Source: a virus
Virus record (IMG/VR): IMGVR_UViG_3300037245_003526
Coordinates: 88,297-152,296 of that record
Direction: 5' to 3' (one strand)
Length of the DNA stretch: 64,000 nucleotides
Part shown: one piece after another, positions 1-64,000 of the stretch
Layout: every line of letters starts with the position of its first letter
How positions within the stretch are numbered: the stretch's first letter is position 1
Program-made: the position numbers and the translations under genes
Notes under the pieces: generated by a model
Told to the model about the DNA's origin: nothing
Database searches by the model: none
What the model saw: only the letters and a program-made list of their open reading frames with translations

Positions 1-576
1 TTTGTTATTCCTACTGAAATATTATGATGTGATAATGTTCCATGTACAATTTTTGCATCAATAAAATCCAAAACTTCTGGATGTGTTACTTCTACACAAG
101 CTAATGCTGCTGCTCTTCTACTTCCTCCTGACTCTATTTGTTTAGCATCAAAATCTGCTGATTCTAAAAATGAAACTAGTCCTGAGGAATGTCCACCTTT
201 TCCTAATATTGGATCATTCTTTGGTCTTAGAGCAGACCAATTGCAACCAACACCTCCTCCCATACTCCATAAAATTAGTGCTTCTTTTTTGAATTGTCCG
301 ATTTCTTCAATTGAATCTCCTATTGGTAAAACATAGCAATTAAATAAAGAACCTTTTGCTCTCCCGCTATTACGCATTATCCTACCACCTGCTATGAAAT
401 CCATATTATAAAGAATCTCGTGAAACTTTTCTGCATATTTTATTTTCATAACTTCAGGTTCGGCAATTGTTTTTGCAACTCTATGTGTACAAGTTTCCCA
501 ATCCTCCCCTTCCATAAAATACCTTGATTCAGCAACCTCTAGTGCATTGTCAGATAATTCTATTTTTTTAACCATT
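1..576 (-). CDS. Ribonucleotide reductase catalytic subunit, N-terminal fragment. The gene continues past the window start.
   Basis: My own minus-strand translation from ATG at 576: MVKKIELSDNALEVAESRYF ... PIGDSIEEI ... GGGVGCNWSALRP ... GKGGHSSGLVSF ... RRAAALA. These are typical class I/II RNR alpha motifs. RBS AAAGGAGAC lies upstream. The ORF is absent from the track because it is open at the window edge. Confidence 0.6.
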
Positions 577-643
577 CATGTCTCCTTTAACATTAAACCT
601 TATATAAATATGTTCCTTGTATATAAAATTTTTTCCATTAATT

Positions 644-1177
644 CTAAATTCTTACATTTTTAAATCTTTTAAAAACTGTCCTATATTTGTTCAATTCCGA
701 ATCAGTTAATCTAAGTGCTCGATACGATTTAACCTTAGATTTAAATAAAAGATATTGACGTTGTTTAAATTTACTTCTTTTTACATTACCAAGAGAAACT
801 AAATGATATAATCCTTTTAATTTATTTCCTTGAAATGTTATAATTATATGGGCAGAAGTAAACTTATCAAGTTTACAAATACCTTCATCAAAAATTATTA
901 ATGTTCCTCCACCATAATCTCCTGGTGGAATATCTCCAGTAAATAAAGCTTCTTGTTCTGTATGATCATGGGTCCTTATCGCTAAAACTTTTTGACCTGG
1001 TTTCATAGGTATTCCTTTAGGAACTGCAAATGATGCCCAGTTTTTTGATCCGGGTAACTGGAATCTCAAATCTTGGTGATATCCTGCTCTATCAGCTTTA
1101 TGATCATGAACTGCAAATCTCACAATATTAGAACTAGATTCATTCAATAATCTAGTTTGATGTAATTTATTTTCCAT
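644..1177 (-). CDS. LigD-type 3'-phosphoesterase (PE) domain protein
   Basis: VHDHKADRAGYHQDLRF ... AVPKG ... DYGGG matches the LigD PE domain pattern (H-x-H ... HYDLRLE ... VPKGP ... DYGG). Confidence 0.5.
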   Translation of the reverse strand: MENKLHQTRLLNESSSNIVRFAVHDHKADRAGYHQDLRFQLPGSKNWASFAVPKGIPMKPGQKVLAIRTHDHTEQEALFTGDIPPGDYGGGTLIIFDEGICKLDKFTSAHIIITFQGNKLKGLYHLVSLGNVKRSKFKQRQYLLFKSKVKSYRALRLTDSELNKYRTVFKRFKNVRI

Positions 1178-1664
1178 TTCCTTCCCTCGCTAATTGAGCT
1201 AGACAAAAAGCGTCGCATATATTATCATCATTAAACTCAATTCCCCACCTACATTTTGCCACTGCCATCATCAACCATTTTTCAGCATGTCCATCAGTTG
1301 TTGTCCATTTTTTTAAAGATGTTGGTGGGATTTCTTTATATTTTATATCTTTTTTGAATAAAAGAGTTTTTATTAAAAATAGTAATCCTATTCGTTCATG
1401 AAGAGTTGTACTAAGTGAAGAATAAGCAAGTCCTTCTATATATACAGATTTTAATCTAGGAACATTAGTAATAAATTTTACCTGTTCATAAACATCTAAA
1501 ATCCATTGTTCATTATTCATATAACATTCTTTATCTGTTTTATATACTAGTTGTTTTATTATACTTCCATTTTCATTAATTAAAACTATACCAGTTCCTT
1601 TTAAAGAAGGATCAATTCCTGCAAATACATATTCATACCTTTCAAACGTAATTTCATTGGTCAT
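1167..1664 (-). CDS. RuvC-like Holliday junction resolvase
   Basis: N-terminal AGIDPSLKGTGIV (RuvC GIDPG motif) and C-terminal acidic DAFCLAQLA. Size is 165 aa. Confidence 0.5.
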   Translation of the reverse strand: MTNEITFERYEYVFAGIDPSLKGTGIVLINENGSIIKQLVYKTDKECYMNNEQWILDVYEQVKFITNVPRLKSVYIEGLAYSSLSTTLHERIGLLFLIKTLLFKKDIKYKEIPPTSLKKWTTTDGHAEKWLMMAVAKCRWGIEFNDDNICDAFCLAQLAREGNGK

Positions 1665-1678
1665 AAAGTTCCTTTCAA

Positions 1679-2395
1679 TTATCCATGTTCTATAGTTACA
1701 TTTGGTAATGCAAGTCTTTCAAGTTTTTCAATTAATTCTCTTTTCTTCTCTTTTCCTTCGTCAAAAATTTCGGAACCTATCGGAATTTCACCAAATGGAG
1801 TTCTCATATTTCCATCCCCATATTTCTTACGAACCCTTCCTAAAGATACCATAATATCTGCCAAACAATACTCACAAAATAAAATTTGAAATTCATTTGG
1901 TATTCCTCGAAGATCCTCTGGTTGAATTCTTTCATATTCAACTATAACATTATTTTCTGTAGGAATTGGTGATATTCTAAGAACATTTGGATGTGTAAAT
2001 TCAAAAGTAGTATCGAATGAAGAAAATGATTTAAGTTGATTTGCCATTTCTGATGCTAATGCCCACTCTCGTATTTCAAAATGAGTCCAAGGACCAAAGA
2101 AAGGATGACCATGCATGTATAATTCATTACCTTTAAAATATAGTTCTACTACATTTAATATTTCAAGATTTTGTGGATCGGTTATATAAAATTCATTTTC
2201 TAGACCAGGAACTTTATTTGCTTCTAATGATAATGTTAAAGGTATTTTTTTAACTTCTGGAACATATTGTGAAAACGATCTTAACGAATAAGTGGTAAAA
2301 TATTCCACTATTTGTTCATCTTCAAACTCTAAATGTTGGAATGGAAAACCAAGGTTATGTTTAATAAAAGAAAGAACCCGAGTTTGGTTTAACAT
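1679..2395 (-). CDS. hypothetical protein
   Basis: 238-aa ORF that continues the minus-strand operon. No motif recognised. Confidence 0.4.
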   Translation of the reverse strand: MLNQTRVLSFIKHNLGFPFQHLEFEDEQIVEYFTTYSLRSFSQYVPEVKKIPLTLSLEANKVPGLENEFYITDPQNLEILNVVELYFKGNELYMHGHPFFGPWTHFEIREWALASEMANQLKSFSSFDTTFEFTHPNVLRISPIPTENNVIVEYERIQPEDLRGIPNEFQILFCEYCLADIMVSLGRVRKKYGDGNMRTPFGEIPIGSEIFDEGKEKKRELIEKLERLALPNVTIEHG

Positions 2396-2398
2396 AAA

Positions 2399-3538
2399 TT
2401 AACCTCCGTTAAAACCTTGATACAACATCCTTAAATCCTCGTCTAAAAAATCCACATTATGACTTTCTAAAACATTATTCATTTTTTCAAATGGGACTAT
2501 ATTATCTTCCTTAAGTGCCCTCATAAATTCTTTTTGTCTTTTCAACATTTCAGTTGTATCAGGATCTTCAAAATATCTACTTATTAATTCAAAAGAAACA
2601 AGTTTCAAATTCTTAGAAATCTGTTTATCTTGTTCCTCTGCTTTTAAAATCCTACTTATATATTTGTTCTTTGCAATTCCAGTTGAATCAAAGATTGGTT
2701 CGTCATTCATTACATTAATATATAGGTTATCCATATCACCTATCATTTTTCTTAACTCTGGAAGAATATTAAGAAATCTTTTTGGTCCTACACCATTTAT
2801 TCCTATAACATCATCCCCAGGATCTCCAATTATTGCAATAGCTAATGGTTGAAGTTGATCGGAGAAATTAGTTCTTGTTTTTAATTGAGAATGCATTCCA
2901 CTTCCTTCGCATACAAGTTTTTTACCGTATTGTGTTTTTGAAAATATATATGAATCTCTGTTTAAATTCTGACATAAATCATGGTCGTTACTATATGTTA
3001 TATGTCCAACATTAGATGATCTATCAACTAAATTTCTGGTTAAAAGAAAATAAGGAACAAAATCTGCCTCAAAATTAAGAAGTCTAAAAACCTTAGTATT
3101 AGGAATCCTATTAAATACATTATTAATTTGAAATAAATTCTTTCTTATTAAATCAAAAAATAAATCTCTATCTATTGCATCAAGTCCATATAGATCATCA
3201 ATACGTCTAGAAATCTTATATCTTTTACTTATGTTTGTATGATAATAACTTTCTCCACTTTCAAAAAACAAAAAGAATTTTATATTAATATTTCTTTTCA
3301 TAGCATATATTTTATGAAATGCTAAAAAAGACATAACAGAAACAAATATTGAAGTGTCAGTCCTACCTATCATTTTTGTATTTTCGATTAGATTTATTAT
3401 AGTATGTTTCATATATAATGATTGTAAAACATTTTTTAAATCTATATAAATATTCAAACTATCATAATTATTTTTTGACAATACTTCATCTAAAATTGAA
3501 TAGGTTGGATAATATGAACATATACTGCTTGGATGCAT
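2399..3538 (-). CDS. 5'-3' exonuclease / flap endonuclease (T4 RNase H-like)
   Basis: H3TH-like motif IIGDPGDDVIGINGVGPKRF resembles the FEN GDxSDNIPGVxGIGxKTA motif. 379 aa. Confidence 0.5.
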   Translation of the reverse strand: MHPSSICSYYPTYSILDEVLSKNNYDSLNIYIDLKNVLQSLYMKHTIINLIENTKMIGRTDTSIFVSVMSFLAFHKIYAMKRNINIKFFLFFESGESYYHTNISKRYKISRRIDDLYGLDAIDRDLFFDLIRKNLFQINNVFNRIPNTKVFRLLNFEADFVPYFLLTRNLVDRSSNVGHITYSNDHDLCQNLNRDSYIFSKTQYGKKLVCEGSGMHSQLKTRTNFSDQLQPLAIAIIGDPGDDVIGINGVGPKRFLNILPELRKMIGDMDNLYINVMNDEPIFDSTGIAKNKYISRILKAEEQDKQISKNLKLVSFELISRYFEDPDTTEMLKRQKEFMRALKEDNIVPFEKMNNVLESHNVDFLDEDLRMLYQGFNGG

Positions 3539-3550
3539 TAATTTTCTCCT

Positions 3551-3841
3551 TTAACCTGGTGAATCACAACATTCATCTGTTTGGCATTCTGGCTCTATTC
3601 TCGCTAATGTACCTCGATTTCCTCTTGGTGCTATAGTAACATCAGAAATTGGCACATTACTATCAGTTCCATTATATTCTTTTTCTAATTTCATAGGATC
3701 AGAAAGAAATTCATCAAGATCCTTTAAAAGAGATTCTTTATCAGAATAACAAAATGTAGCACATCCAACTTTAGCAATAAAACCCTTATTACTAGTGGGT
3801 GTTATTGTTATTATATAATTTATAGCTTTTCCAAATTCCAT
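3551..3841 (-). CDS. hypothetical protein
   Basis: 96-aa ORF within the operon. Confidence 0.35.
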   Translation of the reverse strand: MEFGKAINYIITITPTSNKGFIAKVGCATFCYSDKESLLKDLDEFLSDPMKLEKEYNGTDSNVPISDVTIAPRGNRGTLARIEPECQTDECCDSPG

Positions 3842-3895
3842 TTTTTCTCCTTTATATATGGGTCATCATTATATATATAATGATGACCCATAATT

Positions 3896-4639
3896 TTATT
3901 CTTCTTCGGTTAACTGACTTCTTGAATAGATATTAATATTAATATCAGAGATTGATGTACTACATAAATTACTACAAATTGCTTCACGATAGTTATACAT
4001 CTTGAAAACTATATCCCCTTCATGATCAATTATAAATGGAGTATTTATTAAACTACTTGTAGCTTGAAGTTGTCTTTCAGTAGTTATTTCACCCATAATT
4101 TTTGCAGATTGTTCCATACTCTGAGTCTGCATAGTTAAAGAAGAAAGTTCACCCTCAAATTTAACTTGCATTGAATTAACATTAAATCCCTGAGATATGA
4201 CTCTCATTCTATCTGAAATAACTTTTGAAATATCAGTAGACAATATTAAATCATCCTCATTAATAGGAAATATGCTTGCTAATTCTTCCTCGTCGATAAA
4301 CTTATTATCAATAAATTCAAGATCAGGACCTTCAAATTTTAAAGATGAGTATTGATCTGAAAATGAAAAACTTCCATCATCATTTACTGTAATCTCGACT
4401 TCTTGTTCTGTAAATATTTTCAATAGATCAAGTTTAGTTTTTATACTGATCAATGGAATATTTAAATCTTCAAGAATTGGAGTTAAATCAATTTCAAGAA
4501 CTGTAGCTGAATCATCAGTTTTTTGTCTTAATATTCCTTCTCTAATATCAGCATCGTTACATATATCTCTCAAAATTCCCAAACACCTCAACAACTCTTC
4601 ATACCTTTCACCATCTAAATTTACTTGCTGCATAACCAT
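3896..4639 (-). CDS. acidic hypothetical protein. Possibly a sliding-clamp-like replication accessory protein; tentative.
   Basis: Start moved to the internal ATG at 4639 (MVMQQVNL), which has RBS AGGAAAGGAG 5 nt upstream. The protein is acidic, ~247 aa, and sits inside the replication module. No direct motif match. Confidence 0.3.
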   Translation of the reverse strand: MVMQQVNLDGERYEELLRCLGILRDICNDADIREGILRQKTDDSATVLEIDLTPILEDLNIPLISIKTKLDLLKIFTEQEVEITVNDDGSFSFSDQYSSLKFEGPDLEFIDNKFIDEEELASIFPINEDDLILSTDISKVISDRMRVISQGFNVNSMQVKFEGELSSLTMQTQSMEQSAKIMGEITTERQLQATSSLINTPFIIDHEGDIVFKMYNYREAICSNLCSTSISDININIYSRSQLTEEE

Positions 4640-4812
4640 TTCTCCTTTCCTGTTATCCCTTGTGACCAAAGTCTTTTGGCCATTCTATAAATTGCAACTC
4701 CACCCATTTTTTCAAACTCTTTTTTTCCCACACGTTCTATTATACTTTTAAGAACTTCAGGGTGCTTATTTCTAACCAATTTAAAAATTTGCTTCGCTCT
4801 CTTACCTCTCAT
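4621..4812 (-). CDS. small basic hypothetical protein
   Basis: 63-aa Lys/Arg-rich ORF. Confidence 0.3.
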   Translation of the reverse strand: MRGKRAKQIFKLVRNKHPEVLKSIIERVGKKEFEKMGGVAIYRMAKRLWSQGITGKEKWLCSK

Positions 4813-5203
4813 TTTGATCTCCCCTATTCACTTTTTTAATAATACTTATATATACAAATTTATCATCCTTCATTTCATTAGAAGAAATAAAATCTAATGT
4901 TGTAAAACATTTTTCCATAGATCTAGTTATTTCCATAACTCTATCAGCTATATGTTTTGCACTTGCATCACTATTCAATGGAATAGAAAAAATTATTAAA
5001 ACCGAATCTTCATTTTCATAAATAAAATTAAACATGCATGTATTAACACCAAAAAATTTATATAACTTGTCAGATGCTGCGGACTTACAAAATAAACTAA
5101 AATAGTCTATATTAGTAATTGAACCATCATACTTCATTTCATTTGACTCAACTACATTTTCAAATAACTCTTTAAACTTCTGTAATACTATTTCATTACT
5201 CAT
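4802..5203 (-). CDS. hypothetical protein
   Basis: 133-aa ORF. Confidence 0.4.
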   Translation of the reverse strand: MSNEIVLQKFKELFENVVESNEMKYDGSITNIDYFSLFCKSAASDKLYKFFGVNTCMFNFIYENEDSVLIIFSIPLNSDASAKHIADRVMEITRSMEKCFTTLDFISSNEMKDDKFVYISIIKKVNRGDQNER

Positions 5204-5211
5204 GATTTCTC

Positions 5212-6201
5212 CTAAATTATATGTTTCACTATATTAAGAGGCGTATCGTTAAAATCCTTACCTGACCTGTTATAATACACCGTTAACTTATTTATAATAT
5301 GTTTATTAAAATATTTTAATTTTTCATAAAAATTTAAATCTATTCCATTGTCAGATAAAATATGTATGTCCGGTCTAAATATCTGCTCATGAAATACCAA
5401 ACTCTTTATTAAAGAAGCATATGATGTAGCTGATAAAGCAGCTGCATATAAGCTACATTTTCTTTTTATACCTAATGAATCATATATATGTTCCGTATAT
5501 ATGTCAAAAATTCCCTCAGCTAGTACCACCTCCCTTGAATATTTTTTACCTCCAATTAGTTTATAATAATCTAAAAGTTGTGACGGTTGTAGTTTTAATT
5601 TATAATATCTAAAATTAGACATTCGATCTATATTTCTAAATGTAATACTTGATTGATGTTCTGATACAAAACCAACAAAATTACTATGTAAATAATCTTT
5701 AAATCTTTCAACTTTTTCATCAAGTTGAACATCATTCATTTCAATAAACATATTAATATCATAAACCAAACCTTTAATTGATCCAGTATTAATATTTGAG
5801 AATTTTAATCTTTGCCTTACATATAAATCTTTAGTTGCCCATAATGATTTATTTAACTTTGGTAATAAAATATCTTTTGGTTTAAATACATTTCTTTTAA
5901 ATGTAAGTCTTTTCTTAGATAATTCTTTTATCTTAGCTCGATCAACATACTGTGAAGAAGTATCCTTACCAGAAATCTTTTGAATTAATTTATTTATTAT
6001 ACCGCTCTTAGCAGTACAATCAGTATGAAAACAATGAAATATTGGTGACTCTGTTGAAATCCATAAATGATAATGTTTCTTTTCAACTCCAAATTCACAC
6101 CAAGGACATCTGGTGATTATATTCTTTGGTGTTACTTTAATTGGTTCCCCTAAATTCTCCTTTAAATAATCTAAAAAAGAATCTTGATATATTCCTATCA
6201 T
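5212..6201 (-). CDS. DNA primase (zinc-binding domain plus TOPRIM)
   Basis: CHC2-type zinc finger CPWCEF ... HCFHTDC and TOPRIM-like LAEGIFD. Confidence 0.6.
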   Translation of the reverse strand: MIGIYQDSFLDYLKENLGEPIKVTPKNIITRCPWCEFGVEKKHYHLWISTESPIFHCFHTDCTAKSGIINKLIQKISGKDTSSQYVDRAKIKELSKKRLTFKRNVFKPKDILLPKLNKSLWATKDLYVRQRLKFSNINTGSIKGLVYDINMFIEMNDVQLDEKVERFKDYLHSNFVGFVSEHQSSITFRNIDRMSNFRYYKLKLQPSQLLDYYKLIGGKKYSREVVLAEGIFDIYTEHIYDSLGIKRKCSLYAAALSATSYASLIKSLVFHEQIFRPDIHILSDNGIDLNFYEKLKYFNKHIINKLTVYYNRSGKDFNDTPLNIVKHII

Positions 6202-6563
6202 TAATGTCCACTCCTATCTATATCTTTAAATTTATATTGTTCTTCTTTTGCCCTAGTGCTTATTTCTCTTTGTACTATAAGACCTCTATCTAAAATATAA
6301 TCATTTGTTGTAAAAAAATGTCCACATGAATAACACCTTTGATATCTCATATTACAGTGATCTTTTCCATCTTCACTTTGTAATATATCTCCACCACAAT
6401 CAGGACAACAATAATACTTATTTATAAAACTCTTAAGTTCTAATCCATTTCTAACTTTATCACACAACATTGTACAACATGGTAAAACTATACAACCTTT
6501 ACATGTAAAAATAGGAGTATATAATTTTACTTCTTTAAATATTTTTTTTAAAAAATCAATCAT
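6201..6563 (-). CDS. Cys-rich double zinc-ribbon protein, member of a paralogous family
   Basis: Motif CKGCIVLPCCTMLCDKV, then CPDCGG ... CYSCGH. Confidence 0.5.
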   Translation of the reverse strand: MIDFLKKIFKEVKLYTPIFTCKGCIVLPCCTMLCDKVRNGLELKSFINKYYCCPDCGGDILQSEDGKDHCNMRYQRCYSCGHFFTTNDYILDRGLIVQREISTRAKEEQYKFKDIDRSGH

Positions 6564-7171
6564 TAAAACCTTTTCCTGTAAGTTATTATAAATCCTCCAG
6601 CTTTAGCAGGATTAATAAAAATATCTGATGTTACATTTTTAGTTTTTTTAGTAACCCATGACTGTGTTTTATAAAAACGATAAGCTTGATAACATGTAAT
6701 TGCTAATACAGAACCCGCAAAATAATCTGCTGTTTTTCTATCAAAATGATGTTCAATACCTTGAATATCCCCTGAATATCCATCATCACTTCTTTCTCTA
6801 TTTAAACTATGTATGAACCAATAATCAATAGAATACCTTAAAGGTATTATTATGTTTATTAACATCATACCTCTTACAAAATCATCATTATTATTTATCT
6901 TATCTGTTTGAAGAATAACTTCTGATGATATAAGTTGTGATAAAAGTCCTGCTGATAAAATAAAACCTACATCACTTTTATTATTTGATTCGAATTCTAT
7001 TGTACCTGAATTCCATTTAGTATTATTATCTGTAGCTCTAGCAGCTATTACATGACCCGATTCGTGTAATATATAAGAAGATAATGATCCTCCCCAAAGT
7101 TTTATAACTCCAGCATATGAATAACTACTGAATGTAAATATAAATAAAACTATGTAAAATAACTTTTTCAT
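6563..7171 (-). CDS. membrane protein with an HExxH zinc-metalloprotease motif
   Basis: N-terminal signal peptide or TM segment, then ILHESGHVIAA, with 3-4 hydrophobic segments. Confidence 0.4.
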   Translation of the reverse strand: MKKLFYIVLFIFTFSSYSYAGVIKLWGGSLSSYILHESGHVIAARATDNNTKWNSGTIEFESNNKSDVGFILSAGLLSQLISSEVILQTDKINNNDDFVRGMMLINIIIPLRYSIDYWFIHSLNRERSDDGYSGDIQGIEHHFDRKTADYFAGSVLAITCYQAYRFYKTQSWVTKKTKNVTSDIFINPAKAGGFIITYRKRF

Positions 7172-7419
7172 ATTAAATCCATCCTCTCGTACCTATCATA
7201 ATCAAATTGTTCCTCAAAATGATGTTTACAAATTTCACATTCAAATTGATATCCATTATTTACTATAATCTTGCTTATAGCTTTTAAATGGCCATTACAA
7301 TCAGGACATAATTGAGAAATCATACTGTTTTTAATTTCGTCTTTATCATATGTTATCTTATCACATAGTTCTGAACAACATGCTAGAACTATACAATCTC
7401 TACATGGGTATTCAGACAT
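7168..7419 (-). CDS. Cys-rich double zinc-ribbon protein (family member)
   Basis: CRDCIVLACCSELCDKI ... CPDCNG ... CEICKH. Confidence 0.5.
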   Translation of the reverse strand: MSEYPCRDCIVLACCSELCDKITYDKDEIKNSMISQLCPDCNGHLKAISKIIVNNGYQFECEICKHHFEEQFDYDRYERMDLI

Positions 7420-7421
7420 AA

Positions 7422-7952
7422 TTAGACCTCAAATATTCTAAAACATAAATTACTGTTTCTTAATAAAAATTCTGAAGATTTATCATAAAATTCAAATTTA
7501 GTTACTACTATTTCTTTTACTCCAGCATTTATTATTTCAACCATACATGGTGTACATGGTATTCCACAATCCATATACATAGTTGTGTTTCTTGTACATA
7601 CACCAGTACGAGCAGCATTAATAAGACAATTTCTTTCAGCATGTCCAGCTACACACCACTCAAGACCTTCACCACTTTTAAATTTCATAAGTTGTCTGGG
7701 ACATTTTTCAAGATATCTTTCTGCCTCATAATTACATAAACCTGATCGTTTTATTAATTCCTTACAAAATTCATGATCTATTTGAGCTCTTGTATTACAA
7801 TGTGGGATACCTCGTGGAGGTCCATTATATCCTGTGGCAACTATAGAATTATCAATAACCAAAATAGCACCAATTTGTCTTGACATACATTTAGTATTCT
7901 TTCCAACTTCTTTACATATACCTAAAAAATACTTATCCCATCTAGTACTCAT
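7422..7952 (-). CDS. dCMP deaminase
   Basis: WDKYFL ... GAILV ... GYNG ... HAE ... PCTPC zinc-binding motifs of the cytidine/dCMP deaminase fold. Confidence 0.7.
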   Translation of the reverse strand: MSTRWDKYFLGICKEVGKNTKCMSRQIGAILVIDNSIVATGYNGPPRGIPHCNTRAQIDHEFCKELIKRSGLCNYEAERYLEKCPRQLMKFKSGEGLEWCVAGHAERNCLINAARTGVCTRNTTMYMDCGIPCTPCMVEIINAGVKEIVVTKFEFYDKSSEFLLRNSNLCFRIFEV

Positions 7953-7967
7953 TTTTTATTCTCCTTT

Positions 7968-8204
7968 TTAATAATATCTTCCGCCATAAGAATTGAATCT
8001 ATGATTACATCCTTCGCACATAAAAATTGAACCATAACTTGTAGTATCAATATACATTCTCCATTTAGTTCCTCCGCAATCAGGACATATACTTTTATCA
8101 ATTGATTTTTTAATTGCTTCAGTTTTCTTTTTAGATACTTTACCACAAAAGGTTGTACAGCATGGTAAAACTACACAACCATCACATGGATAAGAACCTG
8201 CCAT
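7968..8204 (-). CDS. Cys-rich double zinc-ribbon protein (family member)
   Basis: Start set at the internal ATG (MAGSYPCDGCVVLPCCTTFCGKV), which lies 1 nt after the upstream TAA. CPDCGG ... CEGCNH. Confidence 0.5.
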   Translation of the reverse strand: MAGSYPCDGCVVLPCCTTFCGKVSKKKTEAIKKSIDKSICPDCGGTKWRMYIDTTSYGSIFMCEGCNHRFNSYGGRYY

Positions 8205-8205
8205 T

Positions 8206-8607
8206 TTAAGCCACCATATTTTTAGTAGAAATTGAATGATGATTTGATACTGGAAGATGAACCTGATAATTAGTAACACATGTACTATCATTTACACTAC
8301 AACTATAATTACTTGGCATACCTTCAAATTCAAGTGGTATATCTCTATAATAAGCATTATTGAACTTCTTAAAATCATGATTACATATTTTACAAGACCA
8401 ATTTTCATTTTTAAGTAATATCTTTTTTAAAATTTTTTTATTTCTATTTTTACCCCTAATATTACTACCACAATCTGGACATTCTCTTCTTTTTAAAGCT
8501 CTTTTTATATCAATAGATCTCATATTAGATACTTCATCACACATCTCTGTACAACGTGGTAAAACTATACATCCTTTACATGGGTGTGAATGGTTTACCT
8601 TTTTCAT
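8206..8607 (-). CDS. Cys-rich double zinc-ribbon protein (family member, extended C-terminus)
   Basis: PCKGCIVLPRCTEMCDEV ... CPDCGS ... CKICNH. Confidence 0.5.
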   Translation of the reverse strand: MKKVNHSHPCKGCIVLPRCTEMCDEVSNMRSIDIKRALKRRECPDCGSNIRGKNRNKKILKKILLKNENWSCKICNHDFKKFNNAYYRDIPLEFEGMPSNYSCSVNDSTCVTNYQVHLPVSNHHSISTKNMVA

Positions 8608-8840
8608 GTTCTATATCTCCTTTTACACTTATAACATCTATATTCATTACGACCTTCAATAGGTCTATGTGCAAGTGTCATATCTCTTACTTCCCATTTA
8701 TAAAGTTTATCTTTACAAAATGGACATTTTTCAGTATCAATTATTTGTCTTTTAATATCATTACATATTTTTGTACAACATGCTGATACTATACAATTAT
8801 TACATGTTAATTTATTTGTCATCATAAATCTCGTTTGCAC
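8604..8840 (-). CDS. Cys-rich double zinc-ribbon protein (family member)
   Basis: CNNCIVSACCTKICNDI ... CPFCKD ... CYKCKR. The start could instead be the internal ATG at 8825. Confidence 0.45.
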   Translation of the reverse strand: MQTRFMMTNKLTCNNCIVSACCTKICNDIKRQIIDTEKCPFCKDKLYKWEVRDMTLAHRPIEGRNEYRCYKCKRRYRT

Positions 8841-9039
8841 AATTTGGGCACCTTAAAACATTATATTTAGTTGTTCCTTCACTATTAAACATTACTAAAT
8901 AACGCATAAAATAATTTTCTCCATCACAGAAAGGACATATTGGCGATCCAATTGTGCTTCGTATTCTTTTTCTAAGTTCTTCACATACTTTAGTACAACA
9001 CATTTCTACTATACAACCTTTACATATTTCTGAGTTCAT
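8812..9039 (-). CDS. Cys-rich double zinc-ribbon protein (family member)
   Basis: CKGCIVEMCCTKVCEEL ... CPFCDG ... CPNCAN. Confidence 0.5.
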   Translation of the reverse strand: MNSEICKGCIVEMCCTKVCEELRKRIRSTIGSPICPFCDGENYFMRYLVMFNSEGTTKYNVLRCPNCANEIYDDK

Positions 9040-9374
9040 TATTTATTCAATGGTAATTTAACTACTTGTTTAGAATATCTAATTTTTTCATCATGATTAG
9101 TAGCTCTACTCCATTCACTAAATGGACCAGACTTACAACATGAGTTTTCTTCATTAGGCCACTTAATCGGACAATATTTACTACAATCTTTTAATGAACC
9201 ATATGTATCTACTACCCAATCACATAAAGGACATTGATTAGTACACATTATAATATCACCAAAATTAATATTCCATCTATGCCATTCAGCTTTTTCTTTA
9301 TCAGGATTTTCAGATAACCATTCCCATAATTCTCTAAACAATTTTATACGTTGAGTCTTACTAATTTTTTTCAT
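9039..9374 (-). CDS. Cys-rich hypothetical protein (distinct pattern)
   Basis: CPLCDW ... CSKYCPIKW ... CCK. It lies immediately downstream of the clamp loader gene. Confidence 0.4.
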   Translation of the reverse strand: MKKISKTQRIKLFRELWEWLSENPDKEKAEWHRWNINFGDIIMCTNQCPLCDWVVDTYGSLKDCSKYCPIKWPNEENSCCKSGPFSEWSRATNHDEKIRYSKQVVKLPLNK

Positions 9375-10363
9375 TATTTTCCCCCGTTAATATTTTCAAA
9401 ATATAAACCAACAGTCTGAATGATTTCCATTACCATAGAAGTGAAATGCATCTGAGGAACTAAACAACTTTGAAATGTATTAGAATATTTATTAACTACT
9501 ATTTTAGCAGGTACTGGTATTTGAGGGCTCTTAAATAAATCATAAAAAATCTTTCTATATTCCAAATCATGTTTATCTAATGTATTATTTATTACAGAAA
9601 TTTCTTTATTTATTTTATGTCTTTGTTTATTCTTTATATGATTTGTTATTTCTATAACTGCTGCTATTAATGTTTTTTCAGATGTTAATGCTATATCCCT
9701 ATTTACTTTAACAGTTCCACTACCTGAGCTTCTTTGTAATGTACTTACTATTTTTCTTACATCAGGATATAATTGATCTATAATAAATTGTAAATCTTTT
9801 TCTTTATACTTAATTTTTTCTGATTTAAGAATATTATTACAATAGTTAATTATAAATGCTACAGGTATTCTCTTAAATTCATACTCATTGAATCTTGATC
9901 TAACTGCTTCAGGAATCTTTGAAATATAATTACATGTTATAATAAATCGTCCATATTTAATTTGATATTTTTCAATAACTCCTCTTAAAGATGAAAATGC
10001 TGCTTCAGTTAAATGATCACCCTCATCTATAAAAACTATTTTATATTTATCACCTCCTGCTGGGGGAATTTTCAGAAAAGGTTCAATAACATTCTGAACA
10101 AAATTAATACCCCTTGCCTCTTGAGCTGAACCATTTAATTTTAATAAATTTGCATTAGGAATTTGTAACACTCCTGACGTTGAACATATTATTCTTGCAA
10201 GAGTAGTTTTACCTCCGCCTGGATCTCCATTAAGAAGTATATTAGGTATTTCTTTTGTCTTAAAGAATTTATTAATTTCTTCCTGATATACTTCCGGTAA
10301 AACTATATCCTTTATATCTGCTGGTCTAAATTTTTCAATCCATAGTGTTTGCTCTATATTCAC
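9374..10363 (-). CDS. clamp loader ATPase (RFC small subunit / T4 gp44-like)
   Basis: WIEKFRP N-terminal box, Walker A GDPGGGKTT, Walker B IVFIDEGD, and SRF sensor. Confidence 0.65.
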   Translation of the reverse strand: MNIEQTLWIEKFRPADIKDIVLPEVYQEEINKFFKTKEIPNILLNGDPGGGKTTLARIICSTSGVLQIPNANLLKLNGSAQEARGINFVQNVIEPFLKIPPAGGDKYKIVFIDEGDHLTEAAFSSLRGVIEKYQIKYGRFIITCNYISKIPEAVRSRFNEYEFKRIPVAFIINYCNNILKSEKIKYKEKDLQFIIDQLYPDVRKIVSTLQRSSGSGTVKVNRDIALTSEKTLIAAVIEITNHIKNKQRHKINKEISVINNTLDKHDLEYRKIFYDLFKSPQIPVPAKIVVNKYSNTFQSCLVPQMHFTSMVMEIIQTVGLYFENINGGK

Positions 10364-10375
10364 TTTTATAATCTC

Positions 10376-10828
10376 CTATTCAAAACTACCATATGTTCGA
10401 TAACTAATTCGTAGCTCCATTAATATTTTTCCTAACATATTTCTACCTGTCATTAAACATTCATCTCTACCACATAAACAGTTTCCAAAAATATTATCAT
10501 GATGCTTATTACCCTCAATTAAAAATTCTGGATGTGTTTCAAGTAATTTATTTCTCATTGGTGAATAAGAAAATTTTTCTTTTAAAATTTCTTTCATAAT
10601 ATAAAATTTCACTCCTTCCCAATCATCTCTAAGAGTAACTTTTTGTCCTAAATTTTTAGCATCTCTTGGAGAAACAGCTTCAGAAATCTGTATTTTTTCA
10701 TTAATATCTCTACATTTTTCTGCTTGATAAGCATGTTCAGAAGTAGGATATGTAAAATAATTATAAGTAACAGGTGATCTATAAAAATTACTTAAGAAAA
10801 AATATTTTCCTCTGAAATTAGATATCAT
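10376..10828 (-). CDS. NADAR (YbiA-like) domain protein
   Basis: FLSNFY ... EHAYQAEK ... KNLG ... W ... GRNMLGKILMELR. This is the characteristic NADAR signature. Confidence 0.5.
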   Translation of the reverse strand: MISNFRGKYFFLSNFYRSPVTYNYFTYPTSEHAYQAEKCRDINEKIQISEAVSPRDAKNLGQKVTLRDDWEGVKFYIMKEILKEKFSYSPMRNKLLETHPEFLIEGNKHHDNIFGNCLCGRDECLMTGRNMLGKILMELRISYRTYGSFE

Positions 10829-11154
10829 TACTCCTCCTTATAGTCATCTATTATATTAACCAATTTAATAATTATAAATTGAAATAGCTTTTTTGTATCT
10901 TTAATTTCTTTATTTTCTACTTGAGAAATAATTATATCTCTCAAAGGTTTGAATAAAGATTCAAAATCTATTCCACCTTCTTTAGTATTATACATAGGTG
11001 CTATATTTGATTGAGGTTGTATTGGTGTTTGTATTTTGGGACCATTATGAACTTGATCTTCTGGAAGAGGTTCTTTTATAGGACATCTCCCATCTGCTAA
11101 TATTGGATGATAAAAACTACATTTATCACATTTCGGACTACTTATTTCTGACAT
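10828..11154 (-). CDS. hypothetical protein
   Basis: 108-aa ORF; ATGA overlap with the upstream gene. Confidence 0.4.
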   Translation of the reverse strand: MSEISSPKCDKCSFYHPILADGRCPIKEPLPEDQVHNGPKIQTPIQPQSNIAPMYNTKEGGIDFESLFKPLRDIIISQVENKEIKDTKKLFQFIIIKLVNIIDDYKEE

Positions 11155-11212
11155 TTAAATCTCCTTTTTATTATATATTTGTTATGTTTAAATGAAAAAA
11201 TGACTTGTTGTT

Positions 11213-12514
11213 TTAAAAGAAATCATACACTACAAATAATTTTTCTTTTGCTCTAGTAGCAGCAGTATATAACCATCTTTTATAATCATCATCATTTTGA
11301 TAACTATTTCTCTGTACAAATAGAATAACCCTATTCCATTCACTACCCTGCGATTTATGAACAGTTGTACAATATCCATAATCAAAAAAGTCCACCTGTG
11401 AACATTTACTACGTTTAATAGCAGATTTATATTCATCATGAGTATGATCAAATATATCATTATAACTTTCTTGTCCGAAACAATCTGTATTTACTAAACA
11501 GTCATAATAATTTTCTTCGTCGTCATCCATTTGAACTGTCATTGTTGATAATTCTTTTTCGAAAGGTAATGACCATACAACATTACCTAATTGACCATTC
11601 ATAACTCCCATTTCATGGTTGTTTCGTAGGCATATAACCCTTTCACCAGGATATATATCTTCGACCTCAAAACCAATGTTTTTACGAATATGTGTATTTA
11701 ATTTTACCCTACTTTTATTAAAACCACATAAACAAATTACATCTTTGTCAAATGTAATACTATTAAATACATCACGACATTGTTGATTTTGCCAGTTCAT
11801 TCCAAAGACTTCTTTATTATCTAAAGTAGGCAACGGAACGTGAATTTCTCCATATTTTCTTATGTCTTGAGATAGTTGAATAATTGGATTTGATTCTGCT
11901 TGTCTGTGAATTTTTTTAAGGGTTAGTATTGGTTTTTCCATCAGGTTGAATTTAGATCCAATGGGTGGGAGTTGACCATGATCACCTACTGCTATAATAG
12001 GTACATCATAAGAAAGTAAATCTCTCCATATGTCATGGTTTACCATAGATGCTTCATCAATTATTATTAAATCAACATACTGAAGATCATCTACTTTTTC
12101 CCAATGACTTATTACTTTCTTTCCTTGACTATTCATCCTAGTTACAGGTCTATACATTAAACTATGAATAGTACCTATTAAATTACTTTCAGGTTGTGCT
12201 CTAACTACTCCTTTTTTTGATTTACTATATGTATATTTTACTGATTCAGTTTCTATAACTCCTTTAAGTTTTTTCTTAAGCACTGAAGCAGCTTTTCCTG
12301 TGTAAGCGCAAAATGCTACTTTAAATTTATTATTTTTATTCTTTGGTTTATATCCTCTTTTCTTTTCAATGTAATCAGCTAAAAAAGAAATGAGAGTTGT
12401 TTTCCCAGTACCTGCATAACCACCAATAGTAATATAAGGATCATAACCATTATTATACCATTTTACTACTTTATCACATACACTTTTCTGTTCTTCACTT
12501 AATTCAATAGTCAT
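11213..12514 (-). CDS. SF1 DNA helicase (Dda/RecD-like)
   Basis: Walker A GYAGTGKTT, Walker B IIIDEASMV, and C-terminal TVHKSQGSEW motif. Confidence 0.65.
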   Translation of the reverse strand: MTIELSEEQKSVCDKVVKWYNNGYDPYITIGGYAGTGKTTLISFLADYIEKKRGYKPKNKNNKFKVAFCAYTGKAASVLKKKLKGVIETESVKYTYSKSKKGVVRAQPESNLIGTIHSLMYRPVTRMNSQGKKVISHWEKVDDLQYVDLIIIDEASMVNHDIWRDLLSYDVPIIAVGDHGQLPPIGSKFNLMEKPILTLKKIHRQAESNPIIQLSQDIRKYGEIHVPLPTLDNKEVFGMNWQNQQCRDVFNSITFDKDVICLCGFNKSRVKLNTHIRKNIGFEVEDIYPGERVICLRNNHEMGVMNGQLGNVVWSLPFEKELSTMTVQMDDDEENYYDCLVNTDCFGQESYNDIFDHTHDEYKSAIKRSKCSQVDFFDYGYCTTVHKSQGSEWNRVILFVQRNSYQNDDDYKRWLYTAATRAKEKLFVVYDFF

Positions 12515-12538
12515 CTATTCACCTTTCTTTTTTTTTGT

Positions 12539-12700
12539 TTAAATTATCCACATAATCATTTTACCTATTCCTATTGTCCATGGAACTAAACCAAATAAAA
12601 CTACACATAAAATAAATACAACTATACCAGTTCTTATTACCCAATCAGGTATATTATCATCAGAAAAATTATCATCCTCTAAAACTTTTTCACTACTCAT
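12539..12700 (-). CDS. small membrane protein (53 aa)
   Basis: Not in the ORF track. Manual translation: MSSEKVLEDDNFSDDNIPDWVIRTGIVVFILCVVLFGLVPWTIGIGKMIMWII. RBS GAGGAGG lies 5 nt upstream. Confidence 0.35.
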   Translation of the reverse strand: MSSEKVLEDDNFSDDNIPDWVIRTGIVVFILCVVLFGLVPWTIGIGKMIMWII

Positions 12701-12826
12701 TACAAACCTCCTCATTTTTAATTTGTTCCCATAATCAATTTTATATACTCATTTAAAATAAGTTATTTTTTTGAAATTTAGTAACATATTAATGAGAAAA
12801 TAGAGTAAATTTTTGAAAGGAGACTA

Positions 12827-13744
12827 ATGAATATAATTACAGAAAAAAGTATAAATAAAAATGTGTTTCCAGTAAAGAAAACTGGACCAAGAGAAAAATT
12901 TAAAAAGGGTGAATGTGTTTTCAGAGCTGAAGAAGGTTCTGAATGGGATCATAATTGTTATAAACTTATAGATTTTTTATCTACAAAATTAATGGAAGAA
13001 ATATTATGTGAACACGGAATATGGGAAATTGAAGATAGTTTTATTCAAGATGATTTCTTTCTATTAGATTGTGATGTGTATAATACTGATACTATGGAAA
13101 GAATTCGTAATAGTGATGTGTATAATAAAGTTATAACAGTTCATGGTTATGAATTATTAGATAGTCCACAGTTTAAAAATTGGGAAAGTAAAAGAATAAA
13201 ATCTATAATCGAAAAAGCTTCAAAATGTAAATTTAAAGGTAAACACAATTGCTTATCAAAAACAGAATCAAAAAAATATACTCTTAAAAAATCCCAAATT
13301 AATACTTTGAATTTTAATGCACCTTCTTGGAATTTATTTGATTATGAAGTTGATAATGGAACTAAAGGTAAGGATGGTAAATTTTATAATCTAAAATATA
13401 AATTTAAATTTGGTCCACAGTTTGATGGACAAATTCATAGTGTATTTTTTCTACATAATATTTATACAAAAGCATATGATGTACTTCCTGAAAATTTTTA
13501 TTCATTAACTCCGATTACTAGTAATTTTTATAGATTATATCTACTTGGTCTATATAGTAAAAATAAGAAAAAAGATATCAATGTACATATAGATTTTATT
13601 GAAGTTGCTAGATTATTAGGTTTAACAACTAAAAGTGTATCTCCTCTTAAACAAACTATAAAAAGAATCTTGAATGAACTTAAAAGTAAAGAATTTATTA
13701 AAGGATTTAAAAATAAAAAATCAGTATTCATAATATCAAAATAA
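12827..13744 (+). CDS. putative DNA-binding / replication-initiator-like protein
   Basis: First plus-strand gene after the strand switch. The C-terminus (IDFIEVARLLGLTTKSVSPLKQTIKRIL) looks like a winged helix. It is immediately followed by iterons. Confidence 0.3.
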   Translation: MNIITEKSINKNVFPVKKTGPREKFKKGECVFRAEEGSEWDHNCYKLIDFLSTKLMEEILCEHGIWEIEDSFIQDDFFLLDCDVYNTDTMERIRNSDVYNKVITVHGYELLDSPQFKNWESKRIKSIIEKASKCKFKGKHNCLSKTESKKYTLKKSQINTLNFNAPSWNLFDYEVDNGTKGKDGKFYNLKYKFKFGPQFDGQIHSVFFLHNIYTKAYDVLPENFYSLTPITSNFYRLYLLGLYSKNKKKDINVHIDFIEVARLLGLTTKSVSPLKQTIKRILNELKSKEFIKGFKNKKSVFIISK

Positions 13745-14250
13745 AAGGTGAGACTGAGGGTATATAAAGGTACACATGAGGGTATGAAAAGGTACACATG
13801 AGGGTATATAAAGGTACACATGAGGGTATATAAAGGTACACATTAAGGTGATTTTTTCCTGTTATTTAATAATAATATTAACCTGTTGAAGCTCCTAAAG
13901 CTTTTTTAAACTAAAAAAGCTTATAAAGAGTTCTAAAACTTATTTTAAATAATTAAATATATATTTTTATGTTATATTGAATTAGTATTTTAAATGGGTA
14001 TAATATAGAGATTATAATTAGGATTTTTGGGATTACTTTAATTAAAACCTTAAGTATATAAAAGAGATTCAAATGATATTATCTAGGTAATGCATAAATT
14101 CAAAATATCTAGATTATAAAATTTGATTTTGAGGTAGTATACACTAACCCCTTCCTCCACGTCTGGAACGTGTCAGGGGGTAAGAACTTATTGAATTGAA
14201 TAGGAACAAATAATAAATATATGAATAGAGTATTGACGAAAGGAGCAACT
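13745..14250. promoter_or_regulatory. candidate replication origin and divergent promoter region (iterons plus AT-rich tract)
   Basis: About 500 bp non-coding. It has the iterons, a weak hairpin AAAGCTTTTTT/AAAAAAGCTT at 13897-13922, and a >300-bp tract of very high AT content. It sits at the strand switch. Confidence 0.35.
13756..13843. repeat. 4 tandem 22-bp direct repeats (iterons); unit GAGGGTATATAAAGGTACACAT
   Basis: Read directly. Copies at 13756, 13778 (2 mismatches), 13800 and 13822. Flanked by AAGGTGA at both ends. Confidence 0.8.
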
Positions 14251-14251
14251 A

Positions 14252-16252
14252 ATGAGTTTCAACAATGAAGATGTAATGTGGGTTAACCAGGGATTAATGT
14301 CATACAAAGATAAACGATATCATTCTGATGGTTATTTTGAAATGAATGTAACTTCAACTACTAAAGATTATATTAACTTCAGTCAACCGAGATTAAGTTT
14401 AGTAATAGATAATGAAGGAAAGAGAAGAATAGCAAGTTTAAGTCTTACAAATGTTTTAGAATTATTAAACTCTTTCAACGAGGTTTCAAAAAATATTAAA
14501 GAAGTATATCAAAATCCTAATCAAGGTGACATAACCAAAAGATTCAACAAGAATAAAGATCTTATATTCGAGTATAGAGTTGAACAAAATACAAAAGAAC
14601 CTTTAGTAGTAATAAAGATTTCATTTGGATATTCAGATGAAGGTAAAGTGATAGTTCCATATAGTTTAGAATATATGGTAATTGGAAAATTACTAAGATC
14701 ATTTTATGAAAATTATAGTAATTGGTGTGTGAATTTACCTATGAGATATCTTACAGGTCAACAGCTATTAGAATCAAAATTACAAACAACTTTAATAAAG
14801 ACATTACCCTCGCAAATAATCCCGGTAGAAACAACACTTGAAGTACGACCAGATTATTCCGCTACTGGATTGCGCGAGATCCCACCACCTGAGAATGCTG
14901 CACCAGAAAAAACTACTGAAGTCCAACTCGAAGTATCAATGGACGAATTTGATTCATTTGTAAAAACTGAAGAACCAAAAGTAGTAATTCCTGAATTGGA
15001 ATCTACAAAAGTTGATACTGATGAAAAACCTAAAACCCAAGAATTTAAAAGTAATTTTATTAACAAAATTTTGAAAGGTGATATTAAAGAATATGAAACT
15101 TTAATGTCAGCATCTATATCAACAGACAATCCACTTGAAGCAATACTTAAAACAATTGATCCAGATTTTAGTTCAAACAATAAAATGATTCTTTTACCTT
15201 CATTACCAGATAATGATCTTAAGTCAGCATTATATATTTCGAACGTATTTTTCAAAACACATTTTCATAGTTTAGTTAATAATGGTGATTGTCTTCCTAT
15301 AAGTGTTCCATTTGTTAAATATAAACCTGTTCAATTTTTTGATGAAAATAAAGAATTAGCATATGACATATGTATGATAAATTGTTATCTTAAATCATAT
15401 AGGAGTAGACGAGAAAATACAAATCCTGATAATTATACAAATGGAGCACTAACTTATTTTATTTCTCGTTGTTATCTTGATATTGTAACTTATAGTTTTT
15501 TGGAAGGTAATAAAGATATAATTAAAAACTGTATAGTATCAAGATTTAATTATTTTAAAGAAAAAGGATTTTTTAATTATTTTGATGAATTATTAAAAGA
15601 TAATAATTGTACTGAAATATCAGGTTATGAAATTGAGGAAATGTTAGAATTTATTTTAAGTGCAATACCTAACGAACCTAACATTTCAGAAGTACATATA
15701 ACTACTTATGAAAATGGTTCATTTAAAGCTCCACCAAAAAATAAGTTTACTATAGAACAAATATTAAATGATGTCGTTAATACTGAAGTTAAATTTAAGT
15801 ACGGAAAGAAGATTGAAGATCTTACTGAAAATCCAGATATAGTTGAATTATTTAAAAAATCAAAAAAGAAGAAATCAAAACCTAAAGAAGAAAAAACAAT
15901 GTCTTTAGATAAAGAAAAAGTTAATCAAGAAACAAATCTTTTACGATGGATTAAATTTAAAATTAATGAAGTTCCAGAAAAAACCCAAAAGAAATTTTCT
16001 AAATACATCGAAAAATTAGAAGATAATGAATATGATTTCTCAAATAATTTATTTCAAGAAGATGAATTTGGAGATAATATAGTTAAGGGTTTATATATAT
16101 GGAATTCAAGTCCTGAAAAGAAAATGAAATATACAGATTTTGCAGTTCAAATTGAAGAGTGTATTTCTAAAGATTTGATTCTTTCAAAGTTAAAAGAAAC
16201 TGAAAATTTAAAAGATACTACAGGAAGCGAATATGGAAATTGGGTAGAATAG
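14252..16252 (+). CDS. hypothetical protein (666 aa)
   Basis: RBS AAAGGAG. Contains an internal Pro/Glu-rich linker. No motif recognised. Confidence 0.45.
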   Translation: MSFNNEDVMWVNQGLMSYKDKRYHSDGYFEMNVTSTTKDYINFSQPRLSLVIDNEGKRRIASLSLTNVLELLNSFNEVSKNIKEVYQNPNQGDITKRFNKNKDLIFEYRVEQNTKEPLVVIKISFGYSDEGKVIVPYSLEYMVIGKLLRSFYENYSNWCVNLPMRYLTGQQLLESKLQTTLIKTLPSQIIPVETTLEVRPDYSATGLREIPPPENAAPEKTTEVQLEVSMDEFDSFVKTEEPKVVIPELESTKVDTDEKPKTQEFKSNFINKILKGDIKEYETLMSASISTDNPLEAILKTIDPDFSSNNKMILLPSLPDNDLKSALYISNVFFKTHFHSLVNNGDCLPISVPFVKYKPVQFFDENKELAYDICMINCYLKSYRSRRENTNPDNYTNGALTYFISRCYLDIVTYSFLEGNKDIIKNCIVSRFNYFKEKGFFNYFDELLKDNNCTEISGYEIEEMLEFILSAIPNEPNISEVHITTYENGSFKAPPKNKFTIEQILNDVVNTEVKFKYGKKIEDLTENPDIVELFKKSKKKKSKPKEEKTMSLDKEKVNQETNLLRWIKFKINEVPEKTQKKFSKYIEKLEDNEYDFSNNLFQEDEFGDNIVKGLYIWNSSPEKKMKYTDFAVQIEECISKDLILSKLKETENLKDTTGSEYGNWVE

Positions 16253-16274
16253 AATAAGAGAGAAAGGAGATTTA

Positions 16275-16895
16275 ATGGCACTTACACTAGGAAAAACATT
16301 TGATTGTAATTATTCAAGAAGAATTCCCTTTTTAGATGGATACTATAATATCGGTACTTTTTTTAATAAAAAATCACCGTTCTTGTTGTTCAGAGTAGAT
16401 CCTCAGTTTGAAGGAAAAAATATCTCAAGCTATGGTATTAAGATAAATATGTTTAAAAATCTGGAATCTTCAAAGTTTACTGAGACGTTTATAAACTTAC
16501 ATAATTTTAGAAAGTCTACTTTAGATATCATTAATCAATATGATTCTATTAAGTCAGATAATTATAATGATATAAGCTCATTTCTTAATGAGACAATAAA
16601 CTTATCTAAAGTAGATTTAGATGATAGAGTTTTATTTGATACATTAACACTTTATGGTTTTACTCTTACAGCTTTTAATAATGAATTTATATTTATAATA
16701 GCTGAAAGACAAAATATCATAAGAAAGTTAGGAAAAAAAGTTGTAAGATCTACAGGTATACAAATAGGAACATCAAGAGCATTAAATTTATTAAATGAAT
16801 TTCATAAAGAAAGTAATGTTTATGGAAAAAAAGGACTAGAACCAAAAACTATAATCCCATCTAATGAAAAGGAGGTAATCAATATTGATGATTAA
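16275..16895 (+). CDS. hypothetical protein
   Basis: 206-aa ORF with RBS AAAGGAG. Confidence 0.45.
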   Translation: MALTLGKTFDCNYSRRIPFLDGYYNIGTFFNKKSPFLLFRVDPQFEGKNISSYGIKINMFKNLESSKFTETFINLHNFRKSTLDIINQYDSIKSDNYNDISSFLNETINLSKVDLDDRVLFDTLTLYGFTLTAFNNEFIFIIAERQNIIRKLGKKVVRSTGIQIGTSRALNLLNEFHKESNVYGKKGLEPKTIIPSNEKEVINIDD

Positions 16896-16908
16896 GATTT
16901 AGTAGGAG

Positions 16909-17148
16909 GTGAAAATGTGTGCAATTAAAGCCGATAATTTTTGTGACGTTTGTAAAAAAGAATATGTAAACGGTTTATTAAATTGGGAGTATGAATTAGA
17001 AAGAAGTAGTCTTTACTGTAATAAATGTTATAAATTATACTTAGAAAAAATTATAAGAGCACACGATTCAGATGATTTTAAAAAAGAAAAAGCAGAAGTA
17101 AAATTAGATAATTTAAATAAATGGATGGAAGAAATAGATAAATATTAA
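16909..17148 (+). CDS. small zinc-ribbon protein
   Basis: CDVCKK ... CNKCYK. RBS AGGAGGTG. Confidence 0.45.
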   Translation: MKMCAIKADNFCDVCKKEYVNGLLNWEYELERSSLYCNKCYKLYLEKIIRAHDSDDFKKEKAEVKLDNLNKWMEEIDKY

Positions 17149-17161
17149 AGGAGGTGTTAAA

Positions 17162-17626
17162 ATGACACAAAAAATTAATAAAACATTCGTATCAATATTA
17201 TTATCAATAGCATTATTATTTTCAGGATGTGCTATGTTTGAAGCAATGACACCTGAAGAAGAAGCAACATTTGATATGACCTTAAAAGTTGCATCAAAAC
17301 ATATTGCTTATGAAATAGCACAGAAAAACCCAGAGGATGCACAAAAATTTAATATGTTCGTAGATCAAACTTTAACAGCTTTAAATGGTCAGGGACAACC
17401 TATTGATATAGCTGTTAATGCACTAGTAACATATTTAGTAAATTCATGTGATGATGAAATAATTGCATCTGATCTTGGAGATCTATTAAAAATGGTATTA
17501 GGTGCTGATGGAATTGTATTAAATCTTGAAAATAAAGATCTAGATAAAATATTAGAAAAAGTTAAAATTATGCTTCAAGGTATGAAAGCAGGTCTGGCAT
17601 TATCAAGAGATATTATAAGAACATAA
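17162..17626 (+). CDS. lipoprotein
   Basis: Signal peptide with lipobox LLFSGC. RBS AGGAGGTG. Confidence 0.5.
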   Translation: MTQKINKTFVSILLSIALLFSGCAMFEAMTPEEEATFDMTLKVASKHIAYEIAQKNPEDAQKFNMFVDQTLTALNGQGQPIDIAVNALVTYLVNSCDDEIIASDLGDLLKMVLGADGIVLNLENKDLDKILEKVKIMLQGMKAGLALSRDIIRT

Positions 17627-17638
17627 TAATTAGTTTTT

Positions 17639-17690
17639 GAGTCGGAGTAACATTATTATTTAAAGTTACTCCGACTCTGTTCCGTTGTCT
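17639..17690 (+). terminator. rho-independent terminator
   Basis: Perfect 13-bp stem GAGTCGGAGTAAC / GTTACTCCGACTC, followed by a T-rich tail. Confidence 0.55.
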
Positions 17691-17749
17691 TTTATCCAAG
17701 TTAATATAGAACAAAATATAAAATATACCTATTATGGAGGACTAACGTA

Positions 17750-17926
17750 ATGACCTATCAAGAATACTTTAAAAATAAATTGAAACAACGTGGTGTTTCT
17801 TCACCAATGCAACTAGATAAAGATGAACGAAAAAAATTCTTTGATGATATTAAAGCTGGTTGGGCAAAACAAAAAGGAACTGTAAATGTAGCAGAAAATT
17901 ATTTAAAACATCTTTTTACAAATTAG
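17750..17926 (+). CDS. small hypothetical protein (58 aa)
   Basis: Not in the track. MTYQEYFKNKLKQRGVSSPMQLDKDERKKFFDDIKAGWAKQKGTVNVAENYLKHLFTN. RBS GGAGGA. Confidence 0.4.
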   Translation: MTYQEYFKNKLKQRGVSSPMQLDKDERKKFFDDIKAGWAKQKGTVNVAENYLKHLFTN

Positions 17927-17937
17927 GAGAGTTAAAA

Positions 17938-18243
17938 ATGGATATTATAGAAGAATATCTTGCTTACCTAAATGAAGCTGGTTTTGAGAAGATGCCTAAA
18001 GGTTGGACTAAAAAAAGTGTTAAAAAAGCAGGAGTAACTATCGCTAAAGATGTAGGAGAAAAAGATCCAAAAGAAAAAGGTTTTTTCAAAAAATGCGTTA
18101 AGAAAATGAGAGGTAATATTGATAATCCTGAAGGGTATTGTGCCGCTTTGAAAGATGAAAGTTTTGGCTCTACATATTGGCGTGGGAAAGGAAAGACTAA
18201 AAAACAAACAACAAAAATTGTAGCAAGACATAGGAATGTATAG
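17938..18243 (+). CDS. Lys-rich hypothetical protein
   Basis: Start set at the ATG (MDIIEEYL) behind RBS AGGAGAG. The track's upstream extension lacks an RBS. Confidence 0.4.
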   Translation: MDIIEEYLAYLNEAGFEKMPKGWTKKSVKKAGVTIAKDVGEKDPKEKGFFKKCVKKMRGNIDNPEGYCAALKDESFGSTYWRGKGKTKKQTTKIVARHRNV

Positions 18244-18253
18244 GAGAAGCATA

Positions 18254-18652
18254 ATGTTGAATAAATATTTACATATGCTATATGAACAATCTTCTGAAGA
18301 TCTAATAACTCAAAAAATAATAGATTTTTTTATAAAAAATCCATATCCAAAAGATGATATAGTACATGACCTTGCTGAAGAATTAGGTATAGATCCTGAT
18401 GATTTTGAGTCTAAAATATATGCAATTCTTAGTTCTTTTTTATCATTTGGAAGATTTAATGAAGAAGGAATGAAAGAAAGTGATTTTGATTCTGAACAAA
18501 TACGAATGGGAATAGAAGTGGAATATGAACATACAAAAAGTCCTATTATTTCAAAAAGAATTGCATTAGATCATCTTACAGAGTTCTCTGATTATTACAC
18601 CCGTTTGAAAAAAATGGAAGATGAAGCTGAAGAGGAACTTGGAGGAGATTAA
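18254..18652 (+). CDS. acidic hypothetical protein
   Basis: Start at the ATG with RBS AGGAG 8 nt upstream. Its stop overlaps the giant gene's start (TAATG). Confidence 0.4.
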   Translation: MLNKYLHMLYEQSSEDLITQKIIDFFIKNPYPKDDIVHDLAEELGIDPDDFESKIYAILSSFLSFGRFNEEGMKESDFDSEQIRMGIEVEYEHTKSPIISKRIALDHLTEFSDYYTRLKKMEDEAEEELGGD

Positions 18653-21600
18653 TGGCAAGAGAAACCGAGGGTTTTCATTATACATTTATACATACTGTGT
18701 TTGGATCATTTATAAATGATACGTTGGAATTTTTTGCTGACTATTTATATCCTAGATTTGAGCATCAAGTAGTAGGAACCTATGATAAAGCAGTTGAATA
18801 TATAACAAAAAAAGATCAATATACAAGAGAAGAAGATAAACCAAATCTTCCCGCTATAATTTTAAATCCTGATGGTGAATTTAATTTAGATGAAGCAAAT
18901 ACTGGTGCTAGAAGTATATATCGTTTTCCAAATCTTATGTCTAGATTTTCTAGTATGATATATGATCCTATCTATCAAGATAATAATAATAAAGTAACTG
19001 TTGGTTTCACAAGATTAAAGGGAACTATAGAACTTTTATTATTACTCAATTCCTTTTACGAATATTTTGATGTAAAGATTTTCTTGATACAAATGTTTGG
19101 AGGTGAAGGAAAATACATCCATCCAGTTGAATTTGATTCTTTTATAATAATTCCTAATGATTTATATACATTCACATATGCAAATGATGTAACTGGTCTT
19201 ACATATAATTTAGATTGGACAGGTGCTGGAATTGAAAGTAAATTAGTAAGAACCACAAATAGAACCGAAATAGTTGTTCCAGGTAAAATTCGACCAACTT
19301 ATGCAATAAGGGGTATGAGTGATGCATCTACTAGACATGGTGGGATAGACTCTTTATCAGACTATAGATTAACAGTTCAAGTTGAATATGAAATTGAACT
19401 TCCTTCTTATATGATATTAGAAACTGATTATATTGTAGAACATGTTAACTTAGATTTACGATACGGTTCAAGTTATTCAGAATATTCAGATTATAATAAT
19501 GAACTCCCACAAGGAAGATATTTAACAAGAACAAGTTGGGATTCAGGATTAAGTGAAACAGAACATTCTGAATTTGACTCTGATGACTTACCTGATGAAG
19601 CAGAAATAGTACAAAAAATAGAATTAGAATCACGTACAAGATATTTTTATGAACTAACTAATGCAGATATTGATTCTACCTCTGATATATTTATAATTAT
19701 ATTTGAAGAAATTCTACAAGAAGAAAGATATTATCTTATTGTTAATAGTAAATATGGAGCAATGACATATGATCTCCACTACGATATACATAATAGTCAA
19801 ACAAGAATTCAGATAAAACGAGAAACAACCTCTGCATTAGAAGCTGGTGATATTATTGAATTATATGTTTATAAATTAATCCAATATCTTGCTGAGCTTG
19901 GAGCTACAGCTATTATAGGAACTGATCTGACTGCTAATGTAGAAATAACTATTCTACTTACTTCTACATCTATCATTCAATCTGATATCTATTCTGATTT
20001 AACTATTGGAGTTGTTGAAATTTCTTCAGGTACAAGTTCAATAGTTTCAGATGTTTCTATATCAGTTTTAACTATTGGAGTTATTGAAGTTTTATCAAGT
20101 ACAAGTTTAATAGAAACCTCTTGTAATGGATTATTACAATTTGGTCTTCCTGAATCTCTTTCAGGTACAGCAAATATAACATCATATGTTGATAATACAG
20201 CTATAATTTATTACAAATATTTAGATTCTTCACCTGCCATTCAATCTAATACAACATCTTCTTTACAACTAGGTCACGTAGAATCATTATCAAGCTCAGT
20301 AAATATAACAACCTCTGTTGATCATACAGGTTTAATTTATATAATAGTATCTTTGAGTGCTTCACCTATCATTCAATCTAATACAACATCTTCTTTACTA
20401 CTTGGACATGAAGAATCATTATCAGGTACATCAAATATAACATCCAATACAACATCTTCTTTACTACTTGGTCATGAAGAATCATTATCAGGTACATCAA
20501 ATATAACATCATATGTTGATAATACAGCTATAATTTATTTCAAATATTTAGATGCTTCATGTGTTATAGAAACCTCTTGTGATGGTTTATTAATTAACTA
20601 TATTGAACGACAAACAGATAAGGGATTTAATAATGTTACTGTAGAATCTGCTAGTTATATAACTCAGATAAGCAACACAGATCCAGCAGTTGCAACATTT
20701 GTTGGTGGTGCCGATATTGTAGTAGATGGAGATATGGAATCTGATGATGCTGCTTGGTTTAGTCAAGGAACGCCTACTGTGCAAGAACGATCAAGTGAGC
20801 AAGCGCATGCTGGAACTTATTCGAGAAAGTTCACTGTAGATGCTGTGAGTGAGGGTTTGAGGCAAAACTTTACAGGAATAAGTTGGAATGGCGTTCCACA
20901 AATGGCAACTTTCTGGATTTATGGAGATGGTGTAAATGAGTTGAATATAATTGTTGCTGGCTCATCTGCATTAGGTCAAGTAGACTCAACAGTTTATCCT
21001 GCATCATGGACAAAGGTATTTTTATATTTTGACGGTGATTCAGATACAACACCATATTTATTAATCAGATCCTCGGGGTCTTCTGGAACTTGGTATATTG
21101 ACGACGTTTCTATACAAGAAGTTGCAGATGTTGACGAAGGAGATTTTATTGTTTTAGATGAATTTGGTGATCACTTGACTCCGACTCTTTGGGATGCAGA
21201 TGCCTCAGTATTCACGAGCGGTGTTTATGCATGGCAAGGTTACAATGGTAACACAGTTGCGAATGTCGGAAACGAGCTTGAAGTTACTTATGTTGACGAT
21301 CAAAGAGGCGCATATTCTTCATTTAGAGATTCTTATGATTTATCGAGAAATCTTGTAGTAGGTGAGTGGTACATATTCCAAATAGATGCTTATTATATAG
21401 GTGGTGCCAGTGGAGTGAAAGTTAGGTTGCAGAATTCAGGCAGTTTTGATTCTGATCCATTGACAGGTTCCAAAACTACTTATACATGGGTTTTTAAAGC
21501 TTTAACTATTTTTGGATGTGCCACTACACAAATTTCAATGTCAGCGGGTAATAAAGTATATATTGATAATCTTTCTTTAGAACCTATTATGGCATTGGAT

Positions 21601-24600
21601 AATAATGTCTACGAGATATATGATATTGTTGACAACACTGCAAAACTTAGAAATCATGTTGGAGATCTTGATCTATCTGATTCAACTTCTGCTACTGGTG
21701 CAGGAACATGTAAAGTTATCACTATAGATGATTGGGTAGTAGGTGACGGCGTTGGTTCATATATTGATATTGATAGAGATAGTCCTGAATTAGTTATAGA
21801 CGGAGATATGACATCTGCTATTAATTGGCAAGTAGGTGCAGGTTGGTCGATAGGTGGAGGTGTTGCGACAAGTGATGGATCACCCGGATATTTAAACCAA
21901 AATAGTATAATAACAACAGGTAAAGTTTATAAGGTTGAGTTTGAGGTTACAGCTTATACATCAGGTACTATAATTGGATATATAAATTCCCCGTGGGATT
22001 GGATTGAAACAGCTACAGGAACATATTCATACATTTTAGAGGCTACTAGTGAAAGTCTACGCTTTTATTCTGCTGCTTTTATTGGTTCAATTGATAATGT
22101 CTCAATTAAAGAAGTTTCAGATATATCAGTACAGGTTACAGGTTCTCAAAGTGCAGAAACTAGTATAATACAAAATGTAAATGAGATTGTTGATGAAGAA
22201 TTAAGAACTTCATTCTCAGTAATTGATAGAACAGCTGGAGGTGTAACTCCTACAGCAGGTGGTACTGACGGAACCGAGGTAATAACAAATGGTGATCATT
22301 CTGAAAATTTAATAACAGTAGGAACTGATGATTCAGGATTAAAAATAAGTACAGGATTTATGGGTAGAGTTGATGATCTAACAATTGAAGAAGTAGAAAG
22401 AGGTTCTAAATTATTAGGTACATCAAATATTACAACTATTGATTCTTCTGCATTTATGACTAATTTCATATATTTAGATGCTTCATGTGTTATAGAAACC
22501 TCTTGTGATGGTTTATTTATTAATTATGTTGAACGTCAAATAAATGGTGATTTTTCAGAAATATCTTTAGGATCTAATATTGATATATCTCAAATTACTA
22601 ACGCTGATCCTGCAGTTGCAACATTTACTCTTGGTACAGATTTATGGGACGCCGATGCCGCAGTATTTACAAGCGGGACTTATAGTTGGCTTCCGTATAC
22701 AAATACAATTGCTAATGTTGGAAATGAATTAGAAATTACTTTTGTAGATCATTCCAGAGGTGCTTATTGTTATTTAAGAGATGCACATGATTTAATTTCT
22801 GATTTAACTGTCGGTCAATGGTATAAGTTATCAGTTGATGCATATTATACAGGTGGTGCAAGCGGGGTGCAATTGCGTCTTGCGGTAGAGACACCCATAC
22901 TCTCAGATTTGTTGACCGGAATTAAAACAACTTATACTTTTTATTTTGTGGCTACGTCAGTAAATGGACATGATCTTAGCTTTTTAAATATGGGTGCCTC
23001 TAATGTAGTTTATATAGATAATTTAAAAATTGAACCTTTTGCTGGAATAGTAGAGGAAGGAGATTTTATAAATCTTGGTGGTTTCGGGGATGTTCTTAGT
23101 CCAGATCTTGCATCTGGTTGGGATTTTACAAGTGGATGGTCTACATCAGTAGAGTGCACTATTGATGATTCTGATTCTTTTACTACGACAGGTTCAAGTC
23201 GATCTGTATATATTACGACTATAATGGAAGTTGGAAAATGGTATAAAGTAACAATTGTTGGGTCAACTTCAAGTAGCGATATTCGTTGTATAGCAGGGTC
23301 TTCAATTCCAGGAAGTAACGAACCTGGATTTGGAGTACATTATTTAAAATGTACTGGGATTGCCAGATTTTATATACAAAATACTACTGCCGGAATCACA
23401 GATATAACAACTCTTGAAATTGAAGAAGTAAAGTCAATAGATGATTATATCTACGAGGTTGGAGCATTTACGGATAATACTGCTCCTTTAAGGAATCATG
23501 TAGGTGATTTAGATTTATCAGATCTTGCTGGAGTTACAGGAGCGGGATACGGTCAAGTAGCCACGATAGATGATTGGACAGTAGATGATGGAGTTGGTCC
23601 TCATTTTAGTTATACCTCTATTATTTACAACGAAGTTGTAAATGGAGATATGGAACTTGATACAAGTTGGGTGAGTGTTTTGACACCTACTGTTCAAGAA
23701 AGAAGCAGCGAACAGGCACATAGTTTAACCTATAGTAGAAAAATCACCGTTGATGCAGAGTATGAAGGAGTTCAACAAACAATACCTGGTTCTGCTGATT
23801 ATGGGTTATATAAAATTACTGCATGGATATATGGGGATGCCACAAATAAACTTGCGGCTTATCTTGATACAGAAAGTGTTCTCGTATATTATTCGGATGT
23901 AGAGGGAGATGTCTATCCAGCTTCTTGGACAAAAATAACTTGGTATTCTATACTTGATGAAGGAACAAATCCAATTGTAGCATTCGTGTCAGGTCAGGGA
24001 GATACAACAGGAACTTGGTATATAGATGATGTCAGTATATTGAAAGTTTATTCCTCAGTACAGGTTACAGGTTCCCAAAGTGCAGAAACCAGTTTATTAC
24101 AAGATGTAAATGAGATTATTGATGCAGATTTTAGAATTTTATGGACAGTAGAAGACCGTACAGCAGGAGGTACAACTCCTACAGCAGGTGGTACTGATGG
24201 AACTACCGAGATAATAATAAACGGTGATCATTCTTCTGAAATTTTAACTGCAGTAGGAACCGACGATTCAGGATTAAAAATAAGTACAGGATTTATGGGT
24301 AGAATTGATGATATAACAATTGAAGAACTAAAACAATATACTGAATTTTCAGGTACATCAAATATAACAACTTCTGATTCTACAGCAGTTATATTTGGAT
24401 TCACTGCAGTTCCACGTCAAACAAATGAAGGATTTGGAGAGATAACACTTGGTAGTGATATAAATATATCACAAATTACTAATACTAATCCAGCATTAGT
24501 GACTTTTGCTGATATTGGTGCAGACGATGTAACAAATGGAGATAATGAAGCTGCACTATTTACCTATAATAATTCAGCAAGAGGGGGAACGACTCAATCG

Positions 24601-26292
24601 TCTGAACAAGCGCATAGTGGAACTTATTCAGCTAAATACGTAGCAACTGATGCTATTGGGCAGCATTATGTGTCTTGGTTAGCAAATCAATATAATGAAG
24701 GAGATTTAATTTATTTAGAAGCATGGGTTTATTTACCGAGTGGTCAGGATATAACGACATTAAATTTACAAGTATATGCGGATACTATTGATACTATAAC
24801 TACAACGGACACATGGGTTAAAATGTCTGGATATTTTGATGTTTTGAGTAGTCATTATTTTGATGTCAATGTAGAGCCTTGGTCCGGTATTGATTTAGAA
24901 AATCAGTATTTCTATATGGATGATATTGTAACCAAAAAAGTATCTGCTCCAGCACCGGGAGATTTTGTTTATCTTGATGGATTTGGTGAACATCTTGCTC
25001 CTACCATTTGGGATGAAGATGCTGCGGTATTTACGAGTGGAACTTATAGTTGGGAAGTTCAAGGAACAAATACAATTGCAAATGTTAGCAATGAACTTGA
25101 GATTACACATGTTGATAGTAACTTAGGAGCACAAAGCCGTTTCAGAGATGCATGGGATTTATCGGAAAATACTGTAATCGGGCAATGGTATAAATTTCAG
25201 GTTGATGCGTATTATACAGGTGGTTCGTCGGGTGTTTATTTAAGATTGTATGATGGAACTGCATATCATGATAGTGACAGCCTTACAGGAAGTAAAATAA
25301 CTTATACTCTTTATTTCAAAGCCTATAGTGAGACTGGATGTTATGTAAGATTGAATAATATGACTTCTGATAATTTAGTTTATATTGATAACCTTTCTTT
25401 ACAAAAAATAATGCCATTAGATAAATATATATATGAAATATACGATTTTGATGTTAATGGTAATGCTAAACTTAAAAACCATGTTGGAGATCTTGATTTA
25501 TCTGATTCAACAGCAGTAATAGATACAACAGGAACGATGCAAATTGCTACTATAGATGATTGGGTAGTAGGTGATGGAGTTGGACCTTATCAGGAAGTTG
25601 ATCGTACTCAAATTCTTAATAATAATGACTTTTCTGGTACTTGGGGAGCTAATGATTTACCTGAAGGTTGGGGTCAATTAGGAACACCTGATGCTAATAA
25701 TTATTTTGAAAAAGACGATACTAATAACAGAATAAGAATTGTTACTAATAGTAATACTATAGGCATTGCTCAATCTGGCCTGTTGTTTGTAGAGACACTG
25801 TATTATTATGAATGCGATGTATATTCTGCAACTGGAGGAATAATATTACGTACTGGGCATTCTGACCTTCATATAACTCTTGATTCAGCAGGGATATATA
25901 GTGGATTTTTTATCGTTCCTACTGGTAAATCAGCAATTTTTTATCTTAGAGATGGAGCTATTTCAGGAGATGTAGTAATTAACTATGTAAAAATATATGA
26001 AGTATCCAGATCGGTACAAGTTACAGGTTCTCAAACAGCAGAATCTTCAATACTTCAAGATGCAAGTGAAGATACAACTGCAGAATTTAGAATTTCATGG
26101 ACATTAGCAGACCGTACAGCAGGAGGTACAACTCCTACAGCAGGTGGTACTGATGGAACTGAAGTAATTACAAATGATGATCATACTGAAACTTTAATAA
26201 CAGAAGATACAAGTGATTCAGGATTAAAAATAAGTACAGGATGTATTGGAACAGTTGATGATTTAACAATTGAAGAATTAATTTATTGGTAA
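18652..26292 (+). CDS. giant modular virion-associated protein (2546 aa). Repeated carbohydrate-binding-like jelly-roll modules suggest a fibre or adhesin.
   Basis: Uninterrupted 7.6-kb ORF. It has three copies of a ~650-aa supermodule. The recurring blocks are ERSSEQAH.GTYS ... WYIDDVSI, WDADA.VFTSG.Y.W ... VYIDNLSLEP, NHVGDLDLSD ... IDDWVVGDGVG, and SVQVTGSQSAETS ... DRTAGGTTPTAGGTDGT ... GLKISTGFMGR.DD.TIEE. Aromatic/Gly-rich blocks are typical of CBM or lectin folds. Confidence 0.5.
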   Translation: MARETEGFHYTFIHTVFGSFINDTLEFFADYLYPRFEHQVVGTYDKAVEYITKKDQYTREEDKPNLPAIILNPDGEFNLDEANTGARSIYRFPNLMSRFSSMIYDPIYQDNNNKVTVGFTRLKGTIELLLLLNSFYEYFDVKIFLIQMFGGEGKYIHPVEFDSFIIIPNDLYTFTYANDVTGLTYNLDWTGAGIESKLVRTTNRTEIVVPGKIRPTYAIRGMSDASTRHGGIDSLSDYRLTVQVEYEIELPSYMILETDYIVEHVNLDLRYGSSYSEYSDYNNELPQGRYLTRTSWDSGLSETEHSEFDSDDLPDEAEIVQKIELESRTRYFYELTNADIDSTSDIFIIIFEEILQEERYYLIVNSKYGAMTYDLHYDIHNSQTRIQIKRETTSALEAGDIIELYVYKLIQYLAELGATAIIGTDLTANVEITILLTSTSIIQSDIYSDLTIGVVEISSGTSSIVSDVSISVLTIGVIEVLSSTSLIETSCNGLLQFGLPESLSGTANITSYVDNTAIIYYKYLDSSPAIQSNTTSSLQLGHVESLSSSVNITTSVDHTGLIYIIVSLSASPIIQSNTTSSLLLGHEESLSGTSNITSNTTSSLLLGHEESLSGTSNITSYVDNTAIIYFKYLDASCVIETSCDGLLINYIERQTDKGFNNVTVESASYITQISNTDPAVATFVGGADIVVDGDMESDDAAWFSQGTPTVQERSSEQAHAGTYSRKFTVDAVSEGLRQNFTGISWNGVPQMATFWIYGDGVNELNIIVAGSSALGQVDSTVYPASWTKVFLYFDGDSDTTPYLLIRSSGSSGTWYIDDVSIQEVADVDEGDFIVLDEFGDHLTPTLWDADASVFTSGVYAWQGYNGNTVANVGNELEVTYVDDQRGAYSSFRDSYDLSRNLVVGEWYIFQIDAYYIGGASGVKVRLQNSGSFDSDPLTGSKTTYTWVFKALTIFGCATTQISMSAGNKVYIDNLSLEPIMALDNNVYEIYDIVDNTAKLRNHVGDLDLSDSTSATGAGTCKVITIDDWVVGDGVGSYIDIDRDSPELVIDGDMTSAINWQVGAGWSIGGGVATSDGSPGYLNQNSIITTGKVYKVEFEVTAYTSGTIIGYINSPWDWIETATGTYSYILEATSESLRFYSAAFIGSIDNVSIKEVSDISVQVTGSQSAETSIIQNVNEIVDEELRTSFSVIDRTAGGVTPTAGGTDGTEVITNGDHSENLITVGTDDSGLKISTGFMGRVDDLTIEEVERGSKLLGTSNITTIDSSAFMTNFIYLDASCVIETSCDGLFINYVERQINGDFSEISLGSNIDISQITNADPAVATFTLGTDLWDADAAVFTSGTYSWLPYTNTIANVGNELEITFVDHSRGAYCYLRDAHDLISDLTVGQWYKLSVDAYYTGGASGVQLRLAVETPILSDLLTGIKTTYTFYFVATSVNGHDLSFLNMGASNVVYIDNLKIEPFAGIVEEGDFINLGGFGDVLSPDLASGWDFTSGWSTSVECTIDDSDSFTTTGSSRSVYITTIMEVGKWYKVTIVGSTSSSDIRCIAGSSIPGSNEPGFGVHYLKCTGIARFYIQNTTAGITDITTLEIEEVKSIDDYIYEVGAFTDNTAPLRNHVGDLDLSDLAGVTGAGYGQVATIDDWTVDDGVGPHFSYTSIIYNEVVNGDMELDTSWVSVLTPTVQERSSEQAHSLTYSRKITVDAEYEGVQQTIPGSADYGLYKITAWIYGDATNKLAAYLDTESVLVYYSDVEGDVYPASWTKITWYSILDEGTNPIVAFVSGQGDTTGTWYIDDVSILKVYSSVQVTGSQSAETSLLQDVNEIIDADFRILWTVEDRTAGGTTPTAGGTDGTTEIIINGDHSSEILTAVGTDDSGLKISTGFMGRIDDITIEELKQYTEFSGTSNITTSDSTAVIFGFTAVPRQTNEGFGEITLGSDINISQITNTNPALVTFADIGADDVTNGDNEAALFTYNNSARGGTTQSSEQAHSGTYSAKYVATDAIGQHYVSWLANQYNEGDLIYLEAWVYLPSGQDITTLNLQVYADTIDTITTTDTWVKMSGYFDVLSSHYFDVNVEPWSGIDLENQYFYMDDIVTKKVSAPAPGDFVYLDGFGEHLAPTIWDEDAAVFTSGTYSWEVQGTNTIANVSNELEITHVDSNLGAQSRFRDAWDLSENTVIGQWYKFQVDAYYTGGSSGVYLRLYDGTAYHDSDSLTGSKITYTLYFKAYSETGCYVRLNNMTSDNLVYIDNLSLQKIMPLDKYIYEIYDFDVNGNAKLKNHVGDLDLSDSTAVIDTTGTMQIATIDDWVVGDGVGPYQEVDRTQILNNNDFSGTWGANDLPEGWGQLGTPDANNYFEKDDTNNRIRIVTNSNTIGIAQSGLLFVETLYYYECDVYSATGGIILRTGHSDLHITLDSAGIYSGFFIVPTGKSAIFYLRDGAISGDVVINYVKIYEVSRSVQVTGSQTAESSILQDASEDTTAEFRISWTLADRTAGGTTPTAGGTDGTEVITNDDHTETLITEDTSDSGLKISTGCIGTVDDLTIEELIYW

Positions 26293-26314
26293 CTTTAAAA
26301 GAAGGAGATTTAAA

Positions 26315-26569
26315 ATGACAATTGCAACAGACAAACAACAAGTAGATGATATGCATGTAACTACAAACGCAGTTCTTTCTATAATTGCTGAACTTGAAGG
26401 TTTCGCATCAGATCTTGCAAAAAGAAAAAGTAGGGTTGATAATTATCTAGCACAGGTTCAATCTGATTCTCTAAGTGTAGTTGGGGATGATTTGAAAACT
26501 GAAGTTTTATCCCGTATTAATATTCTTGATGCAGCTACAAGTGCAATGAATGCTCTTTCTGATATTTAA
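26315..26569 (+). CDS. hypothetical protein
   Basis: 84 aa with RBS AAGGAG. Confidence 0.4.
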   Translation: MTIATDKQQVDDMHVTTNAVLSIIAELEGFASDLAKRKSRVDNYLAQVQSDSLSVVGDDLKTEVLSRINILDAATSAMNALSDI

Positions 26570-26643
26570 GTAGTGCATGCTGAGTTGGTAAAAAGTTTAT
26601 ATTATAAGAACAAAATATAAATGATCCAATCGGAGGATTAATA

Positions 26644-27294
26644 ATGGGACTTACAATACAACAAGCTAGAGTAACACATGCTAAAAAAATTATTCAAAGC
26701 AGAAGAAAAAAACTAGTTACAAAAAAAGTTACAACTCCAGCTGGTCAACCCCATAAAATAACACAATCCGCTTGGTCTAATTTTTATAAAAAAGAAGGAG
26801 ATAATATTATGACTACAGATCAAGAATTATTTGATGAAATGTGTAAAGATCATAAGAAAAAAATGGCAGGTAAAAGAGTTAAAGAAATAAATATGGAGAA
26901 AGAAATTAATGAAGCTATGCCTCCTGGTTATTGGATTCAAACAGCCACACAAATAGGTATGGACTATTTAAGACAAATGAATGTTAAGAAAAAAGCTGCT
27001 ATGCAAACAGCAAAGGAAGATGAAGAGAATCAACAAGAGAGTGCAGAGGATCTTTATGAAGATATAAAATCATGGCTTAAAGGAAAAGCTATTCCTAAAG
27101 GTACTAGTGCAGCAGCTGCAAGAACTAGTAAACATACTTATAAGAAAATGTTAGATGCTGCAAGTGCTGGTAGAAAAAAGAAAGCAAAACCAGCTCCTAA
27201 ACCAAAAGAAAAATTATATGTATCTACTGATGCTAAAAGAAAAGCATTTTTAGCTAGACAGCTTAAACGATTAAAAGCTGCTGGTAAAATGTAA
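26644..27294 (+). CDS. Lys/Ala-rich basic protein (histone H1-like tail)
   Basis: C-terminal AAAARTSK ... GRKKKAKPAPKPKEK ... KRLKAAGK. Confidence 0.4.
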   Translation: MGLTIQQARVTHAKKIIQSRRKKLVTKKVTTPAGQPHKITQSAWSNFYKKEGDNIMTTDQELFDEMCKDHKKKMAGKRVKEINMEKEINEAMPPGYWIQTATQIGMDYLRQMNVKKKAAMQTAKEDEENQQESAEDLYEDIKSWLKGKAIPKGTSAAAARTSKHTYKKMLDAASAGRKKKAKPAPKPKEKLYVSTDAKRKAFLARQLKRLKAAGKM

Positions 27295-27329
27295 AAATAT
27301 TTTAAAATAAGAAAGGAAAAAATGAAATT

Positions 27330-28583
27330 GTGAAGAATTATAGCGAAAAATTCAATCAACGAGATATAAAAGAAGTTTCTTCTGTGGAAATAAAAAAACT
27401 AGGATTATCAACAGATGGTCTTAAACATGTTGAAAAGATAGAAGAACTTAGAAAATCACCATTAAATTTAGTTATAGCAGAATGTATCCAAACATGTGAA
27501 TTTACGCAAAATAAATTTAAAAAACAAAAATTAAAGAGAAGAAAAAAATATGTAATGGGTCTGGGTATTTATAAACAGTTATGGTATGATACTGCAAGTT
27601 GTAGAAAAATACTCAGACCTTCGACCGTAAAATTTAAAAATATTTATAAACCATATCAAGGTCAAGATTTAACTGATAAGAAAATATTGATAACTAGAAC
27701 TGGTGGAATAGGAGACTTATTATTCATCCTTCCAAATTTAATATATCTTAAAGAAGAATATCCAACTTGTAAAATCTATTTTGCGTGTGGTCCGCAATAT
27801 CAAGATATGGTTAATAATTGGGATTGTATTGATGAGATTTTAGATCAACCATTTCCATTTGCATTTTTAACAACTGCTCATTATCATGCAGCTTTCGAGG
27901 GTGTTATAGAAAGAGCAGAAGAAGCTAAATATACCAATGCCTATCGTCTATTTACAAATTGGTTGGGTCTTGAATTACCAGATGAAAAATTAATTCCTGT
28001 ACAAGAACCAAAACCTCTTTTAGTTGATATATGTAATAATTTTTTAACTGAAAGAGAAAAAGATGAAGGATTTATAACAATACAACTTAGAGCATCATCT
28101 CCAATTAGAACCCCACGACCTACCTTCTGGAAAAATATAATTGATGGTTTAGTAAAGAAAAATTATAATGTAATTATTACTGATACTCCTCATATGGAAA
28201 AATCAATAGATCAGTTTATAGAAACTTTAAATCCTCTTACTCAGGAAAGAACTAGAAATTTTTCTAAACAATCAGTATCACTTGATTATTCAATTGCACT
28301 TGTCTCACTTTCAAAATGTGCAATATCTCCTGATAGTTCTTTGATTCATATTGCTGCTAGTATGAAAATACCAGCTTTTGGTATATATGGTGCATTTCCT
28401 GGTAATATAAGATTATCTACTTATAAAAATGTTGACTGGATTGAACCAGTTGGAGTAAGGTGTTGTCCATGTTTTATTCATGGTCCAAACCCATGCAGAA
28501 ATTCAGTAGATGGGCACCCAACATGTTATGATAAAATTAATGTAACTGAATCATTAGAAAAAGTTGAAAGGTTAATAAAATGA
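27330..28583 (+). CDS. glycosyltransferase family 9 (heptosyltransferase-like)
   Basis: KKILITRTGGIGDLLFILPNLIYLKEEYP (GT9 N-terminal motif). GTG start per the ORF track. Confidence 0.5.
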   Translation: MKNYSEKFNQRDIKEVSSVEIKKLGLSTDGLKHVEKIEELRKSPLNLVIAECIQTCEFTQNKFKKQKLKRRKKYVMGLGIYKQLWYDTASCRKILRPSTVKFKNIYKPYQGQDLTDKKILITRTGGIGDLLFILPNLIYLKEEYPTCKIYFACGPQYQDMVNNWDCIDEILDQPFPFAFLTTAHYHAAFEGVIERAEEAKYTNAYRLFTNWLGLELPDEKLIPVQEPKPLLVDICNNFLTEREKDEGFITIQLRASSPIRTPRPTFWKNIIDGLVKKNYNVIITDTPHMEKSIDQFIETLNPLTQERTRNFSKQSVSLDYSIALVSLSKCAISPDSSLIHIAASMKIPAFGIYGAFPGNIRLSTYKNVDWIEPVGVRCCPCFIHGPNPCRNSVDGHPTCYDKINVTESLEKVERLIK

Positions 28584-29416
28584 TAAAAATCGCCATAACT
28601 GTGCGGAATCGTTTGGCAGTAACTAAAAAATGTATAGAAGCTATAAAACGGCATTCAAAACTTCCTCACCAAATATATGTTTATGATAATTTAACAAATT
28701 ATAAAGTTCAAGAACATTTTGATTATTTTAGAGATCTATGGATTGCTGGCGAAATTAAACAAGTAACGTTTAATACTAAAGAATCAACTTTTAATGCATT
28801 TTCTAAAGCATCTTCTTTAAATAGTTTTGGAAAAAATCATGAACAAGATCCTAATATTAAATCATATGATTTTATTTTATTTCTTGATAATGACGCTTTA
28901 GTTATGCCTGATTGGGATTTAAAATTATCTAAAGCTTGGGGAGTTGTTAAAAAAAGAAAAAAGGATAATATTTTAGTTATAGGTCAAGCAAGGGGTAGTG
29001 GTATTAAATATCCTGTTAAAAATAATACTGACAAATTAGGAGGTATGGCATATAGTCTTGGAAAATTAGGAGGAAGTTATTTCTGGTCTGTAAGACCAAC
29101 TTTCTTTAAAGATGTTGGTTATTTAGATTTATCTAAACTAGTTGGTAAGAATAAAAAACATGACCAAAATTATTGGACTCTTATGGATAGAAAGAATAAT
29201 GGACAACCATATATAGCTGGTTTAAAAGAAAAACTAGTTTTAGACTGTGGAGGTTTCGTTGGATCTATTTGTAACATATTAGCACAAGGAGAGAATAAAG
29301 AAAAATTAGAAAAAGCAAAACGTAAAGAGTCAGAGAAAAAAGTTGATGATTTATCATTTGAAGATTTTTATAAAAAGATGTTAAAAAAGAATGGTGTCTT
29401 AGAAAATATAACTTGA
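28580..29416 (+). CDS. glycosyltransferase (GT-A / GT2-like)
   Basis: IKIAITVRNRLAVTKKCIEAI N-terminus and an FLDNDAL DxD-like motif. Confidence 0.4.
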   Translation: MIKIAITVRNRLAVTKKCIEAIKRHSKLPHQIYVYDNLTNYKVQEHFDYFRDLWIAGEIKQVTFNTKESTFNAFSKASSLNSFGKNHEQDPNIKSYDFILFLDNDALVMPDWDLKLSKAWGVVKKRKKDNILVIGQARGSGIKYPVKNNTDKLGGMAYSLGKLGGSYFWSVRPTFFKDVGYLDLSKLVGKNKKHDQNYWTLMDRKNNGQPYIAGLKEKLVLDCGGFVGSICNILAQGENKEKLEKAKRKESEKKVDDLSFEDFYKKMLKKNGVLENIT

Positions 29417-29503
29417 GATAAAGAAACTAAAAATGTTTCTGTAGGAAACAAAAAAATCAAAAATAAAAAAGAAAGAGCTATTATTTGTACTCATGTAGGT
29501 GAA

Positions 29504-30367
29504 ATGGGTTGGGAAATTCTACGTTTTGCACCCCATGTTCTATGGAATAAAATTAATAAATATGGTGGTAATGTAAAATTAATAGTACAAACAAGACCTG
29601 ATAGGTTTGATCTATATGGACAACAAGCAGATATTTTAATACCTCTTAATATAAAGGGAGATTATTCAACTTTTAATTCTGATTGTTTTAGACTTACAGG
29701 ATTTCCAGAAAAAAAATATATGGGATTAATTGATAGAGTAAAAAGAGAATATGAAAGTAAATATAAAATAGTTGAAAATATTTATCCAATAGTAAAAGGA
29801 AGAAAATTTACTGAGAAAAATCAGTTTAGAAAAGATCAAATGCTTTTTGATTTTCTACCCAGGCATGAAAATCGAAAACTTATTTATGATACAATACCAA
29901 ATGATAAACCTTTAATAGTAATGGCGCCAAGATTTAGAAAATTTGGAAGAAAGAGAAATTGGCCACATTGGCAGAAATTTTATGATGAAATAGAACAAAA
30001 ATTAAATGATAAATATTATTTTATAATATGTGGAAAAAAACCAGAATACGTTCCTGATAAAAAAGATAGATTTTTTGATATCAATAAAATGATAGATCCA
30101 GAAATAACAGATTTATCTCTTATAGGTCTTACTATTGAAGCTTTAAAAAGATCTATTGTTTGTGTTGGAAGTCAAAGTGGAATACCAAATCTTTCAAATT
30201 TAGTTTGTATTCCAACAATTCAATGGGGTAATCAAAATAAAGCTCATTCTAAAACATATAATGTAAAAAATACAAAAACAATTTTTATTGATGATCCAGA
30301 ATTCAAAATAGAATCAAAGAAAATATTAACCGAACTAACAAACTTTTTAAATAAAAGGGGAAAATAA
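29504..30367 (+). CDS. glycosyltransferase family 9-like. The start is uncertain; see findings.
   Basis: GEMGWEILRFAPHVLWNKINKYGG parallels the motif of the 27330 gene. The paralogous motif extends in-frame upstream of the ATG. Confidence 0.4.
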   Translation: MGWEILRFAPHVLWNKINKYGGNVKLIVQTRPDRFDLYGQQADILIPLNIKGDYSTFNSDCFRLTGFPEKKYMGLIDRVKREYESKYKIVENIYPIVKGRKFTEKNQFRKDQMLFDFLPRHENRKLIYDTIPNDKPLIVMAPRFRKFGRKRNWPHWQKFYDEIEQKLNDKYYFIICGKKPEYVPDKKDRFFDINKMIDPEITDLSLIGLTIEALKRSIVCVGSQSGIPNLSNLVCIPTIQWGNQNKAHSKTYNVKNTKTIFIDDPEFKIESKKILTELTNFLNKRGK

Positions 30368-30368
30368 A

Positions 30369-30626
30369 ATGACTGAAAACGGATGGATTCAATCGTATAG
30401 ACTAAGACTTGAAAATCTAAATCGAACTCTTCAAGAATGTGTAATGAAACATACTTCTGATGGCTTTCTTGACCTTAATGAAACAATATTCCTTCTAAGA
30501 GGTTCTATACAAGAAATAGAAAAATTACATAAACAAAATGAAGTTCTTAAAAATGAAAACATAGATTTAAAAAATACCATAACTAAAGAAATGGAACAAT
30601 TAGTGGAAGCAGTTAGCGGAAGCTAA
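30369..30626 (+). CDS. coiled-coil hypothetical protein
   Basis: 85 aa. Confidence 0.35.
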   Translation: MTENGWIQSYRLRLENLNRTLQECVMKHTSDGFLDLNETIFLLRGSIQEIEKLHKQNEVLKNENIDLKNTITKEMEQLVEAVSGS

Positions 30627-30638
30627 AGGTGGTTAATT

Positions 30639-31637
30639 ATGTCTAATGAAGATGTCTTAAGAGGAATTGTTGATGGCGCTGATGCAGAAGCAGAAGCGGC
30701 ACAAGACGCTATAGATGCACTACAAGATCAAATTGATATACTTCAAGAAAAACAGGATGCTCTAAAATATGTTTTAGATAATACTAAATCTGACTTAGAA
30801 GAAGAAATTGATGCTACTTCTGTAATAAGTGTTTTTCATACTTATGATGATTACTATACAGGTACTCTAAGTAGTATTAATGATAATATTGTTGAATGGC
30901 AACTTTTTAAAAAAATATCAACTGAAGTAACACGTCATGATGATGATGAATTTATAATACAAGGTGATTATAATATAGCTGAATTTACTGGTAGTGGTCT
31001 TAGTACCATGACATATAACCCAGCTGGTGTTACTGCTAGTAGAATAGTTCATTACCGAGTTGAAATTGATGCAACCGATTCTTTTAAATGGTCAGAAAGA
31101 GGTGGTTTAAATTGGGAAGAAACGGGTGTTACTATTACAGGCGGTGCTCAAACTTTAAGTGATGGAGCTACTGTGACATTTGGATCTACTACTGGATATA
31201 CAATTGGAGATTATTGGGATTTCTGGTGGGTTCCTATTGGTTCAAGTGTTTATTTTGATACTACAGACTCAACAGCATTTATAGAAAGTACTGTTATTTC
31301 AGTAACTTTTGATACTACTAGTCAATCATATGTTGAAATAAATATGCCTGGTACTGATAAAATTCCAACACCTTTAACAGGTTTACTAGAATATATTTCA
31401 GAACCAAATGGAACAGGTTGGGATTATGATTCAACAACAAATACCCTTATTGATTTTATAGATGAGTTTGAATTTGCTAATCAATATATTCATACTCCAT
31501 TAGGAATAGATGGAACATATGGAACTAAAGATTTGATAGCAAGTTTAGGAACCGGTAAAATTATTCAACAAAATAATAAAAGTAATGCTATAGAATCAGA
31601 AACAAAATTAGTTACTTATGCATCACCACCATCGTAG
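30639..31637 (+). CDS. hypothetical protein (N-terminal coiled coil, beta-rich C-terminus; possible structural protein)
   Basis: 332 aa. Ala/Asp/Gln-rich heptads, then Thr/Gly/Ser-rich segments. Confidence 0.4.
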   Translation: MSNEDVLRGIVDGADAEAEAAQDAIDALQDQIDILQEKQDALKYVLDNTKSDLEEEIDATSVISVFHTYDDYYTGTLSSINDNIVEWQLFKKISTEVTRHDDDEFIIQGDYNIAEFTGSGLSTMTYNPAGVTASRIVHYRVEIDATDSFKWSERGGLNWEETGVTITGGAQTLSDGATVTFGSTTGYTIGDYWDFWWVPIGSSVYFDTTDSTAFIESTVISVTFDTTSQSYVEINMPGTDKIPTPLTGLLEYISEPNGTGWDYDSTTNTLIDFIDEFEFANQYIHTPLGIDGTYGTKDLIASLGTGKIIQQNNKSNAIESETKLVTYASPPS

Positions 31638-31646
31638 GAGGATAAT

Positions 31647-31994
31647 ATGCCAGGAATGGTTAGGTTAGGAGATAATTGGACTGGAACATGTGCTTTAGGT
31701 CATCCACCAGGACCTTATGGTCCATCATTACCTGGAGTTCCTGTACCTGTTACGGGAACAGTAATTGGTACAGCATCAACTTGTTTGGCAGATGGAATAA
31801 TGAAAGCTAAAGTTGGAATAGATATAGTTTTATCAAAATGTGGACATGTCGCTGTAATTGTAACCGGTGCGTTAAAATCACAAAGTGAAGGAGCTTTTCA
31901 AGCAGTAGTTGGTTCAATAGCTACTGCTGGAGTAGCACCTATAATTATAACGGGGGTGATAATTGATGGGTCAACAAAATGTCAAGCGAATTAA
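31647..31994 (+). CDS. PAAR-like spike-tip protein
   Basis: About 115 aa, Gly/Val/Ala-rich, with Cys and His in the pattern MVRLGD ... C ... H ... G.VI.TAS ... C.H. This is typical of PAAR repeats. Confidence 0.45.
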   Translation: MPGMVRLGDNWTGTCALGHPPGPYGPSLPGVPVPVTGTVIGTASTCLADGIMKAKVGIDIVLSKCGHVAVIVTGALKSQSEGAFQAVVGSIATAGVAPIIITGVIIDGSTKCQAN

Positions 31995-32150
31995 AAAAAG
32001 AAAGAGGCTAAAGGGTCTTGATATCAAAACTTTAGATCTAAGAGCCATGGAAATTAGTATGGAAAAGTTTTTAGGTATTAGAAGACCTATAAAACAAAAA
32101 AGAATTTTTCGTAAAGAGAGTGCTTATATCTCAAGATAGAAAGGATAACT

Positions 32151-33146
32151 ATGAGAATAATTTTTAATTTAATGAACTGTGGACTTGGGTCAAATGGGGG
32201 TTCACAAACAATAATCCTTTCAGCTAATACACTTAGTCAACTTGGTCATGAAGTATATATAATTGATTCAGGAAGACATAAATATAAGTGGGATGAAATT
32301 GAAGTTCCACATATAATTGTTAGAAAAAATAGAAATGTTCCTGATGCTGATGTTATTATTGCTACTGGATATAAAACAATAAGAGCTACTGTTAATTTAC
32401 CACCAAGATGTGGAAAAAAATTTACATGGTTAAGAGCTTGGGAAACATGGATGATGCCTGAAAAACAAATTATTGAAAAAGTTTTAAAAGCTCCTATAAC
32501 TCATCTAGTTAATTCAATATGCCTACAAAATAAATTAAAATCCTATGGATTTGAATCAGATATAGTAAGACCTGGAAATAGTTTTGAATTATTTAATCCT
32601 CCAAAACAGAATAGAGAGTCATATGATATTGTTATTGGTGGTCTATATCATACAAAACAGAATCATAGAAAGAGAAGTAATTGGATTATCGAAGTAGTTA
32701 AAGAATTACGTAAAGATAATAAAGCTGTAAAATTACAATTAATGGGAGCAGAAAATTTTCCTGGTGTAGCTAATGTCCCTCAAAGATATTCAAAATCTCC
32801 TAATAAAAAAGACAAAGAAATATTATTTCAAAAATGCAATATATGGTTAGCACCAACAGAAAGTGAGGGTCTACATATAGTACCTCAAGAAGCAATGTTA
32901 ACTGAATGTCCTGTTATAGGTACATCTGCTCCATTAAGTGGAATGCAAGATTATTTGATTCATAAAGAAACAGGATTAATGTCAGGTAATAATTTAAAAT
33001 CTTTTATTAATCAAGTTAAAATATTATCCAAAGATAAAAAGTTACGAAAAAAATTAGGAAAAGCTGGACGAAAGAAGATAATTAAATTAGGTAATAGAAA
33101 AGATAATATGATAAAACTAATTGAGTTATTGGAGGCTAAAATATGA
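32151..33146 (+). CDS. glycosyltransferase family 1 (GT4-like, GT-B fold)
   Basis: C-terminal ESEGLHIVPQEAMLTECPVIGT ... GL (E-x7-E-like motif). Confidence 0.5.
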   Translation: MRIIFNLMNCGLGSNGGSQTIILSANTLSQLGHEVYIIDSGRHKYKWDEIEVPHIIVRKNRNVPDADVIIATGYKTIRATVNLPPRCGKKFTWLRAWETWMMPEKQIIEKVLKAPITHLVNSICLQNKLKSYGFESDIVRPGNSFELFNPPKQNRESYDIVIGGLYHTKQNHRKRSNWIIEVVKELRKDNKAVKLQLMGAENFPGVANVPQRYSKSPNKKDKEILFQKCNIWLAPTESEGLHIVPQEAMLTECPVIGTSAPLSGMQDYLIHKETGLMSGNNLKSFINQVKILSKDKKLRKKLGKAGRKKIIKLGNRKDNMIKLIELLEAKI

Positions 33147-33724
33147 CATTTTATTTTGCTGAAACAATAGTATGTCCTGATGATCCTACAGCAACACCAA
33201 AACGAATACAAGAATATAGAGAATATTATAAAGTTAAATATGATATATGTAAAAAACAAAACCCAAAAGTTATTGCTGAAATAGGAGTGCGAGCAGGATA
33301 CTCAGCATGGTCTTTCCTTCAAGCTTGCCCTGATGCTGGTTATATAGGATTCGATGCTAATAATGGAACTCATGGAGGACAAGGTGGACAGAATGGAAAA
33401 TACTTTGAATGGGCAAAAAATATATTGAGAATATATAATCATAGATTAATAGAACTAGATACCCAAACAGTTGATTCATTAAATATACGAGAGGTTGATT
33501 TATTTCATGTTGATGGAGATCATACTTCAAAAGGTGTTCAACATGATTTAGATTTAGCATATAAAGTAATAAGTGATACGGGTTTAATACTTATAGATGA
33601 TATTACATATATAAAAACTGTTAGTGATGGTGTTAATAAATGGGTTGAAAAGATGGGAAATAAAATAACTTATGAATTTGTTAAATCATTACGAGGAGAA
33701 ATGCTTATTAGGAGGGATATATGA
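33143..33724 (+). CDS. SAM-dependent O-methyltransferase (TylF/CmcI-like)
   Basis: IAEIGVRAGYSAW ... VDGDH ... ILIDD. Confidence 0.45.
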   Translation: MTFYFAETIVCPDDPTATPKRIQEYREYYKVKYDICKKQNPKVIAEIGVRAGYSAWSFLQACPDAGYIGFDANNGTHGGQGGQNGKYFEWAKNILRIYNHRLIELDTQTVDSLNIREVDLFHVDGDHTSKGVQHDLDLAYKVISDTGLILIDDITYIKTVSDGVNKWVEKMGNKITYEFVKSLRGEMLIRRDI

Positions 33725-34326
33725 AAATTTTAGTTATAGGATTTCAAAGAAGTGGAACAACTTTATTACGAAGGTTAATAAATTTACATCCTGATGTACA
33801 AAGAATGATTCATGAAAAGAAAATTTTAAGATCAAAACAAATAGACAAAATAAAAAATGATAAACCTTTTACTTTTAGATCATGTACTATAGATACTAAG
33901 AAACACTGGGGTGAAAAAGTAGCATACTTTAGTAAAAATGGTTCAGATGTTTTAAGATATGTCAGATTATGGTTAAATACATTTAATAATAATTTTAGAA
34001 TAATACATATAATAAGAAATACAGAAGATGTTATAGACTCTAATTTCAGGAAATTTGGATTTAAAGAAGGTAAAGTAAGAAATCAACATACAACTTCTAT
34101 CAAAAATGTTAGTAAAAAATTACAAGAAAATTCTAGATATATGGAGATTACTTTTGAGGATTTAGTATTACATCCAGAAGAAATTTTAACTAATATATTT
34201 AAATTTTGTAAATTAAATCATTCTAAAGAAGTAGTACAAAAAATAAGTACTACTAAAAAAGGATTACGATATTTTGATAGTATTAACCCAGACAGAGCAT
34301 ATGCATATAAGAAAGGTAAAAAATGA
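33721..34326 (+). CDS. sulfotransferase
   Basis: 5'-PSB-like motif GFQRSGTTLL close to the N-terminus. About 200 aa. Confidence 0.45.
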   Translation: MKILVIGFQRSGTTLLRRLINLHPDVQRMIHEKKILRSKQIDKIKNDKPFTFRSCTIDTKKHWGEKVAYFSKNGSDVLRYVRLWLNTFNNNFRIIHIIRNTEDVIDSNFRKFGFKEGKVRNQHTTSIKNVSKKLQENSRYMEITFEDLVLHPEEILTNIFKFCKLNHSKEVVQKISTTKKGLRYFDSINPDRAYAYKKGKK

Positions 34327-35024
34327 TTATTACAATATCAACACACGATGAATTTTATTTAAATCAACTAATAGCTTTTTTAACATCTATAGACTGTAAT
34401 TCACCAGAGCATGTCGTAAATGTATTTCTTGCTAACTATCCAGACTCTATGAAAAATAAATTAACTAAAGCTTTCAAGAGACATAATTTTGAAAGTAGAA
34501 AAGTTAAATTAATTGACAAGAGAGGTATTTCTTTTATTCTATTCAGAATAGAATTAGTAAAAGAATGTTTTGAAAAACATCAAGAAAATGCTGTATGGAT
34601 TGATACTGATGTATTGGTTCGAAGTGATCTGACCCAATTTCTTGAAATAAAACCAAAACAATTAAAAATATTATTCAGAGGAAATCATGTAATAGAAGAA
34701 GGTAGATTCAATGCAGGTATTTTTAATATGGGTTATTCTGATGAAACTCATAAGCTTACAAATGATTGGTATACTCAACTACAAAAAAATGCTATATGGG
34801 GTATGGGTCAATTAGAATTATGGAAAGCATATAAGAAAAATCCAAATGTAGAATTAATCGAAATGCCTGAATCATATAATGATCTTGGAGATTCAACCAA
34901 TAATGATTCTTTTGCTAAAGATTCATTAATGTGGCACTGTAAAAGGAATCATTTTAATAATAAAAAATTTCAAAAAGAGTTTCAATACTATTTAAAAATG
35001 GGAAAAAAGAATACAGGATTATAG
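34323..35024 (+). CDS. hypothetical protein (possible nucleotide-sugar transferase)
   Basis: WIDTDVLV DxD-like motif. Confidence 0.3.
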   Translation: MIITISTHDEFYLNQLIAFLTSIDCNSPEHVVNVFLANYPDSMKNKLTKAFKRHNFESRKVKLIDKRGISFILFRIELVKECFEKHQENAVWIDTDVLVRSDLTQFLEIKPKQLKILFRGNHVIEEGRFNAGIFNMGYSDETHKLTNDWYTQLQKNAIWGMGQLELWKAYKKNPNVELIEMPESYNDLGDSTNNDSFAKDSLMWHCKRNHFNNKKFQKEFQYYLKMGKKNTGL

Positions 35025-35033
35025 GGAGATATA

Positions 35034-35810
35034 ATGAGAAGTGCAATTTGTTTATATGGAATTGTAGGAGGTATTGATGGTAAAGGAGGTTTAGGAAGTA
35101 ATATTCCTTTTAAAGAATGTTATGAAACATATAAGAAACATATCATTGATATTAATAATACTGATGTATTTATACATTCGTGGTCAGTAGATGCAGAGAA
35201 ACCTTTAGTTGAATTATATAAACCTAAAAAACATAAATTTCAAAAACAGATAAAGTTTGTATATGAACCATTTATTAGAAAAAAATATACAGATAAAAAT
35301 AGAGATCATGGATATAGAGCACTTAGTAAATGGTTTAGTGTTAAGGAATCCATAAAGCTAAAAAAAGAGTACGAAATAGAACACAACTTTAAATATGATT
35401 GGATTATGCTTACTAGATTTGATACTTTATTTTTTACTGATTTAGACTTTTCTAAATGTGATCCACAGTCACTTTATGTCCCTAATTTTAATACACCCAA
35501 CGGTTGGGGTGAAGATACATCTGTTAAACCAGACAAAATTAATAGGTCTGAGAATATTCATAGTTTATCAGATATGTGGTATTTTGGAAATTCAAATATT
35601 ATAAATAACTTCTTAAAAATATATAATGGTGTTAAAAATAATAAATATAGAGTTTCACAACATAAAGCAGCATGGGATTGTTTTCTAGATCTTGGTTATA
35701 AAAGAAAAATAATTAAATATATTCTTTATAGACATTATGATTTTGAATTATATAGATGGCGTTTAGGAAATTTATACTCAAAAGGTGATAAGGATGCAAG
35801 TAAGAAATAA
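35034..35810 (+). CDS. hypothetical protein
   Basis: 258 aa. Confidence 0.35.
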   Translation: MRSAICLYGIVGGIDGKGGLGSNIPFKECYETYKKHIIDINNTDVFIHSWSVDAEKPLVELYKPKKHKFQKQIKFVYEPFIRKKYTDKNRDHGYRALSKWFSVKESIKLKKEYEIEHNFKYDWIMLTRFDTLFFTDLDFSKCDPQSLYVPNFNTPNGWGEDTSVKPDKINRSENIHSLSDMWYFGNSNIINNFLKIYNGVKNNKYRVSQHKAAWDCFLDLGYKRKIIKYILYRHYDFELYRWRLGNLYSKGDKDASKK

Positions 35811-36909
35811 TTGTATTATATGTAACTCCGAATTAGAGGTTCTTTATACATTTAAATCCTTTCCTGTATTTATGGGAATATCAGATAAAAAAGAACCCAG
35901 TGATGATATTTATTCTGATATGATCTGGGTGATATGTAAATCTTGTGGTTGTGTTCAATTAAAAAATTTAATTGATTTATCAATTCTATATCATAGAGGA
36001 CATAACAGTGCTTATGGTAAAACATGGAAGAAACATCATAGTGATTTTTCTGAATTTGTAAAAAAATATTGTGGAAAAAGTGTATTAGAAATAGGTGGTG
36101 GTAACTTAAAATTAGCAGAGCTTGTAACTAATGATGATTTAAAATTTACAGTATATGATACCAATTGTGGAAAATCTGATAATCAAAATATAATAACAAA
36201 AAAAGAATTTTTTGACTATAATAATTATGATGTAGACTATGACATAGATACAATTATACATTCACATGTATTAGAGCATCTATACGATCCAAAAGAATAT
36301 ATGAAGATATTTTCAGGTATGTTAAAAGAAGGACAAAGATTAATTATGTCTGTTCCTCTTTTAGATGAAATGGTAAAAAATAAGTTTACTAATAGTATTA
36401 ATTTTGAACATACATATATGATTAGTAAACAATTATTATATTTTTTAATAAATAAAACTGGTTTTAAAGTTTTAGATGTTAAAAAATTTAACTCATATAA
36501 TATATTTATAGCATGTGAAAAAGTAAATGATACCCATGAAATAAATCTAAAAAATGAATATGAAAGAAATTTAAATATTTTCAATGAGTTTATTGGATTT
36601 CATGAATCGTTTGTTGAAAAGATTAATGATATGGATGGTTCTGATTTCTATATATTTGGAGGACATATTTTTACTCAATATTTATTCGAATTTGGATTAG
36701 ATCATAAAAAATTTATTTGCGTTTTAGATAATGATCCAAATAAGATTGGTAGGAGATTATATGGTACAAATCTTACAGTTCATTCTCCTAAAATATTATC
36801 TGATGTAAAAAAACCCAAAGTTGTTTTAAGAGCAGCACAATTTTCTGAAGAGATAAAGAGCGATATTTTAATAAATATTAATAATAAAACTTATTTCATA
36901 GAAAGGTAA
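35794..36909 (+). CDS. sugar C-methyltransferase-like (N-terminal Zn-ribbon plus class I SAM MTase)
   Basis: CIICNSEL ... CKSCGCVQL, then VLEIGGGN and VLEHLYDP. Start moved to the ATG at 35794 with RBS AGGTGA. Confidence 0.45.
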   Translation: MQVRNNCIICNSELEVLYTFKSFPVFMGISDKKEPSDDIYSDMIWVICKSCGCVQLKNLIDLSILYHRGHNSAYGKTWKKHHSDFSEFVKKYCGKSVLEIGGGNLKLAELVTNDDLKFTVYDTNCGKSDNQNIITKKEFFDYNNYDVDYDIDTIIHSHVLEHLYDPKEYMKIFSGMLKEGQRLIMSVPLLDEMVKNKFTNSINFEHTYMISKQLLYFLINKTGFKVLDVKKFNSYNIFIACEKVNDTHEINLKNEYERNLNIFNEFIGFHESFVEKINDMDGSDFYIFGGHIFTQYLFEFGLDHKKFICVLDNDPNKIGRRLYGTNLTVHSPKILSDVKKPKVVLRAAQFSEEIKSDILININNKTYFIER

Positions 36910-36915
36910 AAAAAT

Positions 36916-37629
36916 ATGATAACAAGACCAAAAACTATTATTTGTGATATTGATGGAGTTATATTCAAACATAAAGGGGATATTACTAAATTATATAATG
37001 ATAAACCAAAAATTTTACCAGGAGTACTAGAGAAGTTAAAAAAATGGGATCTTGAAAATTGTAATATAATACTAATGACAGGTAGAAGAGAAAGTACAAG
37101 AAAAGAAACAGAAAAACAATTAAGTAATTCTGGTATATTTTATGATAAATTAATTATGGGTGTTGGTGGTGGGATTAGAGTTTTAATAAATGATAGAAAA
37201 CCAAATGGTGATTTCACAACAAAGACATACTGTCTTGAAAGAAATAAAGGATTGGGATCCATTGATAAGTCAGTTGATGAGGGAAAAGATAATTTTATTC
37301 CAAAACCTTGGGGAAGTGAAACGATAATTGAAACCAATAAGTCATATACTGTTAAGAAGTTATTTATGCGTACAGGTCATAAATGTAGCTTACAATATCA
37401 TAAGAAAAAACATGAGACAATCTATATTTTAGACGGGATTATGAACTTATGGGTTGGTATAGATGAGAACTCAATAGAGCATAAAATATTAAATATTGGT
37501 GATACATATGTTATTAAACCAGGGATAGTTCATAGAATGGAGTCTCTTGATGACTGTTATTATTTAGAGAGTTCAACATCTGAACTAGATGATGTAGTTA
37601 GATTACAAGATGAGTATGGGAGAACATAG
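36916..37629 (+). CDS. HAD-like phosphatase fused to a cupin domain
   Basis: ICDIDGVI motif I, then PKPWGSE ... HKCSLQYHKKKHETIYILDG (cupin). Confidence 0.45.
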   Translation: MITRPKTIICDIDGVIFKHKGDITKLYNDKPKILPGVLEKLKKWDLENCNIILMTGRRESTRKETEKQLSNSGIFYDKLIMGVGGGIRVLINDRKPNGDFTTKTYCLERNKGLGSIDKSVDEGKDNFIPKPWGSETIIETNKSYTVKKLFMRTGHKCSLQYHKKKHETIYILDGIMNLWVGIDENSIEHKILNIGDTYVIKPGIVHRMESLDDCYYLESSTSELDDVVRLQDEYGRT

Positions 37630-39197
37630 TGAAATATAAAGTCTTATTATTGACTAGCGGTGTTGGAAGTAGATTGGGTAACTGTACTAATTATACTAAT
37701 AAAGCTCTAATTAGAGTTGGTAATAAACCTACAATAAGTCATATCATTGATGCGTATCCTGACAATACTGAATTCGTAGTTACGTTGGGTTACTTTGGTA
37801 ATCAAATTAAAGAGTTTTTAGAAATGGTATATCCGAATAAAAAGTTTGATTTTGCCATTGTTGATAACTTCAATGGGAAGGGAAGTAGTCCATTATACTC
37901 TTTACTACAAGCAAAAGACTATATAGATTGTCCTTTCATTTTTCATGCGTGTGATACCATAATTAGGGATAACCAAATACCAGAACCAGTAATAAATTGG
38001 TTAGGTGGTTATAAAGGAGAAAGTAGTACACAGTATGCTACATTAGGTTTAATGGGTGATTATGTATCTTCTATTTATGCTAAAGGTCAAATTGATTTTG
38101 ATTCTCTATATATTGGTCTTGCTGGTATATTTAATTATGAAGAATATTTTAAATATGCCCAAGAAGTATATGACAAACACTGGGACAATACACAATTAAC
38201 TGACATTGATGTTACTCCAATGTTAATAAAAGATGGACTTAAATTCAAACATTTTAATTTCCCTACCTGGTTAGATATAGGAAATATAGATAAACTTAAA
38301 GAAGCAAGAACACATTTTGAATCTGTAGATGTTTTAGATAAAGATTCAGAATCAATATACATTATAAATGGCAAAGTAGTTAAGTTCTTTTATGACGAAG
38401 ATATGGTTTCTAAGAGAACTGAAAGAGCAGAGATTTTAAAAGATTTAACCCCAAGAATTTTAAACTCTGGTAATAATTTTTATATGTATGAATATGTAGA
38501 TGGTGAATTACTTTCACAAGCTTTAAATACAAATCTTACAATGAGGTTTCTTAATTGGAGTAATGATAATTTGTGGAAGAGTTCTGGTGATAAAAATGAC
38601 TCTTTTTATGAAGTATGTAGAAAGTTTTATATTGATAAAACTAATGAGAGGTTACATAACTTTTTCGTTAATCATACCATTAGTGATAGAGAAGAAGTTA
38701 TAAATGGAATTATAGTCCCAAAAGTTTTTGATATGTTAAAATCAATTCCTGAAAAATTATTATGTAATGTTGAACCATATAATTATCACGGGGATTTTAT
38801 ATCTGATAATATAATAGTAACAAAAGATAGTTTCGTTTTATTAGATTGGAGACAAGACTTTGGCGGAGATTTAATAAAAGGTGATATATACTACGATTTA
38901 GGAAAGTTCAATCATAATTTAATTTTTAATCATAAAATTATCAACAATGGTAATTATTATGTAGTAGAAAAAGAGACTGAAATAACAGTTGATTTATTAA
39001 TGAGTAATAATTTATATAATTGTCAAAAGGTCTTATTTAAATTTGTAGTAGAGAATGGATTTTCAATTAATAGGGTTAATTTAATGTCTTCTATAATATG
39101 GTTAAACATGGCACCTTTACATAATCATCCATTAGATATTTTCTTATATTATTTTGGAAAACTAAATTTATTTAGAGCTCTTGAAGGAGAGTTATAG
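37629..39197 (+). CDS. bifunctional sugar-phosphate nucleotidyltransferase / APH-ChoK-like kinase
   Basis: N-terminal LLTSGVGSRLG (NTP-transferase G-x-G-T-R-L) and C-terminal HGDFISDNIIV ... LLDW (phosphotransferase Brenner motif). Confidence 0.45.
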   Translation: MKYKVLLLTSGVGSRLGNCTNYTNKALIRVGNKPTISHIIDAYPDNTEFVVTLGYFGNQIKEFLEMVYPNKKFDFAIVDNFNGKGSSPLYSLLQAKDYIDCPFIFHACDTIIRDNQIPEPVINWLGGYKGESSTQYATLGLMGDYVSSIYAKGQIDFDSLYIGLAGIFNYEEYFKYAQEVYDKHWDNTQLTDIDVTPMLIKDGLKFKHFNFPTWLDIGNIDKLKEARTHFESVDVLDKDSESIYIINGKVVKFFYDEDMVSKRTERAEILKDLTPRILNSGNNFYMYEYVDGELLSQALNTNLTMRFLNWSNDNLWKSSGDKNDSFYEVCRKFYIDKTNERLHNFFVNHTISDREEVINGIIVPKVFDMLKSIPEKLLCNVEPYNYHGDFISDNIIVTKDSFVLLDWRQDFGGDLIKGDIYYDLGKFNHNLIFNHKIINNGNYYVVEKETEITVDLLMSNNLYNCQKVLFKFVVENGFSINRVNLMSSIIWLNMAPLHNHPLDIFLYYFGKLNLFRALEGEL

Positions 39198-39778
39198 TGG
39201 GAAAACAAACGTATATAGAATATGCAGCTAGACATTTAATACCAAAACATTTAGATCATGTATTAGAGTTCGGTGTATTCAAAGGTAAAACTATGAGGAT
39301 TATAAAAACCGAACTTAGTAAAAAGGATAAAAAATATGAAGTGTTTGGATTTGATTCTTTTATTGGATTTGATGAAGATTGGATAACTCCAGATGGAGAT
39401 GTTCTATTAAGTAAGGGTGCTCTTTCTACTGATGGTAAGGTACCAGATATACCTGGTGTTACTTGGTTTACTGGTTGGTTTAAAGATACCATACCTGAGT
39501 ATTTAAAAATAGCGAAACCTATAGCTTTACTACATCTTGATTGTGATTTATATAAACCAGCAAAAGAAATATTTTATAATATAAATAATTTTATTGTTAA
39601 TGGTACAGTAATTGCTGTTGATGATTGGTATTATGAAAGAAATATAGATTATAATGATACAACTCAAAAAGCATTTTATGAATGGATAAATAATTTTAAT
39701 AGAAGGTTTAAGTTTCTTAATTATCCTGGAGTAAAAGATCCAAGGTATGGACAAGTGGTAGTGGAGGTATTGATATGA
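39197..39778 (+). CDS. TylF/MycF-family O-methyltransferase
   Basis: LLHLDCDLYKPAKE ... VIAVDDW. Confidence 0.45.
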   Translation: MGKQTYIEYAARHLIPKHLDHVLEFGVFKGKTMRIIKTELSKKDKKYEVFGFDSFIGFDEDWITPDGDVLLSKGALSTDGKVPDIPGVTWFTGWFKDTIPEYLKIAKPIALLHLDCDLYKPAKEIFYNINNFIVNGTVIAVDDWYYERNIDYNDTTQKAFYEWINNFNRRFKFLNYPGVKDPRYGQVVVEVLI

Positions 39779-40323
39779 AGTTAATAGATGTTTATAAGGA
39801 AGCTTTAGCGACTATTACTAGTTATTGTGAAACACACAAAAATATATCTTTTTTGGATATTGGTGCTGATGAACCACAACCATTTATTTTGGAGTGCGTT
39901 AGTAGTTACGATATTGATTATAAAGTTATGGAATATGATAATAACATAAATGGAACTTATGTAATGAACGGAGACATATGTTATTGTTCACATATACCTG
40001 ACGAGAGTTATGATATAGTTTATTCACATAATGTGTTTGAGCATATAACTACACCGTGGTTGGCTGCAGAACAGTGTGTTAGGATAAATAAGATAGGGGG
40101 ACTAAACATACATATAGCACCTTTTGCATATGATTACCATAAATGTCCAGGTGATTATTTTAGATATACCCCGTCTGGTTTTAAATCAATGTTTGAGTTT
40201 TCCTGTAATATGAATGAGTTAATGTCAGGGTTTAATACTGGTAAAGTTGCTTGTAACGCCAATCAGAAAGTAGGTCGTTGGTTAGTTATGTATATTGGAA
40301 TGAAGAGGGACGTATCAAAATGA
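39775..40323 (+). CDS. SAM-dependent methyltransferase
   Basis: VYSHNVFEHITTPW ... INKIGG. Confidence 0.4.
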   Translation: MKLIDVYKEALATITSYCETHKNISFLDIGADEPQPFILECVSSYDIDYKVMEYDNNINGTYVMNGDICYCSHIPDESYDIVYSHNVFEHITTPWLAAEQCVRINKIGGLNIHIAPFAYDYHKCPGDYFRYTPSGFKSMFEFSCNMNELMSGFNTGKVACNANQKVGRWLVMYIGMKRDVSK

Positions 40324-41300
40324 AATCAAAACTATATTTGGGACCAATGAGTAAGAACATTGTAGATGCAGCGATAGAACTTAGTAATGAATCTGATATG
40401 TGTGTTGGTTTTTGCGCATCTAGACGCCAAATAGAATTTAATGGCGGGTATGTAAATGGTTGGATCACAAAATCTTTTACAAACTACGTTAGAGGTAAAG
40501 CTAACAACAGTATACTTGTTAGAGATCATGGTGGTCCAGGGCAAGGACAAGAGAATGATGATGGTATAGAATCATTTAAATATGATGCTTTATATTTTGA
40601 TATTATTCATATTGACCCATGGAAAAAATTTAAATCTATTGAAGAAGAAGTAGTTAAGACATCTGAGTATATAGATCTTTGTAATTCTATAAATCCTTAC
40701 TGTAAGTTTGAAGTAGGCACAGAGCAATCTATATGTGAATTATCTTCAGAAGAATTGTTTAGTTTTTTAAATGGATTGAAACGTAGGTTAGGACAAACTT
40801 TATTTAATAAAATAATATATGTGGTTATTCAATCAGGAACATCATTAGAAGAAGATACTAACACTGGTAAATATGATTCTGTTAAATTGAAAAGAATGAT
40901 TGATGTATGTAAAGGTTTTTCAGTACTTTCAAAAGAACACAACGGAGACTATTTATCATCTGATCTTATTAAAGAAAAGTTTTCTTTAGGTTTAGATTCA
41001 ATAAACATAGCACCAGAGTTTGGTGTTATAGAAACTCTATGTGTATTAGATAGAATAGATAATGAAGATTTACTTATAAAGTTACACTCTATGTGTATAG
41101 AATCGGGTAAATGGAAAAAATGGGTAAATGATGATTTTGATCCTAACAAAAATAAAAGAAGATTGATAAAAATATGTGGTCACTATATATTCTCAGAACC
41201 ACGATTTAAATCTTTAATTAAGAACAAAATATTTGATGGGATAGATGACGAAATTAAATCTAAAGTAAAAACTCGTATAAAAAATATATTAGGAGATTAA
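40320..41300 (+). CDS. hypothetical protein (weak GatZ/KbaZ-like sugar-bisphosphate aldolase subunit similarity)
   Basis: LGPMSKNIVDAAIE ... GGYVNGW ... VRDHGGPG. Start at 40320 (ATGA overlap). Confidence 0.25.
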   Translation: MKSKLYLGPMSKNIVDAAIELSNESDMCVGFCASRRQIEFNGGYVNGWITKSFTNYVRGKANNSILVRDHGGPGQGQENDDGIESFKYDALYFDIIHIDPWKKFKSIEEEVVKTSEYIDLCNSINPYCKFEVGTEQSICELSSEELFSFLNGLKRRLGQTLFNKIIYVVIQSGTSLEEDTNTGKYDSVKLKRMIDVCKGFSVLSKEHNGDYLSSDLIKEKFSLGLDSINIAPEFGVIETLCVLDRIDNEDLLIKLHSMCIESGKWKKWVNDDFDPNKNKRRLIKICGHYIFSEPRFKSLIKNKIFDGIDDEIKSKVKTRIKNILGD

Positions 41301-41304
41301 TTTT

Positions 41305-41910
41305 ATGGGTAATAAAAGGTATAAACCTACTAGATATTATATGTATAATCGAATAGAAAATTTTTTTAAAAAATACCAACATAAACCTGGTAAATGTTTA
41401 TTAGTTGGGGATTCTTTACGAGGTGTTGGAAATGGTAAAATAGAAATAAAGAACACAGCTATAATAGATATGCTTCCAAAGGGTTGTGATATTACAGCAC
41501 CATCATATCCAGACGTAGATATGATGTATATGCCGTATGATAAAAATACTTTTGATTATATAATATCAGATCAAGTTTTAGAACATGTTAGAAAACCATG
41601 GTTAGCTGCAGCAGAAATAGAACGTGTATTAAAACCTGATGGATGGGCAATTATTACCACATGTTTAATGAACTATATTCATGGAGTACCAGAAGATTAT
41701 TTTAGATTTACTCCAGATGGTTTAAAAGTATTATTTGAAAACCTTTCTTATATAGAACAAGTAGAAGGTTTTGGTAATCTAAACTTTATAACAAAAGCAT
41801 TAACTGGTAAATTCAAAGTACCCGTTAAACCAGGAACTCCTTTAGAAAAAGAAGTTATGATTAACGATAATAAAAACTTATATTTAACATGGATCATAGG
41901 AAGAAAATAA
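41305..41910 (+). CDS. SAM-dependent methyltransferase
   Basis: ISDQVLEHVRKPW ... LKPDG. Confidence 0.4.
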   Translation: MGNKRYKPTRYYMYNRIENFFKKYQHKPGKCLLVGDSLRGVGNGKIEIKNTAIIDMLPKGCDITAPSYPDVDMMYMPYDKNTFDYIISDQVLEHVRKPWLAAAEIERVLKPDGWAIITTCLMNYIHGVPEDYFRFTPDGLKVLFENLSYIEQVEGFGNLNFITKALTGKFKVPVKPGTPLEKEVMINDNKNLYLTWIIGRK

Positions 41911-41920
41911 AGGAGAATTA

Positions 41921-42505
41921 ATGGACTACATCGAAACCAACATTGAAAATACTAAGAAGTTAATGAAAAATATTAACGAAAAAAGATATAGACAGCTTAA
42001 AAAAAATAGATATATTCCTATAATTGAATTAATGGAAAAATATGTTGATAAATCAGGTCCTTTGCTTGATATAGGAATTAGAGAAGGTGCATTTCTTAAA
42101 GTATTAAGAGATGAAGGATTTACTGATTTATATGGTGTTGATATATACGAAGAAGGAGTTCAACAAGCTATTAAAAATGGATTTGATTGTCAAGTTTCAG
42201 ATGCTATGGATCTACAAATTAGAATGAAATTTAATATAGTTACTATATCTCATGTAATAGAACATTGTCCAGATATAAATAAAGTAGTAGATAATATATA
42301 CGATCTATTAAATCCAAAAGGTGTTTTATATGTGGAAGTACCTAAACAGAAGAAACAAAAAATACCTACAAAAGATGGTCACTACTTTTGCTTTTCGACT
42401 CTAAAAGAACTCCATTCATTTTTTCCGGAGGATAAATGGGAATTGTTAGAATTGACAAAAAATAAAGAAAGTGGACGTCTTAAAATATTAGTAAGGAAAA
42501 TATAA
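41921..42505 (+). CDS. SAM-dependent methyltransferase
   Basis: LDIGIREGAF ... VDIY ... ISHVIEHCPD. Confidence 0.4.
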   Translation: MDYIETNIENTKKLMKNINEKRYRQLKKNRYIPIIELMEKYVDKSGPLLDIGIREGAFLKVLRDEGFTDLYGVDIYEEGVQQAIKNGFDCQVSDAMDLQIRMKFNIVTISHVIEHCPDINKVVDNIYDLLNPKGVLYVEVPKQKKQKIPTKDGHYFCFSTLKELHSFFPEDKWELLELTKNKESGRLKILVRKI

Positions 42506-43185
42506 TGAATAATGGTATTGTATATATAGTATTTAAAAAACATAAGGGTGTAGATCATATAAAAGAAGTTATACAATCTGCAAGAGCAGTTAAAAATATT
42601 CATAAAAAACTTAATATAACATTATTTACAGATTCTAAAAATATTAATGAAAATTGTTTTGATAATATAAAAATTATTCCAATTAATAATACCAGAGAAA
42701 AACAAAATTACTTATATGATTCTCCATATGATTATACATTATATTTAGATAGTGATACTAAAGTAGTAAATCCTATTGAAGATATTTTTAAAATTTTAGA
42801 TAGATTTGATATAGCTGCTTGTTTTGATCATGCTAGAAAAGATCCTAAAAAATCTAAAGTTTGGGAAGACTATGCAAAAATACCAAGCTCATTTTCCGAA
42901 TTTGCTGGAGGTGTTATTTTATTTAAAAAATCTCCTGTAGTTGAAAGCTTCTTTAAAGTATGGAGAGTTAACTATGGACTATGGAAAAAAGCATCTGGTA
43001 AATTAAATGATCAACCATCATTTAGAGTTTCATTATGGCAATGTTCAGATTTGAAAGTTTATACTCTTCCCCCTGAATACAATTTAAGGACACAAGAAAA
43101 AAGAGATAAATTTATTATTAATCCTGTAATTCTTCATTGGCATAAAATGTATATGAATGTTAAAGGAACCCCACAAAAATTTTAG
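42505..43185 (+). CDS. hypothetical protein (possible GT-A glycosyltransferase)
   Basis: YLDSDTKVV DxD motif. Confidence 0.3.
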   Translation: MNNGIVYIVFKKHKGVDHIKEVIQSARAVKNIHKKLNITLFTDSKNINENCFDNIKIIPINNTREKQNYLYDSPYDYTLYLDSDTKVVNPIEDIFKILDRFDIAACFDHARKDPKKSKVWEDYAKIPSSFSEFAGGVILFKKSPVVESFFKVWRVNYGLWKKASGKLNDQPSFRVSLWQCSDLKVYTLPPEYNLRTQEKRDKFIINPVILHWHKMYMNVKGTPQKF

Positions 43186-43194
43186 GGAGAATAA

Positions 43195-43854
43195 ATGATT
43201 ATAGATGTGTTAGTTAATAGTTGTGCTAGAGTTGATCTTCTTGAAAAATCAATATCTACATTTAGGAAACATATTAAGACTGATGAACATGAGTTTAGAT
43301 GGGTCATAGTCGAAGATAAAGTTAATGATCCTAAACGTCAAAAAATTGGTGAAAGATGGATATTTGGTAATGGAAATTTATTTGATAAAATTACTTTTTT
43401 GGGAAAAAAAGCAGGACCAGGTTATTGGTGGGCAGAAATAATTAAACATTGTGAATCAGATTTTCATATTCATTTAGAAGATGATTGTAAATTTATCAAT
43501 GATATTTATATAGATCCAATAATTGAAATAATGGAGGTTCAAAGTAATATTGTTGAAATTATATTTAGAAGAGATACAGCAAAAAAGAATAATAATAAAT
43601 TAAAAATATTTGATCTTAAATTAACTGAAATGGATTTATTATCAGTTGCTTCAGGTATTTTTAATACAAAAAATGTAATAAAAATTATTGATAAAATAGG
43701 TTGGAAAAAACAATTACATGAAGCAAAAAACTTAACTCATACATCTAAAAAAATGGGATTAAGAAAATTCATATTAGATCATAATAAAGTACATTATATT
43801 CATGTAGGACAAAAGAAATGTTATAGAAAAGGAAAATGGATTGAAACTAAATAA
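43195..43854 (+). CDS. glycosyltransferase family 2-like
   Basis: MIIDVLVNSCARVDLLEKSI N-terminus and an HLEDD motif. Confidence 0.35.
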   Translation: MIIDVLVNSCARVDLLEKSISTFRKHIKTDEHEFRWVIVEDKVNDPKRQKIGERWIFGNGNLFDKITFLGKKAGPGYWWAEIIKHCESDFHIHLEDDCKFINDIYIDPIIEIMEVQSNIVEIIFRRDTAKKNNNKLKIFDLKLTEMDLLSVASGIFNTKNVIKIIDKIGWKKQLHEAKNLTHTSKKMGLRKFILDHNKVHYIHVGQKKCYRKGKWIETK

Positions 43855-44125
43855 TTGTGAAATTTGTAAAAGATCATTTCCTTCTTTAGATACACATCAT
43901 ATACATAGTCTTAGTTTAGATGGTGTAAATAAAGAATGGAATAAATGTTATATTTGTCCATCGTGTCATAGGTTAGTTCACATAGGTGAAATAATACTTG
44001 AAGGAAGATTTAGAACAACTAAAGGTAATACATTAATTTTTAGAAATAAAGAAGAAGAATCAATAACACAATTTGAGGATCCTCGTGTGTGGTTAATTGG
44101 TAAGGAGAAAAAAGATGAAAAGTAA
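43841..44125 (+). CDS. HNH endonuclease
   Basis: CEIC ... THHIHS ... CPSCHRLVH. Apparent TTG start that overlaps the upstream gene. Confidence 0.5.
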   Translation: MKLNNCEICKRSFPSLDTHHIHSLSLDGVNKEWNKCYICPSCHRLVHIGEIILEGRFRTTKGNTLIFRNKEEESITQFEDPRVWLIGKEKKDEK

Positions 44126-45326
44126 AAATATCATAATATTTGGTGGAGATGGTTTTTGTGGATGGCCAACAGCTCTTTATTTATCAAAAGCAGGTTATAA
44201 TATTACTATTGTAGATAACTTATCTAGACGAAAAATAGATGTTGAATTAGAATGTCAATCTCTTACTCCCATTGCTTCTATTACAAATCGTAGAGCTATG
44301 TGGCAATCAAGGTCAGGTAATGTTATTCATTATGCTAATATAGATGTCCATGATAATTTTCATAGACTTCTTACTATGATTAATGAAATTAAACCTTTAG
44401 CGGTCATTCATTTTGCTGAACAGAGGGCAGCACCCTATTCAATGAAGAGTCCTTGGCATAAGAGATATACGGTTAATAATAATTTAAATGCTACTAATAA
44501 TATATTGGATGCGATTGTTGAATCAGGTTTAGATATTCATGTTGTTCATTTAGGAACAGCTGGTTATTATGGTTATTCTTCAGTAGGAATGAAAATTCCT
44601 GAAGGGTATCTTAAAGTCAAAGTTGATGTTGATGGAGAAGAAAAAGATCTTGAAATAATGTATCCTCCAAATCCAGGATCTATATATCATTTAACTAAAT
44701 GTCAAGATGCTTTGTTTTTTCATTATTATAATAAGAATGATGCTTTAAGAATAACTGATTTACATCAAGGTATTGTTTATGGATGTCAAACTGATGAAAC
44801 AATAATACATGAAGATTTAATTAATCGTTTTGACTATGATGGTGATTATGGAACTGTATTAAATAGGTTTGCTATACAAGCTGCTATAGGTCATCCATTA
44901 ACTATATATGGTACAGGTGGACAAACAAGAGCATTTATTCATATTTCAGATACAGTTAAATGTATTAAATTAGCTATTGAAAATCCTCCAGCAGAAGGTG
45001 ATCGTGTTAGAGTTTTAAATCAAGCTGCTGAATGTTTAAATGTACATGATTTAGCAGACACAATAAAAAGACTTACTGGAGCAGAAATTAGATATTATAA
45101 AAATCCTAGAAATGAAGATCCTAAAAATGAGTTAAAATTTGCTAATGAAGGTTTTAAAAGTTTAGGATGGGAACCTAAATTATTAGAATATGCATTAATA
45201 GAAGATGTTATGAAAATTGCTCATAAATGGAAAGATAGAGTTGATATTGATAAAGTAATACCTACTTCATTATGGGATAAAAATAAAGAGGTTGATAAAA
45301 TAGGAGCATTTATACCAGAAAAATAG
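44115..45326 (+). CDS. UDP-sulfoquinovose synthase (SQD1)-like SDR
   Basis: IIIFGGDGFCGWPTALYLSKAGYNITIVDNLSRR closely parallels the SQD1/Agl3 N-terminus (GGDGYCGW). Start at 44115 behind RBS AAGGAG. Confidence 0.5.
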   Translation: MKSKNIIIFGGDGFCGWPTALYLSKAGYNITIVDNLSRRKIDVELECQSLTPIASITNRRAMWQSRSGNVIHYANIDVHDNFHRLLTMINEIKPLAVIHFAEQRAAPYSMKSPWHKRYTVNNNLNATNNILDAIVESGLDIHVVHLGTAGYYGYSSVGMKIPEGYLKVKVDVDGEEKDLEIMYPPNPGSIYHLTKCQDALFFHYYNKNDALRITDLHQGIVYGCQTDETIIHEDLINRFDYDGDYGTVLNRFAIQAAIGHPLTIYGTGGQTRAFIHISDTVKCIKLAIENPPAEGDRVRVLNQAAECLNVHDLADTIKRLTGAEIRYYKNPRNEDPKNELKFANEGFKSLGWEPKLLEYALIEDVMKIAHKWKDRVDIDKVIPTSLWDKNKEVDKIGAFIPEK

Positions 45327-45337
45327 GAGACTAAAAA

Positions 45338-46318
45338 ATGGCGAATTGGTTAATAACAGGTGGGTGTGGTTTTATAGGATTGAATTTAGTTAAGGAGTTA
45401 GCAGATGAAGGAGGACATGAAATAAGAGTAGTTGATAATATGTCATTCGGTAAAGCTGATGACCTTAAATATGTTTGTGAATATAAACATACACATCCAA
45501 ATAATTTTAAAGAACCTGTAGTAGAATTAGTAGAAGTTGATATTAAAGATAAATTTTATATGAATCAAGTAATGGAAGATATTGATTATGTAGTTCATTT
45601 AGCAGCTATAAGCGGAGTTAGACTTTCAGTTGATGATCCCACAACCAGCTTTACAACAAATGTTGATGGTACTTTTAATTTACTTGAAGCAGCTAGAAAA
45701 AATAATATTAAAAAGTTTATATTTGCTTCAAGTGGCGCTGGAGTTGGAGATCATAAACCACCAATTCATGAAGATTTACCAGCAAGACCAGTATCTCCAT
45801 ATGGGGCAACTAAATTAGCTGGTGAAGGTTTATGTACTTCTTATTATCATTCATTCGGACTTGAAACTACTTCATTAAGATTTAGTAATGTTTATGGTCC
45901 TTTTTCTCATCGTAAAGAAAGTCTTGTAGCAAAATTAGTAAAACGAGTATTAGATAATAAAACTTTTAATATATATGGTGATGGTAATCAAACAAGAGAT
46001 TTTGTATATGTAGATGATTTAGTTAATGCAATAAAACTTTGTGTTTCTACAGAAGATATTGGAGGAGAAATATATCAATTATGTACAGGTAATGAATCTT
46101 CAATAAATTTCATTATTGGTGAAATAATACATATACTTAAAAAGAGAGCGTTTGATGATTTTAAACTTGAAATAGTAGAAGAAAAAATTGGAGATTTAAA
46201 AACAAATTGGGCAGATAATACAAAAATATATAATCACTTAGGATGGTCTCCGCAAGTTAAATTAGATGAAGGTCTTGAAAATACTATAGGTTGGTTAATC
46301 GAAAATTATAAAAAGTAG
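45338..46318 (+). CDS. NAD-dependent nucleotide-sugar epimerase/dehydratase
   Basis: WLITGGCGFIGLNLV Rossmann motif and YGATK catalytic motif. Confidence 0.55.
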   Translation: MANWLITGGCGFIGLNLVKELADEGGHEIRVVDNMSFGKADDLKYVCEYKHTHPNNFKEPVVELVEVDIKDKFYMNQVMEDIDYVVHLAAISGVRLSVDDPTTSFTTNVDGTFNLLEAARKNNIKKFIFASSGAGVGDHKPPIHEDLPARPVSPYGATKLAGEGLCTSYYHSFGLETTSLRFSNVYGPFSHRKESLVAKLVKRVLDNKTFNIYGDGNQTRDFVYVDDLVNAIKLCVSTEDIGGEIYQLCTGNESSINFIIGEIIHILKKRAFDDFKLEIVEEKIGDLKTNWADNTKIYNHLGWSPQVKLDEGLENTIGWLIENYKK

Positions 46319-46320
46319 AC

Positions 46321-46368
46321 AAAAAAAAACGGGGTAGTATTGCATTTGCTTCTACCCCCCCGTTTTTT
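46321..46368. terminator. bidirectional intrinsic terminator
   Basis: A9-CGGGGTAG ... CTACCCCCCG-T6 hairpin, flanked by an A-run and a T-run, between convergent genes. Confidence 0.6.
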
Positions 46369-46386
46369 GATATCATAAGATACACC

Positions 46387-47232
46387 CTATAAAAGTGTAG
46401 ATATGAAACAAGTTGCATCCTTTGCAGAATCAATAAGTTCTGCACCAGCGTCACTAATATCTAATGGTTCAGATCTAGCTCCAACAAGAGGTTCTATTTC
46501 AGGATTAACTACTGGCTCGTCCACAGGTTCATCATCCACAGGTTCATCATCCATAGGTTCATCATCCACAGGTTCATCATCCACAGGTTCATCATCCATA
46601 GGTTCATCATCCACAGGTTCATCATGTGTCCAACCGGCCATTGCATGATCATAAATAGCAGCACGATCAAGGGAACCTACAACACGATCATATACTCGGA
46701 TTTCATCAACCCTTCCCTGAATACCATCCCAATCAAATGTTACACCTACATCAATAGCACCCTCAAAATAAAATACGGGAGCTTCTACATTATTGATGTA
46801 GAATCTGAAACCAACCGAATCATCATCATCAATTTGGGTTTTAGTCACTATTATATGATAATACCCGTACTGAGGAATAATAACATTCAGATTTGCACCA
46901 CCAAGTGACATAACAAATATTGAATATGAAATTGTATACTCTGCTAATTCTGAAAGATCGGGTACTGTTATTTCTGCCCCAAATTGTGGATCCAACATAC
47001 AACTATAATTTCTTGAACCATCTGGAGTTACTATTTCCCTATCCCATGTAAAGTTGTATCCAAGATCCACTTCATCAACACTCGGGTCAATCCAATAAGG
47101 GAAATCCCGTTCCGGATTTTCTATTTGCGGTTCCATTGGTTGATAAGCAACAAGTCCATCATTAATATCTGCACTTACAATCCCTACCATCAAAAACACA
47201 ATCATTATAGTAATGTTAAAAATCTTTTTCAT
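46387..47232 (-). CDS. secreted LamG/concanavalin-like lectin-domain protein with a C-terminal acidic (DEPV/MDDEP)n repeat
   Basis: Signal peptide MKKIFNITIMIVFLMVGIVSA. GRVDEIRVYDRVVGSLD (LamG_3-like). Repeats DEPVDDEPMDDEPVDDEP. Higher GC than its neighbours. Confidence 0.45.
   Translation of the reverse strand: MKKIFNITIMIVFLMVGIVSADINDGLVAYQPMEPQIENPERDFPYWIDPSVDEVDLGYNFTWDREIVTPDGSRNYSCMLDPQFGAEITVPDLSELAEYTISYSIFVMSLGGANLNVIIPQYGYYHIIVTKTQIDDDDSVGFRFYINNVEAPVFYFEGAIDVGVTFDWDGIQGRVDEIRVYDRVVGSLDRAAIYDHAMAGWTHDEPVDDEPMDDEPVDDEPVDDEPMDDEPVDDEPVDEPVVNPEIEPLVGARSEPLDISDAGAELIDSAKDATCFISTLL
46516..46625. repeat. about seven tandem 15-bp repeats (CAGGTTCATCATCCA/T) encoding the acidic repeat
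   Basis: Read directly from the sequence. Confidence 0.7.
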
Positions 47233-47579
47233 TTTTCTAGTCCCCTTTTCTTGTTTTTACCAAGTTTAACCTCACCCAGGTTTCGGAGGTACTACTCATT
47301 AAATAAATTATACTACTTCTCGCTTACCCCAATGGTTACGAGAATTGTATTACTACCTTTAAGCTATATAGGTCCATAATTGTACCATAACAAACCCTTT
47401 ATAACCAACTAATAATATATATAGTCTTTTGGTTTATAATGGATTGGTTTTTTTCGTGTAAAATTGGAACAAAAATAAAATGGAAATAAAAATAAAATTT
47501 TTCACAAAAAAATGCAGATAGATTTCACTCCATCCAATAATTAATATATATAGCAAATAGTTTTTTAACTGAGAGGAAA

Positions 47580-48269
47580 ATGATGCCAGTCCCAAAAAAT
47601 CCAAAGACAATTATTGTAAAAAATAAATACTATCCTGTAGGACTTAAGGAAGAAGACGTATGGAACTACTATCAAAAAAATAAAAGTTTAATTTTAAGAG
47701 AAGTAGGATCTAGACAACTTATGTTTGCTATAATGGTTGATGTTAATAAACCAGTATTAAGAAAGAATTGGGAGAAGGGAAAACCTATTACATTATCAAA
47801 CTCTACATATGATAATAGAATCACAGGAAGAACTATTGCTATTTACTCATTAATGAGAGGGTATGAGGATCAAGCTATTGTTGATATTGATTCAGATAAT
47901 TTTAAAAAAGCAAAAGAATGTACAATGGATACATATGATGAGCTTGAAAAATTTGATCTTATTGAAAATGTTAGAATAAGATTTACTGGTAAAACTTCAT
48001 TTCATATATTATGTACCTTTTATAGAAAAAATCCAATTGATAGAATAAGAAGTTCCCTTCAAGAATATCTAAAAAGTACCAACTTAGAGGATAAATATAC
48101 CATTGAATTTAAGAGAAAAAAGAATATCCCAAACATTGATTTATCACCTAATAAATTCAATGGGGCGTATATAACACCCCATTCCCTTTCTATATTAGGT
48201 TTAAAATGTGTACGAATATCATATGATACGTTGAGGTATTTTCACCCTAATAACGCTAAAATTAGGTAA
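47580..48269 (+). CDS. hypothetical protein (weak AEP primase-like motifs)
   Basis: VDIDSD and TGKTSFHI resemble AEP motifs I and II. Motif III is not evident. Confidence 0.25.
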   Translation: MMPVPKNPKTIIVKNKYYPVGLKEEDVWNYYQKNKSLILREVGSRQLMFAIMVDVNKPVLRKNWEKGKPITLSNSTYDNRITGRTIAIYSLMRGYEDQAIVDIDSDNFKKAKECTMDTYDELEKFDLIENVRIRFTGKTSFHILCTFYRKNPIDRIRSSLQEYLKSTNLEDKYTIEFKRKKNIPNIDLSPNKFNGAYITPHSLSILGLKCVRISYDTLRYFHPNNAKIR

Positions 48270-48308
48270 GGTTTATAATTTTATCCTTACCTAATTTTAG
48301 TTTATATC

Positions 48309-48692
48309 TTATCTTCCAGCACGACTATTGATGCATGCTCTTAATACATTCATTGCATCTAATAGAGACTCCTCATCTCTAATAGAAAGAAAACAGTATT
48401 GATTCCAACCCTCTACAATCTTTTCGTTTGAAAGTTTTTCATAAAACCGATCTCTCATACTGAGATAACCAAGTTTATTCTGTGGACTGAATTTAAAACT
48501 TTTTGCATGAGTATAATCTAAATTAACCTGCAGCTGTTCCCCAGTTGACTTAACATTATAACCGAGTTCTTTTGCTAATTTTCTAATGCTACTAATCCAT
48601 ACTTTTATTTTCCTCCTGTTCCTTTCCAAAGGTGTTAAGGCTTTAAATTTTTTAATTTTAACCATTGTGCTAGTATCATCGTTTTTTAACAT
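48309..48692 (-). CDS. hypothetical protein
   Basis: 127 aa, minus strand. Confidence 0.4.
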   Translation of the reverse strand: MLKNDDTSTMVKIKKFKALTPLERNRRKIKVWISSIRKLAKELGYNVKSTGEQLQVNLDYTHAKSFKFSPQNKLGYLSMRDRFYEKLSNEKIVEGWNQYCFLSIRDEESLLDAMNVLRACINSRAGR

Positions 48693-48795
48693 AAATATTA
48701 CCTCCCTTTAAAATTATTAAAAACAAACTTTTTATCACTAATTTATATATATAATAATAACTTTAATACTGGAACAAAAAAGAAAAGGAGTATTA

Positions 48796-49818
48796 ATGAA
48801 ATCGTTTTGGCTCTTTCGTAGTAATTTAAGACAGTTTGAATCGTACCATAAATATAGAACATTAAAAGAATTTGAAGAAAATTGTTGGGATTTTTATTTG
48901 ATTCAAGGTTTATGGTTTTTAAGAAATAATTATTTTGATGAAGTTATAATATGGAGATTAAAACCAAAAGGTAAAGAACCTTTTACAATAACTTTTGATG
49001 TAAATGGAAAGAAATTTAAACAAATGTTTGTAGAAGACTTTTCTGAATGTATGAAACTTCCTAAACCTTATGTTACATTTTGGAGAGGAGGATTTCAAGA
49101 ATATGATAATTTAACTAAAACATATTATAATTTCTTTAAACCAAGAAGTCTATATTGTGGAACAGGTAAAAGAATTACTCCACAATATGGTGGTAAATAT
49201 GATATGATTTTAATGGAAGATGAAAGAGACTTTAATAAAAAATTTAATTGTATTCCATTTTATAAAACTGCTTGTCCAACTATCTTCTATAAGTATGGAT
49301 CAAAACAATGGTATGATATTTGTTTTCCAGCAAACTTTATGCAGAAAACTTATAAAGGTCAAGAATTTTTTATAAGAGAAATATCCAAATCTAATTTTTT
49401 GAAAAGTTTAAATATAATCAATATAGGTAATAAACCTAAAGTTGGTGAAAATATTTGTAAAAAATATGGAGTTAAAAATATTGAATTCGGTGGTCTTAAA
49501 ACTAGATCTGAAGTAAATCAAATTTTTAATGAATCAAAATTCGGTATAGTTTGCTCTAATAGAACAGATGGTTGTCCAAGAGTAATATCAGAAATAATGT
49601 CAACTGGTACTCCTATTATAATAAGAGATATGACCAGAGTATTAAAGTATTATAAAGGATCTGGAACTATTCCATTTAAAGATAATGAAATAGTAACAAA
49701 AATAAAAGGAGCATTTAAAAATTATGATGTATTTAAAACTTTAGCAATTAATAATTTAGATAGAATTTCAATGAATTCTATATGTAATAAAAATTATTAT
49801 TTATGGACAAAAAAATAA
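48796..49818 (+). CDS. hypothetical protein (possible GT-B glycosyltransferase C-domain)
   Basis: KFGIVCSNRTDGCPRVISEIMSTGTPIII resembles a GT1 C-terminal motif. Confidence 0.3.
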   Translation: MKSFWLFRSNLRQFESYHKYRTLKEFEENCWDFYLIQGLWFLRNNYFDEVIIWRLKPKGKEPFTITFDVNGKKFKQMFVEDFSECMKLPKPYVTFWRGGFQEYDNLTKTYYNFFKPRSLYCGTGKRITPQYGGKYDMILMEDERDFNKKFNCIPFYKTACPTIFYKYGSKQWYDICFPANFMQKTYKGQEFFIREISKSNFLKSLNIINIGNKPKVGENICKKYGVKNIEFGGLKTRSEVNQIFNESKFGIVCSNRTDGCPRVISEIMSTGTPIIIRDMTRVLKYYKGSGTIPFKDNEIVTKIKGAFKNYDVFKTLAINNLDRISMNSICNKNYYLWTKK

Positions 49819-49820
49819 AT

Positions 49821-49895
49821 GGGACCGAACCCCACACATCGCTATGAAGTATGTAGGGTTCGGCCTGGCGGCAGCCTGTAGATACAGGCTACTTT
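49821..49895. terminator. GC-rich double hairpin, possibly a bidirectional terminator. Alternatively a remnant tRNA T-arm.
   Basis: GACCGAACCC ... GGGTTCGGCC inverted repeat, then AGCCTGTA-GA-TACAGGCT and a TTTTCGG tail. GGTTCGG resembles a tRNA T-loop. Confidence 0.35.
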
Positions 49896-50410
49896 TCGGT
49901 TATAAGATCAAAGTTCAAATCCACACTTATATGCAGATTAGCGACTTCACTTTCCTTGTTATTTGGAAGCTGAATCCATCCGTTTATACCGCCGCCGTCA
50001 AAATATATCTTTGATCCAGGTTCCAGGGTTGTGAGATCAAAGGAAGTTTTACCGGCATGTGTTAACTCAAGTTCTTTCTGAGTCAAGGTATAGGTAAAAG
50101 TCTTATCTGTCGGACAAAGAGTACCTTTAAGTTTGTCACCTGAAAATCTGACTATCTGGTCTGTCCATGGCATATACCATTTATTGCAGAGAACCACATT
50201 CAAGTCCTCAATAATGTAATTGTCCGGAATAACAGTAGCTTCCTGCAGAGAAGCGTTCAGAGAATCGTTACTCACAGTTAGCGTATTAACCGTCCATAAA
50301 AGGAAAACCACGATTCCGGTGATAACCAGCACCGGGATTGATTTTGCTTTTTTGGTTTTGTAAAATTTTACCTTGCCATCATTATCCATAGTTGTAGTTG
50401 TCATGATCAT
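49889..50410 (-). CDS. membrane-anchored extracytoplasmic protein (compositionally foreign moron)
   Basis: N-terminal TM segment IPVLVITGIVVFLLWTV. GC content is markedly higher (about 40%+) than the ~30% window average. Confidence 0.45.
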   Translation of the reverse strand: MIMTTTTMDNDGKVKFYKTKKAKSIPVLVITGIVVFLLWTVNTLTVSNDSLNASLQEATVIPDNYIIEDLNVVLCNKWYMPWTDQIVRFSGDKLKGTLCPTDKTFTYTLTQKELELTHAGKTSFDLTTLEPGSKIYFDGGGINGWIQLPNNKESEVANLHISVDLNFDLITEK

Positions 50411-50701
50411 TCTCCTTTTTCTTGTTTTATTTTACTTCGTTGATTAAAAAACTTTTTAATACCTATACCTACCGCCGCCATTTATTCTTTATTTCAGAGT
50501 ACTATAATACTTCGTGGGGTTTTTGAAAGTTATGATATTATGGTGGGATTTTTACGACAATTGACTTAACTTCTCATACCATAATATATATAGTATTATC
50601 GTTTATATTGGATTGATAAAAAATGGTCATTTTTTATAAAATAGGGAACATAAAATAAATGGGAAATATGAATTATTATTTAATCGAAAAGGAGAAATTA
50701 A

Positions 50702-51253
50702 ATGGAGAAAATTCTTATCCTTTATAGTGGTGGTGCTGATTCCAGACTTATGTTAGAGCTAGCACATAAGATTGGATTATCAATCAATTGCCTTCTTATC
50801 AATTATGATCAGTTACATTCAGAAGAATTATCAATAGCAAAAAAACAACTAGAAGAATTAGAGATACCATACCAAACAGTCGATTTAAAAAATCTAAATA
50901 TTAATAGCGGTCTTACCGGAGATGGTATTAAAGATGATTCAGGTGATGTCCATGAAATGTATGTACCAGGAAGAAATACAGTATTTTTAAGTATAGCTCT
51001 TAGTATAGCTGAAAGTAAAGATATTAAAACAATATGGTTAGGATGTGATTGGTCAGATCGTTTAAATCTTTTTCCTGATTGTTATCAGGAATATATAGTA
51101 CAAATAAATGAGTTATTTAAAATTGCAGGTCCAAAATCAATAAAGGTTGAAGCTCCATTAATGGGATTAAGTAAAAAAAATATATTTGGATTACTTAAAT
51201 CATTTGGAGTAGATGAAGGAGATATTTTTTCTGGTTATGGGGATTTATCATGA
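50702..51253 (+). CDS. queC: QueC-like 7-cyano-7-deazaguanine synthase (PP-loop ATPase), C-terminally short
   Basis: ILYSGGADSRL PP-loop, YDQLH, VPGRNTVFLSIALSIAE, and DCYQEY. It lacks the C-terminal Cys4 zinc site of canonical QueC. Confidence 0.5.
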   Translation: MEKILILYSGGADSRLMLELAHKIGLSINCLLINYDQLHSEELSIAKKQLEELEIPYQTVDLKNLNINSGLTGDGIKDDSGDVHEMYVPGRNTVFLSIALSIAESKDIKTIWLGCDWSDRLNLFPDCYQEYIVQINELFKIAGPKSIKVEAPLMGLSKKNIFGLLKSFGVDEGDIFSGYGDLS

Positions 51254-51612
51254 AAAAAGAAAAGTTAAAAGAGGGAATTAAATATGACTTTGGAAAAAGT
51301 CGATATGATCTGATAGACCCATATGCATTAGAACAAGTTATACAAATATACACATTTGGTTGTAATAAATATGAAGATCATAATTGGCGAAAAGGAATGA
51401 AATGGAGTAGAGTATTCGGTGCACTAATGAGACATTGTTGGGCATTCTGGAGAGGAGAAGAAATAGATCCAGAAAGTAAATTACCTCATATGGCACATGC
51501 TGCATGGAATTGTCTTACCTTAATTAATTATTCAAAGTATAGAACAAAATTTGATGACAGATGGATAGAAACAGAAGAGAAAATAATCGAAAACGTAAGG
51601 AGAGGAAAATGA
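51250..51612 (+). CDS. phage NTP pyrophosphohydrolase-like protein (dATP/dGTP diphosphohydrolase N-domain family, from memory)
   Basis: GKSRYDLIDPYAL ... KYEDHNWRKGMKWSRVFGALMRHCWAFWRGEEID ... HMAHAAWNCLTL. This matches the pattern GKxRYDLxPxxAL ... KYGDxNWxKG ... SRxxDSALRH ... DHLAAAAWN that I recall for that family. Confidence 0.4.
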   Translation: MKKEKLKEGIKYDFGKSRYDLIDPYALEQVIQIYTFGCNKYEDHNWRKGMKWSRVFGALMRHCWAFWRGEEIDPESKLPHMAHAAWNCLTLINYSKYRTKFDDRWIETEEKIIENVRRGK

Positions 51613-52019
51613 TTAAAGTATACTTGGCAGGTTATGCAGGAGAAAAGGAATATAGAGAATATGTTTCTAAAAGATATGGAAGACATTTAGATATATTTGA
51701 TCCAATGAAAGAAGTTGACTCTAAAATTTTAGAAAAATATAGTGGAGGAACTTTATCAGAAAAAGATGTTGCTCTTATTGTAGAAGGAGATAAAGCAGCA
51801 ATTGAATCATGTGATATAGTTATTGTATATATAAGGAGAGCTTCTTTTGGAACAGCAATGGAAACGCTTCATGCATTCAAAAATAAAATTCCTGTTTATT
51901 TAATTGATTCAGATAATAAATGGAGAGAAGATGTTTGGGTACGATACCATACAACTAAGACATTCGATGATATAGATTCATGCTTCAGTTATATTTTAGA
52001 AAGCATAAAAGGATTGTAG
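51609..52019 (+). CDS. nucleoside 2-deoxyribosyltransferase-like / dNMP N-hydrolase-like protein
   Basis: MIKVYLAGYAG N-terminus and FGTAMETLHAFKNKIPVYLI (G-T-x-x-E catalytic motif). Start at 51609 (ATGA overlap, RBS AAGGAGAGG). Confidence 0.4.
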   Translation: MIKVYLAGYAGEKEYREYVSKRYGRHLDIFDPMKEVDSKILEKYSGGTLSEKDVALIVEGDKAAIESCDIVIVYIRRASFGTAMETLHAFKNKIPVYLIDSDNKWREDVWVRYHTTKTFDDIDSCFSYILESIKGL

Positions 52020-52065
52020 GTTTTTATTTTAAAATTGTGTAACAAAATAATGAAAGGGTATTAAA

Positions 52066-52593
52066 ATGGACTACTTTAGTTCCGATTGGCATTTTGGCCA
52101 TAGTAATATTATGAGGTATTGTAAAAGGAAATTTAAGCATATAGATCATCACGATAAAGCACTAATACGAAATTGTAATGATGTAGTTGGAGAAAATGAT
52201 AGGTTAATTTTCGTGGGTGATCTAAGTCTTAAAGCAGCAAATAATAAAGGTTATTATCAAAGACTCATTTCTAAAATCAAATGTAAAAACAAAATTATCA
52301 TTCCTGGAAATCACGATAGAAATAATTTCAGATTTTATGCCGGAGATGGCGGAGTAGGATTCAAACAACTTATTTGGCCGTATATGGAATATGAAGAGTT
52401 TATAGTATGTCATGATCCCTCCTTATCTCAAGTTGATAGAAACCGATTTTTTATATGTGGACATGTTCACGATCATTATCATATATTAGGTAATGTTTTT
52501 AATTGTGGTGTTGATGTGAATGATTTTAAACCAGTATCAATAGAAAGTATAAGACAACAATTAATAGATGAAAGGAATAAAAATGTCAAGTAA
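52066..52593 (+). CDS. calcineurin-like metallophosphoesterase
   Basis: DWHFGH, GDL, GNHD and GHVH motifs in order. Confidence 0.6.
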   Translation: MDYFSSDWHFGHSNIMRYCKRKFKHIDHHDKALIRNCNDVVGENDRLIFVGDLSLKAANNKGYYQRLISKIKCKNKIIIPGNHDRNNFRFYAGDGGVGFKQLIWPYMEYEEFIVCHDPSLSQVDRNRFFICGHVHDHYHILGNVFNCGVDVNDFKPVSIESIRQQLIDERNKNVK

Positions 52594-53269
52594 TAAAATA
52601 GATATTAATATGACAGAAGTAATATCTTTATTAAATGAAAAATATAATAAAAAGAAAGGAATAGATTCTGAAATATTAGAAATAATATCTTTATTAAATG
52701 AAAAATATAATAAAAGGAAAGGAATAGAAAAAATGACGACGGTAGAAAATTGTGAAGGTAGTTGTGAAAATAATTGTCCAGGAACATGTACATGTGCAAA
52801 TAATCCTTATGACATAGCAAAAAAATTAATTACTGATAGACAATTATCTGGAAATCGAATGGGAATAAATGATGATATATGTAATACAAATTTAATATCA
52901 AAAAATTATAGTCCCATGTTTGTAAGAAAATTTAATGCATCAGAACTTTATAATTGGCCACTATATGTTTCTATGATTTGTGACGAAGATGTTAGTGATA
53001 TTGATGCAGTAGTTAATGGTGCATTAAAAGCATTTGATGAAGCAGGTCTAATTAGTAATAATCTTCAAAGTATGAGAAATTTAACAGGTATAATATCTGA
53101 AACTGTATCAAAACATTATAACAATAAAAAACATAATTGTGTGGAAGGAATCGCAATAACTTTATACATTGATAAAGCTTATATACAAAGTTTTACTGGT
53201 GATTATATGAATCATGCCCAATGTAGATCAGAATACACATCAGCACTTCAAATGATGACCCAGATTTAA
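52583..53269 (+). CDS. hypothetical protein with an internal duplicated segment and a Cys-rich stretch
   Basis: ISLLNEKYNKKKGI x2, encoded by a ~48-bp direct repeat at 52621-52730. CEGSCENNCPGTCTC. Confidence 0.35.
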   Translation: MSSNKIDINMTEVISLLNEKYNKKKGIDSEILEIISLLNEKYNKRKGIEKMTTVENCEGSCENNCPGTCTCANNPYDIAKKLITDRQLSGNRMGINDDICNTNLISKNYSPMFVRKFNASELYNWPLYVSMICDEDVSDIDAVVNGALKAFDEAGLISNNLQSMRNLTGIISETVSKHYNNKKHNCVEGIAITLYIDKAYIQSFTGDYMNHAQCRSEYTSALQMMTQI

Positions 53270-53289
53270 AACCACACAGAGGAAGCAAT

Positions 53290-53571
53290 ATGAACAATTT
53301 TAATAGAAATTTTAAACCCAGTATAGCTATGACACACCATAATACTAATAAAAAACAGTTCAATAAATTCAATGACTTCAAACATGACCTATGTAATTTA
53401 CCTGAAGTTGCTACTAACATAATTATAAATTCAGATAAATTTACTGATCGTAAATCTGAAAAAGCATCTGAATATTTAGATCTACTTTTTGATTATGCAA
53501 TTTATGAACTTAAAAAATCTAAAGGAAAGAATGATGGAGGATCCGAGACTAACCAAAACTATAGACGATAA
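53290..53571 (+). CDS. hypothetical protein
   Basis: 93 aa. Confidence 0.3.
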   Translation: MNNFNRNFKPSIAMTHHNTNKKQFNKFNDFKHDLCNLPEVATNIIINSDKFTDRKSEKASEYLDLLFDYAIYELKKSKGKNDGGSETNQNYRR

Positions 53572-53926
53572 CCCCACCCTTTGTGATATAGGTTTCTACC
53601 ATAAATATGATGATCCAGAACATTTTGAAGCAGCTCGCACCAGAATGTATAAACGAAATAAAGCATTTGACTCATGTATAAAATGGTTAAGAGCTTGTAA
53701 ATATAGAGAAAAAGCTAGAACCTTTGAATACTGTAAACATTCAAGTTATGCTCTTAAAAGAATGATAGAAAATAAAACTGGATTACTTATAACAAATGGA
53801 ATATTTATAGCAGCAGTTATATACCTAAGAATACCATATCGCTCTAATAATGATAATCCAAATATAATTTTTTTACCACTATCAAAAACGTCTAAACCAT
53901 TAATCGAAGGAAAAATGACTTACTAG
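53531..53926 (+). CDS. hypothetical protein. Start uncertain; overlaps the upstream ORF.
   Basis: ATG at 53531 behind AAAGGAAAGA. C-terminal hydrophobic segment. Confidence 0.3.
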   Translation: MMEDPRLTKTIDDNPTLCDIGFYHKYDDPEHFEAARTRMYKRNKAFDSCIKWLRACKYREKARTFEYCKHSSYALKRMIENKTGLLITNGIFIAAVIYLRIPYRSNNDNPNIIFLPLSKTSKPLIEGKMTY

Positions 53927-53947
53927 AAAAAATGAAAGGAAATTAAA

Positions 53948-54493
53948 ATGTATATATACGATGTTTTAGAAGATAAACGATATAGAGAAAAAGTAAAAAA
54001 TAGGTTATTGAATAGGTCTACTGTAAATAAAGAAACAGGTTGTAGAATTTGGGATGGTTATAAAATACATGGATATGGAAATATTCATATAAAAAATAAA
54101 AATGTTGCTACTCATAGAGTTTCATATGAAGTTTTTATTGGACCTATTCCAAAAGATAAAATTTTGATGCATAGTTGTGATAATCCAGCCTGTATAGAAC
54201 CAACACATTTAGTTATAGGTACTATACAAGAAAATAACGAAGATAGATCAAGAAAAAATAGAACAGCAAGACAATTTGGTTCTTCTAATGGAATGGCAAA
54301 ATTAAACGAAGAGAATGTTAAATTTATTAAAGAATATTTACTTCCATATGATATAAGATGTCGTGAATATAAAACAATGAAGGAATGTGTTGCATTTGAA
54401 TACAATGTTAAACCATTAACAATTCATAATATCATGATCGAAAAAACATGGAAAAATATTAAAATATCTAGCGAAATTTTAGAAAGGATATAA
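53948..54493 (+). CDS. HNH homing endonuclease
   Basis: GCRIWDGYKIHGYGNI ... THRVSYE ... HSCDNPACIEPTHLVIGT ... N..D. Confidence 0.55.
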   Translation: MYIYDVLEDKRYREKVKNRLLNRSTVNKETGCRIWDGYKIHGYGNIHIKNKNVATHRVSYEVFIGPIPKDKILMHSCDNPACIEPTHLVIGTIQENNEDRSRKNRTARQFGSSNGMAKLNEENVKFIKEYLLPYDIRCREYKTMKECVAFEYNVKPLTIHNIMIEKTWKNIKISSEILERI

Positions 54494-54494
54494 A

Positions 54495-54824
54495 ATGGGA
54501 GTAATACCACCTTGGGAAGAAGACGTTCCATTAGTAGGACCATCACCTGTACATACAGGACCAGCACATGGACTTAAAATTGGACCAACTAAGGAATCTG
54601 AATATAATTGTCCTATACATGGAAACGTAAAAAATATAACATTAACAATATCTGCAGAAGCTGGAACGGGTTTTATACCATCATTTGCACATACATTTTG
54701 TATGTATTGTATAGATGATTTACTTATGGAGCATATTGGAGAAATAAAACTTGCAACTCCAACCGATTGGATGACTAATGTTATTAAGGAGGATGAGAAA
54801 AATGCCTTACATAAAAAGAGCTAA
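54495..54824 (+). CDS. hypothetical protein
   Basis: 109 aa. Contains a CPIHGN motif that was considered for QueD and rejected. Confidence 0.35.
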   Translation: MGVIPPWEEDVPLVGPSPVHTGPAHGLKIGPTKESEYNCPIHGNVKNITLTISAEAGTGFIPSFAHTFCMYCIDDLLMEHIGEIKLATPTDWMTNVIKEDEKNALHKKS

Positions 54825-55059
54825 ACGATTTAAGTTTATTAATTCTTTAAATTACTTAGGTAATACTATAGATACAGGTGGAGAACTAAATTATTGTTTC
54901 ACTAAACTTTGTCATTTATTTATGGAAGAACATGGTGAATCATATGATAATTATGCTGAATGTATTTCTGCTCTTGAATGTGCTAAGTTAGAATTATATA
55001 GAAGAAAGATAGCTGCTTATGAAACTACAAAGATAACTGAGAATGGAGATATAGAATAA
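54802..55059 (+). CDS. hypothetical protein
   Basis: Start at the ATG with AGGAGGA 9 nt upstream. Confidence 0.35.
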   Translation: MPYIKRAKRFKFINSLNYLGNTIDTGGELNYCFTKLCHLFMEEHGESYDNYAECISALECAKLELYRRKIAAYETTKITENGDIE

Positions 55060-55388
55060 TGGAAAAATATGTATCTAAAACTTGGGGTTATGAAGAATGG
55101 TTTGAGAATAATGACTTATATTGTGGTAAAAGATTAACAGTCTTTAAAGGTCAATGGTCTTCAAAAGGAAAATTTCATTACCATAAAATAAAGGATGAAA
55201 CTTTCTTTGTAATAAAAGGAACTCTTATAATTGAATTAGATATTGGAGCTCCTATAATACTTAATGAGGGAGATTCATATAGAATAAAACCAAATAAATA
55301 TCATAGGTTCACTTCAGAGACAGATGAATGTAAATTTATTGAAGTATCTACTACTCATTCAGATGTTGATTCATATCGCGTCAATTAA
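55059..55388 (+). CDS. cupin-domain protein
   Basis: WGYEEWF ... HYHKIKDETFFVIKGTL. Confidence 0.4.
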   Translation: MEKYVSKTWGYEEWFENNDLYCGKRLTVFKGQWSSKGKFHYHKIKDETFFVIKGTLIIELDIGAPIILNEGDSYRIKPNKYHRFTSETDECKFIEVSTTHSDVDSYRVN

Positions 55389-55412
55389 TAAAAATAAAGG
55401 AACAAATATAAA

Positions 55413-55652
55413 ATGCTATTACTTAGAGTGTATGTTAATCTTGATGAAATTGATACCATTGGAATAATAAATACAGGTCACGTAGACCCTGAAACAGAAG
55501 AACATTTATATAGAGTTCATTGGCCAGAAGATTATAAAGCTAAATATAACCATTTAGAAATCTATCATTTACGTACAGACCCTTGGACAGTGTTAGTCGA
55601 AAAAGTAATGAATGCAATGAATGTAAATTCTAAAATAAAGGAACCTGAATGA
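55413..55652 (+). CDS. hypothetical protein
   Basis: 79 aa. Confidence 0.35.
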   Translation: MLLLRVYVNLDEIDTIGIINTGHVDPETEEHLYRVHWPEDYKAKYNHLEIYHLRTDPWTVLVEKVMNAMNVNSKIKEPE

Positions 55653-56185
55653 ATTGTTTAAAATGTGGTGTTGAAACTACAAATACTAAATTTTGTGGAA
55701 GAGCATGTTCTGCTTCATATAACACAAAAGGTAGAAAACATTCTATTGAAACCAAAAGAAAAATAAGTAATACATTAGGTGGAGTAGGTAAAGCAGAAGA
55801 AGAACATTTTTGTAAATTATGTGGACATAATATTTCAAGTGTTAGAAAAACTAAATTATGTGATACATGTAAAATTGGTGAATTTTTATGTGATGTATGT
55901 GGAAAAATTTGTAAAACAGAATTAGGATTAAAAAGTCATAAAGAACAAGGTTGTATTAACAGAAAAATAGGTATAGATTCACAAGGTTATGAATATTTTA
56001 CTGATAATGAAAATAAATTTAAATATGTTCATAGATCTAAAATTGAAGAATTGTTAGGAAGAAAACTAAAAACTAATGAAGTTGTTCATCATAAAGATGA
56101 AATTAAAAAAAATAATGATATAGAAAATCTAGAACTAATGACTATATCTAAACATTCAAAACTTCATGCTGATATGCGCCGATAG
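55649..56185 (+). CDS. HNH endonuclease with N-terminal zinc ribbon and a C2H2-like finger
   Basis: CLKCG ... CGRAC, CDVCGKICKTELGLKSHKEQ, and C-terminal VHHKDEIKKNNDIENLELMTISKHSKLH. Its 3' end overlaps tRNA-Trp. Confidence 0.5.
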   Translation: MNCLKCGVETTNTKFCGRACSASYNTKGRKHSIETKRKISNTLGGVGKAEEEHFCKLCGHNISSVRKTKLCDTCKIGEFLCDVCGKICKTELGLKSHKEQGCINRKIGIDSQGYEYFTDNENKFKYVHRSKIEELLGRKLKTNEVVHHKDEIKKNNDIENLELMTISKHSKLHADMRR

Positions 56186-56251
56186 CTCAAGCGGGTAGAG
56201 TACTGGTCTCCAAAACCAGTGGTGGGGATTCGAGGTCCTCTCGGCGTGCCA
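56176..56251 (+). tRNA. tRNA-Trp (anticodon CCA)
   Basis: Manual cloverleaf. Acceptor GCGCCGA / TCGGCGT, anticodon arm CTGGT-CTCCAAA-ACCAG, T-loop TTCGAGG, 3' GCCA. Confidence 0.55.
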
Positions 56252-56273
56252 TAAAAACGAAAGGAAAATAAGA

Positions 56274-56558
56274 GTGGATGATATAAAAAGATATAAATCA
56301 CAAAACGAAATAAATATACCTATAGTTAGAAACTACAAAGATTTATATATTCTACTTCAAAGACCAATGAATTTTGAAGATGGTTCTGAAGCATATATTC
56401 ATTCTGAAGGAATTATAAGAGAAGATTGGCCGAATGCTCATTTATGTTTTTTAAAATATACAGCAGATAATAAAATAAGGGATTGGCTTTGGTTATTGAG
56501 TCCAGACGAAAAAAAAGGTATGTGTATTTTTGACTTTAAACCAGAGTATACAGTTTAA
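56274..56558 (+). CDS. hypothetical protein. Paralog A of a tandem duplicated pair.
   Basis: MDDIKRYKSQNEI ... C.FDFKPEY. Confidence 0.4.
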   Translation: MDDIKRYKSQNEINIPIVRNYKDLYILLQRPMNFEDGSEAYIHSEGIIREDWPNAHLCFLKYTADNKIRDWLWLLSPDEKKGMCIFDFKPEYTV

Positions 56559-56575
56559 ACGAAAGGTAGTTCTTA

Positions 56576-56860
56576 ATGAATGAATTAAAAAGATATAAAT
56601 CAGCAGAAGAATTGAATAACCCATATTTTGTTAAAGATCATAAGGACTTGAATAAATTAGATAAAAAGTTTGATTTAAAAGAGGGTGATGAAGCAGTTTG
56701 GATTATTGATAGAACTGGCTGTCCAGAATGGTGGAATGGCGAACGTAATTATTATAGAAATATTAATGATTCTAAAAATCCACAATATATATGGTGCCCA
56801 ATTAAGGGTGAAGATGGTGGTTTATGTTTTATTGACTTTGAACCAGAATACTCAATTTAA
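56576..56860 (+). CDS. hypothetical protein (paralog B)
   Basis: MNELKRYKSAEEL ... CFIDFEPEY. Same length as paralog A (94 aa). Confidence 0.4.
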   Translation: MNELKRYKSAEELNNPYFVKDHKDLNKLDKKFDLKEGDEAVWIIDRTGCPEWWNGERNYYRNINDSKNPQYIWCPIKGEDGGLCFIDFEPEYSI

Positions 56861-56877
56861 ACGAAAGGAAATTAACA

Positions 56878-57261
56878 TTGAAGATAGCATTTGATTTTCA
56901 CGGAGTATTACAAACGTATCCAGAAATTTTAAAACCTATTTTAATATCATTAAATAAAGAACATAATTTAATAATATTATCTGGACCACCATGGAAAGAA
57001 ATTTTTGTAGAACTTACTGACGCAGGTTATACTTTAGGTACCCACTATGATGAAATAATTTCTGTAGTTGATTGGATTAAAGAACAAGGTATTCCAATGC
57101 ACCAAAATGAAAATGAATCATGGTATTGTGATGATGAAAGTTGGTGGTCAAGTAAAGCTAAAATTTGTAAACAAAATCATATAAGTGTTTTAGTAGATGA
57201 TAAGATACAATATAAAGAACATATTGAAAATAATTTTCCATTATTTTTTCATGTGAAATAA
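56878..57261 (+). CDS. small HAD-like hydrolase (5'(3')-deoxyribonucleotidase-like). TTG start.
   Basis: IAFDFHGVL (motif I) and VLVDD (motif IV). Confidence 0.35.
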   Translation: MKIAFDFHGVLQTYPEILKPILISLNKEHNLIILSGPPWKEIFVELTDAGYTLGTHYDEIISVVDWIKEQGIPMHQNENESWYCDDESWWSSKAKICKQNHISVLVDDKIQYKEHIENNFPLFFHVK

Positions 57262-57262
57262 A

Positions 57263-57338
57263 CCTCCCATAGCTCAACAGGTAGAGCATTCGCCTTATAA
57301 GCGAAAGACGATAGGTTCGATTCCTACTGGGAGGACCA
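57263..57338 (+). tRNA. tRNA-Ile (anticodon UAU, reads AUA)
   Basis: Manual fold. Acceptor CCTCCCA / TGGGAGG, D-stem GCTC/GAGC, anticodon arm TTCGC-CTTATAA-GCGAA, T-loop TTCGATT, ACCA. Confidence 0.5.
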
Positions 57339-57343
57339 TATAT

Positions 57344-57418
57344 TCCTTAGTGGTGAAATTGGCATCACGTATGGCTGTTAACCATAAATTACAGGTTCGA
57401 CCCCTGTCTGAGGAGCCA
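57344..57418 (+). tRNA. tRNA-Asn (GUU)
   Basis: Manual fold. Acceptor TCCTTAG / CTGAGGA, D-stem GTGA/TCAC, anticodon arm TATGG-CTGTTAA-CCATA, T-arm ACAGG-TTCGACC-CCTGT, GCCA. Confidence 0.5.
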
Positions 57419-57424
57419 AATTAT

Positions 57425-57498
57425 TCTCAGGATGTATACGGAGCATTATTAATTGACGCGCGCTTTAGTAGGAAGTTCGACCCTTCCCCTGAGAGCCA
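57425..57498 (+). tRNA. tRNA-like element or pseudo-tRNA (no canonical anticodon arm)
   Basis: Acceptor TCTCAGG / CCTGAGA plus GCCA, and a good T-arm GGAAG-TTCGACC-CTTCC. The central 39 nt, including GACGCGCGC, does not fold into a D-arm and anticodon arm. Confidence 0.3.
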
Positions 57499-57504
57499 TT
57501 TAAT

Positions 57505-57580
57505 GGGTGAGTAGCTAAACTGGCTTAGCGTCGAGCTGTTAACTCGAAGTATGAGAGTTCAAGTCTCTCCTTGCCCTCCA
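57505..57580 (+). tRNA. tRNA-Asn (GUU), second copy
   Basis: Manual fold. Acceptor GGGTGAG / CTTGCCC (2 G-U pairs), D-stem GCTA/TAGC, anticodon arm TCGAG-CTGTTAA-CTCGA, T-arm GAGAG-TTCAAGT-CTCTC, TCCA. Confidence 0.45.
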
Positions 57581-57601
57581 TTAAAAACGAAAGGATACTT
57601 T

Positions 57602-57826
57602 ATGATAAGTCCATGTAAAAAATGTATTAATCATTCAAGAATATTTCCAGTATGTTTTGATAAATGCAAATCAATAGAACAATTTCAACATTCATTATTT
57701 CATACTTCTATTATTGAAGAAGCAGAAGATTATGAATATATAACTCAAGATTGTCTATGGAAATATGAAGGTATATATAGACTAGCTAATACGAAAACAC
57801 CTCAAATAGAAGCTCAACTATATTAA
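57602..57826 (+). CDS. Cys-rich zinc-ribbon family member (short)
   Basis: MISPCKKCINHSRIFPVCFDKCKS. Start behind AAACGAAAGGA. The track's longer ORF overlaps the tRNA. Confidence 0.4.
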   Translation: MISPCKKCINHSRIFPVCFDKCKSIEQFQHSLFHTSIIEEAEDYEYITQDCLWKYEGIYRLANTKTPQIEAQLY

Positions 57827-57829
57827 TAA

Positions 57830-57904
57830 TGGGGGATCGTCTAATGGTCAGGACCCAAGATTTTGAATCTTGTAATCGGAGTTCGAATCTCTGTCCCTCA
57901 GCCA
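57830..57904 (+). tRNA. tRNA-Gln (UUG)
   Basis: Manual fold. Acceptor TGGGGGA / TCCCTCA, D-stem GTCT/GGAC, anticodon arm CAAGA-TTTTGAA-TCTTG, T-arm CGGAG-TTCGAAT-CTCTG, GCCA. Confidence 0.5.
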
Positions 57905-57908
57905 AATA

Positions 57909-58172
57909 ATGCCGAGTAGTATATTGATTATTACAACCGAACTTAAAGGGAGAATGAGGTTTAATTCCTCACTCGGCAACCACTTAAAAATTATGAAAGA
58001 AAATCTATATTGGTTAAACACGACTTGGGGTTGTGGTGGAATACTAACAAATGATAAGAATATAATTACAAATTCATGTCCATTATATGGTTGGATGAAA
58101 GGAAATAAAATAAGTTATATTCTAAAGTATCTTGATAAAAAAAGAGTATTAAGAAAATGTAAAAAAATATAG
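57909..58172 (+). CDS. hypothetical protein
   Basis: 87 aa. A 7-bp inverted repeat (GCCGAGT / ACTCGGC) spans its 5' end. Confidence 0.3.
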   Translation: MPSSILIITTELKGRMRFNSSLGNHLKIMKENLYWLNTTWGCGGILTNDKNIITNSCPLYGWMKGNKISYILKYLDKKRVLRKCKKI

Positions 58173-58187
58173 AAAGGAAGGTATATT

Positions 58188-58748
58188 ATGAACAAGGTGA
58201 TTGTTTTAAATAGCGATTACAGTTTTCTAAATTTAGTACATTGGAAAACAGCAATGCGCCTGGTTTGTAAGAATAAAGTTGAGGTTTTAAAAGAGACTAC
58301 TAGGATTTTAACTGACGAATTAAAAACTTGGAAAATTGCTATACCATTAGTAATAAGACTTGTTAAAATAGTTCGTACTATTTATAAGACTAGAGTACCT
58401 TTTAGTAAAAAGAATGTATTTGTTCGTGACAATTTTACATGTCAATATTGTGGAGAAGAGTTTAATAGTAAAACTAAAAAGAGAGTTTTGAATGCCTCTG
58501 GACATCATGAAAGCATACTATTAAATATAGATCATTTAAATCCTACCTCAAAAGGTGGGAAATCAACATTTGAAAATTGTGTTGCTTCATGTAAAACTTG
58601 TAATAATAAGAAAGGTGATAGGAGTCTAAGAGAACTAAATATGGTTTTAGCAAGGAGTCCATTTCAACCAACTATTATGGAGTTCATGATTCTTAAAATG
58701 AAATCTTTAGGAATAGATGAGATTCTTAAAGACTTAGGAGTATATTAG
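58188..58748 (+). CDS. HNH endonuclease
   Basis: CQYCGEEF ... HHESILLNIDHLNPTSKGG ... NCVASCKTCNNKKGD. Confidence 0.55.
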   Translation: MNKVIVLNSDYSFLNLVHWKTAMRLVCKNKVEVLKETTRILTDELKTWKIAIPLVIRLVKIVRTIYKTRVPFSKKNVFVRDNFTCQYCGEEFNSKTKKRVLNASGHHESILLNIDHLNPTSKGGKSTFENCVASCKTCNNKKGDRSLRELNMVLARSPFQPTIMEFMILKMKSLGIDEILKDLGVY

Positions 58749-58755
58749 ATTAATG

Positions 58756-58842
58756 GCGGGTACCGTCCACGGGGACAAGCGGCCTTGAAAGCCGTTGGCG
58801 TGTGTAAAAGCATGGGCGTTCGACTCGTCTACTCGCCGCCAT
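58756..58842 (+). tRNA. tRNA-Ser (UGA), class II with long variable arm
   Basis: GC-rich island. Acceptor GGCGGGT / ACTCGCC plus GCCA, 3-bp D-stem, anticodon arm GCGGC-CTTGAAA-GCCGT, ~18-nt variable arm, T-arm GGGCG-TTCGACT-CGTCT. Confidence 0.5.
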
Positions 58843-58858
58843 TTGAAAAGAGGAAATA

Positions 58859-59155
58859 ATGAATACAATATTTACAGTAACTTCTATTAAAGCAGGTGCA
58901 TATATATCAGGTGGTTGTCGAACTGTTGGATGGTTTAAAACTGAAGAAGAAGCTAAAGAAATAGTTGAAAATAATTGCGGTGATATTTACGAATGTGGAT
59001 ATTATCAATATGCAGTAGTTGAAGAATATGAATCCGGTTTATATATTATGTCATATGAAAAACAATGGTATAGGTGGAACAAAGAACAAGAGAAATATGA
59101 ACCTATAAGAAAACCTTCCAAATTTAATAGGATATGTAATTACGCAATAGGATAA
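58859..59155 (+). CDS. hypothetical protein
   Basis: 98 aa. RBS AAGAGGAAA. Confidence 0.4.
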   Translation: MNTIFTVTSIKAGAYISGGCRTVGWFKTEEEAKEIVENNCGDIYECGYYQYAVVEEYESGLYIMSYEKQWYRWNKEQEKYEPIRKPSKFNRICNYAIG

Positions 59156-59156
59156 A

Positions 59157-59354
59157 ATGGAACGATTCAGAAATAAACAGACTGAATGTAAATATTCAGA
59201 TATAAATAATAAAGGTTTTTGTAATTATAACAACTGGCACAATGGTCTGTGCTTTTGTACTAAAAAAGAATGGGAAGGAAAAAAGTTAAAAGCATATTTA
59301 TGTTGTCCATATCTTTTTTTAAATGATACAGAAGAATACGGAAAGGAAAGGTGA
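59157..59354 (+). CDS. small Cys-rich hypothetical protein
   Basis: 65 aa. CKYS ... FCNYNNWHNGLCFC ... CCPY. Confidence 0.35.
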   Translation: MERFRNKQTECKYSDINNKGFCNYNNWHNGLCFCTKKEWEGKKLKAYLCCPYLFLNDTEEYGKER

Positions 59355-60475
59355 GAAAAGTGAAGACTGATAAATTAGCATCATTAATCCCAATCCACGA
59401 ACTAGAACAATCCGCACAACAACAAGTCTATAATAATCTAGCGTTTGACTTTTTATTAAAGTTAGCTATCATGCCAGATTGTCATACAGGATATTTATTA
59501 CCAATAGGTGGAGTTGCATTATTAGATAATGTTGTATCTCCTGAATACGTTGGATATGATGAAGGTTGTGGTATGTGTTGTATAGTAACAGATATACCTT
59601 ACTATGATATACTTAAAAATGATAAAAAGAATCAAAGATTATTTGATAAAATATATAAACATATTCCTGTTGGATTTAATATGAGAGAAAATTCTCTTCA
59701 TTGTTTTGATGAATTCAAATCAGCATCTGGTGATAAAGCTTTAAATAAAAAAGTAAATGAAAAATTATGGAAACAGCTAGGTACACTGGGAGGGGGTAAT
59801 CATTTTATTGAATTGGGTAAAGATAAAAATGATATGTTTTGTATCACTATACATTCTGGTTCACGTAATCCTGGTCATTCTGTTGCTGGTTTTTATATGA
59901 AGAAAACAAAACTCATTGATAAAGATTTACCTAAAGGATTCTTCCATCTACATTCAGAATGGGGTCAGATGTTTATACAAGACTTAGAATTTATGCTTGA
60001 ATATGCTCTTGCTAATAGAACAGAGATGATGAAAAATATTTTAGATATAGTTGGTTTATCTCATAACTTTTTATTTAAGATGATTAATGAAAATCATAAT
60101 CATGCTATTGTTCAGAATAATAATACAGTACTTCATAGAAAAGGTGCTACTCCATCATTAAAAAATCAACTTGGAGTTATACCTGGTAATATGAGAGATG
60201 GTGTTTATGTTGTTAAAGGTCTTGGTAATAAAAAATATCTTAATTCATCTTCTCATGGAGCTGGAAGAAAGGGTTCTAGAAGATGGGCAAAAGAGTCTAT
60301 TACAATGGAAAGATTTGAACAGTCAATGGATGGAATAATAGCTAAAGTTGATAAGTCTACATTAGATGAAGCACCTGATGCTTATAAAAATGTTGACAAG
60401 GTAATTCAAGCACAGGCAGGAATTGTAGTAGATGTTATTAATCATATCCAACCTATTATAAATGTGAAAGGATAA
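59351..60475 (+). CDS. rtcB: RtcB-family RNA ligase (3'-phosphate/5'-OH)
   Basis: MPDCHTGY ... PIGGVA, GGGNHFIELG, HSGSRNPGH and SSHGAGR. These are the canonical RtcB metal-binding and GMP-His motifs. Confidence 0.65.
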   Translation: MRKVKTDKLASLIPIHELEQSAQQQVYNNLAFDFLLKLAIMPDCHTGYLLPIGGVALLDNVVSPEYVGYDEGCGMCCIVTDIPYYDILKNDKKNQRLFDKIYKHIPVGFNMRENSLHCFDEFKSASGDKALNKKVNEKLWKQLGTLGGGNHFIELGKDKNDMFCITIHSGSRNPGHSVAGFYMKKTKLIDKDLPKGFFHLHSEWGQMFIQDLEFMLEYALANRTEMMKNILDIVGLSHNFLFKMINENHNHAIVQNNNTVLHRKGATPSLKNQLGVIPGNMRDGVYVVKGLGNKKYLNSSSHGAGRKGSRRWAKESITMERFEQSMDGIIAKVDKSTLDEAPDAYKNVDKVIQAQAGIVVDVINHIQPIINVKG

Positions 60476-60480
60476 ATATT

Positions 60481-60639
60481 ATGTGGGAAATAATAGCTAT
60501 TGTTGCTATAGTTATTGCAGTTATTCTTTTACTTATTGTAATATCTTTAATTGGTGTTTTAAATCAAATAGGAAAAGCTGGTGAAGCTCTACTTGGTGGG
60601 TTTCTTGGAATGACTCTTGGAAGGTATAAGAAAAAATGA
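60481..60639 (+). CDS. small membrane peptide (52 aa)
   Basis: Not in the track. MWEIIAIVAIVIAVILLLIVISLIGVLNQIGKAGEALLGGFLGMTLGRYKKK. RBS AAAGGA. ATGA overlap with the next gene. Confidence 0.4.
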   Translation: MWEIIAIVAIVIAVILLLIVISLIGVLNQIGKAGEALLGGFLGMTLGRYKKK

Positions 60640-60827
60640 TGTTTAATCCTTTTTGTAAAAATCCTTGTAAAAAATGTATTATTTCAATGGTGTGTACAGA
60701 GGAATGTCCAGATAAAATGAATTATTGGACTACGGTAGTAAAAATTTCAGATAGTTTACCTATAGTATCTTTTGGATTTATATTTCTAACATATATTGGA
60801 GGTTATATTATTAAAAATTTTTTATAA
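60636..60827 (+). CDS. Cys-rich family N-terminal motif fused to a C-terminal TM helix
   Basis: CKKCIISMVCTEECPDK, then IVSFGFIFLTYIGGYII. Confidence 0.4.
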   Translation: MMFNPFCKNPCKKCIISMVCTEECPDKMNYWTTVVKISDSLPIVSFGFIFLTYIGGYIIKNFL

Positions 60828-60839
60828 AGGAGTAATTCA

Positions 60840-61001
60840 ATGATAACACTTAACGAAATGTGGTTTTTTACAAGTGGCGCTATTGTTGGTTTAATAAGTA
60901 TGTTTTTATATATAAAATATTTTATAATTCCTGAATTATTAAAAGATTATGAACGAAAGATAATTAAAAAATTTAAAGCAAGCATTAGGAAGTGTGACTA
61001 A
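60840..61001 (+). CDS. small membrane peptide (53 aa)
   Basis: Not in the track. MITLNEMWFFTSGAIVGLISMFLYIKYFIIPELLKDYERKIIKKFKASIRKCD. RBS AAAGGAG. Confidence 0.4.
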   Translation: MITLNEMWFFTSGAIVGLISMFLYIKYFIIPELLKDYERKIIKKFKASIRKCD

Positions 61002-61002
61002 A

Positions 61003-61269
61003 ATGAAACGAAGTGATCCAATGTATAGTTATCTTCATACAAAACAACGTATGAAGGAGAGATATAATTACGAAGGTTTAACTGAATTTGAATATGAAAT
61101 GATTTGTAAATATTGTACTGAAAGTATAAAAATAAATACAGAGGTTACTAAAAAAGGAAATCAAGAAACGTACAGAATGACTTTTAATGGTATAGAAATC
61201 ATTGCTGTATACCAAACATGGAAAGAGCAAGTTAGTACGGTATTACCTTATTGGAAGAAAGGAAATTAA
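61003..61269 (+). CDS. hypothetical protein
   Basis: Start at the ATG at 61003 (MKRSDPMYSY). The track used an upstream GTG. Confidence 0.4.
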   Translation: MKRSDPMYSYLHTKQRMKERYNYEGLTEFEYEMICKYCTESIKINTEVTKKGNQETYRMTFNGIEIIAVYQTWKEQVSTVLPYWKKGN

Positions 61270-61270
61270 T

Positions 61271-61657
61271 ATGAATAAAAATGTTTATGTACATAGAGCT
61301 ACTGGTAGAAGATTTATTAAATTAGATGAAGTTACAGATTGTAGTTATGCAGGTAGACAACAAAAAATGGTCCTTTATAAAGAAGAAGGGGAAGAAGGTG
61401 AAAATCTAATTGTTAAAGACGGAATGGAATTTGCAAGAGAATTTATAGCTGAAGATTTATGGAATGAAACACATTCAAAATTCATAAGGTTATGTGAAGC
61501 ATGTTCTGATGTTTTATATGGCGGAGAAGGTGGATGGCAGAATGTAAAATTTGAAAAATTTATTGATGATTGTAGAAAATCTATAGCATATGCAAATAGA
61601 GCTAAAAATGCTGCGAAAGAATGTACTGATAGAATAAATATTAAGAAAGGAAATTAA
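61271..61657 (+). CDS. hypothetical protein
   Basis: Start at ATG 61271 (MNKNVYVHRATG) behind AGAAAGGAAA. The track's upstream extension overlaps the previous gene. Confidence 0.4.
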   Translation: MNKNVYVHRATGRRFIKLDEVTDCSYAGRQQKMVLYKEEGEEGENLIVKDGMEFAREFIAEDLWNETHSKFIRLCEACSDVLYGGEGGWQNVKFEKFIDDCRKSIAYANRAKNAAKECTDRINIKKGN

Positions 61658-61978
61658 ATGATTGTAGAAAAAGTAAAACAATTTTTTTCAAGTGAGAATA
61701 AGGAAATATTTAAATTTATAAAAAAAGAAAAGTACCCTTGTAAAGAATGTCTTGTAGTACAAGTATGTTCAGAACTTTGTGATAAAGTTGAAATTGATGA
61801 ATATAAAATTTTTAATAAAATGATTACTAATAGTTGTTGTCCTGATTGTGGTGGAACAAAACTTTATGAAGGTTCAAGTGGAGGATGTTGTCAAAATATT
61901 TTTTGTACAAATTGTAACCATGGATTTAATGTAACAGCTCCTTTTGAAAAAATTGAAAGAATAGGAAAAATGAGATAG
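61658..61978 (+). CDS. Cys-rich double zinc-ribbon protein (family member)
   Basis: PCKECLVVQVCSELCDKV ... CPDCGG ... CTNCNH. Confidence 0.5.
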   Translation: MIVEKVKQFFSSENKEIFKFIKKEKYPCKECLVVQVCSELCDKVEIDEYKIFNKMITNSCCPDCGGTKLYEGSSGGCCQNIFCTNCNHGFNVTAPFEKIERIGKMR

Positions 61979-62028
61979 TATAGTATTACTATATATATTA
62001 ATTAAATGAATATCTTGAAAATTTTAAT

Positions 62029-62403
62029 GGGCGTGAAATGGCTTCGACAGGGATGATGAAGAGAATATTGCGATTGGTAATGATCAATACCTTAAAAGAT
62101 CAACTAAACATAAATGCAGACAATTTAGCATTTGCAGCTGCTGACGATTATGCCACAGCTGCACTTGCTGCCTAAAGAGGCGGCACGTCAAACCTTTGAT
62201 GCTATCTAAAAGGATCTTGGCGTCGACTAGATAGATAGGTTAACTTTAGTTTGTGAATACTAAGGTAAAACCGAAATCCGAATTCACAAACTTCTGAGGG
62301 TTTATGTCCTTTTATAAACTCAGAAGTATTTAAAAGGACTATAATCGTAGATATATGATTGGATGGTTTCTGGACCTCGGTTCGACTCCGAGCACGTCCA
62401 CCA
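62029..62403 (+). ncRNA. ssrA: tmRNA (ssrA). Tag peptide (A)DNLAFAAADDYATAALAA.
   Basis: 5' GGGCGTGAAATGGCTTCGACAGGG (tmRNA hallmark TTCGAC-GGG). Tag ORF GCA GAC AAT ... CTT GCT GCC TAA at 62116-62175, ending ALAA-stop. 3' tRNA-like end GGACCTCGG-TTCGACT-CCGAG plus CACGTCC-A-CCA pairing with the 5' GGGCGTG. Confidence 0.7.
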
Positions 62404-62500
62404 TAACTTAAACAGGAAGGAAGGAGGGAAAATAAGAAACAATTACTATTGACTAGATTAGTACCATAATGTGAATTAAATTTAAATTGGAGATATTAAA

Positions 62501-62944
62501 ATGAATAAAATATTAATAGTTTTAGCTACTTTTGCATTTCTTTTCATCGCAGCATGTGCTCCTACTGTTTGTCCTGATCCTCCACCTTGTCCACCTTGTC
62601 CATCTTGTCCATGTCCCTGTACTACGGACTTGGAAATAGTACCGTCAGAATGGGCATCGAATTGTGAGATTAATGTCGATGGTATCTTGGTAGTTAATAT
62701 TAAGAATAAAGGAACCAGTGATTGTCCAGCAACATCGACTACTATAGATTTCTTTGATCATGGTTTATTTGTAATTCCAACGCCGCCAATAGCTGCAGGA
62801 GCTACAATATCATTACCTACAGTTCCCCTTCCTAGTGGATGTCATACCCCAGATTGTATTTTCGGTATTATTATTGACTCTGCTAACGATGTAAATGAAG
62901 GTAATGAATCTAACAATACTGCTCCTGGAACGTGTATTGGATAG
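62501..62944 (+). CDS. Pro/Cys-rich lipoprotein
   Basis: Signal peptide with lipobox FIAAC, then CPDPPPCPPCPSCPCPC. Confidence 0.45.
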   Translation: MNKILIVLATFAFLFIAACAPTVCPDPPPCPPCPSCPCPCTTDLEIVPSEWASNCEINVDGILVVNIKNKGTSDCPATSTTIDFFDHGLFVIPTPPIAAGATISLPTVPLPSGCHTPDCIFGIIIDSANDVNEGNESNNTAPGTCIG

Positions 62945-62950
62945 AAGTTA

Positions 62951-62998
62951 AAATGAGATGAGATGTTATTATATTATAATAGCATCTCATTTTTTTTG
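62951..62998 (+). terminator. rho-independent terminator
   Basis: AAATGAGATG ... CATCTCATTT stem, followed by T8. Confidence 0.6.
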
Positions 62999-63047
62999 TC
63001 ATTTTTTTTGTAATAAGGAACATATTATAAATATTTAACCCTAAATT

Positions 63048-63971
63048 ATGGAGGTGACAATGGAGCAGAATAACGCAGATGTTGGTATTATTGTTGGACG
63101 ATTCCAAGTTGATGAGTTACATGAAGCGCATCTAGATCTTATTCAGACTGTAAAAGATCGACATGCGAAGGTTATCATCTTTCTCGGTTTAAGTCCAGTT
63201 CAATGTACCACAAATAACCCGTTAGATTTTGAAGCAAGAAAACAGATGATACAAGTTATATATTCTGATATAAATATCTTGTACATCAAAGATATGAGCT
63301 CTGATAACGAATGGTCCAAAAAACTAGATGAACAAATTAAAGATCTAGTTGGTCCAAATCAATCGGTTGCTTTATATGGAGGAAGAGAGTCATTCATTGA
63401 TCATTATAATGGTAAACACAGTTGTATTGAGTTGAAGCATAAACAAACTAGTTTTGTTAGCGGTTCTGTAATAAGGAAGAGTATATCAAGAACAGTTAAA
63501 TCTTCTCCTGACTTCAGAGCTGGTGTAATATGGACTACTGCAAATCAATACACTAATGCTATGCCTACTGTTGATGTTGCAATTCTAAATGAGGATAAAA
63601 CGAGTATATTACTCGCTCGAAAAAAATACGAAACTATGTATAGATTTGTAGGTGGTTTTGTAGATGCGGGTGAAACTTTTGAAGCAGCAGCACGTAGAGA
63701 AGTTATGGAAGAAACAACACTATCTATACATGACCCAAAATATATAGAAAGTTTTGTTATTGATGATTGGCGTTATAAAAATGAAAAGGCAAAAATTACA
63801 ACATTATTTTTCACAGCTAAATATATTTCTGGTAAACCTGAAGCAAGAGATGATATTGAAGAATTGCGATGGTTTGAAATGAATAAAAAATTAAAAGATG
63901 TTGTAATCCCAATTCATTTACCTATGCTTGAAAAACTAAGTTTTTTAAGCTTCTTTGATGATAAAATTTAA
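63048..63971 (+). CDS. bifunctional NMN adenylyltransferase (NadM-type) / Nudix hydrolase (NatV-like)
   Basis: N-terminal GIIVGRFQVDELHEAH (archaeal-type NMNAT H-x-G-H-like box) and C-terminal Nudix box GGFVDAGETFEAAARREVMEETT. Confidence 0.55.
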   Translation: MEVTMEQNNADVGIIVGRFQVDELHEAHLDLIQTVKDRHAKVIIFLGLSPVQCTTNNPLDFEARKQMIQVIYSDINILYIKDMSSDNEWSKKLDEQIKDLVGPNQSVALYGGRESFIDHYNGKHSCIELKHKQTSFVSGSVIRKSISRTVKSSPDFRAGVIWTTANQYTNAMPTVDVAILNEDKTSILLARKKYETMYRFVGGFVDAGETFEAAARREVMEETTLSIHDPKYIESFVIDDWRYKNEKAKITTLFFTAKYISGKPEARDDIEELRWFEMNKKLKDVVIPIHLPMLEKLSFLSFFDDKI

Positions 63972-64000
63972 TCCTAAGTTAATTGTTAAAAAGGAGAGAA

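Follow-up and report, generated by a model that had tools for sequence, protein, structure and literature searches.

Does the 375-nt segment at positions 62029-62403 of the 64-kb window (the whole stretch of DNA analysed here) encode a complete tmRNA that belongs to the phage itself and, if so, what would such an RNA do in the course of infection? The first-pass annotation had assigned a phage-encoded tmRNA gene to these positions and proposed to verify it with ARAGORN, with the Rfam models and by folding, naming the failure of a covariance model to match, or of the two ends to pair, as grounds for abandoning the assignment. We therefore start with the identity of the gene and the state of its structural elements, and then turn to its provenance, its predicted function and its relatives.

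A complete one-piece tmRNA gene

ARAGORN and Rfam both call a tmRNA on the plus strand, and the coordinates obtained with the two approaches coincide with each other and with those originally assigned (62029-62403). ARAGORN additionally predicts the tag ADNLAFAAADDYATAALAA, followed by a stop codon. The match to the RF00023 covariance model scores 132.6 bits (E 1.2e-51), against a gathering score of 47, extends over positions 1-374 of the 374 positions of the model and is not truncated. The predicted fold of the segment has a minimum free energy (MFE) of -116.3 kcal/mol, compared to -85.1 ± 5.6 kcal/mol for shuffled sequences (z = -5.55), with 0 of the 100 shuffles being as stable; the MFE fold closes the acceptor stem between the 5' and 3' ends, and the stems of the pseudoknots are complementary by base-pair counting. 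Thus, the covariance model matches the segment, the ends pair, and 62029-62403 is a member of the tmRNA family in which all the testable defining features of sequence and structure are found (Table 1). A match to the two-piece tmRNA family RF04321 (54.2 bits, 62000-62175) was rejected, as it is partial and coincides with the 5' half of the RF00023 match, which is much stronger. The initial description of the element as GC-rich holds relative to its surroundings (40.5% GC in the gene vs ~30% in the flanks and ~28% in the window) but not in absolute terms.

Table 1. Structural elements of the tmRNA gene and neighbouring RNA-related genes, in window coordinates
Feature	Positions	Strand	Basis
Six tRNA genes (Trp, Ile-UAU, Asn x2, Gln, Ser), with HNH genes among and beside them	56176..58841	+	ARAGORN; Rfam for five; HNH by Pfam
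RtcB RNA ligase, 1.5 kb upstream of the tmRNA	59351..60475	+	PF01139, 7e-75; phrog_1075, 3e-99
Complete one-piece tmRNA (ssrA) gene, 375 nt	62029..62403	+	ARAGORN, RF00023, MFE z
Acceptor stem, 5' strand GGGCGUG; G3 at 62031	62029..62035	+	7/7 pairs with 62393-62399
D-loop analogue AAAUGGCUUCGAC	62036..62048	+	High-posterior-probability match to Rfam consensus GAucuGGaUUCGAC
Helix 2, 5' strand (H2a, 62048-62052; H2d, 62070-62075)	62048..62075	+	Rfam alignment, pair counting
PK1: GGUA/UACC 4/4; UGAUC/GAUCA 5/5	62076..62102	+	Base-pair counting
U(-5) A(-4) before the resume codon	62111..62112	+	Upstream sequence ...CAUAAAU, then GCA
Tag frame: resume codon GCA 62116-62118; 19 codons, ADNLAFAAADDYATAALAA; stop UAA 62173-62175	62116..62175	+	ARAGORN, translation
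Helix 5: GCUGCC/GGCGGC 6/6; loop UAAAGA holds the stop codon	62167..62184	+	Base-pair counting
PK2: stems 6/6 and 5/5; knot stem CUAUCUA/UAGAUAG 7/7	62186..62234	+	Base-pair counting
PK3: stems 4/4 and 6/6; knot stem UUUGUGAAU/AUUCACAAA 9/9	62238..62290	+	Base-pair counting
PK4: stems 8/8 and 5/5; knot stem GUCCUUUU/AAAAGGAC 8/8	62291..62339	+	Base-pair counting
Helix 2, 3' strand	62343..62372	+	Rfam alignment, pair counting
T-arm CUCGG-UUCGACU-CCGAG, stem 5/5	62376..62392	+	Sequence, Rfam alignment
3' end: acceptor strand CACGUCC with U70 at 62397, then discriminator A and genome-encoded CCA	62393..62403	+	

The tRNA-like domain is intact. The pairing of the ends (GGGCGTG with CACGTCC in the first-pass annotation) extends over all seven positions of the acceptor stem and includes the alanine identity pair G3·U70. 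The T-arm that had been recognised by the TTCGACT motif is, in full, CUCGG-UUCGACU-CCGAG, and it is followed by CACGUCC and by the ACCA end (62400-62403), that is, the discriminator A and the CCA that had been noted as well. The sole departure from the family consensus is acceptor position 4: the Rfam consensus has G4, whereas the phage tmRNA, with its GGGCGUG strand, has C (C4:G69). As is typical of the family, there is no anticodon arm in the RF00023 alignment, its place being taken by the long helix 2; the posterior probabilities of the alignment are high for both UGGCUUCGAC and helix 2. The region of the D-loop analogue touches SmpB in the tmRNAs that have been studied. Within helix 2, CAGGG (62048-62052) pairs with UUCUG (62368-62372) to form H2a, and GCGAUU (62070-62075) pairs with AAUCGU (62343-62348) at six of the six positions to form H2d. 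All eleven stems across PK1-PK4 are fully complementary, and H2a, H2d and H5 likewise contain no mismatches.

The short internal reading frame, originally reported to end in ...ATAALAA-TAA, consists of positions 62116-62172 plus the UAA stop codon at 62173-62175. Its product terminates with ...ATAALAA and thus carries at the C-terminus ALAA, the motif by which ClpXP recognises ssrA-tagged proteins. The tag sequence given at first pass stands, but the notation of its first alanine as '(A)' does not, because this residue is encoded by the resume codon GCA. The alanine borne on a charged tmRNA is an extra residue ahead of the one specified by the resume codon, which would give A-ADNLAF...ALAA as the appended peptide. 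With 19 codons, the tag is longer than that of E. coli (~10), and it reads as two tag-like halves, ADNLAFAA and ADDYATAALAA, with a total length about twice the common one; because the sequence is Ala-rich and of low complexity, this apparent duplication may be due to chance. The offsets of U(-5) and A(-4) from the resume codon are the same as those of U85 and A86 in the E. coli tmRNA, which set the reading frame, with A86 being nearly invariant and essential for the choice of the frame (PMC2481249). Nothing in the sequence suggests decay of the gene.

Genomic context and provenance

The tmRNA gene occupies a 522-nt ORF-free gap. Apart from a 45-aa ATG ORF (62038-62175) and two short antisense ORFs, no ORF of 30 aa or more overlaps it; we rejected the 45-aa ORF as a protein-coding gene given that it is merely the tag frame, open upstream. 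In our scan for promoters and terminators around the gene, shuffled sequence performed equally well, and there is no terminator immediately after the gene; neither a riboswitch nor any other Rfam family was detected near it. The gap is flanked on both sides by phage genes; the tmRNA gene is therefore phage-encoded, as originally proposed. Upstream of it lie RtcB and the six tRNA genes with three HNH endonucleases (identified with Pfam) among and beside them, and just downstream are the genes for a CARDB protein and an NMNAT+NUDIX enzyme. The window further encodes a Dda-like helicase (phrog_325, 1.6e-97), a T4-type clamp loader (6.9e-56) and a virion structural protein (7.4e-27), as well as a PNK-like protein and a LigD-type 3'-phosphoesterase, and the genes form long, densely packed co-directional blocks. 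The few informative protein matches in GenBank are to jumbo phages, namely, Synechococcus S-SKS1 (208 kb), Listeria LPJP1 and Bacillus BpSp, at 28-37% identity, whereas other proteins of the window match GenBank phages from many host phyla at no more than 42% identity. Given these low levels of similarity and the jumbo-phage matches, the phage represents a novel lineage, probably with a large genome.

The gene content of the window also bears on the possibility that the sequence belongs to a cellular chromosome or plasmid of high AT content and that the tmRNA is simply the cell's own ssrA. The tmRNA is universal in bacteria, and the sugar-modifying and nucleotide-metabolism enzymes that are also encoded in the window are of types found in cells too. 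However, no cellular housekeeping genes are seen in the window, and smpB, which in cellular genomes is often located near ssrA, was not found there. Together with the helicase, the clamp loader, the virion protein, the HNH genes around the tRNAs, the jumbo-phage affinity of the best protein matches and the tight, co-directional gene arrangement, this makes a cellular origin extremely unlikely.

The search for SmpB covered the 36 otherwise unannotated ORFs and the neighbouring ORFs with Pfam, and yielded nothing in this window, which is a part of the phage genome; a tblastn search of the 64-kb window with an approximate E. coli SmpB sequence as the query produced no match either. SspB was not found in the window, and there is no integrase among the ORFs scanned.

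The lack of an integrase is pertinent to another explanation, under which the gene is a passenger with no role in infection, either a cellular ssrA that was captured, for example, when a phage integrated at ssrA excised imprecisely, or an att remnant. Indeed, integration at ssrA is common, and the 3' ends of ssrA genes are found in temperate phages (discussed in PMC9004378). The T-arm and acceptor sequences of such attP fragments are of the same type as those of the window tmRNA, and, among short DNA matches, those that fit the 3' domain of the latter best are the ssrA ends of Listeria prophages (E 0.04), the prophage records sharing 56 nt of this domain at 77.6% identity. Furthermore, the GC content of the gene, 40.5%, differs from the ~28-30% of the phage. 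However, the attP fragments are partial 3' copies located beside an integrase, whereas the gene in the window is full length, with the tag frame and every stem checked intact and no integrase found; an attP remnant was rejected on these grounds. As for the nucleotide composition, structured RNAs encoded in AT-rich genomes normally have an elevated GC content, and the phage tRNAs in the Rfam alignments have a GC content of 49%. Finally, an exact 24-mer from the conserved T-arm/acceptor region is present in 0 of the 185,579 species genomes, which argues against its recent acquisition from any sequenced lineage and indicates that the gene stayed intact while diverging. Taken together, these observations render the passenger explanation very unlikely. 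The prophage matches have another implication, for the host. The motifs UUCGACAGGGAUG and GUUUCUGGAC are presumably present in B. subtilis ssrA as well, and these shared motifs, along with the matches to the 3' domain, provide no more than a weak lead to a Firmicutes-like host.

Predicted function in ribosome rescue

All the determinants of ribosome rescue are present in this tmRNA and none is degraded, which makes ordinary trans-translation the best explanation: most likely, the gene encodes a functional, phage-borne one-piece tmRNA that acts like bacterial SsrA. We infer that this RNA is expressed, charged, used with SmpB for tagging and beneficial to the phage. After transcription and processing of the ends, the host alanyl-tRNA synthetase would charge the RNA with alanine via the G3·U70 pair, and the charged tmRNA would bind SmpB and EF-Tu, both supplied by the host unless SmpB is encoded in the rest of the phage genome. 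The complex would then enter ribosomes stalled on truncated or stop-less mRNAs, and translation would resume at the GCA codon (62116), with U(-5)/A(-4) fixing the reading frame. The peptide A-ADNLAFAAADDYATAALAA would be appended to the nascent protein, with termination at UAA, so that the ribosome would be freed and the tagged protein would be directed to ClpXP-type proteases through the C-terminal ALAA. Given that no SmpB was found in the 64-kb window, this function would depend on the compatibility of the phage tmRNA with the SmpB and AlaRS of the host. We know of no experimental demonstration of function for any phage tmRNA.

The benefit to the phage presumably would be an extra rescue capacity that keeps the ribosome pool free and recycles amino acids when broken mRNAs abound, as a result of the degradation of host mRNA, the shutoff of host transcription or the activity of RNA-cleaving defence systems. 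The roles suggested at first pass, support of translation during host shutoff and counteraction of ribosome-stalling defences, are plausible. The neighbouring tRNA cluster and the RNA-repair genes (RtcB, the PNK-like gene and the LigD-type 3'-phosphoesterase) fit a role in ribosome maintenance, and a benefit of this kind is compatible with the proposals in PMC7162821 and PMC9004378. A potential functional lead, AcrIIIA1, was set aside because it concerns fragments of host tmRNA rather than phage-encoded genes.

Relatives and counterparts in phages and bacteria

The architecture of bacterial one-piece SsrA (RF00023; E. coli and B. subtilis, among others) is common to the phage tmRNA throughout: the two share the G3·U70 acceptor, the T-arm, the ACCA end, the long helix 2, PK1-PK4, the frame-setting U and A after PK1, the ALAA tag and a helix 5 whose loop holds the stop codon. 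Unlike bacterial SsrA, the RNA analysed here is borne by a phage, and no smpB was found nearby. At the sequence level, however, there is no close relative in any of the collections searched. A blastn search of 50,697 GenBank phage records with the tmRNA produced nothing at E<=1e-5, and an exact 24-mer from its 5' end is absent from IMG/VR and the JGI metagenomes.

Degenerate patterns retrieved ~80 loci in total. Of these, 47 are IMG/VR loci obtained with patterns derived from the tRNA-like domain, and ~30 of the 47 contain complete tmRNAs. Complete phage-type tmRNAs are found, for example, on the IMG/VR contigs L013, L017, L020, L026-L030, L034, L035 and L038, and the tags include ...SGLALAA, ...KKLALAA and ...QFAA. 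Many of the IMG/VR tmRNAs sit within tRNA arrays of 80-205 kb contigs, a recurrence that we counted in favour of the rescue function. Another pattern, which combined the same acceptor with a tag starting with A-[N/D]-[N/D], retrieved 20 metagenome loci, many beside phage-style tRNA clusters, and only 10 species genomes that are scattered across unrelated phyla. In the alignments, the retrieved loci resemble the phage tmRNA in the tRNA-like domain only, and four complete cellular tmRNAs with the same acceptor are alike only in the universally conserved parts. The RtcB gene proved to be of little help in tracing relatives by synteny: the sole related locus in IMG/VR (58% RtcB identity) lies on an odd contig with many repeated HNH copies and without a tRNA or tmRNA. 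Likewise, a search for exact copies of the NMNAT-NUDIX protein returned no recorded sequence.

Phage tmRNAs form a known class, to which the window tmRNA is a sequence-divergent addition. The genes of this class are routinely reported by ARAGORN-based phage annotation pipelines. Annotated SsrA is found in crAss-like phages (~100 kb), and many of the tmRNA-bearing IMG/VR contigs are 50-205 kb in length. A census of 18,146 phage genomes identified tmRNA in 402 (2.3%), with 133 unique tmRNAs (PMC9004378), and numerous papers on phage isolates describe them as well. Thus, the first-pass view of tmRNAs as rare in phages and reported mainly from very large ones is correct in that they are uncommon, but they are well documented and are not confined to the largest genomes. 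Huge phages have been reported to carry both tmRNA and SmpB (PMC7162821), whereas no SmpB is seen in this window. The other phage one-piece tmRNAs are likewise complete ssrA genes, often located in or beside a tRNA cluster, and the tags commonly end in LAA; the GGGCGUG/CACGUCC acceptor is common to several of these, whereas the tags and pseudoknots are unrelated, with the likeness to the window tmRNA confined to the tRNA-like domain.

The nearest sequence found is on a metagenomic contig, LGVF01079025.1 (hereafter L057), of which a 5.2-kb segment was analysed. The first 27 nt match the window tmRNA at 26 of the 27 positions, and the 3' strand of helix 2 and the 3' half of the tRNA-like domain are very similar as well. 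In contrast, the L057 tag, ANDNSVPLAVAKAA, and the pseudoknot region are unrelated to those of the window tmRNA, so that a near-identical tRNA-like domain and helix 2 are joined to unrelated tags in the two molecules. The L057 tmRNA, unlike the one in the window, lacks an encoded CCA; it is adjoined by tRNA genes. Immediately upstream of it is an SspB gene (PF04386, 40.2 bits) that has no counterpart in the window.

In L057, the tmRNA with the near-identical tRNA-like domain directly follows an SspB adaptor gene, a hint that degradation-targeting machinery may travel together with some mobile tmRNAs. This bears on an alternative in which the window tmRNA works but general ribosome rescue is not what the phage uses it for. 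Instead, it might selectively tag host proteins for degradation and amino-acid recycling, sense translational stress of the host to time lysis, or compete with the host tmRNA for SmpB, so that the unusually long tag of the phage takes the place of the host tag. Specialised roles have been proposed for phage tmRNAs (PMC9004378, PMC7162821), and a tag of about double length that consists of two tag-like halves would be compatible with such a role. Nevertheless, nothing sets the sequence apart from that of a standard rescue tmRNA, the degron formed by the ALAA end is an ordinary one, neither SspB nor SmpB was found in the window, and the duplication in the Ala-rich, low-complexity tag may be fortuitous. 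We consider a specialised role unlikely and favour general ribosome rescue.

On its own, the window tmRNA raises no new question: the phage is uncultured, and the phenomenon is already catalogued and would not surprise a specialist. It is, however, a very clean example, with the determinants intact, the gene located near tRNAs and RNA-repair genes, and the sequence diverged from all sequenced cellular ssrA; this combination argues for long-term retention under selection in phages. Intact phage-borne copies of this kind add to the case for large phages carrying a translation-maintenance kit of their own. A bolder reading, to which we assign a low probability, only slightly above that of a specialised role, is that a tmRNA lineage circulates among large phages, rather than being repeatedly captured from hosts. 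The GGGCGUG/CACGUCC acceptor (C4:G69) would be the hallmark of such a lineage, which would retain the tRNA-like domain while swapping the tag/pseudoknot module, as the comparison with L057 might illustrate, with some members carrying their own SspB adaptor, as in L057. If that is the case, phage tmRNAs would be a virus-controlled tagging system with custom tags, of double length in the present case, and not a spare host rescue RNA.

Two-piece tmRNAs, exemplified by the OM43 phage Melnitz and the pelagimyophages (PMC9004378), represent a different form of virus-encoded ssrA, similarly found in AT-rich phages with T4-like replication genes. The tmRNAs of Melnitz and the pelagimyophages are circularly permuted and accompanied by a glutamine riboswitch (PMC9004378), whereas the window tmRNA is a one-piece molecule the ends of which pair directly. 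We considered a permuted form for the window gene as well and rejected it, because the elements follow the standard order, with the 5' acceptor strand first and the 3' strand last.

Acceptor stem and distribution of the tmRNA

The acceptor stem of the window's tmRNA, GGGCGUG/CACGUCC (62029-62035 paired with 62393-62399), carries a C4:G69 pair, whereas the Rfam consensus has G at position 4. The same acceptor is shared by numerous tmRNAs, some on large phage contigs of IMG/VR and others on metagenome contigs with tRNA clusters (all among loci L002-L068, retrieved with degenerate sequence patterns). With the tag start required as well, a search of 185,579 species genomes yields it in just 10. 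This acceptor may be a candidate marker of a phage-propagated tmRNA lineage.

Three uncultured crAss-like phages with genomes of 95-104 kb (GenBank NC_055895.1, NC_055899.1 and NC_055901.1) also carry an annotated 'transfer-messenger RNA, SsrA', the 3' end of which gives short matches to the tRNA-like domain of the window's tmRNA. Thus, tmRNAs are not limited to jumbo phages.

On the metagenome contig LGVF01079025.1 (locus L057, 3186-4351), a tmRNA is directly preceded, in the same orientation, by a gene for SspB (PF04386; 40.2 bits against a cutoff of 27) and followed by tRNA genes. The tRNA-like domain and helix 2 of this tmRNA are nearly identical to those of the tmRNA in the window, but the two tags are unrelated (that of L057 is ANDNSVPLAVAKAA). 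The SspB-tmRNA couple may represent a mobile pair that consists of a tmRNA and a degradation adaptor.

Tag peptide and overlapping annotations

The tag encoded in the window (62116-62172) looks as if it were made of two tag-like halves, ADNLAFAA and ADDYATAALAA, which agree at five of their first eight positions. This likeness suggests an internal duplication within the tag, although it may be due to chance because the tag is Ala-rich and of low complexity. A similar AFAA...ALAA layout is found in other phage tags (L008 and L020).

Two further predictions overlap the tmRNA and were rejected. A 45-aa ATG ORF, MASTGMMKRILRLVMINTLKDQLNINADNLAFAAADDYATAALAA (62038-62175, +), is not a gene but the tag frame, which is open further upstream; automatic gene prediction could wrongly report a small protein here. 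The second Rfam match in this region, RF04321 tmRNA_permuted (62000-62175, +; 54.2 bits, cutoff 47), only overlaps the 5' half of the standard tmRNA and is a model-overlap artefact; the gene is not permuted.

Other genes in the window

Features of the window outside the tmRNA
Feature	Window coordinates	Strand	Match or remark
LigD-type 3'-phosphoesterase	644-1177	-	
Cys-rich paralogues	6201-6563, 7968-8291, 8206-8607	-	
Cys-rich paralogue	61658-61978	+	
2546-aa ORF	18652-26292	+	local GC raised (~35%)
Glycosyltransferases	within ~32000-46400	+	
Class-I and TylF-like methyltransferases	within ~32000-46400	+	several
Sulfotransferase	within ~32000-46400	+	
GDP-mannose-dehydratase/epimerase-type enzyme	within ~32000-46400	+	
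Polynucleotide-kinase-like N-terminal domain fused to cysteine-dioxygenase-like domain	36916-37629	+	
Opposite-strand ORF	46387-47232	-	
QueC	within 50702-52019	+	PF06508, 1.8e-34
dATP/dGTP diphosphohydrolase N-terminal domain	within 50702-52019	+	PF18909, 3.7e-33
Nucleoside 2-deoxyribosyltransferase-like ORF	within 50702-52019	+	below Pfam cutoff
tRNA-Ile(UAU)	57263-57338	+	member of window tRNA set
tRNA-Ser(UGA)	58755-58841	+	ARAGORN call; below Rfam gathering score
RtcB	59351-60475	+	

The LigD-type phosphoesterase, the polynucleotide-kinase-like fusion and RtcB form a possible RNA-repair set that shares the window with the tRNAs and the tmRNA. Among the tRNAs, the UAU anticodon of tRNA-Ile is also present in many of the retrieved phage tRNA arrays. 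In the IMG/VR locus L001 (IMGVR_UViG_3300040801_000890, 2000-12300), the RtcB gene is surrounded by about 10 HNH-endonuclease-like copies, scattered on both strands and related to window 58188-58748; this arrangement may reflect either an assembly oddity or extreme proliferation of homing endonucleases.

The three neighbouring genes that include QueC suggest that the DNA of this phage contains modified bases, of the 7-deazaguanine or a similar type. The long run of enzymes modifying sugars and small molecules is unusually large for a phage.

The small Cys-rich, zinc-ribbon-like paralogues have no Pfam or PHROG match; their translations contain, by eye, the motifs C.GC.VLP.C...C and CPDCGG...C..C.H.F, and one copy lies directly 5' of the tmRNA. 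The 2546-aa ORF, without a significant PHROG family, may encode a giant structural or fibre protein. The opposite-strand ORF, which has no family match, encodes a hydrophobic N-terminal segment resembling a signal peptide; its C-terminal part is an acidic repeat, DEPVDDEPMDDEPVDDEPV...

Follow-up and report, generated by a model that had tools for sequence, protein, structure and literature searches.

Judged by sequence, the gene at positions 63048-63971 of the window (the whole stretch of viral DNA analysed here, 64,000 nucleotides) encodes a NatV-like fusion of a NadM-type NMN adenylyltransferase (NMNAT) to a Nudix hydrolase, and the gene directly behind it encodes a Nampt of the PRPP-using NadV type. 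We put at roughly 85% the probability that the two form, in an uncultured jumbo phage, a module for NAD+ reconstitution of the NARP2 type, with predicted enzyme activities, a predicted Nudix substrate and a putative role in counter-defence. The features on which this reading rests are as follows.

62955-62993, plus strand: terminator-like hairpin, an 18-bp stem followed by a T-run, between a CARDB gene and the NMNAT-Nudix gene
63048-63971, plus strand: NMNAT-Nudix (NatV-like) gene, an uninterrupted ORF with its TAA stop at 63969-63971
63078-63527, plus strand: NadM-type NMN adenylyltransferase domain, approximately residues 11-160, from the 2qjt/2qjo matches, conserved segments and HMM
63096-63131, plus strand: motif 1, GRFQVDELHEAH, residues 17-28, a variant of GRFQPFHxGH with the (H/T)xGH ATP-binding signature
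63456-63479, plus strand: motif 2, VSGSVIRK, residues 137-144, the counterpart of ISSTxxR
63540-63947, plus strand: Nudix hydrolase domain, approximately residues 165-300 (Pfam NUDIX at residues 173-283, E 1.8e-18)
63654-63722, plus strand: Nudix box, GFVDAGETFEAAARREVMEETTL, residues 203-225, read from the sequence as GX5EX7REUXEEXGU, its final G being T in this protein
63990-64000, plus strand: AAAGGAGAGAA, ribosome-binding site for Nampt/NadV (ATG at window coordinate 64004)
1819-3201 of public contig L007, plus strand: Nampt/NadV gene, 460 aa, just beyond the window end

The gene pair and its relatives

The ORF is 307 aa long from its first ATG and 303 aa from the second, at 63060, which is more likely the start codon; inspection of the sequence finds GGAGGTG with a 5-nt spacer in front of it, and the public gene call P0001, an identical protein of 303 aa, starts there. 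An exact-protein look-up with the 307-aa version returned no match because public gene calls begin at the second ATG. P0001 sits on a 244.5-kb (244,552-bp) JGI contig; the G+C content is 29%, and the carrier is an uncultured jumbo phage. The domain E-values, and a total of 1501 homologues in the database at E<=1e-10, exclude a chance match. The upstream hairpin, found by consensus scan only (L007 770-808; window coordinate = L007 + 62185), suggests that the pair begins its own transcription unit, and the two genes are probably transcribed as a separate unit after it.

The sequence-only reading had expected a Nampt/NadV partner directly downstream of position 64000, and there it is: bases 1-1815 of L007 are identical to 62186-64000 of the window (0 mismatches), and on this contig the Nampt ATG lies four bases past position 64000, 33 nt beyond the NMNAT-Nudix stop codon. 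The protein has NAMPT_N and NAPRTase domains, scores 508.8 bits against NCBIfam PRK09198 (cutoff 405), matches solved mammalian NAMPT structures at E about 1e-97 to 1e-100, visibly conserves their active-site segments DSYK, HDFGFRG, GTDT, ATEHS and RPDSG, and is 36% identical to a KVP40-like NadV. Inside the 64-kb window, tblastn with two phage Nampts gave no match, and a Pfam search of the ORF products found no further NAD gene of the kinds sought (Nampt, PRPP synthetase, macro, SIR2, TIR, NadR, PnuC). The radical-SAM gene that follows Nampt was considered as QueE (a QueC gene lies at 50702-51253) and rejected, as NCBIfam reports it as RlmN/Cfr-like, below cutoff.

On the identity of the fusion protein, Pfam, NCBIfam, PDB, hhalign and Foldseek agree, and the bifunctional assignment with which the analysis started holds. 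hhalign aligns it to KVP40 NatV over 273 columns (97.8% probability, E 1.1e-12), phmmer matches both domains to 2qjt (E 7.7e-11), and the AF2 model (pLDDT 88.1) has NadM-Nudix chains as its six top Foldseek hits in the PDB (2r5w/2qjo/2qjt, E 1e-15 to 2e-17). The best full-length NCBIfam matches are the PRK05379 bifunctional NMNAT/Nudix models, at 58.3 bits against cutoffs of 354-449; the cutoff is missed because the clade is too divergent for equivalog models built on bacterial proteins, and identity to characterised or canonical NatV proteins is only 21-23% in alignment. The best solved relatives, by sequence and by predicted fold, are Francisella tularensis 2qjt and 2r5w and Synechocystis slr0787 2qjo. 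These bacterial proteins have both domains in the same order, whereas their identity to the phage protein is about 20% and the global TM-score to its model about 0.49 (RMSD about 12 Å), which points to another domain orientation or another linker in the model. Taken together, the biochemistry proposed for the pair is well supported by homology.

KVP40 encodes the same two enzymes, a NadM-type NMNAT fused to Nudix and a Nampt, whose original biochemistry (NatV/NadV) is reportedly that of Lee, Li and Miller (J Virol 2017). The catalytic residues of KVP40 NatV are shared with the phage protein, yet identity is 21% and tblastn at E<1e-5 does not find it; KVP40 natV was located with the RSP15 protein as a bridge query. 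The phage protein is about 35 residues shorter and lacks about 33 residues of inter-domain linker. Gene spacing differs as well, the pair described here being adjacent (33 nt) whereas KVP40 natV has no annotated Nampt within 3 kb. In the KVP40-like phage D525, a 361-aa gene upstream of Nampt was tried as a NatV candidate and proved unrelated by BLASTP and Pfam.

Closer relatives form a compact clade. Tunturiibacter phage Tunturi_5 (gp218/gp217) and the huge phages LR756502, LR756504, LR745206 and LR756500 belong to it with 33-46% identity by tblastn, and in four of these five the NMNAT-Nudix gene is followed by Nampt. Tunturi_5, RSP15, LR756502 and LR756504 have Nampt downstream on the same strand, and a distant homologue in LR745206 brings the count to five of six phage records; within 6 kb of the homologue in LR756500 there is no Nampt. 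It also follows the homologue, on the same strand, in all five long metagenomic contigs, and is found near it at 64 of 80 IMG/VR loci (downstream in 62). Thus a compact and divergent NatV subfamily retains tight linkage to Nampt. Some of the related loci also carry an NAD-kinase-like gene or one for PRPP synthetase, and at one a macro-domain gene adjoins the pair.

In INPHARED the compact clade accounts for 8 records, weak matches included, from a few huge or jumbo phages, against 477 records of the canonical type, whereas the best 120 of the 1501 database homologues are 52-100% identical to the phage protein; the subfamily is scarce among isolated phages and common in metagenomes. The homologues in Tunturi_5 and the huge phages are annotated merely as 'cytidyltransferase' or not at all, and curated NadM-Nudix models miss the clade. 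NARP2 may be under-counted by homology searches seeded only with the KVP40 Nmnat.

Proposed role of the pair

Both genes that define NARP2, a Nampt and a homologue of the KVP40 Nmnat, are found in this one phage. The Nampt would convert nicotinamide and PRPP to NMN, from which, with ATP, the N-terminal NadM-type domain would make NAD+. The Nudix domain would split ADP-ribose into AMP and ribose-5-phosphate, and a host PRPP synthetase could return the latter to PRPP. With these synthetic steps and this recycling, the pair would rebuild NAD+ from both products of an NADase, and during infection it may keep NAD+ up, also under depletion by TIR- or SIR2-type effectors.

We infer the counter-defence role by analogy with experiments on the KVP40 genes, for which B. 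subtilis phage SBSphiJ was used: Nampt and Nmnat together did away with the defence conferred by type I Thoeris and by DSR2, and NAD+ levels rose (Osterman et al., bioRxiv 10.1101/2024.02.11.579819). The same study found that 94% of phages with a KVP40-type Nampt encode Nmnat too, and that no phage carries NARP1 (Adps) together with NARP2. The sequence-only reading had held that NAD reconstitution counters Thoeris, DSR and SIR2 systems; this stands for type I Thoeris and DSR2, whereas for SIR2 it is an extrapolation, since the KVP40 pair was tested only against the former two (bioRxiv 10.1101/2024.02.11.579819). The other reconstitution routes, NARP1 (Adps plus Namat) and NARP3 (PnuC plus NadR), likewise end in NAD+ and are likewise proposed to counter its depletion, but a search for Adps (or any Pribosyl_synth/Adps-like gene), PnuC and NadR found none of them in the 64-kb window and the adjoining 4.5 kb, together about 28% of the 244.5-kb contig.

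The strongest competing explanation, which we hold to be possible though somewhat unlikely, is that the pair is a general auxiliary metabolic module that boosts the NAD+ supply of a large phage with fast replication, and that counter-defence is not what it was selected for. NAD-dependent enzymes, for example, would profit from it. It involves the same biochemistry as the NARP2 reading and differs only in the selective reason. NARP2 raises NAD+ in cells without any defence system (bioRxiv 10.1101/2024.02.11.579819), so that the selective benefit may be general metabolic support; NatV and NadV have been described as typical of jumbo phages (PMC7139368); the window is rich in metabolic genes, among them a block of about 23 kb for glycan biosynthesis and the genes of two NAD-dependent sugar epimerase/dehydratases; and the NAD-kinase-like or PRPP synthetase genes of related loci are consistent with this explanation. 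Against it, the KVP40 pair suffices to defeat Thoeris and DSR2, the Nudix recycling of ADP-ribose suits an NADase scenario particularly well, and metabolic and counter-defence roles are in any case not mutually exclusive.

We favour a NARP2-type module. Modules of this kind have been shown before to overcome NAD-depleting defences, so the pair represents a known system, divergent in sequence but otherwise ordinary. It adds an uncultured jumbo phage of low G+C content to the NARP2 carriers and leaves the current understanding of phage NAD+ reconstitution unchanged.

Substrate of the Nudix domain

The catalytic positions of the Nudix box are close to invariant in an alignment of 61 clade sequences, 51-79% identical to the phage protein: E218 and E222 are present in all 61, E221 in 60 and R217 in 59. 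Position 224, the last Nudix-box glycine and a threonine in the phage protein, is glycine in 33 of the 61. The domain most likely cleaves ADP-ribose, as the NARP2 scheme would have it. The corresponding domain of KVP40 NatV reportedly takes ADP-ribose, NAD+ and NADH (Lee, Li and Miller, J Virol 2017).

The front half of the domain tells a different story. Its Nudix box and the preceding strands most resemble those of the NudC/NUDT12 NAD(H) pyrophosphatases, which raises the alternative that this half of the protein is a NudC-like NAD(H) or NAD-cap hydrolase, or acts on another ADP-ribose derivative, with a role unlike that of canonical NatV. NAD+ diphosphatase is the top NCBIfam match for residues 164-282, although its 58.8 bits compare with a cutoff of 158; in tblastn, residues 168-263 are 38.8% identical to Salmonella NudC; a clade Nudix HMM scores 49.6 bits on NudC and 31.2 and 27.8 on the NatV Nudix domains; and Foldseek superposes the domain on NudC/NUDT12 with an RMSD of 1.6-2.1 Å at 26-31% identity. 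The higher HMM score on NudC and the NudC/NUDT12 fold match make the substrate of the Nudix domain uncertain.

The resemblance nevertheless ends after the Nudix box. It is confined to HMM positions 3-72 and stops where the SQPWPFPxS segment starts: the Salmonella NudC alignment breaks off at YVTSQ, where the clade has GSxxIDDWRYR. In alignment the protein lacks both NudC hallmarks, the SQPWPFPxS segment and the N-terminal zinc-binding domain. In the C-terminal half of the domain, DDWRYRSE..KIxT and DD..W..H can be aligned to NatV (FDAPERSERGRIIT) but not to NudC, and the clade HMM aligns to the RSP15 and KVP40 NatV proteins across most of the domain, this half included. NudC was accordingly rejected as the family of the Nudix half, with SQPWPFPxS and the zinc region missing and the score below cutoff. 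Joining an NAD+ diphosphatase to an NAD+ synthase would, moreover, create a futile cycle. We consider the NudC-like alternative improbable and retain ADP-ribose as the likely substrate.

A related idea, to be regarded as a long shot, is that the compact HxAH clade, abundant in environmental jumbo phages, is more than a shortened NatV and has shifted in function, the NudC-like front half of its Nudix domain altering the substrate range. Its targets could then include immune signals derived from ADP-ribose, for example Thoeris gcADPR or His-ADPR, or else NAD-capped RNA, and a single protein would break down defence signals or by-products while also rebuilding NAD+.

NADAR and LigD-type genes elsewhere in the window

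Two further genes had been grouped with the pair by the sequence-only reading, as parts of a single NAD/ADP-ribose anti-defence toolkit.

644-1177, minus strand: stand-alone LigD 3'-phosphoesterase-like protein, 177 aa (Pfam LigD_N E 1.3e-21, 77.2 bits against a gathering score of 31.1)
10376-10828, minus strand: NADAR-domain protein of the YbiA/Glu type, 150 aa (Pfam PF08719 E 2.1e-24, 87.1 bits against a gathering score of 35.1)

Both domain calls are sound by these Pfam scores. The LigD-type protein also matches the P. aeruginosa LigD phosphoesterase 3n9b (E 3.1e-18) and reaches 91.3 bits with the TIGR02777 equivalog-domain model, under the cutoff of 144. This domain heals DNA 3' ends, and we know of no NAD or ADP-ribose connection or substrate for it. 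The NADAR protein matches phrog_1017 (E 2.4e-39), passes TIGR02464 ('riboflavin intermediates N-glycosidase') with 81.3 bits against a cutoff of 73.7, and has E. coli YbiA 2b3w as its closest solved structure (E 1.3e-14), its LIE aligned to LVE. By the subtype criteria of PMC11125620, its last-strand residue is Glu, not the His of the T4 AdfN type or the Asp of the DarG1 type.

This subtype bears on whether the protein acts against DarT. Phage NADARs of several clades reverse DNA ADP-ribosylation by DarT1 (PMC11825919). In vitro, guanine-ADP-ribose was removed by every NADAR or YbiA protein tested (PMC11125620). In cells, by contrast, protection depends on the subtype, and the types with a demonstrated effect against DarT1 are AdfN (His) and DarG1 (Asp) (PMC11125620, PMC11825919). 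The YbiA-like branch is described as housekeeping, and in one study E. coli YbiA and T4 NADAR gave no protection against DarT1 in cells (PMC11125620 / PMC11825919). The NADAR protein of the window, of the YbiA/Glu type and passing TIGR02464, belongs to neither of the two types that counter DarT1.

The NADAR gene lies 52 kb and the LigD-type gene 62 kb from the pair, both on the opposite strand and embedded among clamp-loader-like, helicase, dCMP deaminase, RuvC-like and RNR genes, that is, replication and repair functions. Neither occurs beside the pair at any of the five clade loci inspected. That all four genes share one phage genome, that the in vitro activity on guanine-ADP-ribose is general among the NADARs tested and that a macro-domain gene stands next to the pair at one related locus would fit a co-ordinated system. 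Given the distance, the opposite strand, the YbiA/Glu type of the NADAR and a LigD-type protein with no known NAD link, the toolkit is better seen as a thematic grouping, and we think it very unlikely that the four proteins act as one.

Conservation of the adenylyltransferase domain

Residues 9-120 match PDB 2qjt and 2qjo in sequence searches, a clade HMM of the N-terminal domain matches RSP15 NatV with 47.2 bits and KVP40 NatV with 19.8, and Pfam recognises CTP_transf_like at residues 15-96 marginally (E 8.6e-5, 23.2 bits against a gathering score of 21). In the clade, motif 1 takes the form GRFQ-x3-L-H-x-A-H in place of GRFQPFHxGH. The position of H25 holds His in 59 and Thr in 2 of the 61 aligned sequences, H28 is kept in 60, and position 27, the glycine of HxGH, is Ala in 49, as in the phage protein, and Gly in 12. 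KVP40 NatV differs in having Gly for this Ala and in lacking a two-residue insertion just before the motif, which also sets the phage protein apart from RSP15, Francisella and Synechocystis. R143 of motif 2, W89, and P58, E62 and R64 of the NPLDFEAR segment (NPLDFExR in the clade) are each present in all 61 sequences and are shared with KVP40 and RSP15 NatV. The NPxxxER segment and the ISSTxxR-type motif are family hallmarks of archaeal and NadM NMNAT enzymes. On alignment, the (H/T)xGH and Nudix-box residues are therefore conserved, which bears out the initial assignment.

We give almost no credence to a dead domain or one that adenylylates a substrate other than NMN: the replacement of GRFQPFHxGH by GRFQVDELHEAH, with its changed glycine and insertion, and the marginal Pfam score could be read that way, but both histidines, the ISSTxxR arginine, NPxxxER and W89 are invariant or nearly so, purifying selection of such strength is unexpected for a dead domain, the A/G (49 to 12) and H/T (59 to 2) swaps are of a kind tolerated in the motif, and linkage to Nampt, a producer of NMN, favours NMN as the substrate. 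An active NMNAT remains our reading, and the HxAH variant, together with the short linker, offers natural variation for structure-function work.

An NMNAT-Nudix gene and its Nampt partner

The window consists of 64 kb of tightly packed phage-like genes with 29.3% G+C. The features at and just past its end are as follows.

62955-62993: terminator-like hairpin, 18-bp stem and T-run, predicted only (consensus scan)
63048-63971, + strand: NMNAT-Nudix ORF, 307 aa, uninterrupted
residues 15-96 of this product: Cytidylyltransferase-like domain (Pfam E 8.6e-5; 23.2 bits, barely exceeding the gathering score of 21)
residues 173-283: NUDIX domain (Pfam E 1.8e-18)
63926-63950 (1741-1765 of L007, a public Logan contig overlapping the window end): 11-bp hairpin GCTTGAAAAACTAAGTTTTTTAAGC in the last NMNAT-Nudix codons (terminator scan)
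L007 3213-4037 (about 65398-66222 in window coordinates, outside the window): radical-SAM protein, 274 aa

The second ATG (63060) is the more likely start of the NMNAT-Nudix gene: GGAGGTG and a 5-nt spacer lie between it and the first ATG, and the public gene call for the identical protein (P0001, 303 aa) starts there. The best NCBIfam matches spanning both halves are the PRK05379 bifunctional NMN adenylyltransferase/Nudix models, at no more than 58 bits against cutoffs of about 350-450, and the closest solved structure by sequence is Francisella NadM-Nudix (2qjt, E 7.7e-11, matching in both domains); Synechocystis NadM-Nudix (2qjo) is also matched (E 2.8e-10). An AlphaFold2 model built from 61 sequences of the clade, a compact, divergent group of NatV-like proteins, is confident (mean pLDDT 88.1, pTM 0.79). 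When this model was searched against the PDB with Foldseek, the top six hits were chains of the Francisella and Synechocystis bifunctional enzymes, with full-length alignments and E values of 1e-15 to 2e-17. The TM-score to these chains is only ~0.49, which suggests that in the model the two domains are placed differently relative to each other. The ORF, the Pfam and NCBIfam matches and the NadM-Nudix structures thus bear out the sequence-only reading, which had proposed a NadM-type NMNAT/Nudix fusion here.

That reading had also called for the NMNAT (H/T)xGH motif and the Nudix box to be checked by alignment, and the key residues proved to be conserved, as a clade-specific variant. G17, R18, F19, H28 and R143, together with the Nudix residues G203, R217, E218, E221 and E222, are invariant in the alignment with KVP40 and RSP15 NatV. 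Motif 1 of the clade reads GRFQ-x3-L-[HT]-x-[AG]-H; an insertion makes it two residues longer than GRFQPFHxGH. Across the 61 clade sequences, residue 25 is H in 59 and T in two (the H/T alternation at this position is classic), at residue 27 A (49) outnumbers G (12), and H28 is kept in 60. The ISSTxxR-type arginine R143 and W89 are kept in 61/61, P58, E62 and R64 of the NadM-type NPLDFExR segment are invariant, and the Nudix box retains R217 (59/61), E218 (61/61), E221 (60/61) and E222 (61/61). By these counts the clade has kept the catalytic signatures, in a variant of its own.

Within the window, Pfam scans of every ORF of at least 85 aa (joined into concatenated chunks) and tblastn with two phage Nampts detected no Nampt, PRPP synthetase, macro, NadR or PnuC gene. 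A Nampt/NadV gene had been expected just downstream of 64000, and it is indeed there. A homologue search found the protein again, with 100% identity, on a contig of 244,552 bp, and the 6.3-kb L007, which also carries the identical protein, matches window positions 62186-64000 over 1815 bases with no mismatches. On L007 a 460-aa gene starts 33 nt after the NMNAT-Nudix stop codon; its ATG falls at what would be window position 64004, four bases past the end, and its ribosome-binding site forms the last bases of the window, AAAGGAGAGAA. The product has NAMPT_N and NAPRTase domains, scores 508.8 bits against the NadV-type family PRK09198 (curated cutoff 405, passed), aligns from end to end with solved mammalian NAMPT structures (E ~1e-97 to 1e-100), keeping the active-site segments, and is 36% identical to a KVP40-like vibriophage NadV. 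The next gene encodes the radical-SAM protein, which is most like RlmN/Cfr RNA methyltransferases (TIGR00048 72.4 bits, far under the cutoff) and truncated relative to them. The predicted hairpin at 62955-62993 stands between the CARDB gene upstream and the pair, and that at 63926-63950 has a weak T-tract and may be a chance match.

The linkage is conserved in related loci. Nampt immediately follows, on the same strand, in Tunturi_5, a Tunturiibacter phage, and RSP15 (both annotated) and in LR756502 and LR756504; LR745206 has a distant Nampt homologue (24% identity) downstream, and LR756500 has no Nampt within 6 kb. Among long metagenomic contigs with clade members, Nampt is the next gene in four of five, and in the fifth (carrying P0097) it lies 1.4 kb downstream beyond three genes, one of them predicted to be NAD-kinase-like. 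A Nampt-family match occurs within 4 kb at 64 of the 80 IMG/VR loci of the clade; some loci are near-duplicates, so the counts are not independent. All 64 matches are on the same strand, 62 downstream and two upstream, about 35 of them within 300 nt of the NMNAT-Nudix gene; nine show only 22-26% identity. Four of the 16 loci with no match lack downstream sequence. Some loci carry the NAD theme further: besides the P0097 contig, that of the clade member P0052 has a PRPP synthetase gene after Nampt and a macro-domain gene upstream of the pair, and Tunturi_5 has an annotated ADP-ribosyltransferase toxin and a 1262-aa 'MutT/NUDIX hydrolase' within 10 kb.

A divergent NatV and the NARP2 pathway

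Among NatV proteins, this one falls into a compact, divergent subfamily. An alignment of the clade profile to KVP40 NatV, which has been characterised by experiment, spans 273 columns (query 12-294, NatV 4-338; 97.8% probability, E 1.1e-12), but pairwise identity is only 21% (23% to RSP15 NatV), KVP40 is absent among the tblastn matches at E<1e-5, and canonical NatV has ~33 more inter-domain linker residues. Among GenBank phages the subfamily is restricted to a small number of huge or jumbo phages (8 records, weak matches counted), compared with 477 for the canonical type. Members are common in metagenomic data, with 1501 homologues at E<=1e-10, the best 120 of which are 52-100% identical to the protein; several, including P0001, already bear the JGI label 'bifunctional NMN adenylyltransferase/nudix hydrolase'.

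By architecture, motifs, homology and linkage the pair is of the NARP2 kind, with a Nampt and an Nmnat homologous to that of KVP40 in one phage. Judged by homology, Nampt would convert nicotinamide and PRPP to NMN, the NMNAT domain would join NMN and ATP into NAD+, and the Nudix domain would cleave ADP-ribose to AMP and ribose-5-phosphate, which could be returned to PRPP via host Prs; this scheme is the NARP2 pathway. KVP40 Nampt makes NMN and favours PRPP, and the KVP40 gene pair abolishes type I Thoeris and DSR2 defence and raises NAD+, also without a defence system; Nmnat is encoded in 94% of phages with KVP40-type Nampt, and NARP2 in ~1.1% of sequenced phages (bioRxiv 10.1101/2024.02.11.579819; summarised in PMC13464706). 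We infer a counter-defence role for the present pair. A purely metabolic benefit is a live alternative, and the two are not mutually exclusive.

The main Nudix substrate is most likely ADP-ribose, by homology with NadM-Nudix and NatV; a range shifted, for example, to immune signals or NAD caps is unlikely. NudC nevertheless outscores the NatV Nudix domains: the clade Nudix HMM gives Salmonella NudC 49.6 bits against 31.2 for RSP15 and 27.8 for KVP40 NatV, and Foldseek places this half on NudC and NUDT12 with an RMSD of ~2 A. The NudC alignment is confined to profile positions 3-72, ending at the start of the NudC SQPWPFPxS segment, whereas the NatV alignments also take in the domain's C-terminal half (DDWRYRSE..KIxT vs FDAPERSERGRIIT, then DD..W and a conserved His), and the Nudix half is therefore not assigned to NudC.

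NADAR and LigD phosphoesterase genes

Two further genes had been grouped with the pair as one NAD/ADP-ribose anti-defence toolkit.

10376-10828, - strand: NADAR protein (Pfam E 2.1e-24)
644-1177, - strand: LigD 3'-phosphoesterase-like protein (Pfam E 1.3e-21)

Both are present as described, but 52-62 kb separate them from the pair, they are encoded on the other strand and the NADAR is of YbiA type; a joint toolkit is unlikely, and the grouping is thematic. Among solved structures the NADAR protein comes closest to E. coli YbiA (2b3w, E 1.3e-14), and the Glu of the last strand aligns between the two. Its 81.3 bits exceed the curated cutoff of 73.7 for TIGR02464, 'riboflavin biosynthesis intermediates N-glycosidase'. 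Glu marks YbiA-type and other general NADARs, Asp the DarT1-linked and His the T4 type; all NADARs tested in that study removed guanine-ADP-ribose in vitro, but its YbiA and T4 NADAR gave no protection against DarT1 in cells (PMC11125620). Several phage NADAR clades counter DarTG1, and the YbiA-like branch is treated as housekeeping (PMC11825919). Given its Glu type and these results, an anti-DarT role is possible but nothing specific indicates it.

The phosphoesterase matches that of P. aeruginosa LigD (3n9b, E 3.1e-18), and its gene adjoins a RuvC-like gene and an RNR gene. LigD-PE is a DNA 3'-end-healing domain, and we know of no link to NAD or ADP-ribose; this stand-alone copy would fit an end-healing theme better than a NAD theme.

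RNA genes and other genes of the window

56176-58841, + strand: tRNA array, Trp(cca), Ile(tat), two Asn(gtt), Gln(ttg), Ser(tga)
59351-60475, + strand: RtcB RNA ligase (Pfam E 1.9e-74)
62029-62403, + strand: full-length phage-encoded tmRNA (ARAGORN; Rfam RF00023 132.6 bits, E 1.2e-51)
62501-62944, + strand: CARDB-domain protein, 147 aa (Pfam E 5.8e-9)
L007 6058-6145: tRNA-Leu(taa), 4 kb past the window end
50702-51253, + strand: QueC-like (Pfam E 2.2e-34)
51250-51612, + strand: dATP/dGTP diphosphohydrolase N-terminal domain
51561-52019, + strand: nucleoside 2-deoxyribosyltransferase-like
6201-6563, 7168-7419, 7968-8291, 8206-8607, 8604-8840, 8812-9039, - strand: tandem Cys-rich paralogues
61658-61978, + strand: one further Cys-rich paralogue
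18236-18652: DUF5661 protein, just before the next ORF
18652-26292, + strand: 2546-aa ORF

RtcB is encoded 2.6 kb upstream of the pair. The 306-kb contig that carries another clade member, P0007, likewise has an RtcB gene 0.5 kb ahead of NMNAT-Nudix; the neighbourhood may recur, for instance for tRNA repair following anticodon-nuclease attack. Small ORFs and HNH genes are interspersed in the tRNA array. The CARDB protein, encoded between tmRNA and pair, has a signal- or lipoprotein-like N-terminus (…FLFIAAC…) and a Cys/Pro-rich stretch. The tmRNA precedes the CARDB gene by ~100 nt and the pair by ~650 nt, and its tag peptide, ADNLAFAAADDYATAALAA (ARAGORN), might serve as a host clue.

The 2546-aa ORF has no Pfam match at E<=1e-4, nor do the Cys-rich paralogues match Pfam; there are at least seven of these small proteins (~75-130 aa each), with the pattern C-x2-C ... 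CPxC ... C-x2-C. The cluster at 50702-52019 hints at a 7-deazaguanine or other nucleotide-modification pathway, and deoxyribosyltransferase-like or SLOG genes recur close to the NARP2 pair in related loci. From ~27330 to 50000, mostly on the + strand, ~23 kb are given over to genes that make or modify sugars and glycans, a block of unusual size for a phage. It holds GT9 and GT1 glycosyltransferases, a sulfotransferase, many SAM methyltransferases, an NTP-transferase, cupin/mannose-6-P-isomerase-like proteins and two NAD-dependent epimerase/dehydratases (44097-45326 and 45338-46318).
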